From: Bacilli bacterium
Lineage (GTDB): Bacteria; Bacillota_I; Bacilli_A; ML615J-28; CAG-698
Length of the DNA stretch: 64,000 bases
Direction: 5' to 3'
NCBI GenBank assembly: GCA_017962745.1
Contig: JAGCUR010000016.1
Coordinates: 18,757-82,756, forward strand
The stretch's first letter is position 1. Each line of letters opens with the position of its first letter. A model generated the notes under the pieces. That model had not been told where the DNA came from and made no database searches. It was given only the letters and a program-made list of their open reading frames with translations. This document shows positions 1 through 64,000 of the stretch, piece after piece. Position numbers and translations under genes: made by a program.

Positions 1-40
1 CATTGTTTAATTCCATGATTTCTATTTCTTTATTATCCAT
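1..40 (-). CDS. 5' end of a CDS truncated by the window edge (MDNKEIEIMELNN...)
   Basis: ATG at 40 preceded by an AAGGTG Shine-Dalgarno; frame stays open to the window edge. Confidence 0.55.
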   Translation of the reverse strand, partial: MDNKEIEIMELNN

Positions 41-172
41 TGTTATCACCTTTTTTGTGTTTTCTATACACTTAAATTATATCTTGAATTTGGATTATTC
101 TTAAGTTTAAAAAACACTTTTTTAAGGATTTAAAAATGTGTTTTTCCTTACTCTTTCCAAAGAAGACATAAA

Positions 173-211
173 AAAACTATTAGTGAAAAACTATACATCA
201 CTAATAGTTTT
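173..211 (-). terminator. Intrinsic terminator after the DUF368 gene
   Basis: 14-bp inverted repeat aaaactattagtga / tcactaatagtttt with a T-tract on the - strand. Confidence 0.75.
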
Positions 212-220
212 AATTAGTCA

Positions 221-1138
221 TTAATTGTTTTCTTCGCCTTCTACAGCTTTATTATTCTTTTCTAGAAGTTTTGGTAAAACATATACTAAGAATATCCCCA
301 CAAAGAACAATACTACTGCAATGATATAACCAAGTACTCCTGCTTCTTGAATCTTTGGAAGATAATCCGCATCGTTATAAATTAACCAGAAAATAGCAAA
401 TGGACTAGCAAATAAGATTCCTAAGATTGACATATAAACAGTAGTTGGCCATTTGGCTAATGCTTTCTTTAAAAATTTTGAAATAAGTACTAAACCAATT
501 ATGATACCTACGCCAAAGGCAAAGATACTAATTAGTGATATCCAGTAGCCATCAAAAGTAAATGTTATTAATCCTTTTACTAAATTAGTAATATGGGCCA
601 TTACATAAAAGAAATAACCAAAAATCATTAGAATTAAAGCGCCGCTTAGTCCAGGTACTACCATAGCAGCCGCACAAAGCGCACCTAAGAATAATAAAAT
701 TAGTGGAACATACCAAGCAAATGCTTCATTATCAATATTTTGGTTTAAGAAAGGTAGGATTACGATTAATGCGGCAAAGAAGATAAAGCAAATAATACTA
801 ACTACTGTAATTTTACCGCTTTGTTTAATTGCATTAATTACTCCAGGATAACTAGCAATTACTAATCCAGTAATAAAGAATGCTGTTTGCACCGGAAAAA
901 TACCGATTAATTTAGTAATTCCAAAGATACCAACCGCTGCCCCAATCACCATACCTAAAAGTAATGACCAGCAGTTTTTAAATGTTTCTTTAAAATTAGA
1001 AACTAAATCTGCAAACATCGTAACAAATCTATCATATACTCCCAAGATGACAGCCGCTGTTCCACCGCTAAATCCAGGGATTAAATTAGATATTCCTATT
1101 CCAAAGCCTTTAAAAAAATCGATAATCTTATTTTTCAT
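221..1138 (-). CDS. DUF368 family membrane protein (undecaprenyl-phosphate translocase family)
   Basis: Duplicated motifs NLIPGFSGGT and AMVVPGLSGA; many TM helices; start moved to ATG 1138 behind a GAGG SD. Confidence 0.85.
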   Translation of the reverse strand: MKNKIIDFFKGFGIGISNLIPGFSGGTAAVILGVYDRFVTMFADLVSNFKETFKNCWSLLLGMVIGAAVGIFGITKLIGIFPVQTAFFITGLVIASYPGVINAIKQSGKITVVSIICFIFFAALIVILPFLNQNIDNEAFAWYVPLILLFLGALCAAAMVVPGLSGALILMIFGYFFYVMAHITNLVKGLITFTFDGYWISLISIFAFGVGIIIGLVLISKFLKKALAKWPTTVYMSILGILFASPFAIFWLIYNDADYLPKIQEAGVLGYIIAVVLFFVGIFLVYVLPKLLEKNNKAVEGEENN

Positions 1139-1154
1139 AATGACCTCTTCTATT

Positions 1155-1190
1155 AAAAATATTATCAATCGGCCAATTGATAATATTTTT
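1155..1190 (-). terminator. Hairpin/terminator after the capD-like gene
   Basis: 15-bp perfect inverted repeat aaaaatattatcaat-cggcca-attgataatattttt. Confidence 0.7.
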
Positions 1191-1197
1191 TAACCAA

Positions 1198-3066
1198 TTA
1201 GTTCTTAGTATATTTATATGTTGGTACTAATTTTTGAACTAATTCTCTAATGTTATCTTTTTCATTTACAGCAGCATCTACTAATTCATTTAGTTCAGCC
1301 ATAAATGTTTCTTCATCGTATTCAATAGGTTTACCAATGTGAATAAGTTTATTATCAGTAGTCTTTAAGCCTTCTTCATCCATTAGTAATTCTTCATATA
1401 ATTTTTCACCAGGTCTTAAACCAGTAATTTCAATCTTGATATCCACATTAGGTGTAAAACCAGATAATCTAATTAGATTTACTGCTAAATCATAAATCTT
1501 GACTGGTTTACCCATATCAAGGACAAATATTTCGCCACCTTTAGCATAATATCCAGCTTGTAAAACTAGGCTTACAGCTTCCGGGATTGTCATAAAGAAT
1601 CTAGTAATATCTTTATGAGTTACACAAACTGGTCCACCGCGTTTGATTTGTTCTTTAAACAAAGGAATTACTGATCCATTTGATCCAAGTACATTACCAA
1701 ATCTTACAGCTACAAATTCAGTGTTACCTGGAAGTTTATTGGCATGTTGAATAACCATTTCACAAATACGTTTACTAGCACCCATAATGTTAGTTGGGTT
1801 AACAGCTTTATCAGTAGAGATTTGTAAAAATCTCTTTACGCCATATTTAGCAGCACAATTTGTTAAAACGATAGCACCAATTACATTGTTCTTAATTGCT
1901 TCATTAGGGCTTGTTTCCATTAATGGAACATGTTTATGAGCAGCTGCATGGTAAACTAAGTCTGGTTTATATGTTTTAAATACGGCATCCATCTTGATTT
2001 CATCGCATACATTAGCGATTAATACAAGTAAATTTAAGCCCGCTACTTCGCGCTTTAATTCTTGTTCAATGGCATATGCATTGTTTTCATAGAAATCTAG
2101 GATTATTAGTTGTTTAGGTGAGCACTTAGCAATTTGACGGCATAGTTCAGATCCGATTGATCCGCCACCACCAGTAACTAATACTACTTTATCTTTTAAA
2201 TCAGCTTTAATTTGTTCATCTTTAACATCAATTGGATCTCTACCAAGTAAGTCTTCAACTTCTACGTCTCTAATTCCCTTTAGTAGACTAGCGTCTTTAA
2301 TTAATTGGTAAACACCAGGTAATGTTTGGATATGACATTTTGTATCTTGACAAATATGGATGATATCAGCAACATCTTGAGCTCTTACTGAAGGCATCGC
2401 AATGATGATACGATCAATATTGAATTTTTCAGCTGCTTCTACGATCTTTTCTCTACCGCCGTATACTTTTACATTATCAAGCATTCTTCCTTGCTTTTCT
2501 ACATTATCGTCGATTAAGCAAACAGGTTCCATATTTAAGCTGTTTTCGTTTCTAATTTCTTTGATCAAAGCGATTCCGGCATCTCCGGCACCAATAATCA
2601 TTACTCTAACAGCTTTAGCTTTGTCTTCCGCAAATCTATTTTGGTAGTCGCCTTTGATATGGCGAATTCCTCGATAGCCAAATCTTATAGCAAATGCAAA
2701 TAACATTTGTAAGAAGAAAAATACATAACACCATCTAAACATTAAGAATTGGAAATTATCCACAACATTGTTAGCAATAGCCATTACACTAATGTTAATA
2801 ACAAGTGTAACAAGTGATGAAACTACAATTCTTATTGCTTCATTAATACCTGCATAACGCCATAAACTTGCATATAGTCTAAAAGCAACATTAGCAAGAA
2901 TTGCTATTGCAGGAATGATAAATGAATAAATAAATGCATGATGGTAATCTGGATCATTACCACCTACGATAAATTCAGCTAAATATACACTCGCCATCAA
3001 TGTAACAATATCATATGCAACTAAGATTGCATATTTGAATTGATGGGTCTTAAATAACTTTTTCAT
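1198..3066 (-). CDS. CapD/PglF-type nucleoside-diphosphate-sugar 4,6-dehydratase (polysaccharide biosynthesis protein)
   Basis: 4 N-terminal TM helices, IIGAG CoA-binding-like domain, TGGGGSIGSE, HAAAHKHVP, STDKAV, VRFGNVLGSNGS, GLRPGEKLYEEL. Confidence 0.93.
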   Translation of the reverse strand: MKKLFKTHQFKYAILVAYDIVTLMASVYLAEFIVGGNDPDYHHAFIYSFIIPAIAILANVAFRLYASLWRYAGINEAIRIVVSSLVTLVINISVMAIANNVVDNFQFLMFRWCYVFFFLQMLFAFAIRFGYRGIRHIKGDYQNRFAEDKAKAVRVMIIGAGDAGIALIKEIRNENSLNMEPVCLIDDNVEKQGRMLDNVKVYGGREKIVEAAEKFNIDRIIIAMPSVRAQDVADIIHICQDTKCHIQTLPGVYQLIKDASLLKGIRDVEVEDLLGRDPIDVKDEQIKADLKDKVVLVTGGGGSIGSELCRQIAKCSPKQLIILDFYENNAYAIEQELKREVAGLNLLVLIANVCDEIKMDAVFKTYKPDLVYHAAAHKHVPLMETSPNEAIKNNVIGAIVLTNCAAKYGVKRFLQISTDKAVNPTNIMGASKRICEMVIQHANKLPGNTEFVAVRFGNVLGSNGSVIPLFKEQIKRGGPVCVTHKDITRFFMTIPEAVSLVLQAGYYAKGGEIFVLDMGKPVKIYDLAVNLIRLSGFTPNVDIKIEITGLRPGEKLYEELLMDEEGLKTTDNKLIHIGKPIEYDEETFMAELNELVDAAVNEKDNIRELVQKLVPTYKYTKN

Positions 3067-3095
3067 TTAGATAAGCCTCTCTTATGTCTCAACCC

Positions 3096-3124
3096 ATTAT
3101 ACAAAACAAAACCTAATAAATCAA
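3096..3124 (-). promoter_or_regulatory. sigma70-type promoter of the capD-like gene
   Basis: TTGATT-17 nt-TATAAT on the - strand. Confidence 0.65.
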
Positions 3125-3128
3125 GATA

Positions 3129-3151
3129 AAAACTCCCTTCAAGGGAGTTTT
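3129..3151 (-). terminator. Intrinsic terminator after the glmU-like gene
   Basis: aaaactccctt / aagggagtttt inverted repeat right after the stop codon. Confidence 0.75.
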
Positions 3152-3153
3152 CA

Positions 3154-3879
3154 TTATTTTCTATTTAGGTATTCTTCTTCAGCTTGATGTAATGTATCTA
3201 AATCATTTATACCTACAAATTTTTCATAACAAGCAAAAGGCAACGAATTTACTTTATGATTCTTTCCTATAATTTCTACGATATCAGTAAAGTAATATTC
3301 ACCGCTAACGCTACTAGTTTTAACTTGATGTAATGCTTCATACATAAGTTTCATATCAACGCAGTATAATCCACTATTAACTTCATTAATCTTGCGTTGT
3401 TCTTCAGTAGCATCTTTGTGTTCAATAATGCGTTTGAATACACCATTTTCTTTATAGATTCTACCATATCCAGTAGGATCGGGTTGAATTGATGATACAA
3501 CAGTTAAAGATACATTTGAAGCTAAATAATTATTAATTGTTTCATTAATAATTTCGCTATCTACTCTTGGCATATCACCAGGAAGTACGACACATAAAGC
3601 ATCTTTATCATCTACTAGTCCTTCTGTACAAAGTACAGCATGACCAGTACCTAGTTGTTGATCCTGAACTGCATATTTTACAGAATCGCCAAGAATATCA
3701 TAAATGTATTCTTTTTTATAACCAACTATTACGATAATATCATCAAAGTTGCATTTTCTACATTCTTCAACGATTCGTAAAACCATTGGTTTGCCCGCAA
3801 ACAAATGAGCACATTTTGGTTCTTCACTTTTCATTCTTGTGCCTTTTCCGGCTGCAAGAATAATAGCATATTTTTTCAT
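3154..3879 (-). CDS. GlmU-like sugar-phosphate nucleotidyltransferase (N-terminal uridyltransferase domain only)
   Basis: ILAAGKGTRMKS, QLGTGHAV, PTGYGRI, IIEHKDAT, EVNSGLY, GEYYFTD, GIND; ends at 241 aa with no hexapeptide acetyltransferase domain. Confidence 0.88.
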   Translation of the reverse strand: MKKYAIILAAGKGTRMKSEEPKCAHLFAGKPMVLRIVEECRKCNFDDIIVIVGYKKEYIYDILGDSVKYAVQDQQLGTGHAVLCTEGLVDDKDALCVVLPGDMPRVDSEIINETINNYLASNVSLTVVSSIQPDPTGYGRIYKENGVFKRIIEHKDATEEQRKINEVNSGLYCVDMKLMYEALHQVKTSSVSGEYYFTDIVEIIGKNHKVNSLPFACYEKFVGINDLDTLHQAEEEYLNRK

Positions 3880-3893
3880 CTTGTCTTCTTTCT

Positions 3894-5033
3894 TTATTCG
3901 CCTTCTAAAGTGTATTCAGGTCCAAAGTCAAGTTCATCTAGAATGTTACGAATAATTTTATTAATTGCTTGTTCGTTCTTTTCTAATTCTTTAACAAATT
4001 GTAATTGGCATCTAGCTCTATCTAAATTGTGCTTTGGACGAGCAATCTTGAAATATTCATCGCCATTAATATAGTCGTTTAAGAAACGCATAGCGATTTC
4101 TAGAGCGATTATTTGACAAGATTTATATAAGCCTCTTACTTCTTCTGGAACAATTAAGTTCTTTACTTCTTTTAGAAATGCTCTTGTGAATGCTTCAAAG
4201 AAGTCTAGACGAACATGAACTTTTGATAAATCAACTTCATCTTCATCAGCTGTACAAGCACCAATTCTAATTGCATCTCCAAAATCAAATAATAATGATC
4301 CTCTCATTACTGTATCTAAGTCGATTAAGCAAATTGCTTTACCAGTTTTATCGTCAATTAAGACATTACTTGGCTTAGTGTCATTATGAGCAACACGTCT
4401 TGGAATTGATTTATCATCAATTCGAAGCATAATCCAATTCATAATAGATACTCGATCACGAATTGCTCTAATTTCTTTTTTACATTCTTCTACTCTTTCA
4501 ACACGGTCAATCTTAATATCATCTAAAAAATGACGATAACGATATGGAGTATCGTGGAAATGAATAATTGTTTCATCTAATACACGAGTATGGAATCCGG
4601 CAAGCATACATTGGAATTCACCAATTGCTCTACCAATTTCTGCAAACATTTCGGGTGTATCTACATTTTGATAAGCAGTTGCGCCATCAATATATTGTAG
4701 ACAACGCCAATAATTATCATTTCTAATTACGATATCTTGATCATATCTTGATTTAACAACATTTAATACGGCACGATTAGGATCTTTTCCTTCATATATT
4801 ACTTTCTTACGAATAAATTCAGTAACTTGAGTAATATTATGCATAACGCCAAAAGGACTTGGGAATACGAAATTGTTTATTCTTTGAAGAATATACAATG
4901 CCTCTGGCATTGTGATAAGATATGTGGAATTAATATGGCCGCCATTTAATTCACGAATTTCAACGATTTTATCGACATTGACGAATTCCGCAGCGACTTT
5001 TCTTAATTCGGCTAATCTTTCACCATCAATCAT
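3894..5033 (-). CDS. APH-superfamily phosphotransferase, N-acetylhexosamine 1-kinase (NahK/LnpB)-like
   Basis: GGHINSTY, YILQRIN, ETIIHFHDTP, HNDTKPSN, IDLDTVM, DFGDAIR, RFLNDYINGDEYFK..HNLDRAR motifs. Confidence 0.8.
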   Translation of the reverse strand: MIDGERLAELRKVAAEFVNVDKIVEIRELNGGHINSTYLITMPEALYILQRINNFVFPSPFGVMHNITQVTEFIRKKVIYEGKDPNRAVLNVVKSRYDQDIVIRNDNYWRCLQYIDGATAYQNVDTPEMFAEIGRAIGEFQCMLAGFHTRVLDETIIHFHDTPYRYRHFLDDIKIDRVERVEECKKEIRAIRDRVSIMNWIMLRIDDKSIPRRVAHNDTKPSNVLIDDKTGKAICLIDLDTVMRGSLLFDFGDAIRIGACTADEDEVDLSKVHVRLDFFEAFTRAFLKEVKNLIVPEEVRGLYKSCQIIALEIAMRFLNDYINGDEYFKIARPKHNLDRARCQLQFVKELEKNEQAINKIIRNILDELDFGPEYTLEGE

Positions 5034-5059
5034 TTGAAAATTCTCTCCTTAGTAAATAT

Positions 5060-5581
5060 TTATTCTTTTGCTTTTAGTAAATCTCTAATCTCAGAAAGTA
5101 ATTTAATGTCTTCAGGAATAACAGGTTCTGCAGGTGCAGGAGCTGGTTCTTCTTCAGCAGGAGCTTCTTCAGCTTTCTTAGCTTCTAAAGCAGCTTTTGC
5201 TTTTTCAGCTTTAGCTTTAGCAGAATTGATAACTTTAATGATAATAAATAATACTAATGCTGTTGCTAAGAATGTAATAATAGCACTAATAACTTCACTC
5301 CATAAAATAGCAACTTCTGCTTGAGCAGCAACAAGGATTTCGCCTTCAGCATTTACAACTTCTGCTACAGCTGGTTTTAAAACCGTTTTGAAAGTTCCTG
5401 ATTCACCAAGTGGAATTAATGAAATAAGTGGTTTTAATACATAATTAACTACGGCAGTGATGATTGCTGTAAAAGCAGCACCAATAATCATACCAACAGC
5501 TAAGTCTAAAACACTTCCACGACTAATAAATTCTTTAAATTCTTTAATTAAACCTTTTTTTTCTGGATTTTTCTTACTCAT
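5060..5581 (-). CDS. mscL: Large-conductance mechanosensitive channel MscL
   Basis: EFKEFISRGSVLDLAVGMIIGAAFTAI and C-terminal LLSEIRDLLK; start at ATG 5581 behind AAAGGAG. Confidence 0.93.
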   Translation of the reverse strand: MSKKNPEKKGLIKEFKEFISRGSVLDLAVGMIIGAAFTAIITAVVNYVLKPLISLIPLGESGTFKTVLKPAVAEVVNAEGEILVAAQAEVAILWSEVISAIITFLATALVLFIIIKVINSAKAKAEKAKAALEAKKAEEAPAEEEPAPAPAEPVIPEDIKLLSEIRDLLKAKE

Positions 5582-5685
5582 ATGCGTGTCTCCTTTACAC
5601 AAATACATTTTAACACATTATTTAAAAAAAGTATAGAAATTAAAAAGTATTAACTACTTTTTATAGCTAATACTTTATTTTTTTC

Positions 5686-6528
5686 TTATTTTCTTACCTC
5701 TACAACCCCATTACATTCCATAACTGGGTGCTCTTTTATAATTTCCCCAACGCTATCAACTACAATTTTACCTGATCTTGGATTTTTAATTGAATCAACA
5801 TGACCAATAATAGTAGCATCAACATCGCTATACTCAAATGCTAAGTCACAATCTTCCATTGTACAATTGATAAGCTTTAAGTTTTTAGCATAACATAAAG
5901 GTTGTGTTCCAATAATTCTACAATTAACTAATGTTAATCCATCAGAAAACCAACCTAAATATTCTCCTTTAACTACGGAATTAGAAACTAATACATTTTT
6001 ACTATGCCAAAAAGCATCTTTGGTATCTAATATTGAATTTCTTATTTCCACATTCTCCGTATATTGATATGTATATTTACCTGATTGGTGAATATTAGCA
6101 CATTTTATATTTTTAGAATTTAAAAATAAATATTCACTATTTATTTTAGTATCGACTAAAGTGATTCCATCACATAGCCAACCAAATTCTTTTGAATCAA
6201 TGTCGCATTTTTCAATATATGTATTAGTTGATTCTCTTAAACACTTAACACCGGTAATTTTAGTATTGATAATTTTCCCATCGCTTGCATACCAAATCGG
6301 TGCTCTACAACCATCATTTAGAAATGAATCAATAATTGAATACTTCTTAACATGCCAAAGAGGATATCTAAGATCAAAATTTGTATTTTTAACGATAATA
6401 TCTCTCGCTTCTTTTAAAGCAGATTCACCATCTTCAATGCCGGCGAAACGGCATCCATCGATTAACCCATCAGTTAAATTGTATAATGCTCTTTCTTCCC
6501 CAAACGTTAAATTTTTAATCTCTTTCAT
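5686..6528 (-). CDS. DUF3737 family protein (predicted beta-helix)
   Basis: GEERALY, DGESALKE, RYPLWH, TKDAFW, GEYLGW, GTQPLCY, DLAFEYS motifs; 280 aa. Confidence 0.85.
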   Translation of the reverse strand: MKEIKNLTFGEERALYNLTDGLIDGCRFAGIEDGESALKEARDIIVKNTNFDLRYPLWHVKKYSIIDSFLNDGCRAPIWYASDGKIINTKITGVKCLRESTNTYIEKCDIDSKEFGWLCDGITLVDTKINSEYLFLNSKNIKCANIHQSGKYTYQYTENVEIRNSILDTKDAFWHSKNVLVSNSVVKGEYLGWFSDGLTLVNCRIIGTQPLCYAKNLKLINCTMEDCDLAFEYSDVDATIIGHVDSIKNPRSGKIVVDSVGEIIKEHPVMECNGVVEVRK

Positions 6529-6632
6529 TTTTTATACCTCTATTGCATTTTACCATATATCATATTTTTTTCAACTCTTCTGCTTTTTTGGATAATTATA
6601 AGCCTCAATTTGCCACAATTTTAAAAAAACAC

Positions 6633-6661
6633 TTGCATAAAAAGCGCTAGTTTGTTATAAT
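6633..6661 (+). promoter_or_regulatory. sigma70-type promoter of tRNA-Gly
   Basis: TTGCAT-17 nt-TATAAT, 15 nt upstream of the tRNA. Confidence 0.75.
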
Positions 6662-6676
6662 GTTAAAGTAAGTTGT

Positions 6677-6751
6677 GCAGGTATAGTACAACGGCTAATA
6701 TGCGGCCTTGCCATGGCTGAGATGCGAGTTCGATTCTCGTTACCTGCTCCA
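6677..6751 (+). tRNA. tRNA-Gly (anticodon GCC)
   Basis: Acceptor stem GCAGGTA/TACCTGC, anticodon arm CGGCC-TTGCCAT-GGCTG, GTTCGATT T-loop, U73 discriminator and encoded CCA. Confidence 0.96.
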
Positions 6752-6761
6752 TTGAAATTTC

Positions 6762-6788
6762 GACTTTGATTTATCAAAGTCTTTTTTT
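6762..6788 (+). terminator. Intrinsic terminator after tRNA-Gly
   Basis: gactttgat / atcaaagtc hairpin followed by T7. Confidence 0.8.
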
Positions 6789-6844
6789 ATTTATATTATG
6801 ATATTTTAAATCGTTATGTTATAATCTACATATAAGGAATTAGC

Positions 6845-7939
6845 GTGCATATGAAAAAAATACTAACTACTCTTAAAAATTATTTATGCTATTGCGGAAT
6901 TGATAAAGATGAATACAATTCATTAAAAAAAGAGGCATATGTTACTAACTTTCAAGTATGGAAAGTATTGCACATTTTAATGGTATTAGCATTTGGTGGA
7001 TTATTTATTAATTCACTATTCGTTGATTCATTAAAAGCTAATACGATCTTCTACTTAATCGCCTTTATTTATTCAATAGTATCAGCTGTTCTATTCTTAT
7101 TTATTTTAAAGAAAGATTCCCTGATCGCTCAATTCTATATTTATTTATCAATTGTAGTACTATTTGTTGAAGGAGCATTAGTTGCTACACACCGACCAGA
7201 TGATTTAGCAGTAACATTTATGGTGCTTTTGATTATAACGCCAATGTTTATGATCGATAAACCATTCTTTATGTCCTTTGTACTCGTAATTGCTTCTACT
7301 ATTTTCTTAATTTGGATGTATAAAATTAAATCATATGATAAATGGATTGGCGATTTAGTTAATGCTATTACATTTACTTTTGTTGGAATATTCCTTCATA
7401 TCATCACAAATTCAATTCGTATTAGAGAATTTGTATATATGAAACAAATCAATATCCAAAAAGATTTAGATGACTTAACAGGATTAATGAATAAAGGAGC
7501 AATTATTCGTAATATAAATGCCTTTCTTGCTACTTCTGTTAACAAAGGTATCTTGTTTATGTGCGATGTAGATAAATTCAAATCAATCAACGATACATTT
7601 GGGCATGATGTTGGTGATGATGTATTAAAGCAAGTTGGTGAATACTTAAGCAATAAATTTAGTAAGACACACATTATCGGCCGCTTTGGTGGCGATGAAT
7701 TTATCGTATTTTTGGAAGGTGAAGATGATTTAGCAGTAGCTAGTAACCTTGCGCGTGAGATTAATGCTGATATAGAAAAATATATTAAAACTCCCGATAG
7801 TAATTTCCATGTCAATATGACGATTGGTATTGCCATTTATCGTGGAGAAGAAAAATACTATTCCGAAATCTTTAAAAAAGCTGATATTGCTCTATATGAT
7901 GCAAAAAATACTGCGAAAAGTGGATTTATAATTAATTAA
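6845..7939 (+). CDS. Membrane-bound diguanylate cyclase (GGDEF)
   Basis: About 6 TM helices, then DDLTGLMN, DVDKFKSINDTFGHDVGD, GRFGGDEF, ADIALYDAK; start GTG 6845 or ATG 6851. Confidence 0.92.
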   Translation: MHMKKILTTLKNYLCYCGIDKDEYNSLKKEAYVTNFQVWKVLHILMVLAFGGLFINSLFVDSLKANTIFYLIAFIYSIVSAVLFLFILKKDSLIAQFYIYLSIVVLFVEGALVATHRPDDLAVTFMVLLIITPMFMIDKPFFMSFVLVIASTIFLIWMYKIKSYDKWIGDLVNAITFTFVGIFLHIITNSIRIREFVYMKQINIQKDLDDLTGLMNKGAIIRNINAFLATSVNKGILFMCDVDKFKSINDTFGHDVGDDVLKQVGEYLSNKFSKTHIIGRFGGDEFIVFLEGEDDLAVASNLAREINADIEKYIKTPDSNFHVNMTIGIAIYRGEEKYYSEIFKKADIALYDAKNTAKSGFIIN

Positions 7940-7963
7940 AGCAAGACAAAGTCTTGCTTTTTT
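7938..7963 (+). terminator. Intrinsic terminator after the GGDEF gene
   Basis: aaagcaagac-aaa-gtcttgcttt followed by T-tract. Confidence 0.8.
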
Positions 7964-7988
7964 CTTAATTAATTCTTAAGAAAAAAAA

Positions 7989-8033
7989 GTAAAGCGCTTA
8001 ACAATTGACTAGATTTTTTATTCATTCTATAAT
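7989..8033 (+). promoter_or_regulatory. Promoter of the fused ABC gene with an adjacent LacI/cre-like palindrome
   Basis: TTGACT(8005)-17 nt-TATAAT(8028); GTAAAGCGCTTAAC near-palindrome at 7989-8002. Confidence 0.65.
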
Positions 8034-8057
8034 TTACAATGTATAGGAGCTTATATT

Positions 8058-11036
8058 ATGCTTAAACTTAATAATATTACTAAAATTTATCATACAGGCG
8101 GCGAAGATGTTCACGCATTGAAAGGAATTAACCTATCTTTTCGTGAACACGAGTTCGTATCGATTCTCGGTCCTTCTGGCTGCGGGAAGACGACAATGCT
8201 TAATATCATTGGCGGTCTTGACCAATATACTAGCGGCGATCTGCTTATCAACTCTAGATCGACAAAGTCGTATAAGGATCGTGATTGGGATACTTATCGA
8301 AACCATTCAATCGGTTTTGTTTTTCAATCATATAACCTAATTCCACATCAAACAGCTTTACAAAACGTTGAACTGGCGCTAACGCTATCAGGTGTTAGCA
8401 AGATTGAGCGTAGAAAACGTGCAATTGATGCCTTAAAGCAAGTTGGCCTAGCCGATCAATTAAAAAAGAAACCAAACGAAATGTCTGGTGGCCAGATGCA
8501 AAGGGTAGCGATTGCTAGAGCAATAGTCAATGATCCTGATATCGTCCTAGCTGATGAGCCAACTGGTGCTCTTGACACAGAAACTAGTATTCAAGTTATG
8601 GATATCTTGAAGCAAATATCAAAAGATCGCCTCGTTATTATGGTTACTCATAACCCTGATATCGCATCAACTTATTCAACAAGAATCGTTAAGATGCTAG
8701 ATGGCTTAATCACTGATGATTCATTGCCTCTAAGCGATGAAGAGATTGAGGAAGCTACAAAAGCTGACAAGGAAAAACCTTATAATAATAAGAAACCATC
8801 AATGTCTTTCTTCACTTCTTTCGTTTTATCGCTTAAGAACTTGATCACAAAACATGCAAGAACGATTCTTACAAGTTTTGCTGGATCAATTGGTATTATT
8901 GGTATCGCATTAATTTATGCGGTTTCTGCTGGTACTAATCAATACATTAACGATGTCCAAGAAGAAACTCTCGCAAGTTATCCATTAACTTTGCAAGAAG
9001 AAAATGTTAGCTTATCTACTTTGATAAGGACATTTATGGGTCGAGCTGAAACTATTGAAGAGCACGAAAACGATGCAGTCTATAAAAAAGCAATGCTTGC
9101 CCAAATGGTTAATTCACTAAATACAATTGAAGCAGATACTAATGACTTAAAAGCCTTCAAAACATATTTAGAAGGGCAACTTGCAATTGAAGATAGCAAA
9201 TTAGCGCAGTCTATTTCAGCCGTTCAATATTCTTATAATACTGATTTAATCGTTTATACTAGAAATGTGGATGGTGAAATAATAAAATCAGATACTAGCG
9301 AAGCAATGATGGCAATTATGCAAGATTATCTAAATATGGATATGTCTACTTGGATGTCTGCTGCTGCTAGTGGCCCACTTAGTTCATTTGTATCAACTGG
9401 TTCATTATGGTACGAGCTAATACCTGGTACTAATGGTAAAGCTATCAATGATGTTTATGATAAACAATATGATATAGTTTACGGTAGATGGCCGGATCGA
9501 TTTGATGAGGTAGTTATATTTGTCGATAAAAATAATGAAATTGATGACTTAACATTATATGCATTAGGCTTAGAATCTTGGGAAGAAATTCAAAAAATCG
9601 CGGAAGCTGCTCTAAATAATACTACTGTAGATATCCATGCTCACAAGTGGACATATCCTGAAATATGTAACATGGAATTTAGAACAATTTTGAGTTCAAA
9701 TTGTTACTCATATAGTTCTATGACAAAAACATATTATGATTTAACATCAATTCCAGCAATGCTTGCGTCTTTATATAACGATAAATCTACTCCTTTAAGA
9801 GTAGTTGGTATCGCAAGACCTAGCGAAGGTAGCGTATCAGGAAATGATTCAGGAATCGGTTATACTCATAAACTTACTGAGTATATTATTACTGAAGCAT
9901 ATAATTCTGATGCATCGCGTGCCCAAATGGAAAATCCAGATACTGATATATTTACTAATTTACCATTTAAGCCTACTGAAGAATTATCTGTTGCTGCTAA
10001 AGCAGATTACTTTAGAGAATATGTAGCTGGTCTATCTAATAAAGAAAAGAGCGATTTATATACTGAAATTGCTTGTACTCCTTCTCAAGAATATGTAAAC
10101 GAACAATTAGCAGCAACGCTAGGTTCTATGAGTCGAGAACAAAAAGAAAATATGGTCTTCCAACTAGTTAAAACGCAAATGCCAACAGTTGATGATGATA
10201 CAATTAATATGTATCTTCATGCGATGAGCGAAAGCGACCTAGATAGTGCCTTATCAACTCTACTTACAATGCAAATTACGCAACAATACGCTGCTGCTAT
10301 CAGGGAAGAATTAGACCAATTAGAAGATAGCGAAAAAGCAGCAATGCTTGATGCACAAGTAGCTACTGCTAGCGATGAAGAGTTGGCTAATTATTATGAT
10401 ACAGTTTTAAAGTTCTCAACTTCATCATATGAAGCAAACTTAGTAAAACTAGGATGTTTAGATTTAGATAGTCCTTCTGCTATTAGCCTTTATTCAACAT
10501 CATTTAAAGCTAAAGATGAAGTTAAAGCCGAAATCGAAACTTATAATGATAGTGTTGAAGAAGCAAAAGAAATATCATATACTGACTATGTTGGTATCAT
10601 TATGTCTTCTATTACTACTATCATTAATGCTATATCGATTATCTTAATGGCATTTGTTGGGGTATCACTGGTAGTATCATCGATTATGATTGGGGTAATT
10701 ACTCTAATATCAGTTCAAGAAAGAACTAAAGAAATCGGTATTTTAAGAGCAATTGGTGCATCAAAAGGCAATGTTTCGAGTATGTTTAACGCAGAAACAT
10801 TAATCATCGGTTTCACATCAGGTGTATTTGGTGTATTAATAACTTATATTCTATGTATACCAATTAACATAATCTTGAAACACTTTACAAAGATTCAAAA
10901 CTTACATGCTTTCTTACCGCCATATATAGGATTAATTCTTATTGGAATAAGTATGTTGCTTACTCTAATTGCGGGTATAATCCCTTCAAGAAGCGCAGCT
11001 AAGAAAGACCCGGTTGTAGCATTAAGAACTGAATAA
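8058..11036 (+). CDS. Fused ABC transporter ATP-binding/permease (MacB/FtsX-like)
   Basis: Walker [24 protein letters not shown]; large extracellular domain; C-terminal FtsX permease ([17 protein letters not shown]...DPVVALRTE). Confidence 0.92.
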
Positions 11037-11046
11037 ACTTAAATTT

Positions 11047-11079
11047 TGAGCCAATTTTTATAAAATTTGGCTCATTTTT
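11047..11079 (+). terminator. Intrinsic terminator
   Basis: tgagccaa / ttggctca stem followed by T5. Confidence 0.65.
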
Positions 11080-11138
11080 AAATTTTAAGTTTGCTTTTTT
11101 AAGAATTGTGATAAAATATATTTAAGGGAGGAATTTTT

Positions 11139-11348
11139 ATGGCAAGCACTAAAACTATTTATCATGTATCTAAGAGAGATAATGATGGACGTGAATGGAA
11201 AGTATTCATTCAAGGATCTGACAAAGTAATCAAATTATTTAAGACACAAAAAGAAGCTCTAGACTATGCACAAGGATTATGCAAGAACAAAAATGATGGT
11301 TCTACAGTAATGCTTCACGGACTAGATGGCAAGATGAGAAAATATTAA
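11139..11348 (+). CDS. DUF2188 family small protein
   Basis: YHVSKR..W.V...GS.K..K.F.TQKEA..YA...H..DGK.R pattern; strong GGGAGG SD. Confidence 0.8.
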   Translation: MASTKTIYHVSKRDNDGREWKVFIQGSDKVIKLFKTQKEALDYAQGLCKNKNDGSTVMLHGLDGKMRKY

Positions 11349-11354
11349 TAAGAA

Positions 11355-11384
11355 AAAATAGATAGGCGTTGGCCTATCTATTTT
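11355..11384 (+). terminator. Terminator between convergent DUF2188 and ssb genes
   Basis: aaaatagataggc / gcctatctatttt 13-bp inverted repeat. Confidence 0.8.
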
Positions 11385-11447
11385 CGTTATATTTGATATG
11401 TTTTGCTAGGAACTATATCATTAAAAAGTAAATGATGAATGCGTGGG

Positions 11448-11873
11448 TCATTCTTCATTTGTCTTGCTTTTCTTTTTCGGTTCTTTTTCAATTCTTTCGT
11501 TTATATCTTTTTCTTCTTCATCCTCTTGGACATTGACATCAGTTTTTTCTTTTTGACGAACAGCATTGATAAATGCTACGCGCTCACCAATAATCTCAAC
11601 GGTTTTTACTTTTCCTCCTCCCGCATCTTGATAACGGGTGATAAGGCGTCCTTTTACGCCAATTACACTTCCAACTCCACAATATTGGTATACAGCATCA
11701 GCATAGCCATACCAAATTGTTATCGGGAAGAAATCAGTTTCTTTGGTTCCTTCTTGAGATTTAAATGGGCGATCAACTGCCAAATCAAAATTACAAACTT
11801 TTGCACCATCTTCAAAAATTCTTATTTGCGGTTCGCTAGAAACTCGCCCAACTAATACAAGATTATTAAGCAC
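11448..11873 (-). CDS. ssb: Single-stranded DNA-binding protein (no C-terminal acidic Pro-Phe tip)
   Basis: LNNLVLVGRV, FDLAVDRPF, ETDFF, GSVIGVKGRL OB-fold; GTG start behind AAAGGAG. Confidence 0.85.
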   Translation of the reverse strand: MLNNLVLVGRVSSEPQIRIFEDGAKVCNFDLAVDRPFKSQEGTKETDFFPITIWYGYADAVYQYCGVGSVIGVKGRLITRYQDAGGGKVKTVEIIGERVAFINAVRQKEKTDVNVQEDEEEKDINERIEKEPKKKSKTNEE

Positions 11874-12005
11874 ATTTCGCTCCTTTCTTTACTAGCCACT
11901 TTAATTATATATAAGAATGAACCCTTTTAAAAACAAAGTAAAGCAGCGATTTATCTGTTTCCAAACATCTTTTAACTAAAATAATTAATACTTATTTCAT
12001 AATAA

Positions 12006-12040
12006 AAGTCATTTTTACCAACAATTGATAAAAATGACTT
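12006..12040 (-). terminator. Terminator after the LacI gene
   Basis: aagtcatttttaccaa / ttgataaaaatgactt inverted repeat (1 mismatch). Confidence 0.65.
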
Positions 12041-12081
12041 ATTTTCATATGTTTTATAAAAAAGGTAGGTTTTATAATCTG

Positions 12082-13071
12082 TTATTTTTCCAAAGTACTT
12101 TCTCTTTCAATAACATTAGCGCTATTTACATATAGTGATTCTTCCACATTCTCTTTGTTTATAACGTCAATAGCGTATTTGGCAACTCTTTTACCATATC
12201 CATACCAATCAACGGATATCGTAGATAAGGATGGACTAATGAATGATGCTTTATCAATATTATCAAAACCAGTTACTTTTACATCTTTTGGCACAGCATA
12301 CCCTGCTTCCTGTAGTGCCTTGATTGCCCCAATCGCTAATTCATCATTTCCGCACATTAAAGCATCAAACTTCAAGCCATTAGTTTTTAATATTTCTTTT
12401 ATTTCTTGATATCCTTTTTCTTCCGTAAATGAATTAGCATCAAAAACGATATCTTCATCAAAACTAACACCACTAGTAGCAAGAGCACGTTTATATCCAT
12501 TGAATCTTGTACTATTATGATATGATGCTTTTGGACCTAGTAAATAGGCAATTCTTTTACAGCCTAAATTTAGAAGCTTCATCGTTTGATTAAACATACC
12601 TTCTTCGTTATTTACATCAGCCATATAAATGTTTTCACCATGGACAAATTTATCAAGTACAATTATTGGCATAACTTGCGCAATATCTTTAATTAATGAA
12701 ATATCCAGTTTTGGATCCATAATAATTGCTAAATCAACCATTCTGCTTCTAATCATCGATAGGTTGGAATCAGGAATCATAACTAACATATTATATCTAG
12801 CATCATACTCTTTAAATCCACTAGCTAGTCCTGATAAGACAGTATGGTGAATTGGGCCATCAAAGTCCGGAATAAAAACACCAATGTTAAATGATTTTTT
12901 ACGTTTCAAGCCACTCGCATAAGCACTTGGAACATAATTTAACTCTTCTGCGGCCTTAAGAATCTTTTTACGCGTTGCTTCTGGTATCTCTTTACTACCA
13001 TTTAAGGCATAAGAAACTGTTGTAACCGAATAATTACAATATTTAGCTAAATCTTTAATTGTGACGTTCAT
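12082..13071 (-). CDS. LacI family transcriptional regulator
   Basis: VTIKDLAKYCNYSVTTVSYALNG HTH, LNYVPSAYASGL hinge, NDELAIGA, VPKDVKVTGFDN. Confidence 0.95.
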   Translation of the reverse strand: MNVTIKDLAKYCNYSVTTVSYALNGSKEIPEATRKKILKAAEELNYVPSAYASGLKRKKSFNIGVFIPDFDGPIHHTVLSGLASGFKEYDARYNMLVMIPDSNLSMIRSRMVDLAIIMDPKLDISLIKDIAQVMPIIVLDKFVHGENIYMADVNNEEGMFNQTMKLLNLGCKRIAYLLGPKASYHNSTRFNGYKRALATSGVSFDEDIVFDANSFTEEKGYQEIKEILKTNGLKFDALMCGNDELAIGAIKALQEAGYAVPKDVKVTGFDNIDKASFISPSLSTISVDWYGYGKRVAKYAIDVINKENVEESLYVNSANVIERESTLEK

Positions 13072-13130
13072 AATACACCTCTAGTTTCCTTCATTATTTA
13101 ATAAAGCAAAACCCCTTTATTTTATTAAAT

Positions 13131-13173
13131 AAAAAAGGAAGGATTGGCTGCGCTCCTAAGAGCGCAACCAATC
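13131..13173 (-). terminator. Terminator at the end of the glucan operon
   Basis: GC-rich hairpin gattggctgcgctc-ctaa-gagcgcaaccaatc followed by CTTCCTTTTTT on the - strand. Confidence 0.75.
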
Positions 13174-13188
13174 AATCTATTTAGTTAA

Positions 13189-16011
13189 TCATTCTGGTAA
13201 TTCATATAAATATACTAATTCATAAATAGTAATTTGGTTACCAGTACCAGCAGTGCCAGGGTTAGCAAATAAAACCATTTCAAGTTTATTAGCTTCTAAT
13301 GTTTTATCTGATAAGTCGATAATACCGCTTTGAACACTTCCATCAAATGTAACTTTATATTCATTTGCGTTATTGTCATTAGGTTTGAATAAGATTTCTT
13401 CGCCTGCAGTACCTTTAACCGTGTATTTAACACATTTATATGATGTAATATCAGCATTAACATCTAACCATAAACTATCATATCCCTCAGTGATAGTAGT
13501 TGGTTTATTAATTACTAATGCATAAGCAGCATTGCAATCACCAGATTTTGCAAGAGTTCCAGCCAATAAATCGATTGGTTCTTTACCATCGCCTTGCAAT
13601 TCAAACTTCGTAATTACAAAGTCATGACCTCTACCAGCTACATCTGCATCTGGCATGAAAATCATAAGTTTAGATGAATCAAATGATGTGCCTTCAGGCA
13701 ATGTATATTCTAACGATTGAACTGTGCCATCCATTGTAAATCTATGTTCTAAAGCACCATCATCATTTGGCTTAATTAAGAATATTTCGCCTTCTGTTCC
13801 TTGAATAGTAACAACAACCTTATTATAGCCAGTTAAATCGCCATCAACCTTTAAGCCGACCCATTCATAGCTTCCGCCGCCTACTACTTTAGAAACAATT
13901 AGTTCTTTAAAGTATTCGTGGCCATTCTTTGTAATTGTAGGATTAGCTAATAAATCAACGTCATCTTTTGCTACTGGTTCTTCTTCCTCTGAAGCAGTGT
14001 ATTCTTGAGTAAATAATACGCTATAAACTTCAATTTCATGACCAGTTCCATTAGCCCCTGGATTAGCAAATAAAACTACAGCAGCTTTTGAAGATACATA
14101 ATCAGCTTCAAATTCATAGAAGAATTGTTGAAGCTCGCCAGTCATAGTTTCTTTATGTTCCATGCTTCCACCAGTGTCATAAATCTTAATCATTACTTCT
14201 TCACCAGCAGTACCTTTAAGAACAACTGATAATCCATTAAAACCATTTAAGTCAACTGGTGATGCATATTTAACATGATCCCAATTGAATTCTTCGCCTT
14301 CAAATGGAGCTTTTGCGAATTTTAAAACGCCGTTTTCAATACTGAATGTAGTCTTAGTCTTAGGTTGACCTTGTTCATCAACTGGAGTTGACCAAGCTTC
14401 AGCATTAGCTAAAGCATCATGTAATGCAGGATAATTACCTAATTGTAATGCATATATTTCGAATTCGCCTGAAGCTCCTTCTACATCGGCATTAGGCATT
14501 AAAGTGACAGCAAACTTGCCTGATTTCCATGCACCTTCGAATTCAATATCAAGAGATTGGATATCACCAGTGCATTCAACTCTCTTTTCAATTGCGTTAT
14601 CATCATAGATCTTAAATAACATTTTTTGTCCTTTAGGACCTTTGAATGAAACTCTTAAGTGATCGTATCCGGCAGGATCAGCGCCTTCAGCAAATTTAAC
14701 ACCAATCCATTCATATGCACTAGCGCCTTCACCTTTTGATACGATTAAAGCATGCTTTAATTCATCATAAGCAGCACTAGCCTTAGTATCTTCAGCAAGT
14801 ACTAATTCGCCACCATAAATAATGATATCTTCTTTAAGTTCTTTTGATTTTTCCCATTTAGCATACACAACAGCACCAGTCTCAGGGATTGTAGTGAATT
14901 CGTATGGAGTAGTTAAATCGCTATCTGCATACCAACCAGCAAATTCCCAACCAGCTCTTTCTGGAGCTTCTGGAGCGCTAACTGCTGTACCAGGAACATC
15001 ATAATATTCTTCAACTGCGCTTCCGCCATTAGTTACGAAGAAAATAGCGGCTTTTTGAGTAGCTTCTGCGTCGATTGTACGACATAATTTAATACTCTTA
15101 ATCTTTACATATTCAGGAGTTTCGCCACAACCTACAGTTCCACCATTTAAGAATACTAATACTCTTTGGCCAAGAACATCGCTGAAGTTGTCAGCTTCAC
15201 CAGTGAAAATAACTGTTTGAGCTTCGCCTGTCATAATAACTTTAGTTTCGAATGCTACTGATTCTCCACCTTCAAGTTTAAGTGTTACTTCAATATCTTT
15301 TGTTCCTTCAAGTTCAAAAACAACTGTTTGATTGTTCTTTGTAGCAATTGGAATATTGACAGCACAGAATGACCATTCGCCTTTTCCAGCTGTAGCAGTA
15401 AGTTTTGTTCCATCTTCTTCGTTAGTAATTAAATATGCGCCATCATCATTGTTAGCAAAATTGATTGGAACATTAATTAATGAACCAGGTTCAAATACTT
15501 GCCACTTAGCATAAGCTGTAGTGTTAGTTCTTGGCATAACATATGTTAACTTATTTGTATAAGCTTTATCTGTAAACCAACCAACGAATACATATCCTTC
15601 TCTAACAGGATCATCAGGGATTTTAAATGTTTTACCACCTTCAGCTACAATTGGATTGTAAGAAGGTCCGCCTTGTGAGTCGAATGTTAATGTAACAACC
15701 CACTTAGCAAATAATTCTACATTTTGGCTAGGCATTGTTGCTGGAAAATCATATGGTTCTAATAAATCAATATCAGAATACCAGCCACCAAATGTCATAT
15801 TAGCAAGTGTAGGATCAGCAGGTTTAGTGATAGCTGCGCCAGCTTCAGCTTTAATATCAGCTACTTCACTTCCACCATTTGATTCAAAGGTGATAGTATA
15901 TTCAGTCTTACCACCTTGTTGGCCACCACCATTGCCACCGTTTTTACAAGCAGCAAATGCGAAGACCATTAAAAAAGCAAATAAACAAACAAATAATTTT
16001 TTAATTTTCAT
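13189..16011 (-). CDS. Surface lipoprotein with 3 InlB B-repeat (Listeria-Bacteroides repeat) domains and about 5 CBM-like repeats; no catalytic domain recognised
   Basis: Lipobox FAFAAC and Gly linker; F.SNGGS...P.R.GY.F.GW...YAKW repeats at aa ~37-104, 105-171, 321-387; ~120-aa internal repeats at aa ~180-311, 395-526, 530-670, 684-808, 812-936. Confidence 0.8.
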   Translation of the reverse strand: MKIKKLFVCLFAFLMVFAFAACKNGGNGGGQQGGKTEYTITFESNGGSEVADIKAEAGAAITKPADPTLANMTFGGWYSDIDLLEPYDFPATMPSQNVELFAKWVVTLTFDSQGGPSYNPIVAEGGKTFKIPDDPVREGYVFVGWFTDKAYTNKLTYVMPRTNTTAYAKWQVFEPGSLINVPINFANNDDGAYLITNEEDGTKLTATAGKGEWSFCAVNIPIATKNNQTVVFELEGTKDIEVTLKLEGGESVAFETKVIMTGEAQTVIFTGEADNFSDVLGQRVLVFLNGGTVGCGETPEYVKIKSIKLCRTIDAEATQKAAIFFVTNGGSAVEEYYDVPGTAVSAPEAPERAGWEFAGWYADSDLTTPYEFTTIPETGAVVYAKWEKSKELKEDIIIYGGELVLAEDTKASAAYDELKHALIVSKGEGASAYEWIGVKFAEGADPAGYDHLRVSFKGPKGQKMLFKIYDDNAIEKRVECTGDIQSLDIEFEGAWKSGKFAVTLMPNADVEGASGEFEIYALQLGNYPALHDALANAEAWSTPVDEQGQPKTKTTFSIENGVLKFAKAPFEGEEFNWDHVKYASPVDLNGFNGLSVVLKGTAGEEVMIKIYDTGGSMEHKETMTGELQQFFYEFEADYVSSKAAVVLFANPGANGTGHEIEVYSVLFTQEYTASEEEEPVAKDDVDLLANPTITKNGHEYFKELIVSKVVGGGSYEWVGLKVDGDLTGYNKVVVTIQGTEGEIFLIKPNDDGALEHRFTMDGTVQSLEYTLPEGTSFDSSKLMIFMPDADVAGRGHDFVITKFELQGDGKEPIDLLAGTLAKSGDCNAAYALVINKPTTITEGYDSLWLDVNADITSYKCVKYTVKGTAGEEILFKPNDNNANEYKVTFDGSVQSGIIDLSDKTLEANKLEMVLFANPGTAGTGNQITIYELVYLYELPE

Positions 16012-16033
16012 TTCTTTCTCCTTTACTAATTGT

Positions 16034-18169
16034 TTATTTATCCAATTTCAAATTGAATTCTTTGAAATTTTCTACCGAACTGTTTGCGCCAACAAATAGT
16101 TTATACTTACCAAAGTATGGAACCATTTTTTCACCAACGTAATACATTAAATCTTTAGGATTTAAATCAAAACTAACTATCTTCTTCTCAAAAGCATTAA
16201 ACTTAACTTTTTTAAAGCCTTTTAATTCTTTTATTGGTCTTGATACATTTCCGGATGGTGCGCTGATATAAAGCTCAACAACTTCCATTCCTTTATAACT
16301 ACTATCATTAACGATTTCTACCGATACTTGCAGTTTATCATTTAAGCCTATTTCATTTTTAGATAGAATTATATCACCATAGATAAACCTCGAATAAGAT
16401 AAGCCGTATCCAAATGGATATAGTGGATAAATATCCATATCGATATAGCGCATCAGATAGTCGTTATTTCCATTATCATCGTGTGGTCTACCACTTGGTA
16501 GGTGATTATAGTAGATTGGTACTTGACCAATACCTCTTGGAAAGCTCATTGTAAGCTTACCTGATGGATTAATCTTTCCATACAAGCAATCCACAATTGC
16601 ATCTCCGCTCATAGTTCCTAAGAACCAAGCATAAAGAATTGCATGAACCTTATTCTCTTCATATAGTTTTTTATACTTAGTTAAGACAAGCGGTCTTCCA
16701 CTAAAGATAACAAGTACAATTCTTTTTTCTAATTTAGTTAATTCTTCTAGTAAAGCATCATGAGCACTAATTACATCAAGCGATGTTCTTGAATGGTTTT
16801 CACCACTCATCCACTGCTCTTCGCCGATAGTTAAAACGATCGTATCAGCGTCTTTCGCAACATCAATTGCTTCTTTTAATAACGCTTCATCGCTATCAAA
16901 CATCTTCGAACCTTTAGCATATAAATAATGATAATTACCATTATCTAATGCTTCTTTAATTGTAATAGTGTCATCAAAGTTTACTTTTCCGCCCCAAGCG
17001 CCAACAACTTTCTTCTCCTCCACAAAAGGACCAATGAAAGCTACCTTTTGACGCTTCTTAAGAGGCAATGTCCCATTATTCTCAAGCAAGCACAAGGCCT
17101 GGCTTGCGACCTGATAAGCAATTTTTTTGCTCTTTTCTTCTAAAAAATAGTTTTCCGGATTAGGATAGATTGCTTTATATGGATTAGCAAATAATCCCAT
17201 TTTGTATTTCACATCTAAAACGCGATAACATGCTTCATCCACAAGCTTTTCGCTAACAATTCCCTCGCTAACTAGCTTTTCTAAATTGTCGATATAGCAT
17301 CTTGTATACATTTCGTGATCAACACCAGCAAGGATTCCTTTTTTAGCGCATTCAGCCATATCTGCTGCACACTTATGTTCCATAATTTCTTCTAAAGAAC
17401 CCCAATCTGTAATAACTACATTTTTAAAACCAATCTTCTTCCTTAAAACATGGCGAAGTAGATAATCATTAATTGTTACTGGTACATCATTAAATGTATT
17501 AAATGCTGACATAACCATTTCGCAGCCATTATTAATTGCTTCTCTAAATGGTGGTAAATAAAAATTAAATAATGTAGATGTGCTCATCTCAACACCATCA
17601 TAATCTCTACCACCAACGCAAGCGCCATAACCGACGAAATGTTTAGCGCAAGCGCCAATGCCGCCTTTATGATATCCTTTGATGTAAGCTGCCGCTATTT
17701 TTTTAGAAAGATATGGGTCTTCTCCATTTCCTTCCATAACGCGGCCCCATCTTGGATCTCTTGCTAAATCGAGCATTGGGGAAAATGTTAAGTTTACCCC
17801 GCTATGGCTTGATTCATAGCCAACCATCTCGCAAGCTTTTTCGATTAGGGATGGGTTCCACGAACAAGACATCGCTAAATTGATCGGTATCATTGTCCTG
17901 CAACCATGAATAATATCGTTACAAAAGATTAGCGGAATTTTATGTTTTGTCTCATTAACTGCTACTTCTTGTAACTTCTTAATTACACTTACATCATTGA
18001 GACCTAAAATTGATCCTACTTCTCCATTTTTAATCGAAGATAAAGTATTTTTGCTTTCCTTTACATTACCGGTAATTAGTGACCCATCGTAAGTAGATTG
18101 GTACATTTGGCCAATCTTTTCGCGTAAGGTCATTTTCCTCATCAAGTCTAAAACAAATTCGTTAGTCAT
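16034..18169 (-). CDS. GH3 beta-glucosidase (BglX-like, cytoplasmic)
   Basis: MTLREKIGQM, DIIHG, RDPRWGRVMEG, CAKHF, VITDW nucleophile motif, NPSGKLTMSFP, PLYPFGYGLSY, Fn3-like C-terminus; no signal peptide. Confidence 0.93.
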   Translation of the reverse strand: MTNEFVLDLMRKMTLREKIGQMYQSTYDGSLITGNVKESKNTLSSIKNGEVGSILGLNDVSVIKKLQEVAVNETKHKIPLIFCNDIIHGCRTMIPINLAMSCSWNPSLIEKACEMVGYESSHSGVNLTFSPMLDLARDPRWGRVMEGNGEDPYLSKKIAAAYIKGYHKGGIGACAKHFVGYGACVGGRDYDGVEMSTSTLFNFYLPPFREAINNGCEMVMSAFNTFNDVPVTINDYLLRHVLRKKIGFKNVVITDWGSLEEIMEHKCAADMAECAKKGILAGVDHEMYTRCYIDNLEKLVSEGIVSEKLVDEACYRVLDVKYKMGLFANPYKAIYPNPENYFLEEKSKKIAYQVASQALCLLENNGTLPLKKRQKVAFIGPFVEEKKVVGAWGGKVNFDDTITIKEALDNGNYHYLYAKGSKMFDSDEALLKEAIDVAKDADTIVLTIGEEQWMSGENHSRTSLDVISAHDALLEELTKLEKRIVLVIFSGRPLVLTKYKKLYEENKVHAILYAWFLGTMSGDAIVDCLYGKINPSGKLTMSFPRGIGQVPIYYNHLPSGRPHDDNGNNDYLMRYIDMDIYPLYPFGYGLSYSRFIYGDIILSKNEIGLNDKLQVSVEIVNDSSYKGMEVVELYISAPSGNVSRPIKELKGFKKVKFNAFEKKIVSFDLNPKDLMYYVGEKMVPYFGKYKLFVGANSSVENFKEFNLKLDK

Positions 18170-18176
18170 AATTCAC

Positions 18177-19511
18177 CTAAATGTGCGAAAAGCCTAATAC
18201 ATCTAATGCATTTTGGATGTAATCTATTTGCATAAATGTCTTCCAAATGATTTCACTACGATAATTTTCAATCATTAATACCGTAATACCTTTATCGATA
18301 CCGATAACGCTACTTGCAATCCATACATTTCTACCATCAAAATTGAAAGCATCTTTAAAGCCATAATCGCCAACTAAATCACCATCTAATAGCGTAGCAT
18401 AGTTTCTAAAGACTGGCATAACGAGATCTGGTGCAAATGGTAGTGATCCAATCGCGCCGCAACAAGCGATAGTGCCATCATTAGTAAACTTCTTTTCGTT
18501 ACCATTGCCGCTAGGATAAGCGCCAATTAAGCCGCTATAGCCGCTTGGTGTATCGCAAGCAGTTGTTCCCCACTGGTCTTTCGCAAATGTATTAAAACCT
18601 TGCGGGTTAGCTACACAATATTTGTAATTAGCGATTGTAGCGCTAACGGAATTATCAAACCAGTTAGTGCCATTTTCATCTACGATATCTCTAAAATCGA
18701 TGAAAGCATGCGAGAATTGGTATGTAAATAATGATCCAAACCAAGAATTAATTAATGTTTCCCCTTGATAAGTGCCTCTATTTCGCCTAAATGCATAATA
18801 AACTTTTTTATCGATTGGATGCGTAGGTGAGCCTGCTCCTAAGAAATACATCATAAGTTGTTCTGCATATACATCCCAGGCACCGCCAAAATTACCATCT
18901 TTATATGACATATAGAAATTGTTAGTTTTCGGATTAACAAACCAGTTCCAATCTACTTCTTCATATAACTGTCTTGCTAATCTTTCTACTTCATCGCCAA
19001 AATATTTACCAGCTACTAGCGCTCCGCAGTAAAAGATTGCGGAATCGATATTAGATACTTCTGATCCACTAGCAACACTTCCCATTTTTTCTTGGTAGAA
19101 ATGATAAAAGAATCCATGTTCTTTTGGAAGATCGGCTACATGCGTTAATGTCAATAAGCATCTATCATAACCTTCTTGTCTTGTAATATAGCCATTATTA
19201 ACGCCAACTACAAAACTTGCAAGGCCAAAACCGACTGATGCGATTGATGCTAACCCATTTGATGGATAGCGGTCTGGAATTAGACCGCATCCACCAAGTA
19301 ATTCGTTAGTATTTTGCGTTTCCCAGAAGAAATAAAAACTATCTTCTTCCTCAGCTAGCATGTATTCGTTTTTTAAATATGTTTCGCGTTTGCCTGAAGG
19401 GGTTCCTGACCCGCCTTGTTGGCCACCTCCGCCTTCGCCCCCGCAACACGGTAAAACAAATAAAGCTAGTAATAATAATATTAGTAAGAATTTTTTAAGG
19501 AGATTTTTCAT
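18177..19511 (-). CDS. GH144-family (glucoamylase-domain) putative endo-beta-1,2-glucanase, lipoprotein
   Basis: Signal peptide with PCCGG lipobox; GLIPDR, SIASVGFGL, HGFFYHF, EVSNIDSA, YAEQLMMY, SLFTYQFSH, YGFKDAFN, GIDKG. Confidence 0.85.
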   Translation of the reverse strand: MKNLLKKFLLILLLLALFVLPCCGGEGGGGQQGGSGTPSGKRETYLKNEYMLAEEEDSFYFFWETQNTNELLGGCGLIPDRYPSNGLASIASVGFGLASFVVGVNNGYITRQEGYDRCLLTLTHVADLPKEHGFFYHFYQEKMGSVASGSEVSNIDSAIFYCGALVAGKYFGDEVERLARQLYEEVDWNWFVNPKTNNFYMSYKDGNFGGAWDVYAEQLMMYFLGAGSPTHPIDKKVYYAFRRNRGTYQGETLINSWFGSLFTYQFSHAFIDFRDIVDENGTNWFDNSVSATIANYKYCVANPQGFNTFAKDQWGTTACDTPSGYSGLIGAYPSGNGNEKKFTNDGTIACCGAIGSLPFAPDLVMPVFRNYATLLDGDLVGDYGFKDAFNFDGRNVWIASSVIGIDKGITVLMIENYRSEIIWKTFMQIDYIQNALDVLGFSHI

Positions 19512-21421
19512 TACATACCACCAAGTCCTGTCTTATCGATACCTTGAACGAACCATTTTTGTAATACGAAGTATAAAAGTAGTAATGGTAAAATACTGAT
19601 CAAAGTACCTGCCATATAAACGGCATCATTTAATTTATCGGTATAACTACTGCTTTGTCCCGCGGACGCATATACTGATCTATACGATTCCGCAAACCTC
19701 GATAGCTGCATTGGTAGCGTCGATGAGTTAGCAATGTATAGTGATGTTAAATATGTTTCATTCCAATACCATACAAAACTAAAGATAAACGCTACGATGA
19801 AGATGGTAGATGAAAGTGGAATCGCTACTCTAAAGAATATTTTAAAGCGACCAGCACCATCTAGCATCGCTGCTTCATCTAATTCTACCGGTAACATAAT
19901 AAAGAATTCGTAGAACAATAAGATAAATATGGCATTCTTTAAACCTTGCGCAAAGGTTGCTGGCAATGCAAATGTTAAGATAGATCCAAGTAAGCCAAGC
20001 TTACTATAAGTAACATAGGTTGGAATCATTAAAATTTGCGATGGAATAATAAATGAAGCAATTATTAAACCAAATACTGCCTTTTTACCTTTGAATTTAA
20101 ACTTAGCTAGGCCGTAACCAACTAGGGATGTTGATGCCACTTGTAAAAGTGTTGGCACTAAAGCATATAGTACTGACTGGCCTAAAGCTTTAAAGAAACC
20201 AATTGTCTTAAAGGCCTTCACGAAGTTTTGGAAATATAACTTCGTTGGTATTAAATTAACTGATGGATTTAAAACATCATCAGGCGATTGTAAACTAATT
20301 AATAACATATAAATAAATGGATATAAGAAAGCGAAGCTCATTACACCAAGTAAAACATATGTAAATATCTTTACAATAATACCATCCGATAAGTTACGTC
20401 CTAAAACGATACGTTTAATCTTCTTTCCTTTTGGAGTTGAATTAAAGAAGTTAGGTTGCAAATCATATCTCTTAGTTGTTGTGAAGTATCCTTCAATTGA
20501 ACCATATTTCTTCTCTTTCTTTCTAAATTTACCAAAGAAGATTAAGAATAATATGGCAATTATAATCGCTAAAGCAAGGAAGTATAACCAAGCTAAAGCT
20601 GATGAGAAACCAAATCCTTTACCAATTTGCGTATCAAACATACAATTCTTGATAACATTGATAACGCCATTGTTATCAAATGTTGCTAGCAAGATAAATG
20701 TATATACTAAATTGATAAAAATCGCTGTCTTTAGTGAAGGTAGGGTTATTTTCCAGAATTGTTCCCAGACACTTGCCCCATCCATTTGACTAGCTTCGTA
20801 CATGCTCTTATCTAGTTTTTGAAGCACTGTTAAATAAACGATTAACTGTACGCCACTAAACCAGAACATATAAACTAAGTTTTGGAATGTCCTAACGATA
20901 AAGTTAGATACGGTAGCTCCTAGGGTAGTTCCGATTAAGTTAACAATACCAAAATCACCAATAGTACTCATTACAATAACGTTTTTATCTACTAGTTCGC
21001 TCATTACCGGTCCTGATACGATAACTACTGGTAAGAAGAATATCGTTCTAAAGAATCCTCTTCCTTTAATATTACCGTTTAGGATAACCGCAAATAATAC
21101 CGCGAAGACGTTAATAATAAATACCATTATTAAGCTTTCTTTTAAGAAACTTAGTAATGCTTGAATCATCGTACGATCGGTAGTAAAAGCTGTTTGGTAA
21201 TTACCAACGCCAATCCAATCAGTTAAAATACCATCAGCACTAATTGTTACTTTATTAAAGCTTAAGAATAATGAATAAATCATCGGAAAGGCACCGAATA
21301 CCAAAAAACCAATTATCCAAGGACTAACGAATGCTAAACCAGCTAAGTTATCACGCTGAGCATTGTTTAGTCTTTTCTTTTGTTTCATTGGGGCATTAGA
21401 TAATACTTTTGTTTCTTCCAT
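19511..21421 (-). CDS. Fused carbohydrate ABC permease (MalF-like + MalG-like)
   Basis: Two EAA motifs (MYEASQMDGAS and ELDEAAMLDGAG) in one 636-aa ORF; junction near 20500. Confidence 0.9.
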   Translation of the reverse strand: MEETKVLSNAPMKQKKRLNNAQRDNLAGLAFVSPWIIGFLVFGAFPMIYSLFLSFNKVTISADGILTDWIGVGNYQTAFTTDRTMIQALLSFLKESLIMVFIINVFAVLFAVILNGNIKGRGFFRTIFFLPVVIVSGPVMSELVDKNVIVMSTIGDFGIVNLIGTTLGATVSNFIVRTFQNLVYMFWFSGVQLIVYLTVLQKLDKSMYEASQMDGASVWEQFWKITLPSLKTAIFINLVYTFILLATFDNNGVINVIKNCMFDTQIGKGFGFSSALAWLYFLALAIIIAILFLIFFGKFRKKEKKYGSIEGYFTTTKRYDLQPNFFNSTPKGKKIKRIVLGRNLSDGIIVKIFTYVLLGVMSFAFLYPFIYMLLISLQSPDDVLNPSVNLIPTKLYFQNFVKAFKTIGFFKALGQSVLYALVPTLLQVASTSLVGYGLAKFKFKGKKAVFGLIIASFIIPSQILMIPTYVTYSKLGLLGSILTFALPATFAQGLKNAIFILLFYEFFIMLPVELDEAAMLDGAGRFKIFFRVAIPLSSTIFIVAFIFSFVWYWNETYLTSLYIANSSTLPMQLSRFAESYRSVYASAGQSSSYTDKLNDAVYMAGTLISILPLLLLYFVLQKWFVQGIDKTGLGGM

Positions 21422-23578
21422 CTATGCCACCTTATAACTTCTAGCATTCACTAAAAGCCCTTCATAATTATATTCATTATTAGTATAGTTAACGATTATG
21501 CGCTTACCATTGCTATAATCAACTACGCTTATTCCTTCACTTGGAATAATACGATTAACAATAGTTGCCCCGCTCACTTGATTAAGTACACTACTAATCA
21601 TTACATATTGTTCTTTGATCATATCAGCTACAGAATCATAATATGTAGCATAATAATCACTAGATAAAGTATTTGATAATAAGTAACTTGGTTGCTTACT
21701 AATTAAATATGCTGGACTTACACCATATTCAATACACTTCAAAACATCTAAATCGATGTTTGAAGAAAAGTTTAGATAAGGTGAATAATAATCAATATAT
21801 CCTTTAAGTAAGATTTCTAAGAACGGAACGGAATCCGTTACAAATCTTGTTCTTTCCGAATATAGTGGCATATTTAAATATTTTGATGTATTAGCTAAGA
21901 AATAATAATTAGGTTTATACATTGGTAGTTTATCTTCCCCTAACAGGCCAGAATATGTTGCTAACATTTCACTTCTTGTTAATTTATTATTCTTATCACC
22001 ATATAAACGGTATCCAATTCCATCTAAAGCAATCCTACCATCATATTTATCAACTGCTTTTAAAGTATATTTCACTACATCTTTCGCATTAGCATAAAAC
22101 TTATATTTATTGGCTTCCACCGCAATATAATTCTTTTCATTATATAAGTTAACTAATACTTTATTTGGATAACTCTTCTTTGAGTTATAACTTTCCACTG
22201 GATTATAGTAGAAATATGCTTCTAAATCTTTCAAATCATGCATTGAACCAAGTTTTCCATCAAACTTATAATTCTTAACGCTTTGGTTTGAATAACCTTT
22301 TTTATTAAATGCACGTAAAGTATAGAAAATATTATTAACTCCACCTTCTTCTAAATCTTCATTAATATGAATGATATCTTTAGTAGTAGTCATATTTTTA
22401 TACTTTTTAAAGATTAAACCTTTTTCATAATCACGGCCAAATGCTTCAATTTGGATATCTATTGGATTAGAATCGCTATTTCTTTGTAAAATACCATCTT
22501 CGATTAAAGTATTTCTATAAGCTTCTGCCATTCCTAGATAATTAGCTTTTTCATCAGATAAGAATGTATATTCAATTTCCATATCCACATCATAATTATT
22601 TTCCGGAATCATTAATATTTGATCAGATCCAGGGATTGATAAATAATAAATCTCACGCGTATTAAATGTAGTGTAGATGAAATTAAATCCTTGATCGATG
22701 TTAGCTGGACTATATGTAAGAGTGGTGAATGCTTCACCGCTTTTAATATTTACAAGCATCGCATTTTGATTTACACCATGACATAAGCCATAAATCGGTA
22801 AGCTCAATACTTCATTTTCCGTATTTTTAGAAATATTAGCATCAGTTCCATAAAACTTAGCAGAATATGTAGATGTGATTGGGGAAGTTGATGAATATCT
22901 AACTAGGGCGCCACTTCCTGATGGTAAAAATACATAACCAGGAATGTTATCTTTATAAACAGCTCCTAAATATGGAAACATCGTAATAGCAGTTAGTTTG
23001 TTTGCTCCCGTTTCACTAATTTCGCTAGCTTTAATTAAGACATCGATTGAATAATCATTTAGCGTTATTTCATAACTAAATCTAATATCTGCTTTATCTA
23101 ACAATACATTAACAGTTAGTTTATTACCACTAACAGAATCTGTAAGTTTTGCTGCAGTATCTGCCGCATATACATCTTTTACATTACCATCTTCATTACG
23201 GTATAAAACCTTAAAGGCAGATGTTAATCTTTTCTTTACTGCATTATTAAAGTTATAATCATCGATATTTAAAATATCGCTTGCCCATACGTAACTTGTA
23301 TCTTTATTTAAGATTCTAATAGCACCATTTGCTTTATTATAGAATAATTCTAGGTGGCTATTTTCTAATTTAGAATCAAAATCGCTTAAGTCTACTGCTC
23401 CTTGGTTATATGCAGTTTCATCATCCATATGGGTAAATAGAGATGAATCGATAAAGAATTCAGATGTATCTTGAAGCTCTTCTTCTTTAGCTTTTACTTT
23501 ATTATTATTTAGAGCAAGGAAGCATACTGTAACTAGTACAAATGAAAACAAAACGATGATTCTTAATTTTTTAATCAT
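21422..23578 (-). CDS. DUF5696-like secreted or membrane-anchored protein
   Basis: N-terminal signal/anchor; GYVFLPSGSGAL, LPIYG, YLGMAEAYR, VPFLEILLKGYIDY, YSNGKRIIVNYT motifs; sits between the Yip1 gene and permeases. Confidence 0.72.
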   Translation of the reverse strand: MIKKLRIIVLFSFVLVTVCFLALNNNKVKAKEEELQDTSEFFIDSSLFTHMDDETAYNQGAVDLSDFDSKLENSHLELFYNKANGAIRILNKDTSYVWASDILNIDDYNFNNAVKKRLTSAFKVLYRNEDGNVKDVYAADTAAKLTDSVSGNKLTVNVLLDKADIRFSYEITLNDYSIDVLIKASEISETGANKLTAITMFPYLGAVYKDNIPGYVFLPSGSGALVRYSSTSPITSTYSAKFYGTDANISKNTENEVLSLPIYGLCHGVNQNAMLVNIKSGEAFTTLTYSPANIDQGFNFIYTTFNTREIYYLSIPGSDQILMIPENNYDVDMEIEYTFLSDEKANYLGMAEAYRNTLIEDGILQRNSDSNPIDIQIEAFGRDYEKGLIFKKYKNMTTTKDIIHINEDLEEGGVNNIFYTLRAFNKKGYSNQSVKNYKFDGKLGSMHDLKDLEAYFYYNPVESYNSKKSYPNKVLVNLYNEKNYIAVEANKYKFYANAKDVVKYTLKAVDKYDGRIALDGIGYRLYGDKNNKLTRSEMLATYSGLLGEDKLPMYKPNYYFLANTSKYLNMPLYSERTRFVTDSVPFLEILLKGYIDYYSPYLNFSSNIDLDVLKCIEYGVSPAYLISKQPSYLLSNTLSSDYYATYYDSVADMIKEQYVMISSVLNQVSGATIVNRIIPSEGISVVDYSNGKRIIVNYTNNEYNYEGLLVNARSYKVA

Positions 23579-25617
23579 GTCCTGTACACTCCTTCCCTAA
23601 ATAGTCCGATGATGAATTGTACGAATTGCATAGTTAAGATATAGAATACTAAATATAAAAGTACCATAATCACTACTGCTACAAATGTAAGGATTACATT
23701 TAAGATAAATTCACCTAGCTTATAATTATGAATTTGGCTAATCATTATTATTAAGTTAACGAAAGACCAAGCCCATAACAATCCATTTAGTATTTGATAT
23801 AGATATCCTTCATTATAAGTTAGGAAGTTACTAATTAGATCAACTGGAATCTTAAATAAGATTATCGGTGCAAATGATACCATTGTACCAATAAAGATAT
23901 CTCTAAAGAATCCTTCACCACTTTGCAGTGTTGATACTAAATAGTTACCGATTACAAATAAGATAATTACTAGTCCCCATCTCAATAATTCAAAAGCAAA
24001 ATTCATATCTTTTACATTAGTAGATCTAAATAAGTAGCCTCTAATAAAGTAATCACCAAAGATGTTAATTAAAATAAATACAATGAATAATAACCAAGCG
24101 GTTCTCGTTCTAATCTTTAAACCAAACTTGATATCATAAAAGACATCTTTTGGCTTTCTAAAGATCTTAAGCAAATATTTTAATTCATTTATTAATTTAG
24201 AATTATTAATCTTTTCTTTAAACTTCGTTAAATCAATCTTTGTTAAGTGCCATAATCTTGAATATACGTGGAATATCTTTAATAAGATTAAGACAACTAG
24301 AACAATTATCATCCATACTAAGTTTTTATTAAACCAGTCATCTCTTAATTCCCAATATACTTCACTATAACCCGATTTATAATTAGCTAGTTTAAAGTAT
24401 TCAATTGCTTTATCATAATCTTCTAATCTTTGGGCAATTTTACCTAAGCCAATATAAGCACTTACAAAACTAGCACTTTGGCGTAATATTTCTTCATATG
24501 CGCTAGTTGCTGCTTCATAATCACCTTCATTATATGCAAGAATTGCTTTAGTGACTGTACTAGCAAATGATGTTTTACGGAAGACTTGAATGTTCTTTCC
24601 GCCACCATCTAATACCCAAATATTAAAGTTAGAATCAACAGCGATACCTTTTGCACTATCGAATTCACCGATCAAGCTCGATCCTGATTTTGTGGAACCA
24701 AAGGAGAAAAGTAGGCTTCCTTCGGGATCCATTACTTGGATAACCCCTTCGCTTGAAGCATCAACTGTATAAATAAAGCCATTATTATCAACCGTAATAT
24801 CTTTGTATGATGTAGAGAAGAATGATGCTTTGGCTAAAACATTAGTACCACTAATGTTATATTTTTTAAGACTCGTTCCTGTCTCACCATCAATTACAGT
24901 ATAGACGATATTCTTTTTATCGATCGCTAAGTTAGTTGTTGCTTTTGGTGCTAAAGATGCATAAGTTTCGCGGTCTTCTTTGGATAAGAATAAACGTTTA
25001 ATAAATAATGATGCAGTTAACTTTACATTATTTGGACCAAAATAGCCCATGAATTCACCATCGCTATTTAGTTGGATAATACCAGTTGAGTTACCTTCAC
25101 TCGTAATGAAAATATTACCGTTCTTATCTACCACTACTTTTGTTGGACGGTACTGGCTATCTTCCCCAAATAAAGCTTCTGTTGGACGGCCAAACTCGCG
25201 TAAAAGCGTACCCGCGTTATCAAATTTATAAACGCTCTTTTCATCAGCTACGAAAATATTGCCATCACTATCAGTACATACTCCTTGCGGACTAGAAAGG
25301 GTTCCTTCCCCAATCGTTGTAACATTAGCCGTAGCTATTTCGTAGCGGTATACTACTTTTGCTCCCTTATCCGCAATAAAGGCAATATCGTTATTATCGA
25401 TATAAATATCTTGCGGATTAGTTAGCCCAATATTAATTACATTAACACCTTCATATGCTAGTGGCGAAATTGCAAGTTCGCCATCTAGGCCAACCGCATA
25501 TGTATTATATGGGTTCGAATTGATTTCGCTTTTTGCGACTACTTTTAAGTTAAATGCTAATAGGCAAATGCAGAATACTACTAGTACCATTAGTATTCTA
25601 GTTATCATTTTCTTCAT
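23575..25617 (-). CDS. NHL-repeat / TPR / Yip1-domain membrane protein
   Basis: Signal peptide; NHL repeats (LTNPQDIYID, LSSPQGVCTDSDGNIFVAD, AKGIAVDSNFNIWVLD); TPR (AYIGLGKIAQRLEDYDKAIEYF); multi-TM Yip1-like C-terminus. Confidence 0.78.
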   Translation of the reverse strand: MKKMITRILMVLVVFCICLLAFNLKVVAKSEINSNPYNTYAVGLDGELAISPLAYEGVNVINIGLTNPQDIYIDNNDIAFIADKGAKVVYRYEIATANVTTIGEGTLSSPQGVCTDSDGNIFVADEKSVYKFDNAGTLLREFGRPTEALFGEDSQYRPTKVVVDKNGNIFITSEGNSTGIIQLNSDGEFMGYFGPNNVKLTASLFIKRLFLSKEDRETYASLAPKATTNLAIDKKNIVYTVIDGETGTSLKKYNISGTNVLAKASFFSTSYKDITVDNNGFIYTVDASSEGVIQVMDPEGSLLFSFGSTKSGSSLIGEFDSAKGIAVDSNFNIWVLDGGGKNIQVFRKTSFASTVTKAILAYNEGDYEAATSAYEEILRQSASFVSAYIGLGKIAQRLEDYDKAIEYFKLANYKSGYSEVYWELRDDWFNKNLVWMIIVLVVLILLKIFHVYSRLWHLTKIDLTKFKEKINNSKLINELKYLLKIFRKPKDVFYDIKFGLKIRTRTAWLLFIVFILINIFGDYFIRGYLFRSTNVKDMNFAFELLRWGLVIILFVIGNYLVSTLQSGEGFFRDIFIGTMVSFAPIILFKIPVDLISNFLTYNEGYLYQILNGLLWAWSFVNLIIMISQIHNYKLGEFILNVILTFVAVVIMVLLYLVFYILTMQFVQFIIGLFREGVYRT

Positions 25618-26489
25618 TATTTAATACCTGAATGAGACATAGTGTCCATAACCTTCGATTGTAAGAAGATAAAGATGACTAAATTTGGTACGAATATAAT
25701 CAACGCTGCAGCTGCACTTACACCAGCTCCACTAATACTATTAGAAGCATTAGTTAGAGTTGATAAGTAGTATGCAAATGTTTGAAATTCTTCTTGGTTA
25801 ACATATAAATTAGATGTTTCCGTATTATTCCATGCTGTCTGGAAGGCTAGAATTGCTACCGTTACTAAGGCTGGCTTAATTAATGGTAAGATTATCTTCG
25901 TATAAATGAAGAAATCACCAGCACCATCCATCTTAGCGGCTTCAATTAATTCATTTGGCACTTCATCAATAAATTGTTTTACTAAGAATAGTCCTACTGG
26001 AATAGCAAGTAATGGTAAGATGTGCGCCCATAAAGTATTAATAATACCAATCTTTGAGATAATTAAGAATCTTGGAATTATTACCGCACAGCTTACGAAC
26101 ATCATTGATAAAGTATTGATTTCGAATAATACTGATTTTAGTTTAAACTTCTTCTTTGATAAGATGTAACCAGCCATTGAAGATATCAAAACTGATAGGG
26201 CCGTTACCGCTAAAGTAACAATAATACTATTGATTAAATAACGATAAATCGGCAGGCCAGTTGAACCACTTCTTTGGAATAGATCCACGAAGTTACCAAA
26301 TGTCGGGTTACGTACAAAGAATTTTGGTGGGAATTCTAACAACTCATCTAATGGTTTAAAGGCTGATACAAACAAATAAATGATTGGTAAAGCCATAAAC
26401 GCAGCTAGTGGGACGATGATGATGTAGAACTTGATTTGATCTTTAGTAAAACGTTTAGGGTTGAACTTTGTTCCGGTATTATTTCTCAT
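25617..26489 (-). CDS. Carbohydrate ABC transporter permease (MalG-like)
   Basis: [27 protein letters not shown] motif, 6 TM helices. Confidence 0.92.
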
Positions 26490-27469
26490 CGTTTTTTACC
26501 CCCTTTCTTTTCACGAAAGACGCTAGTAAAAATACGATTGAAGATGTACACGATTATTAGTAAGATTACTGATAATGCGGCACTCATACCTAGTTCTTTT
26601 CTTAAAACGCCATAGTCATCGATGTGGTTAACAACAAGTTGGCCAGCATTTTGTGGAGTTGGGTTCGAACCAGATAGCTGAACACCAATGGCTCCGGAAC
26701 TAAATGCCCCTACAATTGCCATAACGGCACCGAATAACATTTGTGATTTCATATTTGGAATCGTAATATAGAATATTTCTTGAACACGGTTTCTAACTCC
26801 ATCAATGGCAGCTGCTTCGTATTGTTCTTGATCTACATTAAGTAAACCAGATAACATGGCAAGGAATCCTATACCCATACTACTCCATAAAGTTACCATC
26901 ATCATAACTGGCATTAAGTATTCAGGTGACTGTAACCACTGAACTGGTTCAGTTATAATACTCATGTTTAATAATATTGAGTTTAAGTAACCTTGTTCAT
27001 CACCACTAAAGATAATCTTCCATAGAACTGTCATAGCGACACCTGATGTCATTGATGGTGAATAAATAATTAAAGCTAATACAGTTCTAGCACCTTTTTG
27101 GATTTGTGATAAAATCCAAGCTAAAATAAATGAAAGTACATATCCACCAGGACCAACTACTAAAGCAAATACCAATGTATTTGGTAAAATTGTCTTCATG
27201 AAGTCAGAATCTTGCGTGAATAAATATACATAGTTATCTAGCCCTACAAATTCTGGTTTTGAAATACCATTATAATATGTAAAGCTAAAGATAATCGCTA
27301 CGATTATTGGTAGCACAATAAATACGATAAACATTAAAACATATGGGAATAAGAAAATAATACTAGTTCGATTGCCTTTATCCATCCATTGGCTAATCTT
27401 ATCACCCATATTCTGGAAGAACTTTTTAACTTTCTTAAGGAAAGGTTGCTTTTCTACACTATTTTCCAT
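26486..27469 (-). CDS. Carbohydrate ABC transporter permease (MalF-like)
   Basis: [20 protein letters not shown] motif; probable start ATG 27469. Confidence 0.92.
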
Positions 27470-27471
27470 AA

Positions 27472-30411
27472 TTAGCCTCTTTCCTGCCAAGACTTAATTT
27501 CTTCAAGGGATGGAACCTTGTAAGGTTTTAAAACATTACCGTCTTTATCTAAATATTTAAATTCTATCATCTTACGCTTAATCTCACGGTTTATTTCTAA
27601 TGAATAATCCGTAACTGCTGCTCTTACTGATACCGTGTTAAATACACATGAATTCCATGCATTAGAAATTCCACGTTCGATCATGTAAGTAGCTGGTGTT
27701 TGAGGAACTTGATATAAGTATTCCCATTGATCTAAGATGACTTGTTTATCTTCTTCTGGGATCGCTAGCGTCTTAAATGCTTCAAGATTAGCAGTATTCC
27801 ATAAGAATAACTGACCATAAGTAGCTTGGATTCCGGCCGCAAACCTTGTTTGCGTTTCGGTAGATAACCACCACTTCAAGAAATCCCAAGCTTGATCTTT
27901 TTTCTTTGACTTTTCAAAAATTACAACTGTTTTAGAATCAGCAGTTTGGGTTCTATTGATGTATTCATCTTCAGTTCCTTCATTATATTTAACACCAGGT
28001 GTTAATGTAATACCCCATTTACCTACAATTTCCGGAGCAGCATGAGTTAATTGTAAATAAGTATCGAAGTTAGCAATACCAACTGGACTCATACCATTTC
28101 TAAAATCGTTATAGAAGTTTTGGGTTGTAAGTGGAAGCGAATAAATCGTGAATAAATCAACCATCATTGTCATCGCTTGAATTCCTTCTGGCGTATCAAT
28201 TTCCGCTCTTAGGAAATCATCGCTATAAATATTGCATCCATATTGATAATAGAATGCGGAAGTGGTTCCAAGTGATTTTAAACCTGCTCCACCGGCCATT
28301 GGCATATAGAAATTCATTCCATAACGCTGCAAAGTAGGTAACATTCCGATAATATCTTCGTAAGTTTCTGGAATTTCTAAGCCAATCTTATCTAAAATAT
28401 CTTTTCGATAAAATAGAACTTGGAAATCTTGCGTTTCTGGTAAGCCGTATACTTTTTCACCTTCAATAAAACTAATTAGTGAACCTGGTGACATCGTCTT
28501 AATCGTTGTATAGAACCCGTCCATACTCCTAAGATCGGCTAGAGCCCCTCTAATACCTAATGTATAAGGAACCCCTGATCCAACCCCAATTGCCGCATCA
28601 GGTTGCGTATTAGAGGCATTAGCATATGTTAGTTTAGATTCATCAGGAAGTAAGCTTAGTCTTACTTTAATACCACTTGTTGGTGTATAGTAAGCATCTG
28701 CGAACTGTTGAAGAAGGGAAACATAATATGTTGAACGATTCATCCAAATAGTTACGCAATCTTTATCAGCTGCATCTACTTTTGATCTAAATACTCTTTG
28801 GCTAGTCGCAAAGTACTTAACAAAGAAATTATTTCTAATCTTTGGTAGTTTTGCTTGATCCCCATAAATATAAATCTTATCGATTGATAATGGACTAAAT
28901 GTTGATGTATGAAGGGAATTACTTAGCATTAGTGATGCTGATGCAGATCCTTCATATAAAATATTTAATTTAGTCGGTAACTTATTTGGATCTTTAGCTA
29001 AAGAGACAATCTTTTTGTATGCATTATTGATTTGTTGATACAAACGATTCTCTTTTTTCGGATTAGACATACTATATTTACTAACATATTCAAGTAAATC
29101 TTCTAATCTTTCTTTCCAATTGTTAAGTCTAGTTCTAGCAGTTGGAATAAAAGCATCGATATTCCAAGTCTTGTTCTTATCGCTATTACCACCAGTTAAC
29201 TTAATAATTTCTAGATATAATTCATTTATTTCATTAATTAAGCTAACAAGTTCATAATAAATTGGTGCTTGATAAGATGCATCAAGTTGGAATGTTAAGA
29301 AATGTTCACCTTCAGTGAAGTAAAAATACATGTCTTCATCGTTATTATTAAGTATTTCATAATCGTAAGAACCTTTACGATTATTTAAATTGTTTTTAAA
29401 ACAATATCTATTTAAGTTATCATATAAAACAACATTATCTAATAATATTTTTGAATAAATTGATGTAAATGTTTGGGAAATATAATACTTAATAGCAATT
29501 TTATAATAACCAGCTTCATTTACTTTAAAAGCATAAGTAATACTATTACCAGATTGATTGAATGAATCACCTGATAAGTTGTTTAACTTATTCTTTGAAG
29601 TTGAAAATGGTGTTAAATGTGGCATCTGACTAGATGTAGCAGAAATATCAGGAGATGATTTATAAGTAGGCTCTTCTCCTTCTAAAACTATCATCTTGTC
29701 GCTTGATGCTACATTATTTGGTTTTTCATAATTACTGTAAGAACTCTTTCCAAAAATATAAATATCACCAAGTAGTAAATCACCTGTAGCTTTTTCGATT
29801 TCAATCGTATGAGCTCCACTAGTTAGATAAATTGACATCGGTGTATCGTTATAATAACGTTGGTCGTATAAGAAATACTTGCTCCAAACATCATATCTAA
29901 CTTGCATTTGATTTACTTCATTTTGGTAAATATCATATACTTCCTCTCTTGAAGAGTCCGTCCAATATGTCGGTAAGCAGGCATTGGCATAATCATCGTT
30001 GTTTACGCCATCCACTCTTACGTTAACAGTAATATCTTGGACATCGTTTTGTAGAGACTTGTAATCTAGAGCTAGCTCGTATTCATCACTAGTCGCTACA
30101 TTTATATTAAAAGTAATGATATCATCACCAGACCAACGATATACTTTTTTACCGTATTCTTCATCATCTAGTAAGTTTGCTTCATCAATCACTGTATTAA
30201 TTTCAACTTTTTGATAATTCCTCTCTTCATCAAACGAAAGTAAGGTAGTATGAGCAGGGAACAAGTTGCTCCCTTGCTCATCTTTACTCACGTTAACAAA
30301 AAATGAAATTATAATTAATAAAAGATTTATTAAAGCAAAGACGAGAAAGAATCGTATAAAATACTTTTTAATCATCGCTCCGGTAATTTTACCTTTTAAC
30401 TTGAGAGCCAT
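27472..30411 (-). CDS. Large (979 aa) extracellular solute-binding protein with N-terminal CBM-like domains
   Basis: N-terminal TM anchor; two beta-sandwich segments (FNINVATSDEYELALDY, FKVNEAGYYKIAIKY); helical linker; family-1 SBP domain (YGLPETQDFQVLFYRKD, AWDFLKWW). Confidence 0.85.
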   Translation of the reverse strand: MALKLKGKITGAMIKKYFIRFFLVFALINLLLIIISFFVNVSKDEQGSNLFPAHTTLLSFDEERNYQKVEINTVIDEANLLDDEEYGKKVYRWSGDDIITFNINVATSDEYELALDYKSLQNDVQDITVNVRVDGVNNDDYANACLPTYWTDSSREEVYDIYQNEVNQMQVRYDVWSKYFLYDQRYYNDTPMSIYLTSGAHTIEIEKATGDLLLGDIYIFGKSSYSNYEKPNNVASSDKMIVLEGEEPTYKSSPDISATSSQMPHLTPFSTSKNKLNNLSGDSFNQSGNSITYAFKVNEAGYYKIAIKYYISQTFTSIYSKILLDNVVLYDNLNRYCFKNNLNNRKGSYDYEILNNNDEDMYFYFTEGEHFLTFQLDASYQAPIYYELVSLINEINELYLEIIKLTGGNSDKNKTWNIDAFIPTARTRLNNWKERLEDLLEYVSKYSMSNPKKENRLYQQINNAYKKIVSLAKDPNKLPTKLNILYEGSASASLMLSNSLHTSTFSPLSIDKIYIYGDQAKLPKIRNNFFVKYFATSQRVFRSKVDAADKDCVTIWMNRSTYYVSLLQQFADAYYTPTSGIKVRLSLLPDESKLTYANASNTQPDAAIGVGSGVPYTLGIRGALADLRSMDGFYTTIKTMSPGSLISFIEGEKVYGLPETQDFQVLFYRKDILDKIGLEIPETYEDIIGMLPTLQRYGMNFYMPMAGGAGLKSLGTTSAFYYQYGCNIYSDDFLRAEIDTPEGIQAMTMMVDLFTIYSLPLTTQNFYNDFRNGMSPVGIANFDTYLQLTHAAPEIVGKWGITLTPGVKYNEGTEDEYINRTQTADSKTVVIFEKSKKKDQAWDFLKWWLSTETQTRFAAGIQATYGQLFLWNTANLEAFKTLAIPEEDKQVILDQWEYLYQVPQTPATYMIERGISNAWNSCVFNTVSVRAAVTDYSLEINREIKRKMIEFKYLDKDGNVLKPYKVPSLEEIKSWQERG

Positions 30412-30461
30412 GTTCCCTCCTCTTTTTTATTAAGTGCTTTTAAAAGTTTTGTTTTTTAATC

Positions 30462-31973
30462 TTAATATTCTAATCCCATTGAAGCATAGTCATCAGCAAC
30501 AAGCTTATTGATCTTGTCATTTAATTCTTTAGTCATATAGTTAATATAATCATTAATTGAAATCTTGCCTTCGCAAGTATCCCATACTAAGTCACCAATT
30601 GTTAGAAGATTACCTTCTCTAACACCTTCAATTGAAATACCAGTGTTAAATGTATATCTTGCTTTTAAGAAGCCAGGAACTGTCTTATTACCTTCAACGA
30701 TAACTTCTACTTTTCCCGCATTAACTGCATCAAATGTTTCTTGTAAACCTTTCATCTTAATGTATGAGAACCATTTAGTAGAGATTTCTGGTTTTGTATT
30801 TAGTGGAATACAAGTTAAAGATAAACCTGCATCTGGGTTTTGATCTAAAATATCGAACATTGCTTGAGCGCCTTCAGCACCGAATGTCATATATTTTGCA
30901 ACTTCATAAGCAGCTTCAGCGTGTTTTGTGCTCTTAGAAATACATATGAAGTCAGTAGCAGCTGTTACTTTTCCGTTAGGATATGAAGTAAATGTGCAAT
31001 CGAAATCAACATTTTCATATGTTCCAGCCCAAGAACCTTCTTGGATGAAGCCCATTCTACCAGCGATAAATACATCGCTTGGAGAACCTGGACCTAAAAT
31101 TAAAGATCTATATTCTTCGGCGTCTTCTCCTTCACCGACTGTTGCTGGAATTGAGTTATAAACATATTGGCTTTGTGGATCGCCTAAATCAGCAATAACT
31201 CTTAAAGCATCAAGTAATGCTTCACTTCTGAAATCAAATTCATGACCATTCCAAGTAAAGTGTTTAGTTCTACCAGTTGTATCGAATGTAGCAGGAAGCC
31301 AGTTGATCATATCACCAACAGCGTTCATACCGATAACACCAGTTCCATCCATATGGTTAATATCTTTCATTGATTTAACTACATTAATCCATTGTTCAGT
31401 AGTGAATTCACCAGGTGCGAATAATTCTTCTGCACTCTTGTCACCAGTTAGATAATCATCGATTAAATCTAAGTTAGCAAATAATCCCATGTAGTATTGA
31501 CCAGCAGGAACTGCATAGATCTTATCATTGTAAGTAATTGAATCTCTTAAAGCAACTGGAATATCTGTCCATTCGCTATCGGCTTTAGCAAGGCTAGTAA
31601 TATCCATTGCCCATTGGTTAATAACAGCACTAGGTACGCTATTAACAAAGAATACATCAGGAAGTTCGCCTGAAGCAGCCATTGTAGCTAAGAATTCATC
31701 ATAACCAGAGCCATCTACTGGAACTACCATTTCAATACGAATAGTGCTTGATGCTTTATTAAAAGCTTCAACTCTTCTTCTTGTTAAATTATTATCTTCT
31801 TCTGTACCAAAATTCCAGCTACAGAATGTTACGACTGTCTTACGTGTTTTACCACCGCCACCGCCTTGGCTTCCGCCGCCGCCTTCATTTCCGCCTTCTC
31901 CACAAGCGAATAGAATTAAACTAAATAGGCAAATAAATACTGCCATTACAATTGTTAAGAATCTTTTTTTCAT
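30462..31973 (-). CDS. Sugar ABC transporter solute-binding lipoprotein
   Basis: Lipobox LFAC and Gly-rich linker; ASGELPDVF, KIYAVP, KHAEAAYEVAKYM. Confidence 0.88.
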   Translation of the reverse strand: MKKRFLTIVMAVFICLFSLILFACGEGGNEGGGGSQGGGGGKTRKTVVTFCSWNFGTEEDNNLTRRRVEAFNKASSTIRIEMVVPVDGSGYDEFLATMAASGELPDVFFVNSVPSAVINQWAMDITSLAKADSEWTDIPVALRDSITYNDKIYAVPAGQYYMGLFANLDLIDDYLTGDKSAEELFAPGEFTTEQWINVVKSMKDINHMDGTGVIGMNAVGDMINWLPATFDTTGRTKHFTWNGHEFDFRSEALLDALRVIADLGDPQSQYVYNSIPATVGEGEDAEEYRSLILGPGSPSDVFIAGRMGFIQEGSWAGTYENVDFDCTFTSYPNGKVTAATDFICISKSTKHAEAAYEVAKYMTFGAEGAQAMFDILDQNPDAGLSLTCIPLNTKPEISTKWFSYIKMKGLQETFDAVNAGKVEVIVEGNKTVPGFLKARYTFNTGISIEGVREGNLLTIGDLVWDTCEGKISINDYINYMTKELNDKINKLVADDYASMGLEY

Positions 31974-34900
31974 TTTTCTTCTCCTTTTATAAAATTCAAT
32001 TTTTCTAAAGCCTTCTTAGTCATATCACAACACATGAAATACTTCCAAACCGTCTCATTTTGATAATTATCTAACATGATAATGGTTGGACCTTTATCAA
32101 TACCAATATAGCAATCACTAATATAGCCACTATCTAGGTTATATGAATCACATAACCCATATTTTTTATTTAATCCTTCAATTGTATTAAAATATTCTAA
32201 TGCTTTTAAGGATTCTTTTGGCGTAAATACAATACTTGATAGAGCTGCATAAGGAGCAACACTACCATCTAATTCTTGCTCAATTGGTTTACCAAAGCCC
32301 CAAGGTGGTGCTCCAAATACCTTATAACACTTTTCTCCTTGAAATGCGGTTAAGCCCCAAGAGTTTTCCCCATATGATTTAGACCATGTTTGATCGATAC
32401 AATATTCTCGATTTGCAAGGGTTGCTTCAACCGAATTTTTAAACCAATCAATATTATCATCGGTTTTTAGATTTCTAAAATCGATAAAACAGTGACTAAA
32501 CTGATGGATGAATAAGGCATTTGTGTAACAATGAATTAATTCATCACCTTTATATTTACCAATGTGCCTTGTAAACCCATGATATAAATCTAGCGAGTCT
32601 TGCTTACTTGTATCATCTTTAGCCGCATACAAGTAATACATCATCAATTGTTCTGCGTAATGATTCCAAGTCGCTGGACAATACCCATTATTTTCTTGCC
32701 AAATATGATTTGAATAAGCCATCTTAATTACTTTCTTGCCATTTTCTAAAGTAACAAAGTGATCCCAGTCAACTCGATTGACTAAATACTTAACATCTTT
32801 TTCAATATCACCTTTAAAGTAACTTGCTGCTGTGATTGCCCCCATTAATAAAATGGCGGTATCGATTGTAGAAAACTCACTATTTTGATTTTCCCCCGTA
32901 ACTGGATCCACAAAGTGTGGTAACAATCCATGGAAATCTTCAATCTTTAATATTGAATCAATGGTATTCCTTACAATCTTTCTTGCTTCATCTTGACTAA
33001 TTAGGTTTCTACTTGCCGCTACTACCATCGCTGCTAGTTCAAAACCAACGCCTGCTGTAGAACAGCGGTATCTTTTCGATGTTGCAAAGATTTTATCAAG
33101 GGTTAAGCCATTTTCTCCTGATTCACCTAAGAAAAAATCTAAGCATCCTTTAATTTCTTTATTGATCAATTCATTTTCTAAATAAACATCAATAACTGTA
33201 CTATCTTTAATTAATGATTTATCAAATACAAAGCCACCATTTCGATAATGGTTAGTTGCATCTTGATATTTTATCTCTTTACCATTTATTAATAATTTCT
33301 TCTTAGTTTGATTTAGATGATAATGAATTAATACATCTTTATCGTTTATTTGATAATTGAGGCTAAAATCTCCTAAATAACTAGGAATTAGCGGATCCAT
33401 AATAACTTGTTTTGCTTCTTCTTTAATTCCTAAGAAATTAGTAATTAAATTATTTAAATAAATTCCTGGGCCACTTGAATATACTCGCCAGCCACCTTTA
33501 ACGCCCACTTCACCATTTTTTAGTTTATTAAAATTAGCAATTGCATCATATCTAGTATTAAAGCAACCATCGCTACTACTAAAATATGAATTTCTTTGGC
33601 GCGGTAAAGCATTTTTAACTACATCCGTTACAATGATTGGATTAATCTTTTTAAGTCCATCATAGAAATGACATGATAAACCTAATTTATGCATTGCTTC
33701 TAAATATCTTACATTAGCATGACAATACTGAAGTCCAATTTCTCTACCAAAGTTAGCAGCAGTTTCTGCACGGTTGAAATAAGTTTTAATTCCGCCATTA
33801 TACTTAACAGCATCACTCATCAACCTTACGCCATCTGGAAACATCAAATTATCATCGATAATCTTAGCGCATCTAATCGCTTGATCATAATCAAACATTT
33901 CGCTAATGATTCCTCTAGTCAGAGGCAGCAAACGATACTTAATGCCACTAGCTTGATCTGATGGATGAAGGATGTATTCAATTCCTTCATTTCTAAAATG
34001 AATGAATCCAGCTGGCACTCCATCTTTAAAGACTAATTTGTTGTAGTCTTCTTTAATGCCACTAGCAAGTTTTGATAATCTAATCGATAATTTCGAATCT
34101 ACTTCGCTTAAAGAAAGAGATAATTTCTTAAATGCTTCATAAGTTAGACATGTTGTCCAACCTGATACCATTTCTTTCTTATGGTCGCTATTAGCAGGCT
34201 GAAGTGTATCATCCCAGTCACCACCACCATAACAAGATAGTTTAGTACCATTTATGAAATTAGCTTCAATTGTATCTATTTCTTTTATTAAATGATCTTT
34301 AATGCTATAAGCTTCAGTATATTTAATACCTTCGCGACTAGTATATGGTACTTTCTCATCTAGAATCGCAAAATCATCAGTTGCTTCTAAATATTTAGCT
34401 AGTAACATTGCTGGCCATACGATAACATCCCCATGGCTTGATAAGTCTTGAATGTTATAAAACTTATCAAACATAAACCATTGAGGGAAATTACCATTTT
34501 CAATATATTGGTGCTTATAAACATCTAAAATGATGTTTTTAGCACTACCAAACTTATGCATACTTAAGAATAGTTCGGCTGGGCCTTGGCAAACATCTCT
34601 AGTTCCCCATGCAGCACCACTATATTGTTCTAGTCCATGCGGAGTGAGATAATGACACATCGCATCATGATAATACCAATATACTAAATAATTTAATGAT
34701 TCTAACTCTTTAACCCCTTCAATATTAAAGCCATTAACAAACTTTTTAGCTTCAGCTAAATAGTTAGGAACTTCTTTTTCAAACTCTAAATGTTTACTAT
34801 CGGTAAAACTGCTACCAATAAATAACTTAAAGTTATTAGAATTTAGGCTAAATGTTAATAAGTTTTCATCTCTTGATTTATTATCTAAATAAAATACGCG

Positions 34901-36472
34901 ATCATCACTTACTTCATATACTTGATTTATACCAACTTTGAAATATAAATCCGGATATCTATTATAAGTCATTGAATCTTTATCAAATAATACTTTAGTA
35001 ACTAGCTCTTCTTTTTCTATATGAATTAGACTTTCATGTTCCCTCTCACCCATAACTAAGTGATTAGTGATGATTAAATCATATTTAATTCCTTTAAGTG
35101 ATTTAAATTCCAATTCAACTTTTGATGTTTCATAACTTACATATGATTTAATTTCTAAAGTATCATCTTCAAGTTTATAAATCCATTTAAGGTAATTAAT
35201 ACCCATGATAAATACGCTCGGCATACAAAGTAGCTTGTATTTATCACCATGTTTAATAAAAATTCTTTGTCCACTAATCTTTTGTACATTCAGTGGATTT
35301 CGCAAATTACTTAATAATTTATTAAATGATGTGTTTCCACACACAACTTGTGAGTTGAACAGACCAAATATATAACCAGTTGATGCCATAACATTTTCAA
35401 AATCATAAGTAACATCATTAAACTTGTTTTGACTGTAAATTATATTGCCACTAGGTCGCTCTAAATATTTTTCTTTATGATTTAAAACAACATGCGCTTT
35501 ATTATCTAGAAAGAATGATGCTAATATTCCATCGATTCTTTCTTCTAAGCATCGATTAGGAAATAAATCTTTAACTTCTTCTTCATCTAAATCTTTACCG
35601 TTTAGATAATCTAGATAACTGATCTTTAAATCTAGACTAGAATATTTATCTTCTTCAAAAATATATTTTCTATTTTCGACTTTTTTATAAAGTTCTTTAA
35701 CTTGATCTTTATATAAAGGTTTAGAAATAGCTTCTGGATGCCTATCGCTATAATATGAATAAAATACTATTCTTTTTGCTTCTTCTAAATCAACTTTTTC
35801 ACTTTGAATTGCATGATATGCAAATTCATATTGATAAATTTCGCTATCTAGCTTTGGTTTAGATAAGCTAACTGGTAAGTTAGTAAATTTATAATCTTTA
35901 CCAAAGAATTGAAAACCATCGATATCATAACTAACATTTTTAGAAAGCGTTGATGTTTCAAGATATAAGCTATCACCTTGGTTTTGACGTGAACATAAAG
36001 TATAGCCATCATCATCTAAATATGCTTTATGATCAATATATTGTGATACATATGCTTCATTATTAGAGATCGCATAAATATTACTAATTGATACATCTAA
36101 ACCATAAAATACTTCTACTATTTTACCTTTAGCTTCACTTAATCTGACATCAAATAGTAAAGCGTTTTCAATAATTGAAAAAATAATATGGTACGATACA
36201 CCTTCAAAACTACCTTTATATACGACATAATTATTAATATCATCGTTAGTAAAAATTACTTTTGTTGGCGAATCAATACCAATCATTCTAGAATATTTAC
36301 CATCTACTCTAATGAATAAGTTAGCAACTGATGGTTCTAAGTTGTTACCAACATATGTATTGATGCGGTTTATTCCGCTTCTAATTTCTTGGATATTACC
36401 ACTTTCTAAGATCTTAGCATTAAGAAATTCACTACCAATAACATACGTTTTGATTTGATTTTTCGGAAACAT
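31970..36472 (-). CDS. Fusion of GH94 1,2-beta-oligoglucan phosphorylase (SOGP-like, aa 1-~1097) and a GH144 glucoamylase-type domain (aa ~1100-1500)
   Basis: GH94: HGLEQYSGAAWGTRDVCQGP, GDWDDTLQP, GREIGLQY, GGWRVYSSGPG. GH144: STAGVGFEL, HGLLPHF, EFSTIDTA, YAEQLMMY, LFIHQFSH, IGIDKG. No signal peptide; one continuous ORF. Confidence 0.87.
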   Translation of the reverse strand: MFPKNQIKTYVIGSEFLNAKILESGNIQEIRSGINRINTYVGNNLEPSVANLFIRVDGKYSRMIGIDSPTKVIFTNDDINNYVVYKGSFEGVSYHIIFSIIENALLFDVRLSEAKGKIVEVFYGLDVSISNIYAISNNEAYVSQYIDHKAYLDDDGYTLCSRQNQGDSLYLETSTLSKNVSYDIDGFQFFGKDYKFTNLPVSLSKPKLDSEIYQYEFAYHAIQSEKVDLEEAKRIVFYSYYSDRHPEAISKPLYKDQVKELYKKVENRKYIFEEDKYSSLDLKISYLDYLNGKDLDEEEVKDLFPNRCLEERIDGILASFFLDNKAHVVLNHKEKYLERPSGNIIYSQNKFNDVTYDFENVMASTGYIFGLFNSQVVCGNTSFNKLLSNLRNPLNVQKISGQRIFIKHGDKYKLLCMPSVFIMGINYLKWIYKLEDDTLEIKSYVSYETSKVELEFKSLKGIKYDLIITNHLVMGEREHESLIHIEKEELVTKVLFDKDSMTYNRYPDLYFKVGINQVYEVSDDRVFYLDNKSRDENLLTFSLNSNNFKLFIGSSFTDSKHLEFEKEVPNYLAEAKKFVNGFNIEGVKELESLNYLVYWYYHDAMCHYLTPHGLEQYSGAAWGTRDVCQGPAELFLSMHKFGSAKNIILDVYKHQYIENGNFPQWFMFDKFYNIQDLSSHGDVIVWPAMLLAKYLEATDDFAILDEKVPYTSREGIKYTEAYSIKDHLIKEIDTIEANFINGTKLSCYGGGDWDDTLQPANSDHKKEMVSGWTTCLTYEAFKKLSLSLSEVDSKLSIRLSKLASGIKEDYNKLVFKDGVPAGFIHFRNEGIEYILHPSDQASGIKYRLLPLTRGIISEMFDYDQAIRCAKIIDDNLMFPDGVRLMSDAVKYNGGIKTYFNRAETAANFGREIGLQYCHANVRYLEAMHKLGLSCHFYDGLKKINPIIVTDVVKNALPRQRNSYFSSSDGCFNTRYDAIANFNKLKNGEVGVKGGWRVYSSGPGIYLNNLITNFLGIKEEAKQVIMDPLIPSYLGDFSLNYQINDKDVLIHYHLNQTKKKLLINGKEIKYQDATNHYRNGGFVFDKSLIKDSTVIDVYLENELINKEIKGCLDFFLGESGENGLTLDKIFATSKRYRCSTAGVGFELAAMVVAASRNLISQDEARKIVRNTIDSILKIEDFHGLLPHFVDPVTGENQNSEFSTIDTAILLMGAITAASYFKGDIEKDVKYLVNRVDWDHFVTLENGKKVIKMAYSNHIWQENNGYCPATWNHYAEQLMMYYLYAAKDDTSKQDSLDLYHGFTRHIGKYKGDELIHCYTNALFIHQFSHCFIDFRNLKTDDNIDWFKNSVEATLANREYCIDQTWSKSYGENSWGLTAFQGEKCYKVFGAPPWGFGKPIEQELDGSVAPYAALSSIVFTPKESLKALEYFNTIEGLNKKYGLCDSYNLDSGYISDCYIGIDKGPTIIMLDNYQNETVWKYFMCCDMTKKALEKLNFIKGEEK

Positions 36473-36485
36473 AAATACCTCGTTT

Positions 36486-36556
36486 AGTAAACGTTTTACT
36501 GAATCGTTTCAATAACTATACATATGCATTGTATCATACTGAAACGTTTTTGTAAA
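36486..36556 (-). promoter_or_regulatory. Promoter and three LacI-type operators of the glucan operon
   Basis: TTTACA(36551-56)-17 nt-TACAAT(36528-33) with extended TG; CG-centred sites AGTAAACGTTTTACT (36486-500), TGAATCGTTTCA (36500-11), TGAAACGTTTTT (36540-51). Confidence 0.78.
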
Positions 36557-36595
36557 CTTATATAACTATAATTTATAAATTAATGTGTATTGGAT

Positions 36596-36630
36596 AAAAA
36601 AAGATTTAAAGAATTATTCTTTAAATCTTT
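36596..36630 (-). terminator. Terminator after the cotH-like gene
   Basis: 15-bp perfect inverted repeat aaagatttaaagaat / attctttaaatcttt plus T-tract. Confidence 0.8.
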
Positions 36631-36636
36631 ATAAAA

Positions 36637-38133
36637 CTATCTACAATAGGTATTAACCATGAAATCAAGTTTTGCAAATAACCATTCTCTAACAAATTCT
36701 ACTTGTCCTTCCCAAGTATTAATGGCTACAATTTCTGGTGGATTAGGCCAACCGTATTTACCTAATATTTTCCACTTTTCGAAGTTTTCTAAGAAGTATG
36801 GTTTATACATCATTACTTCTGCTATTTTTTCGTCAATTACTTGGTGGATTAAATTATAATATTTAGTTAGTTTTTCTTTAACTAAGTCTTTAAATTCTTG
36901 ATGTCTTAATAAATATTTATACCATGTATTATTGTTAGCAAATAGACGATCATTAAATCTTGCTTGATCATTATAATCTACATTACCAGCGCTAATATCA
37001 AAGTCCCAAATTGGTCCATTTTTAACGCGATCACCTTTATCTTTGGAAATATACCAACTAGAGAAGTTAACATCGATTGAAGAGAATAGTTCGTGGATGA
37101 TATATCCATCCGCAAAACTATTAACATCAATACATGTCTTTACATCTGCGTAACTACCATTTCTAATGGTATCAATACAGAACTGAATATAGTTTTGAAT
37201 TCTTGTGCACTGATCTGCATTATATGCTTCATCTTCTGTATCTGGTGCTTTAATACCGTAAGGTTGACCATTGACGAAGAAATAATCAATTCCTTCCGTC
37301 TTACCTTCGTCTAAAATACGTTGGTCTAATTCTAATAAAAAGCTAATTTGATTATCAATATCATCATTTATTTCTACGCGATTTTTTCCAGTCTCGATTT
37401 GTTCACATACCATATATAAACCAAGATATTCTCCGTTTAAATAAACAGATGCAAACTGAGTTGATGTAGTATATGGAACATCATCAAAACTATCCCCAAG
37501 TGAATAAGCTAAATAGTTTCTAATTAAGCTTGGATCAACATAATTAGCAATTAAGGTCCAATCTTTATTAGCCCCATTGCCAAATAGGTCTACCTTTTGA
37601 TTGAATTTAATACGATAAGGCTTTTTTGGTTTATCCCATGTAGAATTGCCACGACCTTTAATTCTAGCTTCTACTCTAGTTAAGCTATATTCTGGATTTT
37701 TATTATCATCGACTGTAATTGTGCAGTTTAAGTAAGTTTCTTTAGAAGTAACGACTTTACTGCCTTCAGTTCTAATAAAAATAGTTGGATATTCATAAAC
37801 TATCTTTCTAAAATTAGCAACTAATGATATATCGCTAGTAACATCTTTCACAAACCTTTTAGCATCAATTTCGCCATCGCTCCAAGATACAAATTCATAT
37901 CCTTCGCTGGCAATCGCTTTTACAGTCGTACTAGATTTCCCATCTTCTACATCCTGGATATCTGTACCACTGATGTAACCACCACTGTTAGCTACAAATG
38001 TCACTCTGTGGTAAACTTTTTCTTCTACTTCAACAGTATCCGTATTATCAATTACATCCGGGGCCTCTTCGCCACAACCGATTAATACAAATGCTAATAA
38101 TAAAATAATAACTAGTTCTAAATAGCGCTTCAT
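36637..38133 (-). CDS. CotH kinase family lipoprotein with an N-terminal divergent InlB B-repeat
   Basis: Lipobox LIGC; GYEFVSWSDG repeat; KGRGNSTW.KPKKPYRIKF, WTLIANYVD, YLNGEYLGLY, GPIWDFD. Confidence 0.88.
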   Translation of the reverse strand: MKRYLELVIILLLAFVLIGCGEEAPDVIDNTDTVEVEEKVYHRVTFVANSGGYISGTDIQDVEDGKSSTTVKAIASEGYEFVSWSDGEIDAKRFVKDVTSDISLVANFRKIVYEYPTIFIRTEGSKVVTSKETYLNCTITVDDNKNPEYSLTRVEARIKGRGNSTWDKPKKPYRIKFNQKVDLFGNGANKDWTLIANYVDPSLIRNYLAYSLGDSFDDVPYTTSTQFASVYLNGEYLGLYMVCEQIETGKNRVEINDDIDNQISFLLELDQRILDEGKTEGIDYFFVNGQPYGIKAPDTEDEAYNADQCTRIQNYIQFCIDTIRNGSYADVKTCIDVNSFADGYIIHELFSSIDVNFSSWYISKDKGDRVKNGPIWDFDISAGNVDYNDQARFNDRLFANNNTWYKYLLRHQEFKDLVKEKLTKYYNLIHQVIDEKIAEVMMYKPYFLENFEKWKILGKYGWPNPPEIVAINTWEGQVEFVREWLFAKLDFMVNTYCR

Positions 38134-38200
38134 TCTTTTCCCTCTATATCCATAATACTAAATTATCATCAATAAAGCAAATTATATGGCTACTATAACA

Positions 38201-38239
38201 AAAAAAGACATATCAAATGATCTAAATCATTGATATGTC
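38201..38239 (-). terminator. Terminator after the DUF4097 gene
   Basis: gacatatcaa / ttgatatgtc stem plus T-tract on the - strand. Confidence 0.7.
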
Positions 38240-38246
38240 ATTTATT

Positions 38247-39263
38247 TTATTCACCACTTTCAATCCAAAGTTTGATATCACCAGTTGATGTAGTTACATC
38301 ACATAAATCACCAGTAGTTGATTTTGGAACATTTGGTGTACTAGTTGATGAACTTGCATAAAATACTTTATCAGTTAGAAAACTACCAGTTACATCGCCA
38401 GTTGATGTTTTAACTGTAATTTCAGCTGCATCACATTTATCAAACTTAACATCACCAGTTGATGCTTTGATAACCATTTTTCCTGATGCGATAACACTAG
38501 TTAAGATTTTTTTACCAGTTGTAGTCTCTAAATAAATATCTTTTGAAGTGACATTAGTAAGTCTAAACTTACCAGTATCGGCGATAGCAATAATTTCATT
38601 ACCTACTTGAACATTTTGTGCTGTTAGGTCACCAGTATCTGAATCAGTTACTAAAGTATCACTAACTACTACATTCTTTAAGTTAATATCACCAGTTGAT
38701 GTGCTTAAACCTAGTTTATTTACTGTACAATCATTTACATTTACTTTTCCAGTAGAAACAGTGATTGCGGCCTCACCATAATTAGCAGATGATGTTACAT
38801 CACCAGTCGATAACTTAATATATGCATTATTAAACATATAAGCGCCATTTACTGTGTAATCGCCAGTTGCTCCTTTAACTTGAATTGATTCAAATGTCTT
38901 AGCTGGCATATAAATAGTAACAGAACTCTTGATAGAACCAAAGAAGCCAATACGAGCATACCATTTTAAGTTGTTTTCTTGCTTGATAAATAATGTGCCA
39001 TCTACTACTTCTACAGTATGTTTTAATTCTTCAATTTCTCTACATACTACTTTTTTCTCATCGCTTACAACAATTTCAATATCTGATAAATCTACATCAA
39101 TATTGATCTTATCAAAATCAGTAGTTAATTCATGAGTATTTTCTTCCATTTTACCATTTACATTGGCAAATCCATTTTTGGCAACAACGATGCCAAAGAC
39201 TGCTCCGCCAACTAATACTAACGATACCGCTACAATTAATATAATAATTCTTACTTTATTCAT
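38247..39263 (-). CDS. DUF4097 (toast-rack beta-strand repeat) membrane-anchored protein
   Basis: N-terminal TM helix; many (S/T)TGD/TGK repeats. Confidence 0.85.
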   Translation of the reverse strand: MNKVRIIILIVAVSLVLVGGAVFGIVVAKNGFANVNGKMEENTHELTTDFDKINIDVDLSDIEIVVSDEKKVVCREIEELKHTVEVVDGTLFIKQENNLKWYARIGFFGSIKSSVTIYMPAKTFESIQVKGATGDYTVNGAYMFNNAYIKLSTGDVTSSANYGEAAITVSTGKVNVNDCTVNKLGLSTSTGDINLKNVVVSDTLVTDSDTGDLTAQNVQVGNEIIAIADTGKFRLTNVTSKDIYLETTTGKKILTSVIASGKMVIKASTGDVKFDKCDAAEITVKTSTGDVTGSFLTDKVFYASSSTSTPNVPKSTTGDLCDVTTSTGDIKLWIESGE

Positions 39264-39858
39264 TCTTCTTTCCTCCTACAAAAGATCTTTTAACTCCTAA
39301 TAAACTCTTCTTAGTTACTTTAATAACTAGTTTAGTAATACAAATTGATGCATAGTACATTAATATGGCTAGTCCAGCCCCCGCTATTGCACAACCAATA
39401 TATAGTCCACCTGCAACCGGGTTACCGCCAGCTACATTAATAATTGCCAAAATGATACCGGCAATACTTCCTGCAGCACAAGCAATAAATACGATATATA
39501 CCACTAGTACAAATATCCATATTAATAAATATGCAACAAGGGCTAAAATTCCTGCTACGAGTAGTAATGGAAACCATAACGGAAATCCAACTATTAGAAG
39601 TACTATTTCCCAACCTCTTGGTTTTCTTGTATTTTTAGTCTTTTCTTTTACGATATTACGCAGTGGTGTTTCTTCTAGAATTTTTTCTACAACTTCATCA
39701 ATACTACCAACTTTGCTTACAGCTTCTTCCTCGCTTAAGCCTTCTTCCATAGCATCATCGATCATTTCGCTATAAAACTCAATTCTTGAATCAATTGCTT
39801 CTTTAGAAATTCCCGCTAATCTATCTCTTAATTCTAATATAAATGCCTCTTTAGTCAT
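39256..39858 (-). CDS. DUF1700 (HAAS domain) membrane protein
   Basis: MTKEAFILELRDRL...EFYSEMIDDAMEEGLSEEEAV then TM helices; start ATG 39858 behind GGAGG. Confidence 0.85.
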   Translation of the reverse strand: MTKEAFILELRDRLAGISKEAIDSRIEFYSEMIDDAMEEGLSEEEAVSKVGSIDEVVEKILEETPLRNIVKEKTKNTRKPRGWEIVLLIVGFPLWFPLLLVAGILALVAYLLIWIFVLVVYIVFIACAAGSIAGIILAIINVAGGNPVAGGLYIGCAIAGAGLAILMYYASICITKLVIKVTKKSLLGVKRSFVGGKKNE

Positions 39859-40168
39859 CAATATCCTCCTTGCAGATGAACTTATACACTGTCATCATCT
39901 CTTTAAATTCTTCTTTAAACTCTTCAATTCTTGCTAATCCGTTATTTGTAATATGATAATATTTTCGAAGTCTACCATTATGTTCCACTGATCTAGTAAC
40001 TAACATCTTCGCTTCTTCTAATCTCTTTAAAATTGTATATAGCGTTGATTCTGATAATTCTAAGAATGGACTTACATCTTTAATTATCTTATAACCATAA
40101 CTATCTTCGTTTTTAATAGCAGCTAAGACGCATACATCGAGTATTCCTCTTTTTAATTGTGCATCCAT
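39851..40168 (-). CDS. PadR family transcriptional regulator
   Basis: QLKRGILDVCVL, SYGYKI, ESTLYTILKRLE, RKYYHIT; start ATG 40168 behind GAGGAGG. Confidence 0.92.
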   Translation of the reverse strand: MDAQLKRGILDVCVLAAIKNEDSYGYKIIKDVSPFLELSESTLYTILKRLEEAKMLVTRSVEHNGRLRKYYHITNNGLARIEEFKEEFKEMMTVYKFICKEDIDD

Positions 40169-40184
40169 AATACTCCTCCTCACG

Positions 40185-40219
40185 TAATACATCATATCAC
40201 GAGGTATTATATATGTCAA
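40185..40219 (-). promoter_or_regulatory. padR promoter with overlapping palindromic operator
   Basis: TTGACA-17 nt-TATGAT with extended TG; inverted repeat taatacatc-N7-gaggtatta (40185-40209) covers the -10 box. Confidence 0.75.
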
Positions 40220-40228
40220 TACTTTTCA

Positions 40229-40256
40229 TAAAAAAAACCTGACATTTAGTCAGGTT
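40229..40256 (-). terminator. Terminator after deoD
   Basis: aacctgac-attta-gtcaggtt hairpin followed by a long T-tract on the - strand. Confidence 0.8.
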
Positions 40257-40260
40257 CTTC

Positions 40261-40980
40261 TTATTTGATAGCTGCATCTAAAGCAATTTCCACCATTTTC
40301 ATTAATGATTTATGTCTTTCTTCTGATGTAGTAGCTTCATGAGTTACAAATGAATCAGATATTGTAAGTAAGCAAGCTGCTTTCTTACCTAACGCTTTTG
40401 CGTTAGCAAATAAAGCAAATGATTCCATTTCTACACAAGATACACCTTGAGGATTAACTACATCTTGATAAACATCGCCGTGCTCACGGTAGAATACATC
40501 TGAAGAATGTACTTTACCTACTGATACAGGATAACCTAGTTTTTTTGCACTAGCTTCTAGTTTTTTAACTAAACTCTTATTAGCAGCAATTGTATGGCTG
40601 CGATAGCCAAATGCAACTTTAGCGAAATTAGATTCACTATATGCTTTATCAGCAATTACTACATCATATACATTTAGTTCTTTTACGTAACTACCAGCTG
40701 AACCAATTCTAATAATTTGTTCTACATCATAGAATTTAAATAATTCATATGAATAAATACCAATACTAGGTTGACCCATTCCTGAGCCCATAACTGTTAC
40801 TTTTTTACCATGATAATAGCCAGTAAAACCAAACATATTTCTAACTTTATTAATTTTCTTAACATCAGTTAAGTATTTATTAGCGATATATTCCGCTCTA
40901 AGTGGATCACCAGGCATTAAAACAGTTTTAGCGAAATCATCTTTATTAACTACTTCAATATGAGGTGTAGGAATGCTCAT
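40261..40980 (-). CDS. deoD: Purine-nucleoside phosphorylase
   Basis: TPHI, VLMPGDPLRA, GMGQPSIGIY, RIGSAG, VEMESFALF. Confidence 0.96.
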   Translation of the reverse strand: MSIPTPHIEVVNKDDFAKTVLMPGDPLRAEYIANKYLTDVKKINKVRNMFGFTGYYHGKKVTVMGSGMGQPSIGIYSYELFKFYDVEQIIRIGSAGSYVKELNVYDVVIADKAYSESNFAKVAFGYRSHTIAANKSLVKKLEASAKKLGYPVSVGKVHSSDVFYREHGDVYQDVVNPQGVSCVEMESFALFANAKALGKKAACLLTISDSFVTHEATTSEERHKSLMKMVEIALDAAIK

Positions 40981-41636
40981 TATTTATTCTCCTTTTCTGC
41001 TGCTTCCATAATTGCAATACCAGCTGAAGCACCAATTCTTGTGGCACCAGATGCAACTAATGCTTTAACATCTTCATAAGTTTTAATTCCACCACTAGCT
41101 TTTACTTCCATATTAGGAGCAATATTAGCTTTCATGATAGCTACATCGTGGCAGTTTGCCCCACCAGTTCCAAAACCAGTAGATGTCTTTACAAAATTAG
41201 CTTTAGCTAGAGTTGCGGCTTTACATACTTCTGCTTTTTCAAAATCATCTAAATAACATGTTTCAATAATTACTTTTACTGTATTACCTTTTGCAGCTTT
41301 AACTACAGCTGCAATTTCTTTTTCGATATAAGCAAAATCGTGTTCTTTAGCTTTGCCAACATTGATAACCATATCAATTTCCCTAGCACCGTTATTAATT
41401 GCATCAGTTGTTTCGGCTTCTTTAATTGCAATTGTATTAGCACCTAATGGAAAACCAATTACTGTACATACTAAGACATCGCTATCTTTTAATAATTTAG
41501 CAGCTAAGCTAACATTAACTGGATTAACGCATACGCTCTTGAAGTGATATTCTTTGGCTTCATTACAAAGTTTAATGATATCCCCTTCAGTAGCGAATGC
41601 TTTAAGTAATGTATGATCGATTAATTTATTAACCAT
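40980..41636 (-). CDS. deoC: Deoxyribose-phosphate aldolase
   Basis: IDHTLLK, TVIGFPLG, EIDMVIN, FVKTSTGF, KASGGI, RIGAS; start ATG 41636. Confidence 0.96.
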   Translation of the reverse strand: MVNKLIDHTLLKAFATEGDIIKLCNEAKEYHFKSVCVNPVNVSLAAKLLKDSDVLVCTVIGFPLGANTIAIKEAETTDAINNGAREIDMVINVGKAKEHDFAYIEKEIAAVVKAAKGNTVKVIIETCYLDDFEKAEVCKAATLAKANFVKTSTGFGTGGANCHDVAIMKANIAPNMEVKASGGIKTYEDVKALVASGATRIGASAGIAIMEAAEKENK

Positions 41637-41638
41637 TT

Positions 41639-42493
41639 TTATTCCTCGATTGCATCGCATAGGCGAAGTGGTACGAATGTAGATGCATCAATCGCAAACT
41701 TAGCAAGTTTCTTAACTTCCTTCTTGCAAGACTTAGCATTCTTACCTTTAATTACATATAAATCAGGTAAGAAAGTCTTAATTTCAATAAAGTACTTGCT
41801 TAAGATACGATAGAAATCAGCTCTTTTAACTAAATAAGTTTGTCCTTCATTCTCTACATAAATGTAATCAATGTATGGAGGAAATACGGCTGCTTCACCT
41901 AATGTCCATCTGTATCCAATACCAGATACACTGTTAACATGGCTTATCATTGGGAAACAACTACCGACAGTTACTTCACCATTATAATAATCAATTAAGC
42001 TTTGAATGCTTCTTTGATATTTAAATACGATACCAAGCTTTTCACCATCAAGTTTAATCTTTCCTTGAAGTCCATATTCATCTACATATTGAGCACGCAT
42101 TTGTTCGAATAATACTAACATATCAACTACGTTGAATGGTTTTACATCCGCAAATGATTCGTGATAAATATCTAAATCGAATTGTTTACAAATCTTTTGG
42201 GCTAAAGTTAAGATTTCTTTAGCTAAGAATGATGGGATTAATACTGGCATTTCAAGTAAGAAGTTAATGTTAATGTAAGCAGGATTTAAATCATAAATAC
42301 CTTTTACGCGTGATTGACGGGTAATTAAATAACGATATTCAAATTCGAAATCCTTATCATTGCATACTGCTTCTACATATTCATCAGTATAATAAATTTT
42401 AAAATTAGGTAATGTTTCAAAATAATCTAAAACTTTATCGAAATCGATTTTTTCTAGACTACTCTTACGAAAGAAATGAATATTAATTGCCAT
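41639..42493 (-). CDS. Hypothetical cytoplasmic protein (284 aa)
   Basis: Long ORF overlapping the ileS stop and abutting deoC, with GAGGAA SD; no family recognised. Confidence 0.8.
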
Positions 42494-45248
42494 TATTTTC
42501 CTCCTCTAATACTTTTTTACATCTATCACATAATTCATCTTCACTAACGTGATCAACTACTTGCCAACATCTAGCACAAATTACGCCTTCCCTTGCACTA
42601 ACTTTAATTGCTCCACTTGGATAATCCACTCCATCAGCTAAATTATCGTTAATCTTAAATTCCGATACGATAAATAAAGTCTTAGGATCCGCTTGTAAGC
42701 TAGCAAGTAAATCCCTAACTTCGTTAGTTGGTTTAATTTGTACAAGAGCACTTAATGATTTACCAATAATCTTTTCATTTCTTGCTTCTTCAATTGCTTT
42801 TAAGACATCATCTCTTAAAGCCATTAACTTAGCATATTTATTAAATAAATCATCTGCTTCTTCATGTTTAACTACTTTAATCATATCAAGCATTGCTACA
42901 GAAGCAACTTTAGTTCCATTCATATATGAATAAATTTCTTCACATGTAAATGGAATCATCGGTGTAAGCAATCTTAGTAAGCTATCTAAGTGCATATAGA
43001 ATACTGTTTGAATGCTTCTACGTGCTAAATTGTTAGTAGCTTCAATATACAAAATATCTTTTGTGAAGTCTAAATAGAATGCCGATAAATCATTAGTCAT
43101 ATAATTTAAAACTAATCGATAAACTTCACTAAAGTTATATTCTTCATAAGCTTTATAAGCTTTTTCTAATAAATCATTTAGTTTACATACCATGTAACGA
43201 TCTACTTCAGCTAATTTTTCATATGCTACTTTATCAGTATCATCATTATAATCGCTTAAGTTACCTAGTAAGAATCTAAATGTATTTCTAATCTTACGAT
43301 AAGCTTCCGCATTTTGTTTAATAATATCAATACTAATTCTAACATCAGCTGTATATTCTACACTTGCAACCCATAATCTTAAAATATCAGCACCAAATTC
43401 TTGGCATACTTTAAGCGGATCGATTGTATTTCCAAGTGACTTAGACATCTTATTGCCAGCACCATCTAATACAAATCCGTGTGTTAATACTTCATTATAT
43501 GGTGATACTCCTGCTACAGCAACGCCAGTTGATAAACTAGAATTGAACCAACCACGATATTGGTCAGCACCTTCTAAGTATAAATCAACAGGATATGGAT
43601 ATTTTTCACGTTTACAAATGTATTGATGGCTGCTTCCAGAATCAAACCATACATCCATGATATCATTTTCTTTAGTAAAGATACCATTTGGAGAATGAGG
43701 GTTAGTATAACCAGCTGGAAGTAATTCCTTAGCATCACGCTCAAACCATACATTTGATCCATACTTTTCAAATAGATCAGCTACATGATTGATAATATCG
43801 GTATCTAGAATTATTTCACCATCTTCGCAGTAGAATACTGGAATTGGTACACCCCATACTCTTTGACGAGAAATACACCAAGCTTCACGATCTTTGACCA
43901 TATTGCTAATTCTTACTTCACCCCAAGATGGGATCCAGTGAACTGATGCAATATTTTCTAACATATCTTTCTTAATATCATCGATTGAAGCAAACCATTG
44001 AGCAGTTGCTCTAAAGATAATAGGTTTATTAGTACGCCAATCATGAGGATATGAGTGGGTAATTTCTTCAGCTTTAAGAAGAATTTGTTTTTCAGCAAGC
44101 CTATCCATGATTGGGCCTTGAGCCTTTTCATAGAACATTCCTTCAAATTCACCAGCTTCTTCCGTCATAAAACCACGGCTATCAACTGGGCAAACTACTT
44201 CTAAGTTATATTTTTTACCTACAATATAGTCATCTTCACCATGTCCGGGAGCAGTATGAACTAAACCAGTACCACTTTCAAGTGTTACATGGTCTCCACA
44301 AATAACTGGACATATTTTATTATTTAATGGTTGGAAATATGTAACATATTCTAAATCGGCACCATTAATTTCTCTAATAATCTTATGTTCGTTATCTTCG
44401 CCACAAACATGGTTTAAGAAACTTTCAAGTAGTTCTTTAGCTACTACGAATTTACGGTTATTAAATTTCTTTAAACTTACTACTACATAAGTGAATGTAG
44501 CATTTACACAAACAGCAAGGTTAGCAGGAATTGTCCAAGGAGTTGTTGTCCAAATAACTAATTCTTCATCTTTATTTAGAATACCTTTACCATCATTTAC
44601 TTTAAATGCTAAGTAAATTGAAGGTGAAGTAATATCATGATATTCAATTTCCGCTTCAGCTAAAGCAGTTTCTGAAGATGGAGACCAATATACTGGTTTT
44701 AATCCTTTATAGATATAACCATGTGACGCCATCTTACCAAATACTCTAATTTGTTCGGCTTCAAAATCTTTAGCTAGTGTCAAATAAGGATTATCGAAAT
44801 CACCGATTACACCAAGTCTTTTAAAACCAACTTTTTGACCTTCTACTTGCTTAAGCGCATATTCTTCACATAATTTTCTAAATTCACTAACGCTTAATTC
44901 TTTACGATTAACTTTCGAATTTTTAGTTAATGCATTTTCAATTGGCAGACCATGTGTATCCCAACCAGGAACATAAGGTGCATAAAACCCGTTCATTGAT
45001 TTATATCTAATTATGAAATCTTTTAAGATTTTATTTAAAGCATGGCCAACATGAATGCTACCGTTAGCATATGGTGGACCATCATGAAGAATAAAGGTTG
45101 GTTTACCTTCATTTTTCTTTAAAATTTCATGATAAATATCTTTTTTATCCCAAGTCTGTACCATAGTTGGTTCTTTTTGATTAAGATTAGCTCTCATAGA
45201 GAACTCAGTATTCATCATATGTAATGTATCTTTATAATCTTTTGCCAT
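42483..45248 (-). CDS. ileS: Isoleucine--tRNA ligase (type 1)
   Basis: [44 protein letters not shown]-terminal CARCW..CDRC zinc finger. Confidence 0.98.
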
Positions 45249-45259
45249 AGTTTACCTAC

Positions 45260-45529
45260 CTAAAATATACTCGACAATAATTGTAAATAATAAAATATAC
45301 AATTCATGCCAAACGAATAAATAAGAAAGCCAATAATAGGTGTTAAATCTAAAAATCCTATTACTATCCAGCCTCTAAAAGGTTTTAAATATAGATCAGT
45401 TCCTTTTTTGAAGAAACCAAATACTTTTGTACCATATAGTGGAGGTATCCAACTCATAATGATACTTATCATCATAAATCCTTCATAGGCTAGCATTAGC
45501 CAATATAAAGCATAAATGATGTAGAACAT
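45260..45529 (-). CDS. YggT/YlmG family membrane protein
   Basis: IIMSWIP...TDLYLKPFR...FLDLTPII; directly downstream of sepF. Confidence 0.85.
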   Translation of the reverse strand: MFYIIYALYWLMLAYEGFMMISIIMSWIPPLYGTKVFGFFKKGTDLYLKPFRGWIVIGFLDLTPIIGFLIYSFGMNCIFYYLQLLSSIF

Positions 45530-45879
45530 TATTTATTGTCCTCTACATATTGAAGAAGCGATCCATCTTCGTAATCTTTCTTGCTACCAAAGATAAATAG
45601 TTTTGGTCCAATTCTAATAGCTTGTCCTTCAAGAGCATAAACTACACCTGATATGAAAGCTAACATATAATTGCAATCAGCACCATTTAATTTATCGAAG
45701 TTTACGATAACTGGTTTACCACCAAGTAATGTATCGCAAATCTTAAATAATTCTTCATCTTCTTTAGTCTGTACACAAATATAATCTAGGCGGTCAAATG
45801 ACGTCTGTAATCCCGGTTTATTTTCACCTTTATAATCTGAAAACTTAAATTCTTTTTCTTTTTTACGATTAAAACGCAT
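45529..45879 (-). CDS. sepF: Cell division protein SepF
   Basis: ICDTLLGGKPVIVNF...LAFISGVVYALEG...KLFIF; yggS-sepF-yggT synteny. Confidence 0.85.
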   Translation of the reverse strand: MRFNRKKEKEFKFSDYKGENKPGLQTSFDRLDYICVQTKEDEELFKICDTLLGGKPVIVNFDKLNGADCNYMLAFISGVVYALEGQAIRIGPKLFIFGSKKDYEDGSLLQYVEDNK

Positions 45880-45888
45880 AATATCCTC

Positions 45889-46545
45889 CTATTTATTAAT
45901 ATATTTTGTAAATTTAGATCCGATTCTAATTAAAGTAGATCCATATTGTAAAGCGATGCGGTAGTCATTGCTCATGCCCATTGATAATTCATGGCATGGA
46001 GCATAATCTAAGCCCATCTCTTCAACTTCTTGTTTCATATCTTGCATCTTCTTAAATGATCTAGCTAATTCTTCTTCATCATTTGTAAGTCTGGCAATGC
46101 ACATTAGACCAACAATTCTAATCTTTGAGCACTTAGCAAGGCTCTTAACAAGTGGTTTTACTTTGCTTAAAGTAACACCTGACTTATTAGGTTCATCCGA
46201 TATATTTACTTGAATGAAACAATCAAGCGGTTTTTCTAGTCTCTTATCGAATTCCATAGCGATTGATAATCTATCAAGTGTATGCAAGCAATCGATTCTG
46301 TTAACTAAATCTCTTACTTTTCTTGATTGAACAATGCCAAAGAAATGCCATTTAACATCATAATCTTTCAAAGCTTCATATTTTTCTAAAAACATATCAG
46401 CTCTATTTTCACCGATTTCATTGATGCCGGCTTCGATTATTTTCTTTGTACCTTCAATATCAAGGTATTTTGTGGCTGCGACAACTTTCGCTCCGTATCT
46501 TGCCGCTTCCGCTTTTACTTTTTCAACTTTTTCTTTAATGTCCAT
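45889..46545 (-). CDS. yggS: YggS/YlmE family PLP-homeostasis protein
   Basis: VAATKY, IGENR, WHFFG, FIQVNISDEPNKSG, GLMCI, LSMGMSNDY, RIGS. Confidence 0.93.
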   Translation of the reverse strand: MDIKEKVEKVKAEAARYGAKVVAATKYLDIEGTKKIIEAGINEIGENRADMFLEKYEALKDYDVKWHFFGIVQSRKVRDLVNRIDCLHTLDRLSIAMEFDKRLEKPLDCFIQVNISDEPNKSGVTLSKVKPLVKSLAKCSKIRIVGLMCIARLTNDEEELARSFKKMQDMKQEVEEMGLDYAPCHELSMGMSNDYRIALQYGSTLIRIGSKFTKYINK

Positions 46546-46598
46546 GTCTATCTCGTATCGACAAGCGATACTTCTCCTTATAACTATTACTATTTAAC

Positions 46599-46627
46599 AT
46601 TATACACCGAATTAGGCTTCTTTGCAA
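46599..46627 (-). promoter_or_regulatory. Promoter of the yggS-sepF-yggT-ileS-hyp-deoC-deoD operon
   Basis: TTGCAA-17 nt-TATAAT on the - strand. Confidence 0.75.
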
Positions 46628-46662
46628 TTGATTTTACGGACAATTATATTTTTAAAAAGCGG

Positions 46663-46696
46663 AAAAAGAAAGATTACCAATCAAATTGGTAATCTT
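46663..46696 (-). terminator. Terminator after argS and the membrane-protein gene
   Basis: aagattaccaat-caa-attggtaatctt 12-bp stem plus T-tract. Confidence 0.75.
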
Positions 46697-46702
46697 CTAA
46701 AT

Positions 46703-47395
46703 TTAAGCTGTTACTTCTGGCGCATTGTCATTATCGCCATCAATATTAGAATTTGTTTCATCTTCTTTTTCAATTTCAATTTGATCGCTCGTTGGGGCTT
46801 CTTTAGTATCTTCTACCTTCACGTTTTCGGTAATGCGCTTAGCAGCAAGTTCGTTACGGTATGAAGAATAATTCTTAATGCCACTAAATACGATAAAGCC
46901 AGCTGATAAAATCGCGAATGCTAAAATGACCCAGCCTAATGTGCTTAAAGTAAAGCCCTTGCTTGCAATACTCCAAGTACCTACTGTTAGTAAAATGATA
47001 TTTGCTAAAAATGGTAAGAAGGTTGTTACGTCTTTACGAAGTGATGTGCCTAAGAAATATACAAATCCATGTAGATATAATATACCGCCGACGATATAAC
47101 CAAATAATGCTTTCGAATCATCGATATCATTACCTTTTTTAATTGCTAAAACGATTAAAACCACGCCGGCTGCCACTTCTATTATCATTTCACCTGCATA
47201 AAACCATTTTAAGAATTTATCTTCGGTAGTCTTTACTAGAGGGATAATTCTAAATAATCCCATAAAGACAAAGATAGTACCGACTATAAAATATAAAACT
47301 ACGGGTACAAATTTACAAACTAGTCCTACTCCTATAATAATAGCAGCACCAATGAATTCAAAGAGCCATAAATATCTTTTAAATATTTGTTTCAT
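46703..47395 (-). CDS. Six-TM membrane protein (HdeD/DUF308-like) with acidic tail
   Basis: Six hydrophobic segments with G-rich patterns; coupled to the argS stop; family call tentative. Confidence 0.6.
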   Translation of the reverse strand: MKQIFKRYLWLFEFIGAAIIIGVGLVCKFVPVVLYFIVGTIFVFMGLFRIIPLVKTTEDKFLKWFYAGEMIIEVAAGVVLIVLAIKKGNDIDDSKALFGYIVGGILYLHGFVYFLGTSLRKDVTTFLPFLANIILLTVGTWSIASKGFTLSTLGWVILAFAILSAGFIVFSGIKNYSSYRNELAAKRITENVKVEDTKEAPTSDQIEIEKEDETNSNIDGDNDNAPEVTA

Positions 47396-49035
47396 TACAT
47401 CTTCTCCTTAATTCCAACCCCAATTAAACTTAGAGCATCTTTTAATACGATACCAACAGCCCTACTTACAGTTAATAGCTCGTTAGTTTTTTCTAAATCT
47501 TCACCAATTATCTTATTATCATTATAGAATGAATGGAAGGCTCCAGCTAGATTGTAAGCATAACTAGCTATCTTATGAGGTAATCTCTTAGTTGCTGCTT
47601 CTTCGATAACTTTTGGATATTGAAGAAGTAAGCCTACTAACTCTTTAATTACTTCATCAACTTTATCTAGACTAGTTGATTCCCTAAATTCTAAATTATT
47701 AGCTTCCATATTTCTAAATAAGCTACAAATTCTCGCATAAGCATATTGCACATAATATACTGGATTTTCATTTGTTTGTTTTACAATCAAATCTAAATCT
47801 AGATCCATATGACTAGATAAGGCTTTTGAAGAGAACATATAACGTAAAGCATCAACTCCAGCTTCATCGATTAAGTCTTTTAGCGTAATTGCTTTACCGC
47901 TACGCTTGCTCATCTTAATCTCTTCACCATTTTGTAAAACTCTAACCATTTGTAGAATCTCTACAATTAGTTTATCTGGATCATAACCCATATAGAAAAT
48001 AGCTGCTTTTAATCGATCTATATAGCCGTGGTGGTCAGCACCAAGAACATCAATGATTGTATCATAGCCTCTAGCTAACTTATTAGAGTGATAAGCAATA
48101 TCTGGAGTAAGATATGTTAAAGTCGAATCGCTTTTAACGATTACACGGTCTTTTTCATCGCCTCTAGCTTCAGTCTTTAACCAAATAGCACCTTCTTTAG
48201 TATAAGTATCACCATCATTAACTAATTTATCGATAGTTGCTTTTACAGCGCCACTATCGTATAAAGACTTTTCGCTAAACCAAACATCAAAGTCAACGCC
48301 AAATTCTACTAATACTTCTTTTAGATTATTAAGTAAATATTTCACCCCATAATCTCTAAAGTAATCAAACCATTCTTCATGTAAATATTTATCACCATGA
48401 AGTTTTACTAAATCCTTAGCAATCGTAATGATTTCTGGTCCATGATAATAATCATCTAATAAATTACAATCTAAGCCTAATTGTTCTTTATATCTTTCAT
48501 AAATACTATTAGCTAGATTATTAATTTGATTACCACCATCATTAACATAATATTCTCTAGTAACATCGTATCCACATTTTTTTAGGATTCTAGCCATTGA
48601 ATCACCATATGCTGCTCCTCTCGCATGACCTACATGGAGAAAACCAGTTGGGTTAGCACTAACATATTCTAAATTAATGCGTTTACCTTCCCCAATCTTA
48701 CTAGAACCAAATTTATCATTTTCTTTAATAATTTGAAAGATAACATCATTAAGATGTCCTTGATCCATAAAGAAATTAATGAAACCAGCACCAGCTACTT
48801 CAACTTTACTTAAATTATTCTTCTTAAGATCAATTTTGCTAATGATTTCATTAGCAATAACTAACGGTGCTTTTCTTAAAACTCTTGCTAATCTCATAGC
48901 AACATTTACCGAATAATCACCAAAAGAAGGATCCTTAGGAACTTCAAAGAAAATATCAATATCTTCTTCTACCCCTAAATCCTTAATTATTTCTTTCAAA
49001 TCTAATTTTAAATTGTCTAATGTTTGATTTATCAT
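47395..49035 (-). CDS. argS: Arginine--tRNA ligase
   Basis: FGDYSVN, EYVSANPTGFLHVGHARGAAYGD, GADHHGY, KMSKRSG, NPVYYVQYAYARI; start ATG 49035 (AGGTG SD) or GTG 49044. Confidence 0.97.
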   Translation of the reverse strand: MINQTLDNLKLDLKEIIKDLGVEEDIDIFFEVPKDPSFGDYSVNVAMRLARVLRKAPLVIANEIISKIDLKKNNLSKVEVAGAGFINFFMDQGHLNDVIFQIIKENDKFGSSKIGEGKRINLEYVSANPTGFLHVGHARGAAYGDSMARILKKCGYDVTREYYVNDGGNQINNLANSIYERYKEQLGLDCNLLDDYYHGPEIITIAKDLVKLHGDKYLHEEWFDYFRDYGVKYLLNNLKEVLVEFGVDFDVWFSEKSLYDSGAVKATIDKLVNDGDTYTKEGAIWLKTEARGDEKDRVIVKSDSTLTYLTPDIAYHSNKLARGYDTIIDVLGADHHGYIDRLKAAIFYMGYDPDKLIVEILQMVRVLQNGEEIKMSKRSGKAITLKDLIDEAGVDALRYMFSSKALSSHMDLDLDLIVKQTNENPVYYVQYAYARICSLFRNMEANNLEFRESTSLDKVDEVIKELVGLLLQYPKVIEEAATKRLPHKIASYAYNLAGAFHSFYNDNKIIGEDLEKTNELLTVSRAVGIVLKDALSLIGVGIKEKM

Positions 49036-49092
49036 ATTATTCACCTATGTATAGATTATACTACTAAAGCTATCTTTAATAAAGATAAAAAA

Positions 49093-49515
49093 CTACGCTC
49101 TTTCAATAATCATATCGATTAACTTACTAGGTTCAATTGCAGGAATTCCTAAATCTGCATAATCTTTTATATTTCTTGTAACTATATAATCTATTCCGCT
49201 TCTCTTTGCTCCTTCAACTAGCACTGCATCTTCATAATCATTATTGTTTGAAATAAGTGCATTAATGCAATCTTCTCCAGTTGTATCAATTATAGTTAAA
49301 AAATCATATATGACATTCAAAATATATCTAGAATCAATTTCACTATGTGAATGCTTTCTAATAATATATCTCACATCAATTGCTGACTTAGCTGAAACGT
49401 ATCCTTCAAAATCATCATCAGCAGCTAGTAATAATAGATTTTGGGCATCCTGAAAGAATGGATCCCTTTTTTGCAAGGCATCAATGATTACGCAAGTATC
49501 GATTAATACTTTCAT
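49093..49515 (-). CDS. PIN-domain (VapC-like) toxin
   Basis: VLIDTCVIID...DYEDAV...DYIVTRNIKDY acidic PIN motifs; ATGA overlap with the antitoxin gene. Confidence 0.88.
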   Translation of the reverse strand: MKVLIDTCVIIDALQKRDPFFQDAQNLLLLAADDDFEGYVSAKSAIDVRYIIRKHSHSEIDSRYILNVIYDFLTIIDTTGEDCINALISNNNDYEDAVLVEGAKRSGIDYIVTRNIKDYADLGIPAIEPSKLIDMIIERA

Positions 49516-49727
49516 ATTTTATTAATCCTTTCTTCTAAATCAGCTTCAATATCTATATCATTTGGCAAGCAGCCAAAAATTCCTTTTAACCTTTCCACTC
49601 GATCTTTATAAGGATTTGTTAGCTTACTAATTACTTTACCATTTTTAGTCACAAATACATCTTCCTCTTTAGATAAAGCAAGATATTTACTTACATTATT
49701 TTTTAGTTCTGTTGCTGTAATATTCAT
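49512..49727 (-). CDS. Phd/YefM family antitoxin
   Basis: ITATELKNNVSKYL...EDVFVTKNGKVISKL. Confidence 0.9.
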   Translation of the reverse strand: MNITATELKNNVSKYLALSKEEDVFVTKNGKVISKLTNPYKDRVERLKGIFGCLPNDIDIEADLEERINKI

Positions 49728-49748
49728 AATATTCCTCCATTCAATTTA

Positions 49749-49816
49749 ATTATATATTATAAACGTACATTTTACAAAATAAAAATGTACATTATTTTTT
49801 ATAATAATGTACATTT
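49749..49816 (-). promoter_or_regulatory. TA promoter and TGTACA operator array, overlapping the upstream terminator hairpin
   Basis: TTGTAA-17 nt-TATAAT; TGTAC(A/G) cores at ~49764, 49786 and 49808; 14-bp inverted repeat 49783-96 / 49803-16. Confidence 0.72.
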
Positions 49817-49821
49817 ATTAG

Positions 49822-50319
49822 CTATTTTTCTATCTTATAATAATAAACATAATCATCCATATAATAACCACTACCAATATCATTGCATTCACTTCTAATC
49901 TTTTTAAAACCAAGATGTTCGTAAATCATACAAGTAGGATTATGTTTATTAACATTTAATTCAATGCCACCTAGATTATTATCATTACAATAGTTAATTA
50001 AATAATCTAAAATACTTCTTAAGCATCCTTTACCCCTATTTTCTTTATTAATATATAGTTTAGATAAATATAAATCTTTACCTTTTTTATAATATGCTAT
50101 AAAGCCAATATTGATCTTATCTACATTAATAAAATAGTATTGATAATTATGATTAAGTTGATCAGTTATTCCATCAATGCTTTGAAATTTAGCTAGCATA
50201 TAATCATTTTGCACAGGACCTACTATATTATCGTAATAATCTTTTAAAATAGCGGTAGCAATGGTAGACATTTCTTCAATTTCAGTATAGTTATCTTTAT
50301 CTAGTCTAATTAATTCCAT
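49822..50319 (-). CDS. GNAT family N-acetyltransferase
   Basis: YLSKLYINKENRGKG, LNVNKHN...YEHLGF, DIGSGYYMDDY; start ATG 50319. Confidence 0.88.
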   Translation of the reverse strand: MELIRLDKDNYTEIEEMSTIATAILKDYYDNIVGPVQNDYMLAKFQSIDGITDQLNHNYQYYFINVDKINIGFIAYYKKGKDLYLSKLYINKENRGKGCLRSILDYLINYCNDNNLGGIELNVNKHNPTCMIYEHLGFKKIRSECNDIGSGYYMDDYVYYYKIEK

Positions 50320-50323
50320 ATTA

Positions 50324-52027
50324 TTACAATTTAGATTCAAATTCATCGATAACTTTACTAATCTTTTCACTAATCCATTTAACAGTTTCTTCTTCAAATG
50401 GATTATCTAAATTAGATTCTTTAAGTAATGCAAAGTAACCTTTAGTTCCACCTAGTTTGCATAAATTCATATAGCCATCAAAAGCATCGCTAAAATTATC
50501 TAATCCTTTTAAGAAGTATTGATAAGCACAAGTTTGAGCTAATGCATAATCAATATAATAGAATGGATATAAGAATATATGTTGTTTCTGCATCCAGAAA
50601 CCACCTTGACCTAAGAATTCATTGCCATCATAATCACGCCATGGCATAAATTCTTCTTCAATTTTCTTCCATGTAGCGCGGCGTTCCATTGCGCTCATCT
50701 TTGGATTTTCAAAGATAGCATGTTGGAATGCATCGACACTTACTAAATATGGAATAACTTCAATCGATTTTACTAAATGATGATAGCGATATTTATCTAC
50801 ATTTTCCCCAAAGAATTTATCCATAAATGGATATGTGAAATGTTCCATTGACATTGAATGGATTTCATTAATTTCACTAGTTGATGACATTTGATTCATT
50901 AATTCAATGTTACGTGATCCCAAATATGCTTGGAAAGCATGACCTGCCTCATGTGTCAAAACATCCACATCAGCACTAGTACCATTGAAATTAGAGAAAA
51001 TAAATGGTGCTTTATAGTTAGGTATAAATGTACAGTATCCACCTAAATGCTTACCAGGTCTAGTAGTTAAGTCAAATAATTTATGTTCACACATAAAATC
51101 GAAGAATTCACCAGTTTCTTTTGATAACTCGTGATACATTATTCTCGCTTTTTCTACAAGTTCTTCTTCGGTTCCAATTGGTGTTGCATTGCCTTCTTTA
51201 AATGTTAATTCTTCATCATACCAATGAAGTTTATCAATTTCTAAATCTTTAACTTGCTTTTCATATAATTTAGAGCATAAAGGCACAATATATTTCTTAA
51301 CTGCTTCTCTAAATTTAGCTACTTCTTCTTTAGTATAATCATATCTTCCTCTAGCAATATATGAATAATCAATAAATGAATCAAATTTTAATCTTTTAGC
51401 TTTCTTAACTCTTAAATCGATTAATTTAGTATATAGTTCATCTAAATTATCGCTAATTGAAGCATATAAATCAGCCCAAGCGATAAATGCTTCTTTTCTT
51501 TCAACGCGGTCAGTAGATTGCATATGTTTAAGCAAACCATAGAAGTTACATTCTTCACCTCTAAAGTTAGTTTTACATGCGGCAACATCTTTAGAATACT
51601 TTTGCGTTAAAGCGCCTTCTTTAATCGATAAAAGAATAATCTTAGGACTCATTACTTTTTTAGACATTTCTAAATCTTGAATAATGAACTGTCCATAATC
51701 TTTTTTTATATCTTCTTTATATTTACTCTTTAAAACTGTGTTTGCTAAGGAAAGCATTGCTAAAGAAAGTGGTGCACTTGCTTTATTAATGTATTTTTCT
51801 TCTTCATCATAGAATTTATCAGTTGTATCAATCGTATTACGAATTGATGCAATTGTGCCCATGGTAATTACTTCTTTTAAGATTTCTTCTGTATTAACAT
51901 AAGCTTTCTTAAATTCTTCATAATTAGCAGCGCTCTTCATTACCTTAACATTATTTTTTATATCTTTACTTGCTTTCTTAAAATCGGGTCTAACATATTT
52001 AATATCTTCAAACTTGCCAAATTCCAT
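50324..52027 (-). CDS. M3 family oligoendopeptidase
   Basis: GKHLGGYCT, NFNGTSADVDVLTHEAGHAFQ (HExxH), EIHSMSME, QHIFLYPFYYIDYALA. Confidence 0.93.
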   Translation of the reverse strand: MEFGKFEDIKYVRPDFKKASKDIKNNVKVMKSAANYEEFKKAYVNTEEILKEVITMGTIASIRNTIDTTDKFYDEEEKYINKASAPLSLAMLSLANTVLKSKYKEDIKKDYGQFIIQDLEMSKKVMSPKIILLSIKEGALTQKYSKDVAACKTNFRGEECNFYGLLKHMQSTDRVERKEAFIAWADLYASISDNLDELYTKLIDLRVKKAKRLKFDSFIDYSYIARGRYDYTKEEVAKFREAVKKYIVPLCSKLYEKQVKDLEIDKLHWYDEELTFKEGNATPIGTEEELVEKARIMYHELSKETGEFFDFMCEHKLFDLTTRPGKHLGGYCTFIPNYKAPFIFSNFNGTSADVDVLTHEAGHAFQAYLGSRNIELMNQMSSTSEINEIHSMSMEHFTYPFMDKFFGENVDKYRYHHLVKSIEVIPYLVSVDAFQHAIFENPKMSAMERRATWKKIEEEFMPWRDYDGNEFLGQGGFWMQKQHIFLYPFYYIDYALAQTCAYQYFLKGLDNFSDAFDGYMNLCKLGGTKGYFALLKESNLDNPFEEETVKWISEKISKVIDEFESKL

Positions 52028-52038
52028 TGTTTACCTCC

Positions 52039-53013
52039 TTAAAAATCACACTTTAATACTTTCTTTGCAAATTCAATCTTCTTTGGTAAATGTATTTCTT
52101 CAAATCCACCATGCCCATATCCCTCATATGGGTGTATTTCTTTTTCACTATTAATCTTTTTATATGCTTGATAAAAATATTTAGGTGGACACACATTATC
52201 AATTGTTCCAACTGAAGATATAACAGCTGCTTTAATTCTAGGTGCCATATTGATAACATCAAAATAGTCTTGATTTGCCATTACAACTTCTTTTAGGTCT
52301 GGATGATCGCGTAAAAAATCATCTATCACTGTATATTTACCTTCTCGATTAATAATTCTATCTTTAATTGCACAATCGCTTGGTACATCTGATAAAGATA
52401 CAGCTATTTCATAATCAGACATCGCTGAAACCATTAAAGATAAGCCACCACCTTGGCTAGGTCCCGCTACAATTAGCGGTTGATTTGCTAAAGGTGTACC
52501 ATTAATATCTTTAAATAAAGTAGGATCTTTAATAATATCTAATAATTTTAAAGCATCTTGATCTAGTCTTTTATTATAACAAGTCTCTAAATCATCAATA
52601 TTGAAGCAGGCTGATGGATAATCCATATAACGATATTTAGTATTATCGATTACTTTTCCATTTTGGAAACGCATATCGATAGCAAATACGTTAAATCATG
52701 CTGCTACTAAATTCATGCAGTGCCAATCGTTATCTGGATGATCGATATAACTCATATGTCCATGATAATATGCTACTACTGGAAGCGATGGTTCCCATCT
52801 TAAATATAGTTTGGCATAAATTTTAGCTCCATCTACTGAATCATAATAAAAACTAATGATCTTACCAAAACCATCGAGTCTCACATCTTCATTGATGATT
52901 TCAATACTATTTTTAACATCATGGACTTCTTTTAACCATTTAGCCCATCTTTCATCAAAATCAGCAGGTTTAGTTGTAGATACTTTGCATTCTAGAGTAT
53001 TTAAATCAAACAT
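52039..53013 (-). pseudogene. CE7 acetylxylan esterase / cephalosporin-C deacetylase interrupted by one in-frame TGA at 52696-52698
   Basis: The two ORFs share a frame: ...MNLVAA-TGA-FNVFAIDMRFQNG...; joined product 324 aa with PADFDERW, YHGH, GPSQGGG, YFDVINMA, DNVCPP, GYGH. Confidence 0.85.
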
Positions 53014-53017
53014 CTTT

Positions 53018-53956
53018 TTACCTATATGATTCTACAATCAATAGTTTTCCTTTCCCTACAATTTCTTCAGTTTCGGCTAGTGAAGTTACAATAAAACTTT
53101 CACCAACGCTAATTATCATATCTTCATATCTAAATAAGCCACTAGCAACTGTACATAAATAATATTTATGTTCTTTATTCATAAATCTAATTTTTCTTGG
53201 AACATTTACTAATTTAATATTGAAATATTCATTATTCCATAACTCTACATCATCTCTACTATCTAGGTAATCCGTATCATCAATGGTTAGATCATTTGGT
53301 ACTTTAATTACATCTAATGATTTATCTAAATGTAATTCTCTTAAATTACCATTTTTATCTTTTCGATTATAATCATATAATCTGTAAGTTAGATTAGATG
53401 ACTGTTGAACCTCTAGGAGGACTAAGCCTTTACCTAAAGCATGGATTGTGCCAGCTGGTACTGGTACAAAGTTACCTCGCTTCACATTATGGTATTTAAG
53501 GAATGAGAAATCGCCACTTCTTGCCATCTTTTCTAGGCTTTCTTTATCTTTTTGATTATGGCCATAAACGATTTTACCATTGTTACTATTTATAATTAAC
53601 CATGATTCAGTCTTACCTAGATCATTATCTTTTTTCGCATATTCATCATCAGGATGAACTTGCACGCTTAAATCAGCGCTTGTTGCGATCATCTTAACTA
53701 ATATTGGAAATTCATCGGAATTTGAATTTGCAAATAGTTCGTGATGCTCTTTATATAACTTATCAAGGCTAACGCCTTGGTATTTTCCATTTTTAATAAT
53801 TGATGGGAAACTACTATATCCTGATATTGTCCAGTATTCCCCATAGTCTTTATCATCTTTTGCTAGGTTTAATACATCTTTAAAATAATTGCCACCCCAA
53901 ATCATTTCTCTTAAAGGGCTATTTAAAAATATTACTTTATCATTATCTTTATTCAT
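53018..53956 (-). CDS. manA: Mannose-6-phosphate isomerase, class I (ManA/GmuF-like)
   Basis: IWGG, GEYWTIS, FPILVK, DLSVQVHPDD, GKTESW, AGTIHAL, EVQQSSNLTYRLYDY, RELHL; start ATG 53956. Confidence 0.9.
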   Translation of the reverse strand: MNKDNDKVIFLNSPLREMIWGGNYFKDVLNLAKDDKDYGEYWTISGYSSFPSIIKNGKYQGVSLDKLYKEHHELFANSNSDEFPILVKMIATSADLSVQVHPDDEYAKKDNDLGKTESWLIINSNNGKIVYGHNQKDKESLEKMARSGDFSFLKYHNVKRGNFVPVPAGTIHALGKGLVLLEVQQSSNLTYRLYDYNRKDKNGNLRELHLDKSLDVIKVPNDLTIDDTDYLDSRDDVELWNNEYFNIKLVNVPRKIRFMNKEHKYYLCTVASGLFRYEDMIISVGESFIVTSLAETEEIVGKGKLLIVESYR

Positions 53957-53983
53957 AATTTTACCTCTATTAGATATAAAAAT

Positions 53984-54033
53984 AAAAAGGATAGCATTAC
54001 CCGAAGGTAATACCATAGGTAATACTATCCTTT
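53984..54033 (-). terminator. Terminator after the giant lipoprotein gene
   Basis: aaaggatagcattacc / ggtaatactatccttt inverted repeat plus T-tract; loop holds a second ggtaatac copy. Confidence 0.7.
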
Positions 54034-54046
54034 ATATTAATTTGAA

Positions 54047-57000
54047 TTATTGAGCTAATTCGTTACCACTAAATATTACAGTTCCTTGGTAAGCAACATC
54101 ACCATGGTGAATTGTAAGATTGATAGTAGTAGTTGCAGCAAATTCTGCATTTGCAAATGTAACATAACATCTAACTGCACCATTTGCTAAATCATCAAGT
54201 TGTTGACCAACGATTGCAGGTGCTTGTCCAGAAGTTTCTGCTTCTACTGTGAATTCCGCCTTGTTTTCAGCTGTTAATCCCATGCTTGATGCATCAATCC
54301 AAATCCATGCGCCAGCACCTTCGATATGGTTACGTGCATTGCCTTCTGCTTCTAAGTTAGCTAATTGGAATGCAGCAGGGCTTGATGCAGGTGTTTCATC
54401 AACTTCTACTGTAATGCTATATAAACGCATATTCCAGCTTGCAACTTTAGTTTCGTAAACTTTAATACCAGCAAATGCAGCAGTTGGAACGATTTCAATA
54501 GTGTATTCAACAGCAGCTGTCTTGAAGCTCTTAGTAATCATTGTTCTAGTGCTTTCAATTTCGTTGCCATCTTTATCTAATAAGACAGCATATGCAGCAT
54601 GATCATCATCTAAATCTTTATTGCTACCTGTACCAATTTTAACCGTAACGATTAATTTAGCAGGAGCTTCAGCAAAATATGCTTTGCTTCCTAAGATTTG
54701 ATAACTATATTTTGTTTCTGCAGTTCCACCAGTTTGATAGTAATAATCAGAACCAGTGTTCTTAACAGACATATCAGTTGTAGCAGCACCACCAGCAACA
54801 ACAGGAGTTGAGCCATCAAATGATAGACTTGGTAATACAACAACACCAGCTTCAGTTGTTTGAACTAAGATTTGAGTAGGTCCGCCAATAACAGCAGTGT
54901 ATACGCCTTCTACAGCAGATACAGCAACGCCATTAACAGTTACTGATTCAATTTCATGACCGTTTTCTACATCAACTTTGAATGTGAATGTTGAGCCATT
55001 TGCACCAGTTTCAGCACTAATTTCTTTAACTGTAGCATGTTCGCTAGAAGTCTCAGAAACGCTAACTGTACCATTTCCAACCTTGCAAGCAGCAATTTCA
55101 GAATATTGAGTTTGTCCATCAACTTTAGTACTACTGATTTCAAGTGTTCCACTATAATTCATTAAGTAACCATGGATTAAAATTTCATCGTTAACATAAA
55201 TCTTTGTAATATCAGCACCCTTATTAGCACTAAAGATTAATAATGCAGGTTTGCCACCTAATGTACTAGCAATCTTAATATTTTGTACATATGTATTTTG
55301 ATCTGCGCCGGCATTTACAACATATCCTTTAACCCATACTTCTTGAACATCATCTGATGATCTACTCATTCTTGCAGCAATATCTAGAGCTTCTTCTACA
55401 GTTAATGGATGTTCTTGAGATGATAATTCATATGTTAAATGAAGACTACCAACATATAAATATGTGCTCTTTTGTAATGCACTCTTTGTTACGAATACTA
55501 CTTGTTTAATTTCTGCAGCATCGAAATGTAGGTTGAAATCTTCTACATCAGTAGTAGTATGGAATGCATACCATTCGCTTGAACTACCTAAGACATATAT
55601 TTCTTTACCTGCAACTGTAACAACCTTAATCTTAATGCTCATTTCAGCCTTGTCTGACCAATAGTTACCCATCTTGAAGCTTAGAGTATTTGCTAGGCCT
55701 AATGATGAACCAGTTCCATATGTGAAGCGCATTGTCATTCCATAGCCATTTGCCATGTTAGTAACAATAGCACCACCATCAGAAGTTCTAGATCTCATTT
55801 GTACATCAGTTTGTACTGTCCAGTCAGTTGTATACTTTTCAACTTTCCAGTTAGGGCTCTTATAATCAGCTTTTGGAGCAGGCATATCAGCTAATAAATC
55901 AACATTTGCAGGAGCAGCAGGAGCAGTATATCCTTCTTCTACAACAACGCCATAGATATTAATTGCAGCTTCTAATCCACCAATGAAGTATGTTCCAGGT
56001 TTATCAAGAACTGCTTCAAGAATAGTAATTTCACCAGCACCATAAGCTAATTTAGTTGCAACAGCAACGCCATCTTCACCGAAGATATGAACGTTTCTAT
56101 TTTCAGAGCTTGATGAACTATAAGCATAAACTGTAACTTTTACAGATGATGATTTTGTAACGAATTTAACAGCACCTGCTGAAGTAGTAGATTTTCCACC
56201 TAGTTTTAATCTTTGAGTGAATGAAACAGAACCAGCATTCTTATTGTTACCATCTACAACAACTTTTGTACCATTAGGAAGTACTGTGAAGAAATTGTCA
56301 ACTGTTAATGCAGCTTCAATTGTTTCTTGAGTCATAGTTGAAGCATCTAAAGTGTGCTTAGTATATGGATATGGAGCAACATGAACTGGAAGTTCTGCTT
56401 TTCCTTCATTGCCAGCAGCATCTTTAACTGTAACTGTAACTTTGTAATCACCAGCGACTAATTGGTTAAGTGTTAATCCACCTAAATCAACCATTTCTTG
56501 TGTAACTGTGATTGCTCCATCGAAATCATCATTAGCGCTCAAACCAGCTAATAGTTGAGCGAATAATGCAGATGCATCTTGACCTTCAGTTAAGTTAGCA
56601 GCAGCTAATGCTTGTAATACAGCGTCAGCAACTGTAACAACTGGAGCAGTCTTATCGATTGAAACAGTCATAGTGTTTGTAGCAGGATCATAAACAAGTT
56701 TATATTTCAAAGCTTGTCCTGGCATCCAACGAGCGCCATCGCCTGCTTCATGATATAAATATTTATTCCATGCATCGCCAAGTTTGTCAGCAGCAGTAAT
56801 AGCACCTTCGAATTTAGCATTTGTATACCATAATGCAACTTCTGAATCATCTTCAGCTACAACTACGAATGAAATTCTATTCCATGCACCTAGTTCAACT
56901 AATGCTTCGTATTTACCATCTTTTAATACAAAATCGCCTTGCTTAGCTCCATCATATTTAACTGCTTTAATTGAAGCAGGAACTGCAGGAACTGCAAAAT

Positions 57001-60000
57001 CAATTGATAATGTATTAGTTGCTGGATTATATGAAACGCTATAATGAGTTTCACCAGCTTTGCTTAGGAAGAATTGTCCGTTTGCTGCAGATGTTCCATC
57101 AACATCAGCATATAATACATTGCTACTAGGAGCTGCATGTGGTGCATCCAAAACAGCAGATCCTACAATCTTAGCATTGCTATATTTAATTGAGAATACT
57201 GATTCATCAGCAAATACTTTTTCAATACGTACGTTAGACCAAATATTAGTTAATGTAAATGATCCTTCATATACGCCTGTTTCTTCATTTTTAACTAAAT
57301 CTGCACTTACTGTACCAGCAATTTGCATCTTAACTAATTCAGATTCAGGTTCAACTACATTAACTACTACAGCCTTAGTTTCTGGATTGTAAGTAACTTT
57401 ATAAGTAGTCTTAGCACTAATTCCATGGCAGAAGTTACCAGCTGCAACAGCTGCATCTTCATCAGCATATAATTGAGCATTTTCAGGAGATCCTGCTGCC
57501 TTTGCAGACAAGATACCATCGCCAGAGAATGTTGCATTGTTATAAGTTAGAGCTACAGTTGAAGAATCGCTATATACTTCAGCAAATGCTACACTGCCCC
57601 ATAAGGCACTGATTTCAAATTTGCCTTCCCATACTTTGCCTTCTGCGTTGTATGCTAGAGCAACATCTGCAGCACCACTTACTTTAACACCAGTTAATAC
57701 TGGAACTTCAGGTTTAACATATACTAATTGACTGATAATAAATGGGTTACCAGAACCAGCTGTACCAATGTTAGGGAATACTACCATAGCAGGTGCATTT
57801 GAATTATAAGTAGCATTTGCAAAATTAATTGTGCCCTCCATTGCTTTGCCAGTCATTTCAATCCAGCTTTCAGCATCTTGGTTATTATTAGGTTTAATGC
57901 ATAATACATCACCTTGTGTTCCACTAACTACATATTTAACTTCTGTAGCACCAGTTAGATCAGTAGGTACTGTGATTTCGATGCAATCCCATTGTTCAGT
58001 ATTGTTAGTAGTTTTAGTTAAAACTAAATCTCTACAAGCCTTAACATTTGCATCAACAACGATTTCGCAAACTAATAAATCGATAGGATCTTTATCTGCG
58101 CCTTGTAATTCAAGCTTTGTAAGCGTGAATTCATTTCCTAGACCAGGTATATTGAAGTCAGGGAACATAATCATCGCCTTCTTGCTAGCATCCCAAGTAA
58201 ATCCTTCAGGTAAATCAAACTCAACTGCTAAAGCTTCGCCAGTTGTTGTAACACCTTTTTCAAGAGTGTCATTTACTTTGAATGTAAAGGCAGCTCCTTC
58301 AGGTCCAGTAATTTCTGCAACCATCGTAGTGTAACCAGTTAAATCACCATTATATAATAATCCAACCCAGTTCCATGCACCACCACCGTTCTTCATCATA
58401 CGAATTTGATGAGCAACTTGAATAGTCTTAGGATTAATTGTACCAGTTAATAGGTCAATACTATCTGCTACAGCTTCAGGGTAAACAGGAACATATACCT
58501 CTTCAGCTTTTACAAAATCAATTGAAATTAATTCGATTGAACCAGTTGTTAAAGCTGCATCGCCTTCTAGACCACTGCTTGGGAATACGACGCATTTACG
58601 AATATTTTCTACAGCGAATGCTTTACCAGCAGCTTCAGCAGCAGCTTTGAATTCAGCTAAGTTCCATGTGAATGTAACTAGGCCATCTTCTCCAGCAACT
58701 TGAGTAGTTTTGTTACCTTTAATAGCATCATATGCATTACTTTCAGGAGTAGTTGAAGCATCAATCTTAGCACAGATTCTTAAACCAGGAGTAGCTTTAA
58801 ATTTAACTACTACATCTGTATAACCTTTATCAGTTACAGAATCAAAATCCCATCTTGCCCATCCATTATTTCCACTGTTTTCTGCAGGAAGACCTGTGAA
58901 TGTAACAGTTTGTAATCCTTCCCAACTAGCGAATGTAGGAGAGCTTTGGTTAACAGCAACAGGTTCTACATGACCAGGATTTTCTGGTTCTGGTTCAGCA
59001 GGTTTTTCAACGATATATTTCATTTCTAGAATGAATACAGGGTTGTCTGTACCATTAACAAGTAAATCAACGAATAAAATCATTGCTGACTTAGCTGGGT
59101 TATATTGCATACCAGTTAAATCAATCATACCTTCTTGAAGAGTACCATCTAAAGTAACTTGTCTTTGATAACTTCCATTATCATTAGGTTTGAGTGTAGC
59201 TATTGTATTGAATCCAGGAGCGCCAATAATAGCGTATTTAACAGCTGCATAACCAGTTAAATCATCACTAACTTGGAATTTAGCGCAGTCATATTGTTCT
59301 GCATTGTCAGCAGCTTTTGTTAATGTTAAAGCTTTTTGAGCAGTGCAAGGATCTGCTTTAGTGATAGTAGCATCTAATAGATTGATTGGATCCTTGCCTT
59401 CGCCTTGTAATTCAAGGCTAGCAATTAGATAATACTTACCAGTACCTACTACATCTGCATCAGGCATTAAAAGTAATGCTTGCTTGCTTGCATCTAAAGT
59501 AAAGTCTAGTGCATGTTCAATTTCTTGCCATTGGCCATTCATTGTATATCTAGTTTCTTTAGGTTGAAGATCATTAGGTTTGAATAATAAAATTCCATCC
59601 TTTGGACCATAAACTTTAGCAACGATCTTATCATAGCCTTCTAAATCTGTTTCCTCAGGTTTGAAAGCAATCCAATCCCAGTTGCCTGAGTTTGTAGCCT
59701 TAGAAATAACTAAGCCTTCACCAGCAATGTGATGTTGAGGATCAATTGTAACAGGTAATAAGTTAACATCACCGATTTCTTTTACAGAATATATTGCTAA
59801 TTCTGTGAAGTAAATGTTATTGCCGTTTTCGCAAGCGCCAGCTACAGGACCTACACAGAATTCAATTGTTGGACCCCATTCAAATTTTTCATTTTGAACA
59901 GTGAACATAATATCAAATGTCTTATAATCAGTTGTTAATGCAACAACATCAGTTCCTTCTTCTGCTAATGGATATTTTTCCATCCATACACCAGTTGCAT

Positions 60001-62941
60001 TTCCATCCATTGCTTCACCAATGTTGAATTGAACTGATCTTGCTTTGTCAGCTTTAGCAGTGAATCTTAAAACATATGTTTCGCCTTGAACAACAGTTGG
60101 ATTGAACTTCATCTTATTAGCTGATGCCCAATCACCGATTGCAGAAATTTCAACCTTGTATTCGCCTTCTGTTTCAGTAACTGCGCAGAATTCTGCAGCA
60201 GCAGGTGCTAATGGAGCTAAATCAAGAATAACTTCATCTGGAACAGAAATAGTGTTACCTTTTTCTCTTACAGAGATTTTAACAGGGTGTTCTGTCTTAT
60301 TACCAGCAGCATCAACTACTTCAATAATAACTTGGTATTCACCAGGTTTAGTGAAGTCAACATCTGCTAAACCTTTAACCATTGCTTCAGTTAAAGTAAT
60401 AGCACCATCTACATTATCAGTAACTGTGAAGTTAGCAATAATATCAGCAGCGCTTAAAGCAGTTCCAGCATAAGTCTTAAGGTCTTTACCTTCAACTTTT
60501 GGAGCTTCTTTATCGTTAACTGTAATAGTAACAGTTAATGTAGCAACATTACCACTTGAGTCTTTAACTGTATAAACGATGTCATAAGTTCCAGCTTTAT
60601 TGATGTTAGCGTTAGTTTCAATCATATCCATAGTGATTTCGATTGGACCATCAACAGCATCTGTAGCAGTGATGAACTTAGTGATATCTGGAGTAGCTGA
60701 GAATTGATCAAATACTTTTACAAGTCCTTCAGCTTCAGTTAATACTGGAGCAACAGTATCTGCTTCTTCTAAGACTTTAATCTTTAAAGTAATAGTAGAT
60801 TCAGCACCTTCACTATCAGCAACTTTATAAACAACATCATATGTACCAGGAGTATTCATATCAATAGCTTCAGTGATATGAGCAGCAGTAATTTCGATGT
60901 TTCTTGCATCTTCTCTATCGTATGCAATTACATATTGAGTTAGATCAGGTTTTTCTTGACCTTTACCAAATGTAGTTGGAAGTTCACCATTAATCTTTAA
61001 TGTTGGAGCAGCATTTTGGTTAGATAATAGATAGAATTGTAAGTTATCGAAATAGAATGTATTTCCGATTTCTTTTTCTGAATTCCATTCAAATGTACCA
61101 TTCTTTAACTCACAAGAAATTCCAGTATATCCATCTGCACTTGCGTTAGCATGTACGTAGAATACAACGTATTTAGTCTCAAATTCAGTTGAAACATTTA
61201 ATGGATAGTTAGATGCACCAGCAAAGTTTTCAAGCCATACTGGAGCATCAGCAGCAAGACCGATACGAACTGTCATTTGTCTAGCAACTGCAGCCTTAAC
61301 ATCAAACTTCAACATGTACCAATTGCCGCCTTGCAATACAGTTGAATCTGTATCGATAATTGGGCAAGAAGCTGAGTCATATCCAGGAGCATCAGTTGAT
61401 CTATTGTGATGTACTAATACGCCATCAGCAATGTACATTTCAGGATCACCAGCACCACCATGTAAACGCCAATGTTCCCAAATTGGGTCAGTTGTGCCTT
61501 CTTCATATCTTGAATCAGTTGAGAATGTAGGATCAGCGATTAGATTTGTACTATATGCTTTAGCAAATTCTACAGTTCTAGTAGCTTCGCCTCTATTTCC
61601 AGCTGTGTCAATAGCAAAGATTGTAACTTGTTTTTCTTCATATGTACCAGCAGCAATACCAGTCATATCAACATCAAGTTTAGAATTCATTACCATATCA
61701 ACGTTATCTTGAGCAGTAACGCCATTTAAGATGAATCCTTTTAATACATTTAAGTCATCTACGTCAGCAGGTAAAACTATTTTTCCTTCAGGAACGTTAA
61801 TTACAGGAGCAGTAACGTCTTTTGCTTCTGCGAATGCGAATTTAACTTCAGTGAATGTTAAGTTAGCATCTTCTGGAGCAGTAAGTTTTAAAGCGCCTTC
61901 TGCGATTGCAGAATTAACTCTGAAGTAAATAGTAATTTCATTATCGCCAGCTGCTAATTCAATCTTAGCTTGAGCAGTACCATTAGTAATAGCAGGTACT
62001 AATTCACAAGCAGCAGCTGCATTAACTTTGAATGATAACTTAGCTAATGCGAAATCAGAAAGTTGAGTGTTAATGCTTTCTAAAGCAACAGCGAATTGAT
62101 AATCATTACCTTCTTTAGTAAATTCTTTATCTGCTAATTCTTCAAATTGGAATTCACCTAAACCAACTGTGATAATTCTAGTTGCTTTAGCTTCATTTCC
62201 TGCGGCGTCAGTTACAGAATATTTAATTTCGTAATCGCCAAGTTTCCAAATATTTAATTCGCCAGAAACTTGAATATTAGCAGAAACATCACCATCGATA
62301 GCATCATTTGCGCTAACATTATCTGTTAGTTTGAATGCTGCATCACCAATAATGATAGTCTTATTTTGAGTACCAGTTAATAATGGAGCATCTGTGTCGT
62401 TAGCAACGACAGTAACTTTTCTAACTACAGTTGTTACATTGCCTTCATTGTCTCTTACAGTGTATGTAACAGTGTATTCACCAACTAGGTTGTAGTTAAC
62501 GCTACCTTGAATGTCGATTTGATTTGTTAAATCGCCATCTTCTTCGTCGCGTGCAGTTACGCCATCCATTGGTGCAAATCTTTCACCTTTTAAGATTTGT
62601 ACATCATCTGCACCACTAATAACAGGTTTGTTACTAGCAACTACAGTGATTTCTAGACTAGCTTCGCCAGTCTTTTTTCCGCTTTTAGCGGTAACTGTAA
62701 TAGTAACTTTACCAGCACTAACACCGGTAACAGCACCATTATTTACAGTTGCGACAGCATCATTGCTTGAAGCCCATGTGAATGTAGCTCCCTTCTTTGA
62801 TGCTTCAGGAGTCAAATTAATTGTTTGACCAACTTTAACTTGTGCATCGCCTGATAACTTAACAGTTACTTTTCCGCAGGCAACTAAGCTAAATGTTACA
62901 AGTAACAATAAAATTGACATCAAAATTCTTTTTGTTCTCAT
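54047..62941 (-). CDS. Giant (2964 aa) multi-domain surface lipoprotein with Ig-like (Big_2, DUF5011-type) spacers and many CBM-like modules; no catalytic domain recognised
   Basis: Lipobox SLVAC; Big_2 (TWASSNDAVATV); many A.D.EDGD...GEY.V.Y.V.D..GN Ig repeats; CBM4/9-like modules (~61025-61550, ~59785-60235); repeats shared with the 940-aa protein; three SusE/F-like repeats; CBM77-like and DUF6359-like segments. Confidence 0.8.
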   Translation of the reverse strand: MRTKRILMSILLLLVTFSLVACGKVTVKLSGDAQVKVGQTINLTPEASKKGATFTWASSNDAVATVNNGAVTGVSAGKVTITVTAKSGKKTGEASLEITVVASNKPVISGADDVQILKGERFAPMDGVTARDEEDGDLTNQIDIQGSVNYNLVGEYTVTYTVRDNEGNVTTVVRKVTVVANDTDAPLLTGTQNKTIIIGDAAFKLTDNVSANDAIDGDVSANIQVSGELNIWKLGDYEIKYSVTDAAGNEAKATRIITVGLGEFQFEELADKEFTKEGNDYQFAVALESINTQLSDFALAKLSFKVNAAAACELVPAITNGTAQAKIELAAGDNEITIYFRVNSAIAEGALKLTAPEDANLTFTEVKFAFAEAKDVTAPVINVPEGKIVLPADVDDLNVLKGFILNGVTAQDNVDMVMNSKLDVDMTGIAAGTYEEKQVTIFAIDTAGNRGEATRTVEFAKAYSTNLIADPTFSTDSRYEEGTTDPIWEHWRLHGGAGDPEMYIADGVLVHHNRSTDAPGYDSASCPIIDTDSTVLQGGNWYMLKFDVKAAVARQMTVRIGLAADAPVWLENFAGASNYPLNVSTEFETKYVVFYVHANASADGYTGISCELKNGTFEWNSEKEIGNTFYFDNLQFYLLSNQNAAPTLKINGELPTTFGKGQEKPDLTQYVIAYDREDARNIEITAAHITEAIDMNTPGTYDVVYKVADSEGAESTITLKIKVLEEADTVAPVLTEAEGLVKVFDQFSATPDITKFITATDAVDGPIEITMDMIETNANINKAGTYDIVYTVKDSSGNVATLTVTITVNDKEAPKVEGKDLKTYAGTALSAADIIANFTVTDNVDGAITLTEAMVKGLADVDFTKPGEYQVIIEVVDAAGNKTEHPVKISVREKGNTISVPDEVILDLAPLAPAAAEFCAVTETEGEYKVEISAIGDWASANKMKFNPTVVQGETYVLRFTAKADKARSVQFNIGEAMDGNATGVWMEKYPLAEEGTDVVALTTDYKTFDIMFTVQNEKFEWGPTIEFCVGPVAGACENGNNIYFTELAIYSVKEIGDVNLLPVTIDPQHHIAGEGLVISKATNSGNWDWIAFKPEETDLEGYDKIVAKVYGPKDGILLFKPNDLQPKETRYTMNGQWQEIEHALDFTLDASKQALLLMPDADVVGTGKYYLIASLELQGEGKDPINLLDATITKADPCTAQKALTLTKAADNAEQYDCAKFQVSDDLTGYAAVKYAIIGAPGFNTIATLKPNDNGSYQRQVTLDGTLQEGMIDLTGMQYNPAKSAMILFVDLLVNGTDNPVFILEMKYIVEKPAEPEPENPGHVEPVAVNQSSPTFASWEGLQTVTFTGLPAENSGNNGWARWDFDSVTDKGYTDVVVKFKATPGLRICAKIDASTTPESNAYDAIKGNKTTQVAGEDGLVTFTWNLAEFKAAAEAAGKAFAVENIRKCVVFPSSGLEGDAALTTGSIELISIDFVKAEEVYVPVYPEAVADSIDLLTGTINPKTIQVAHQIRMMKNGGGAWNWVGLLYNGDLTGYTTMVAEITGPEGAAFTFKVNDTLEKGVTTTGEALAVEFDLPEGFTWDASKKAMIMFPDFNIPGLGNEFTLTKLELQGADKDPIDLLVCEIVVDANVKACRDLVLTKTTNNTEQWDCIEITVPTDLTGATEVKYVVSGTQGDVLCIKPNNNQDAESWIEMTGKAMEGTINFANATYNSNAPAMVVFPNIGTAGSGNPFIISQLVYVKPEVPVLTGVKVSGAADVALAYNAEGKVWEGKFEISALWGSVAFAEVYSDSSTVALTYNNATFSGDGILSAKAAGSPENAQLYADEDAAVAAGNFCHGISAKTTYKVTYNPETKAVVVNVVEPESELVKMQIAGTVSADLVKNEETGVYEGSFTLTNIWSNVRIEKVFADESVFSIKYSNAKIVGSAVLDAPHAAPSSNVLYADVDGTSAANGQFFLSKAGETHYSVSYNPATNTLSIDFAVPAVPASIKAVKYDGAKQGDFVLKDGKYEALVELGAWNRISFVVVAEDDSEVALWYTNAKFEGAITAADKLGDAWNKYLYHEAGDGARWMPGQALKYKLVYDPATNTMTVSIDKTAPVVTVADAVLQALAAANLTEGQDASALFAQLLAGLSANDDFDGAITVTQEMVDLGGLTLNQLVAGDYKVTVTVKDAAGNEGKAELPVHVAPYPYTKHTLDASTMTQETIEAALTVDNFFTVLPNGTKVVVDGNNKNAGSVSFTQRLKLGGKSTTSAGAVKFVTKSSSVKVTVYAYSSSSSENRNVHIFGEDGVAVATKLAYGAGEITILEAVLDKPGTYFIGGLEAAINIYGVVVEEGYTAPAAPANVDLLADMPAPKADYKSPNWKVEKYTTDWTVQTDVQMRSRTSDGGAIVTNMANGYGMTMRFTYGTGSSLGLANTLSFKMGNYWSDKAEMSIKIKVVTVAGKEIYVLGSSSEWYAFHTTTDVEDFNLHFDAAEIKQVVFVTKSALQKSTYLYVGSLHLTYELSSQEHPLTVEEALDIAARMSRSSDDVQEVWVKGYVVNAGADQNTYVQNIKIASTLGGKPALLIFSANKGADITKIYVNDEILIHGYLMNYSGTLEISSTKVDGQTQYSEIAACKVGNGTVSVSETSSEHATVKEISAETGANGSTFTFKVDVENGHEIESVTVNGVAVSAVEGVYTAVIGGPTQILVQTTEAGVVVLPSLSFDGSTPVVAGGAATTDMSVKNTGSDYYYQTGGTAETKYSYQILGSKAYFAEAPAKLIVTVKIGTGSNKDLDDDHAAYAVLLDKDGNEIESTRTMITKSFKTAAVEYTIEIVPTAAFAGIKVYETKVASWNMRLYSITVEVDETPASSPAAFQLANLEAEGNARNHIEGAGAWIWIDASSMGLTAENKAEFTVEAETSGQAPAIVGQQLDDLANGAVRCYVTFANAEFAATTTINLTIHHGDVAYQGTVIFSGNELAQ

Positions 62942-62990
62942 AATTTTAAAACTTTTCCTCCTTAACTTTTATAATTTGATTTGTTTAAAA

Positions 62991-63935
62991 TTATTCACCA
63001 GCAATACCTGAACGATCCGCGCTCTCTACAAACCATTTTTGAGTGAACGCATACAATAACAATAATGGCAAAATTGTCAGCATTGTTCCCGCAAATAAAA
63101 CACCTTGATTGAACGATTCTGCTGCACTTCCAATACCAATCGATCCAGATGGGAATAGTTGTGAATACATGTGTTCAAAACTAGATAATGCCATCTGTAA
63201 AGTAGTAATGTTTCCTTGGAAATAAGTTGTAGCTAAAACCGTCTCATTCCAGTACCAAACAAATGAATATAATATACATATTATAAATGCCGGTACCGAC
63301 ATAGGAATCGCGATTCTAACGAAAATTCCTACTTCACTCGCTCCATCAATCTCAGCGGATTCACTTAATTCATGAGGTATAACCTTAAAAAACTGATAAA
63401 AGATTAAGATGAATACGCTTTGACGCAACCCAAATCCAGTTAAGGCCGGATAGATATACGCCTTTAGACTGCCTAACATATGAAACTTTTGAAATATAAC
63501 ATACGTCGGGATACTCATTAACATTGTTGGGAGTAAGAATATACCAACAAGTAAAGCCATCCAGATTTTTTTACCTGGAAACTCAAAATGAGCAAATCCA
63601 TAACCAATCAGTGATGATGAGATCACCGCACATAATGTTGGCAGAATACCAACTTTTAGAGAATCGCCAAGCGATTTCCAAAAGTTTAATACTTCGCTTG
63701 CTTTTTGATAATTACCAAAAACAAACCTTGTTGGAATCCAAATTACCGTTGGATCCATTAAATCTTCCAAACCCATAAAACTCTTCGAAATCATCTTTAG
63801 GATAGGATACATGAAAATAAAACTAATACCGATTAACAACAAGTAAATGAAGAATTTACCAACGAATCCAGATTCGCCTCTTTCACCGAGTAAAAACTTC
63901 TTAAATGTTTTCTTCTTCTTAAATGTATTTTCCAT
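62991..63935 (-). CDS. Carbohydrate ABC transporter permease (MalG-like)
   Basis: ELSESAEIDGA EAA motif, SFVWYWNET, QKWFVESADRSG; start ATG 63935. Confidence 0.92.
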   Translation of the reverse strand: MENTFKKKKTFKKFLLGERGESGFVGKFFIYLLLIGISFIFMYPILKMISKSFMGLEDLMDPTVIWIPTRFVFGNYQKASEVLNFWKSLGDSLKVGILPTLCAVISSSLIGYGFAHFEFPGKKIWMALLVGIFLLPTMLMSIPTYVIFQKFHMLGSLKAYIYPALTGFGLRQSVFILIFYQFFKVIPHELSESAEIDGASEVGIFVRIAIPMSVPAFIICILYSFVWYWNETVLATTYFQGNITTLQMALSSFEHMYSQLFPSGSIGIGSAAESFNQGVLFAGTMLTILPLLLLYAFTQKWFVESADRSGIAGE

Positions 63936-63942
63936 AACCCAC

Positions 63943-64000
63943 CTACTTATACTTCCTATTAGCAAGTTTGAAGATTAATACATATACAAATATTACTACT
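63943..64000 (-). CDS. 3' end of an upstream membrane-protein gene (probably a MalF-like permease), truncated
   Basis: ...VVIFVYVLIFKLANRKYK-TAG ends 7 nt before the next permease start. Confidence 0.55.
   Translation of the reverse strand, partial: VVIFVYVLIFKLANRKYK

Follow-up and report, generated by a model that had tools for sequence, protein, structure and literature searches.

[quoted passage not shown] The product is best explained as a cytoplasmic two-enzyme protein for beta-1,2-glucan catabolism, probably encoded in a LacI-controlled operon and acting together with glucan import and ring opening; we put the probability of this reading at about 0.6. The window, which is the whole stretch of 64,000 nucleotides that was analysed, holds the fusion and its parts at the following positions.

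31970-36472, minus strand: fusion reading frame, GH94 SOGP plus GH144, 1500 amino acids from an ATG start in one uninterrupted frame
33179..36472, minus strand: SOGP part, amino acids 1-1098 (Pfam, PDB 5H3Z, residue table, fold match)
33170..33178, minus strand: junction ENE, three residues between the final beta-strand of SOGP and the first helix of GH144 (alignment, codons, AlphaFold model)
31970..33169, minus strand: GH144 domain, amino acids 1102-1500 (Pfam, PDB, residue alignment, fold match)

The initial annotation had described one 1500-residue frame in which a SOGP-like protein with the motif GDWDDTLQP (amino acids 751-759) passes near nt 33180 into a GH144-type domain, and this layout was borne out in each point. 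The profile check of domain boundaries that it had proposed placed SOGP_N at amino acids 21-238, SOGP_2nd at 304-550, Glyco_hydro_94 at 674-952 and SOGP_4th at 1015-1093 (four SOGP/GH94 domains over 21-1093), followed by Glycoamylase PF10091 at 1268-1482. By sequence, LpSOGP (PDB 5H3Z) was matched across amino acids 27-1092 (E 2e-234) and the GH144 enzyme XcSGL (8XUL) across 1112-1495 (E 1.5e-37), followed by CpSGL and other GH144 entries. The SOGP part comprises Ndom1, Ndom2, an (alpha/alpha)6 GH94 catalytic barrel and a C-terminal beta-sheet domain, and its fold matched 5H3Z with Z 33.2 (rmsd 2.5, 456 aligned). Pfam gave no glycosyltransferase family match in the fusion, and neither a transmembrane stretch nor a signal-like N-terminus was found in it (maximum 19-aa hydropathy 1.33).

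The junction reads IDVYL-ENE-LINKEIKG around nt 33180, has no stop codon and joins the two parts without a flexible linker; unfused SOGPs stop and unfused GH144s start at this same point. In an AlphaFold model of amino acids 575-1500, built on a 57-row alignment (a single-sequence run with mean pLDDT 33 was discarded), strand 518-525 of the model continues into helix 527-543 with pLDDT 82-98. The pTM of 0.86 suggests that the domains are held in a fixed mutual orientation.

The search for other GH94-GH144 fusions advised by the initial annotation yielded 12 further 90%-clusters, 51-97% identical to the window protein; one of them (P0012) is a single sequence from a single contig and the 11 others come from several sources. 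Reads across 33100-33250 had also been named as a check, and no stop or frameshift was seen there: in the related loci L043, L019 and L045 the frame stays open across the junction, and a contig of run X9 that covers 32618-33403 differs by 28 substitutions but is free of gaps. Among the contigs listed for runs X3, X4 and X15 none bridges the junction, as they have holes or end nearby. The dN/dS of the GH144 part was 0.020 against L043, 0.094 against L019 and 0.244 against L045, at or below the value of the SOGP part in each pair, and the GH144 part is under strong purifying selection. Separately, a one-base deletion at 33344 was observed in one X4 contig (depth 3.6 of 11.6); most X4 records fit only partly, and the deletion was treated as noise or another organism.

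The N-terminal part is a complete GH94 SOGP as judged by its domain layout and its predicted catalytic and phosphate residues. The catalytic acid D755 (nt 34208-34210) is the equivalent of LpSOGP D760, and 14 of the 15 LpSOGP substrate and phosphate residues, whose roles are known from PMC5309861, are identical in all 13 fusions. R625, D626, W753, D755, E911, Y916, H918, S999 and S1000, each present in 13/13 fusions, correspond to LpSOGP R630, D631, W758, D760, E917, Y922, H924, S1005 and S1006 (catalytic acid, subsite -1/phosphate), the numbering being transferred by hand from the printed alignment and PMC5309861. Seven of the eight beta-1,2 acceptor residues (N138, Y141, Q621, G623, A626, R907, R916 and Y1004 in LpSOGP numbering) are likewise identical in 13/13. 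The eighth position, G623, which gives space at subsite +2, holds Ser in seven fusions and Asn in six; since Gly is found in only 6 of 50 aligned SOGPs, this replacement is probably tolerated.

The general acid of the GH144 part is E1274 (nt 32651-32653) and the candidate base is D1204 (nt 32861-32863). E1274, F1321 and Y1383 form the clan triad (XcSGL E239, F286 and Y367) and D1204 is the acidic residue at the position of CpSGL E142; these residues were assigned by hand from the PDB alignment and PMC12102758, which describes the roles of the GH144 and SGL-clan residues. The case of a C-terminal domain devoid of catalytic residues, raised by the initial annotation, was looked at, and acid, base and clan residues were found invariant in 57/57 rows. 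All seven PDB sequence matches to amino acids 1112-1498 are XcSGL, CpSGL, BDI_3064 or their 'putative glucoamylase' relatives, and at E<=1e-3 only GH144 entries were matched. The fold comparison gave Z 46.5-49.7 against GH144 entries (24-34% identity), Z 46.1 against the GH189 domain 8WY1 (rmsd 2.3, 371 aligned, 19% identity) and Z 38.5, 37.1 and 29.5 against other clan members. The domain belongs to GH144 rather than to GH162, GH189 or GH192-194.

The fusion gene is probably the first of a LacI-controlled operon with the following elements.

36528..36556, minus strand: sigma-70-like promoter (TTTACA, 17 nt, TACAAT, extended TG) ahead of the fusion gene (consensus scan)
36500..36511, unstranded: palindrome TGAAACGATTCA in the interval from promoter to start codon, a probable operator of the LacI family
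30462..31973, minus strand: solute-binding lipoprotein (SBP), putatively of Chy400_4166 type (best PDB match 22HH)
19511..30411, minus strand: uptake cassette (Pfam/NCBIfam, PDB, order as in relatives)
18177..19511, minus strand: stand-alone GH144, surface lipoprotein with hydrophobic signal and Cys (N-terminal hydropathy 3.63)
16034..18169, minus strand: GH3 beta-glucosidase without a signal-like N-terminus (Pfam; hydropathy 0.87)
13189..16011, minus strand: 940-aa surface lipoprotein with Listeria-Bacteroides repeats (Pfam; homologues in related clusters)
12082..13071, minus strand: regulator of the LacI family at the cluster end (Pfam/NCBIfam)

Sigma-70-like sites are not enriched (23 found, shuffle mean 36.1), and the location and hexamers of the promoter are similar in related loci. 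The palindrome TGAAACGATTCA occurs once in the whole window, and its motif is also found upstream of the SOGP gene in L019, L021, L044 and L045; it was not found in L043 and L061, whose sequences end before the SOGP gene start. From the form of the motif we take it to be a LacI-family operator, and together with the LacI gene at the cluster end this makes the assignment probable. A degenerate operator pattern gave 11 sites against a mean of 3.8, an excess which is not independent evidence because the pattern was designed from the same region. The SBP start overlaps the fusion stop by 4 nt, and the uptake cassette encodes a protein of 979 aa whose C-terminal domain is of SBP type, two permeases, an NHL/TPR membrane protein, a DUF5696 protein and a fused double permease. 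The stand-alone GH144 has XcSGL as best match (E 2e-62). The GH3 protein, with Lin1840 among its PDB matches (E 1e-142) though not the top one, probably hydrolyses sophorose, which SOGP cannot use, and the 940-aa lipoprotein is possibly involved in glucan capture. Elsewhere in the genome, four MalK-type OB-domain matches and one PGM/PMM match were found.

The SBP matched 22HH with E 2.9e-48 (runner-up 2.3e-5). By mapping residues by hand, its W53, N54, W315, D341, E427 and K430 were equated with Chy400_4166 W74, N75, W308, D336, E415 and K419; all four unit-G residues (W74, W308, D336 and K419) are thus kept, and Tyr stands at W429. Chy400_4166 W292 and W446, which are thought to orient or fit cyclic forms (PMC13731917), are replaced by Ser and a non-aromatic residue in gappy regions of the phmmer alignment, and Thr stands at E430. 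The Listeria oligosaccharide binder Lin1841 is absent from the six PDB matches of the SBP. The protein is predicted to bind beta-1,2-glucans, both rings and linear chains, in the manner of Chy400_4166, as an endo-binding, ten-glucose-unit type.

On these grounds the following route may be proposed. The SBP would capture cyclic or long linear beta-1,2-glucans for import by the ABC system, presumably powered by a MalK-type ATPase encoded elsewhere. The GH144 barrel, assigned by family and catalytic residues, would, if active and endo-acting, cut internal beta-1,2 bonds, opening rings and creating new non-reducing ends. The SOGP part, by analogy of its family and residues with LpSOGP, would act phosphorolytically on the non-reducing end of chains of at least three glucoses, releasing alpha-glucose 1-phosphate (Glc-1-P). 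GH3 would split the left-over sophorose, and a phosphoglucomutase-family protein encoded elsewhere presumably takes Glc-1-P. The cytoplasmic bifunctional enzyme of the initial annotation is thus supported by sequence features, with no signal or transmembrane stretch and both sets of catalytic residues intact. Also in favour of it are the retention of the fusion in 12 clusters, the low GH144 dN/dS, the split genes in the same order, the adjoining 22HH-like SBP, the MalK and PGM matches and the analogous enzyme logic proposed for Chloroflexus aurantiacus. On the other hand, the surface lipoprotein GH144 of the operon could cut glucans before uptake, and import of intact glucans hence stays an inferred step. 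The SBP replacements at W292, W446 and E430 and the Ser or Asn at G623 also speak against this reading, most SOGP loci of this type manage without fusion, and a 1:1 fusion is not obviously optimal because extra endo-cuts would lower the Glc-1-P yield.

The fused domain and the stand-alone GH144 at 18177-19511 show 34% identity across 411 aligned columns (E 4e-66) and have YAEQLMMY, QFSH and GIDKG in common, as the initial annotation had seen; the paralogy it proposed holds, but as a distant one, between separate GH144 sub-lineages. Origin by local duplication of the lipoprotein gene was rejected because of this difference in sub-lineage. The fused domain lies within a lineage of signal-less GH144s encoded directly behind unfused SOGP genes in relatives; its closest relatives are single-domain proteins of 400-430 aa, and a signal-like N-terminus is absent in 49/49 of the closest full-length stand-alone ones, as in the fusion. 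Separate SOGP, GH144 and SBP genes in the same order are found in L021 (with an 8-nt overlap) and L061, GH144 directly follows SOGP in L127, and in most SOGP loci of this type the genes are separate. Such adjacency makes it plausible that the fusion formed in place from neighbouring genes through loss of the intervening stop, the direction being deduced. The trees require two events, which may be a pair of fusions or a fusion plus a split. The clade test relied on leaves out P0013, a protein of 1073 aa on a 3569-nt contig which is probably cut short; an earlier test (p-AU 3e-76), in which P0013 was taken as unfused, was set aside. The fusion would provide a fixed 1:1 ratio and co-location, and channelling is not required.

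Among other explanations, the one that survives best, although unlikely, is that both domains are active in the cytoplasm but only linearised oligomers are imported, the gene merger being near-neutral. Here the lipoprotein GH144 would open rings outside the cell, and the fused GH144 would trim imported chains of at least five glucoses or cut behind decorated or branched residues which stall the exo-acting SOGP. The surface lipoprotein in the same operon, the SBP without W292 and W446 and the separate genes in most related loci agree with it; moreover, SGL-clan enzymes require filled subsites -3 to +2 (PMC12102758), and therefore medium chains would be substrates. However, an SBP of the endo-binding, ten-glucose-unit type, without Lin1841 among its matches, argues against it, and the strong conservation of the signal-less GH144 lineage agrees with an essential role, for instance in ring opening.

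A doubtful extension of our preferred reading is a natural ring-opening 'cyclic beta-1,2-glucan phosphorylase' with direct handover. A rigidly docked GH144 would make about one cut per ring and pass the fresh non-reducing end to the SOGP site, converting nearly all of an intact imported cyclic glucan to Glc-1-P. In relatives, the separately encoded partners would assemble into this complex without a covalent link, and this would be the reason for two fusions.

It is improbable that the GH144 part acts as an exo-enzyme which, like BDI_3064, releases sophorose, and that the protein makes or tunes a sophorose or short-oligomer pool, e.g. as LacI inducer, with SOGP running in either direction. Such an exo-type GH144 member exists (PMC11842490), sophorose has been made in vitro from Glc-1-P by SOGP and BDI_3064 combined in one pot (PMC11975218), and the modelled fixed orientation would in principle allow the SOGP to close off the GH144 cleft. 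But BDI_3064 is the weakest and the endo-enzyme XcSGL the strongest of the seven PDB matches, the closest relatives are single-domain proteins, and exo release would bypass the phosphorylase, since SOGP does not phosphorolyse sophorose (PMC5309861).

Glucan synthesis, which the initial annotation already held to be less likely, is very improbable, even though the SOGP reaction is reversible and the GH144 fold is nearly as close to GH189 8WY1 as to GH144 entries. The position of the GH189 nucleophile Glu is occupied by Ala1376 in 57/57 rows, placed by the Trp-Gly motif anchor against a 2924-aa PF10091-bearing frame of genome G246, as the HMM alignment is gapped in this loop. In this G246 cyclic glucan synthase (Cgs), Glu lies four residues past the conserved Trp-Gly and Tyr 14 residues further, the spacing of E1442/Y1456 in TiCGS (PMC10834661). 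Furthermore, by sequence the domain matches only GH144 entries (E<=1e-3), the fusion has no transmembrane stretch, its context is an importer and GH3, and no Cgs was found in the source genome. A plasmid search for a Cgs for comparison gave only stand-alone GH144s, and the fetched region H30 had no annotated Cgs.

There is equally little to be expected of a non-catalytic glucan-binding barrel feeding the SOGP. The first GH144 helices of the window protein deviate from the consensus of the group (e.g. FFLGESG for FFWNESG), and the SGL-clan protein PgSGL4 is inactive on beta-1,2-glucan though its group keeps the clan residues; however, PgSGL4 is without the equivalent of the acidic base which the fusion has, acid and base are invariant, and purifying selection is strong. 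An assembly or frameshift artefact, conceivable from the one-base frame offset between the two genes in relatives and the single source of P0012, is refuted for the window protein by independent contigs reading through the junction and by 11 more fused clusters of several sources, and its probability is negligible.

The GH94-GH144 fusion looks undescribed: NCBIfam has no family for it and no description was found in the literature. The pathway it serves is known, and because the concept of cytosolic SGL, SOGP and importer is in print for C. aurantiacus, its novelty is lower than the initial annotation held. No new chemistry is involved, as the two folds, the two reactions and the logic of the pathway were known before. 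The fusion nevertheless connects SOGP metabolism in the cytoplasm with a signal-less GH144 lineage that is large and uncharacterised, and makes whole import and internal opening of cyclic beta-1,2-glucans, for which PMC13731917 has a proposal only, directly testable. In addition, it suggests that gut bacteria with small genomes scavenge the glucans of other bacteria. For the production of defined sophoro-oligosaccharides, one polypeptide having both activities may be of use, since SOGP and GH144 enzymes have already been combined in vitro.

In comparison with LpSOGP (5H3Z) and Listeria innocua Lin1839 (GH94, EC 2.4.1.333), the fusion has the same four domains including the extra N-terminal beta-sandwich, the catalytic Asp, the residues of subsites -1, +1 and +2 and of the phosphate site, and GH3, ABC importer and LacI neighbours. 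Characterised SOGPs are stand-alone proteins of ~1100 aa, whereas the fusion adds a 400-aa C-terminal GH144 barrel and has Ser or Asn at G623. With the GH144 endo-beta-1,2-glucanases XcSGL (8XUL) and CpSGL (5GZH/5GZK) it shares the (alpha/alpha)6 barrel (Z 47.8-49.1), acid E1274, base D1204 and clan residues F1321 and Y1383, and, like XcSGL, it carries Ser where CpSGL has D139; unlike them it is fused, has no signal peptide and belongs to an uncharacterised lineage (26-34% identity in structural alignment).

Cgs also carries an SGL-clan barrel and GH94 in one chain, but in the order GT, cyclase, GH94, whereas the fusion begins with GH94, of SOGP type, lacks the nucleophile Glu as well as any GT or membrane part, and stands in a degradative context. 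The two are independent pairings of the same folds. The opposite domain order given in the initial annotation stands, while its domain names are superseded, the middle domain being now GH189 and the N-terminal one GT2 (PMC11842490). GH3-GH144 fusions (~1170 aa), most of the 120 long matches listed in the homologue search, similarly combine a GH144 barrel with an exo-acting enzyme for the same polymer, the partner being a hydrolase and not a phosphorylase. The C. aurantiacus cluster Chy400_4165-4178 (PMC13731917) has a cyclic-glucan-binding SBP, a putative SOGP, GH3, two ABC sets and two GH144s, one with and one without a signal peptide, and cytosolic degradation by SGL and SOGP with a cyclic-glucan importer was proposed for it in 2026. 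There, SOGP and cytosolic SGL are encoded by two genes and the cluster also contains a GH35 transglycosylase, whereas in the present small-genome, Bacilli-like gut organism the two enzymes are found in one polypeptide.

The protein of 1500 aa is encoded by a single 1500-codon frame (31970-36472, minus strand), as the initial annotation had proposed, and its host genome of 1.54 Mb is 97% complete. Four SOGP domains (aa 21-1093) and PF10091 (aa 1268-1482) were identified by Pfam. In comparison with solved structures, aa 27-1092 matched LpSOGP (5H3Z, E 2e-234) and aa 1112-1498 matched seven GH144-type sequences, of which XcSGL (8XUL, E 1.5e-37) was the best. The fused domain has 34% identity with the stand-alone lipoprotein GH144 (18177-19511), and the three motifs that had been noticed as common to the two are indeed present in both. 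The whole host genome holds exactly two PF10091 matches and one GH94 match, and hence no cyclic glucan synthase (Cgs) was found among these matches across the genome. Apart from the position of LpSOGP G623, all features tested place the fusion in GH94 (SOGP group) and in GH144, and not among Cgs proteins. In the model of aa 575-1500 (57-row alignment, mean pLDDT 82.6, pTM 0.86), the last SOGP strand continues directly into the first GH144 helix, and the fold matches 5H3Z (Z 33.2), the GH144 entries (Z 46.5-49.7) and, just below these, GH189 (46.1). The high pTM suggests a fixed SOGP-GH144 orientation, with the caveat that no more than 12 alignment rows span both domains, that the model leaves out the two N-terminal domains and that several SOGP loops have pLDDT below 50.

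Other fusions of this kind were sought with the whole-length protein, which matched 1060 proteins of 825-2625 aa, and 12 were present in the best 120 listed (1488-1512 aa, 51-97% identity, 99-100% of the query), the other 108 being SOGPs of 1049-1131 aa. A search with the GH144 part among proteins of 708-2020 aa brought up those 12 again, and the best 120 of its 184 matches included no further SOGP fusion. In an exhaustive search of aa 575-1500 against 50%-identity representatives, only cluster P0011 spans both parts among the 150 of 3375 matches listed. Within the reach of these listings, the fusion thus occurs in a single narrow group only. Eight of the 57 genomes of the window's family have a match and 10 of the 106 genomes of its order match the C-terminal query, the fused frame being found in the same two each time (G000 and G001); the loci lists from separate searches overlap and the counts were not summed. 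No stop or frameshift interrupts the junction, and the related loci L043 (99% identical), L019 (80%) and L045 are in frame through it. About half of the sequence words or more were found in four sequencing runs from two studies (two possible source runs excluded), the richest runs being gut and bovine-gut metagenomes. Of four runs compared across the junction, one, X9, has a contig that bridges it (32618-33403; 28 substitutions, gap-free). An artefactual fusion is, in our judgement, next to impossible.

The residue numbering of the published enzymes was placed on the fusion by hand using the printed alignments. The LpSOGP pair W758/D760 is conserved in the fusions, and 14 of the 15 further residues named in PMC5309861 are identical in 13/13 fusions; at the remaining position, G623, the fusions have Ser or Asn, as do most aligned SOGPs (Gly in 6/50). 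According to PMC12102758, the clan is defined by XcSGL E239, F286 and Y367, and the likeliest base is the residue corresponding to CpSGL E142; the equivalent E1274, F1321, Y1383 and D1204 are invariant in 57/57 rows (12 fused and 45 stand-alone). Both active sites therefore look intact at the level of sequence. The dN/dS values of the GH144 part and the SOGP catalytic part are 0.020 and 0.050 against L043, 0.094 and 0.179 against L019, and 0.244 and 0.252 against L045, a pair near saturation. With the spacing of TiCGS E1442 and Y1456 (PMC10834661) as reference, the GH189 nucleophile is missing at the Trp-Gly-anchored position, which is Ala in 57/57 rows. Elsewhere in the window's class, a 2924-aa frame with a PF10091 match (G246:C1, locus L144, 2.0-Mb genome) has Glu four residues past the Trp-Gly motif and Tyr 14 later, the same spacing as in TiCGS, and this Cgs-type nucleophile motif marks it as a possible Cgs in the window's group.

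A run of 12 co-oriented genes begins with the fusion; neighbouring genes are -19 to +50 nt apart, except for 117 nt ahead of the final LacI gene. Two elements lie upstream of it:

36556-36528, minus strand, sigma-70-like promoter
36500-36511, palindrome, kept in four related loci, the split one included

The operon is probably regulated by LacI. The SBP (30462-31973) keeps all four unit-G residues (W74, W308, D336 and K419 of Chy400_4166), and W292 and W446, proposed to fit cyclic forms, are not kept. It is followed by a second SBP-domain protein, permeases, NHL/TPR and DUF5696 proteins and the lipoprotein GH144, and further by a signal-less GH3, a surface repeat protein and LacI. There is no ATPase gene within the cluster; elsewhere in the host genome four MalK-type matches and one PGM/PMM match were found. 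The uptake cassette (19511-30411), comprising a 979-aa protein with C-terminal SBP domain, two permease pairs, the NHL/TPR membrane protein and DUF5696, recurs with its gene order unchanged in many beta-1,2-glucan loci of relatives. Its second permease pair (19511-21421) is one 636-aa protein in the window and close relatives, a second fusion within the same operon, and two genes in genomes G007, G024, G032 and G049. Immediately upstream of the operon lies a CotH-kinase-family lipoprotein with an InlB B-type repeat (36637-38133); as the SOGP genes of L019, L044, L063 and L064 likewise have CotH homologues beside them, the CotH protein may belong with these loci. The window also encodes a 2964-aa surface protein (54047-62941), in which Ig-like domains are numerous and CBM_4_9 matches weakly. 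Related clusters without the fusion mostly have the same two GH144 kinds, one with and one without signal peptide, and at the Vagococcus loci SOGP, GH3 and LacI are present with no GH144 within the stretch examined.

The domain identity, residues, selection and gene context of the fusion are direct observations, as is its missing export signal. In the likeliest account (probability about 0.6), long or cyclic glucans would be brought into the cell, the rings probably intact, and opened by an endo-acting GH144 barrel, the SOGP part would form Glc-1-P by phosphorolysis from the new non-reducing ends, and GH3 would clear sophorose, which is not phosphorolysed by LpSOGP (PMC5309861). The main rival, in which ring opening by the lipoprotein GH144 takes place outside, leaving to the fused barrel no more than the trimming or bypassing of blocked chains, is distinctly less probable and still deserves weight. 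Direct handing of fresh ends from GH144 to the SOGP site is doubtful, and an exo-acting fused GH144 that makes sophorose is unlikely. A role of the fusion in synthesis and a barrel serving as a non-catalytic module are both highly improbable.

The fusion has arisen from adjacent genes. Among the matches listed, the nearest stand-alone relatives of its GH144 domain are GH144s of 400-430 aa (up to 59% identity), which begin a few residues ahead of the LIxxEIKG motif; a hydrophobic N-terminus is missing in 49/49 of the nearest full-length ones (short fragments P0121 and P0136 left out). Unfused SOGPs end in the IDVYL-like strand found immediately before the junction. In L021, separate, adjacent SOGP and GH144 genes overlap by 8 nt, and the same SBP and cassette come next; L061 (41% identity) has the window's order of SOGP, GH144 and SBP, and in L127 GH144 directly follows SOGP. 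Of the unfused SOGPs P0014-P0050, 37 in number, 14 have a longest contig that by eye equals in length that of a listed GH144, an indirect sign of co-location. In the GH144 tree, the fused domains are nested within the signal-less lineage, across the tree from the window's lipoprotein GH144; 11 fusions form one clade (100/100), and P0012 falls together with the split P0123 and P0125 (100/99). Constraining all 12 fusions as one group was rejected (p-AU 0.008; 34 rows, P0001 omitted as a near-copy), and the SOGP tree gives the same picture. A single fusion with a later split takes as many steps as two fusions. We lean towards two separate fusions, because the P0012 junction has eight residues, with an end TKK common to the split L021 start, and that of the main clade three, and because a split needs a new stop and start; P0012 is a single sequence, and a one-base error could account for it.

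Among the matches listed, many proteins of about 1130-1190 aa (P0249-P0348, a few of them labelled Acidobacteriota or Pyrinomonadaceae) join GH3 domains to PF10091, a much commoner GH144 fusion than SOGP-GH144; with GH144 joined to GH3 in many other long proteins, this barrel has repeatedly been paired with an exo-acting enzyme. LacI-family domains are joined to a GH144 domain in P0242 (811 aa, two member sequences, one 3.3-kb contig), which may be either a genuine sensor-enzyme fusion or artefactual. The SOGP-GH144 fusion is genuine, conserved and narrowly distributed, combines two known enzymes of a known pathway and is apparently undescribed: no description was found in the main texts of the largely open-access literature searched, and such proteins could appear in the supplementary homologue lists of PMC12102758 and PMC13731917. 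In the Chloroflexus cluster, for which cytosolic degradation has already been proposed, the cytosolic SGL, putative SOGP, GH3 and cyclic-glucan SBP are separate genes (PMC13731917). The fusion would work like this cluster, with the counterparts of the cluster's SGL and SOGP in one polypeptide.
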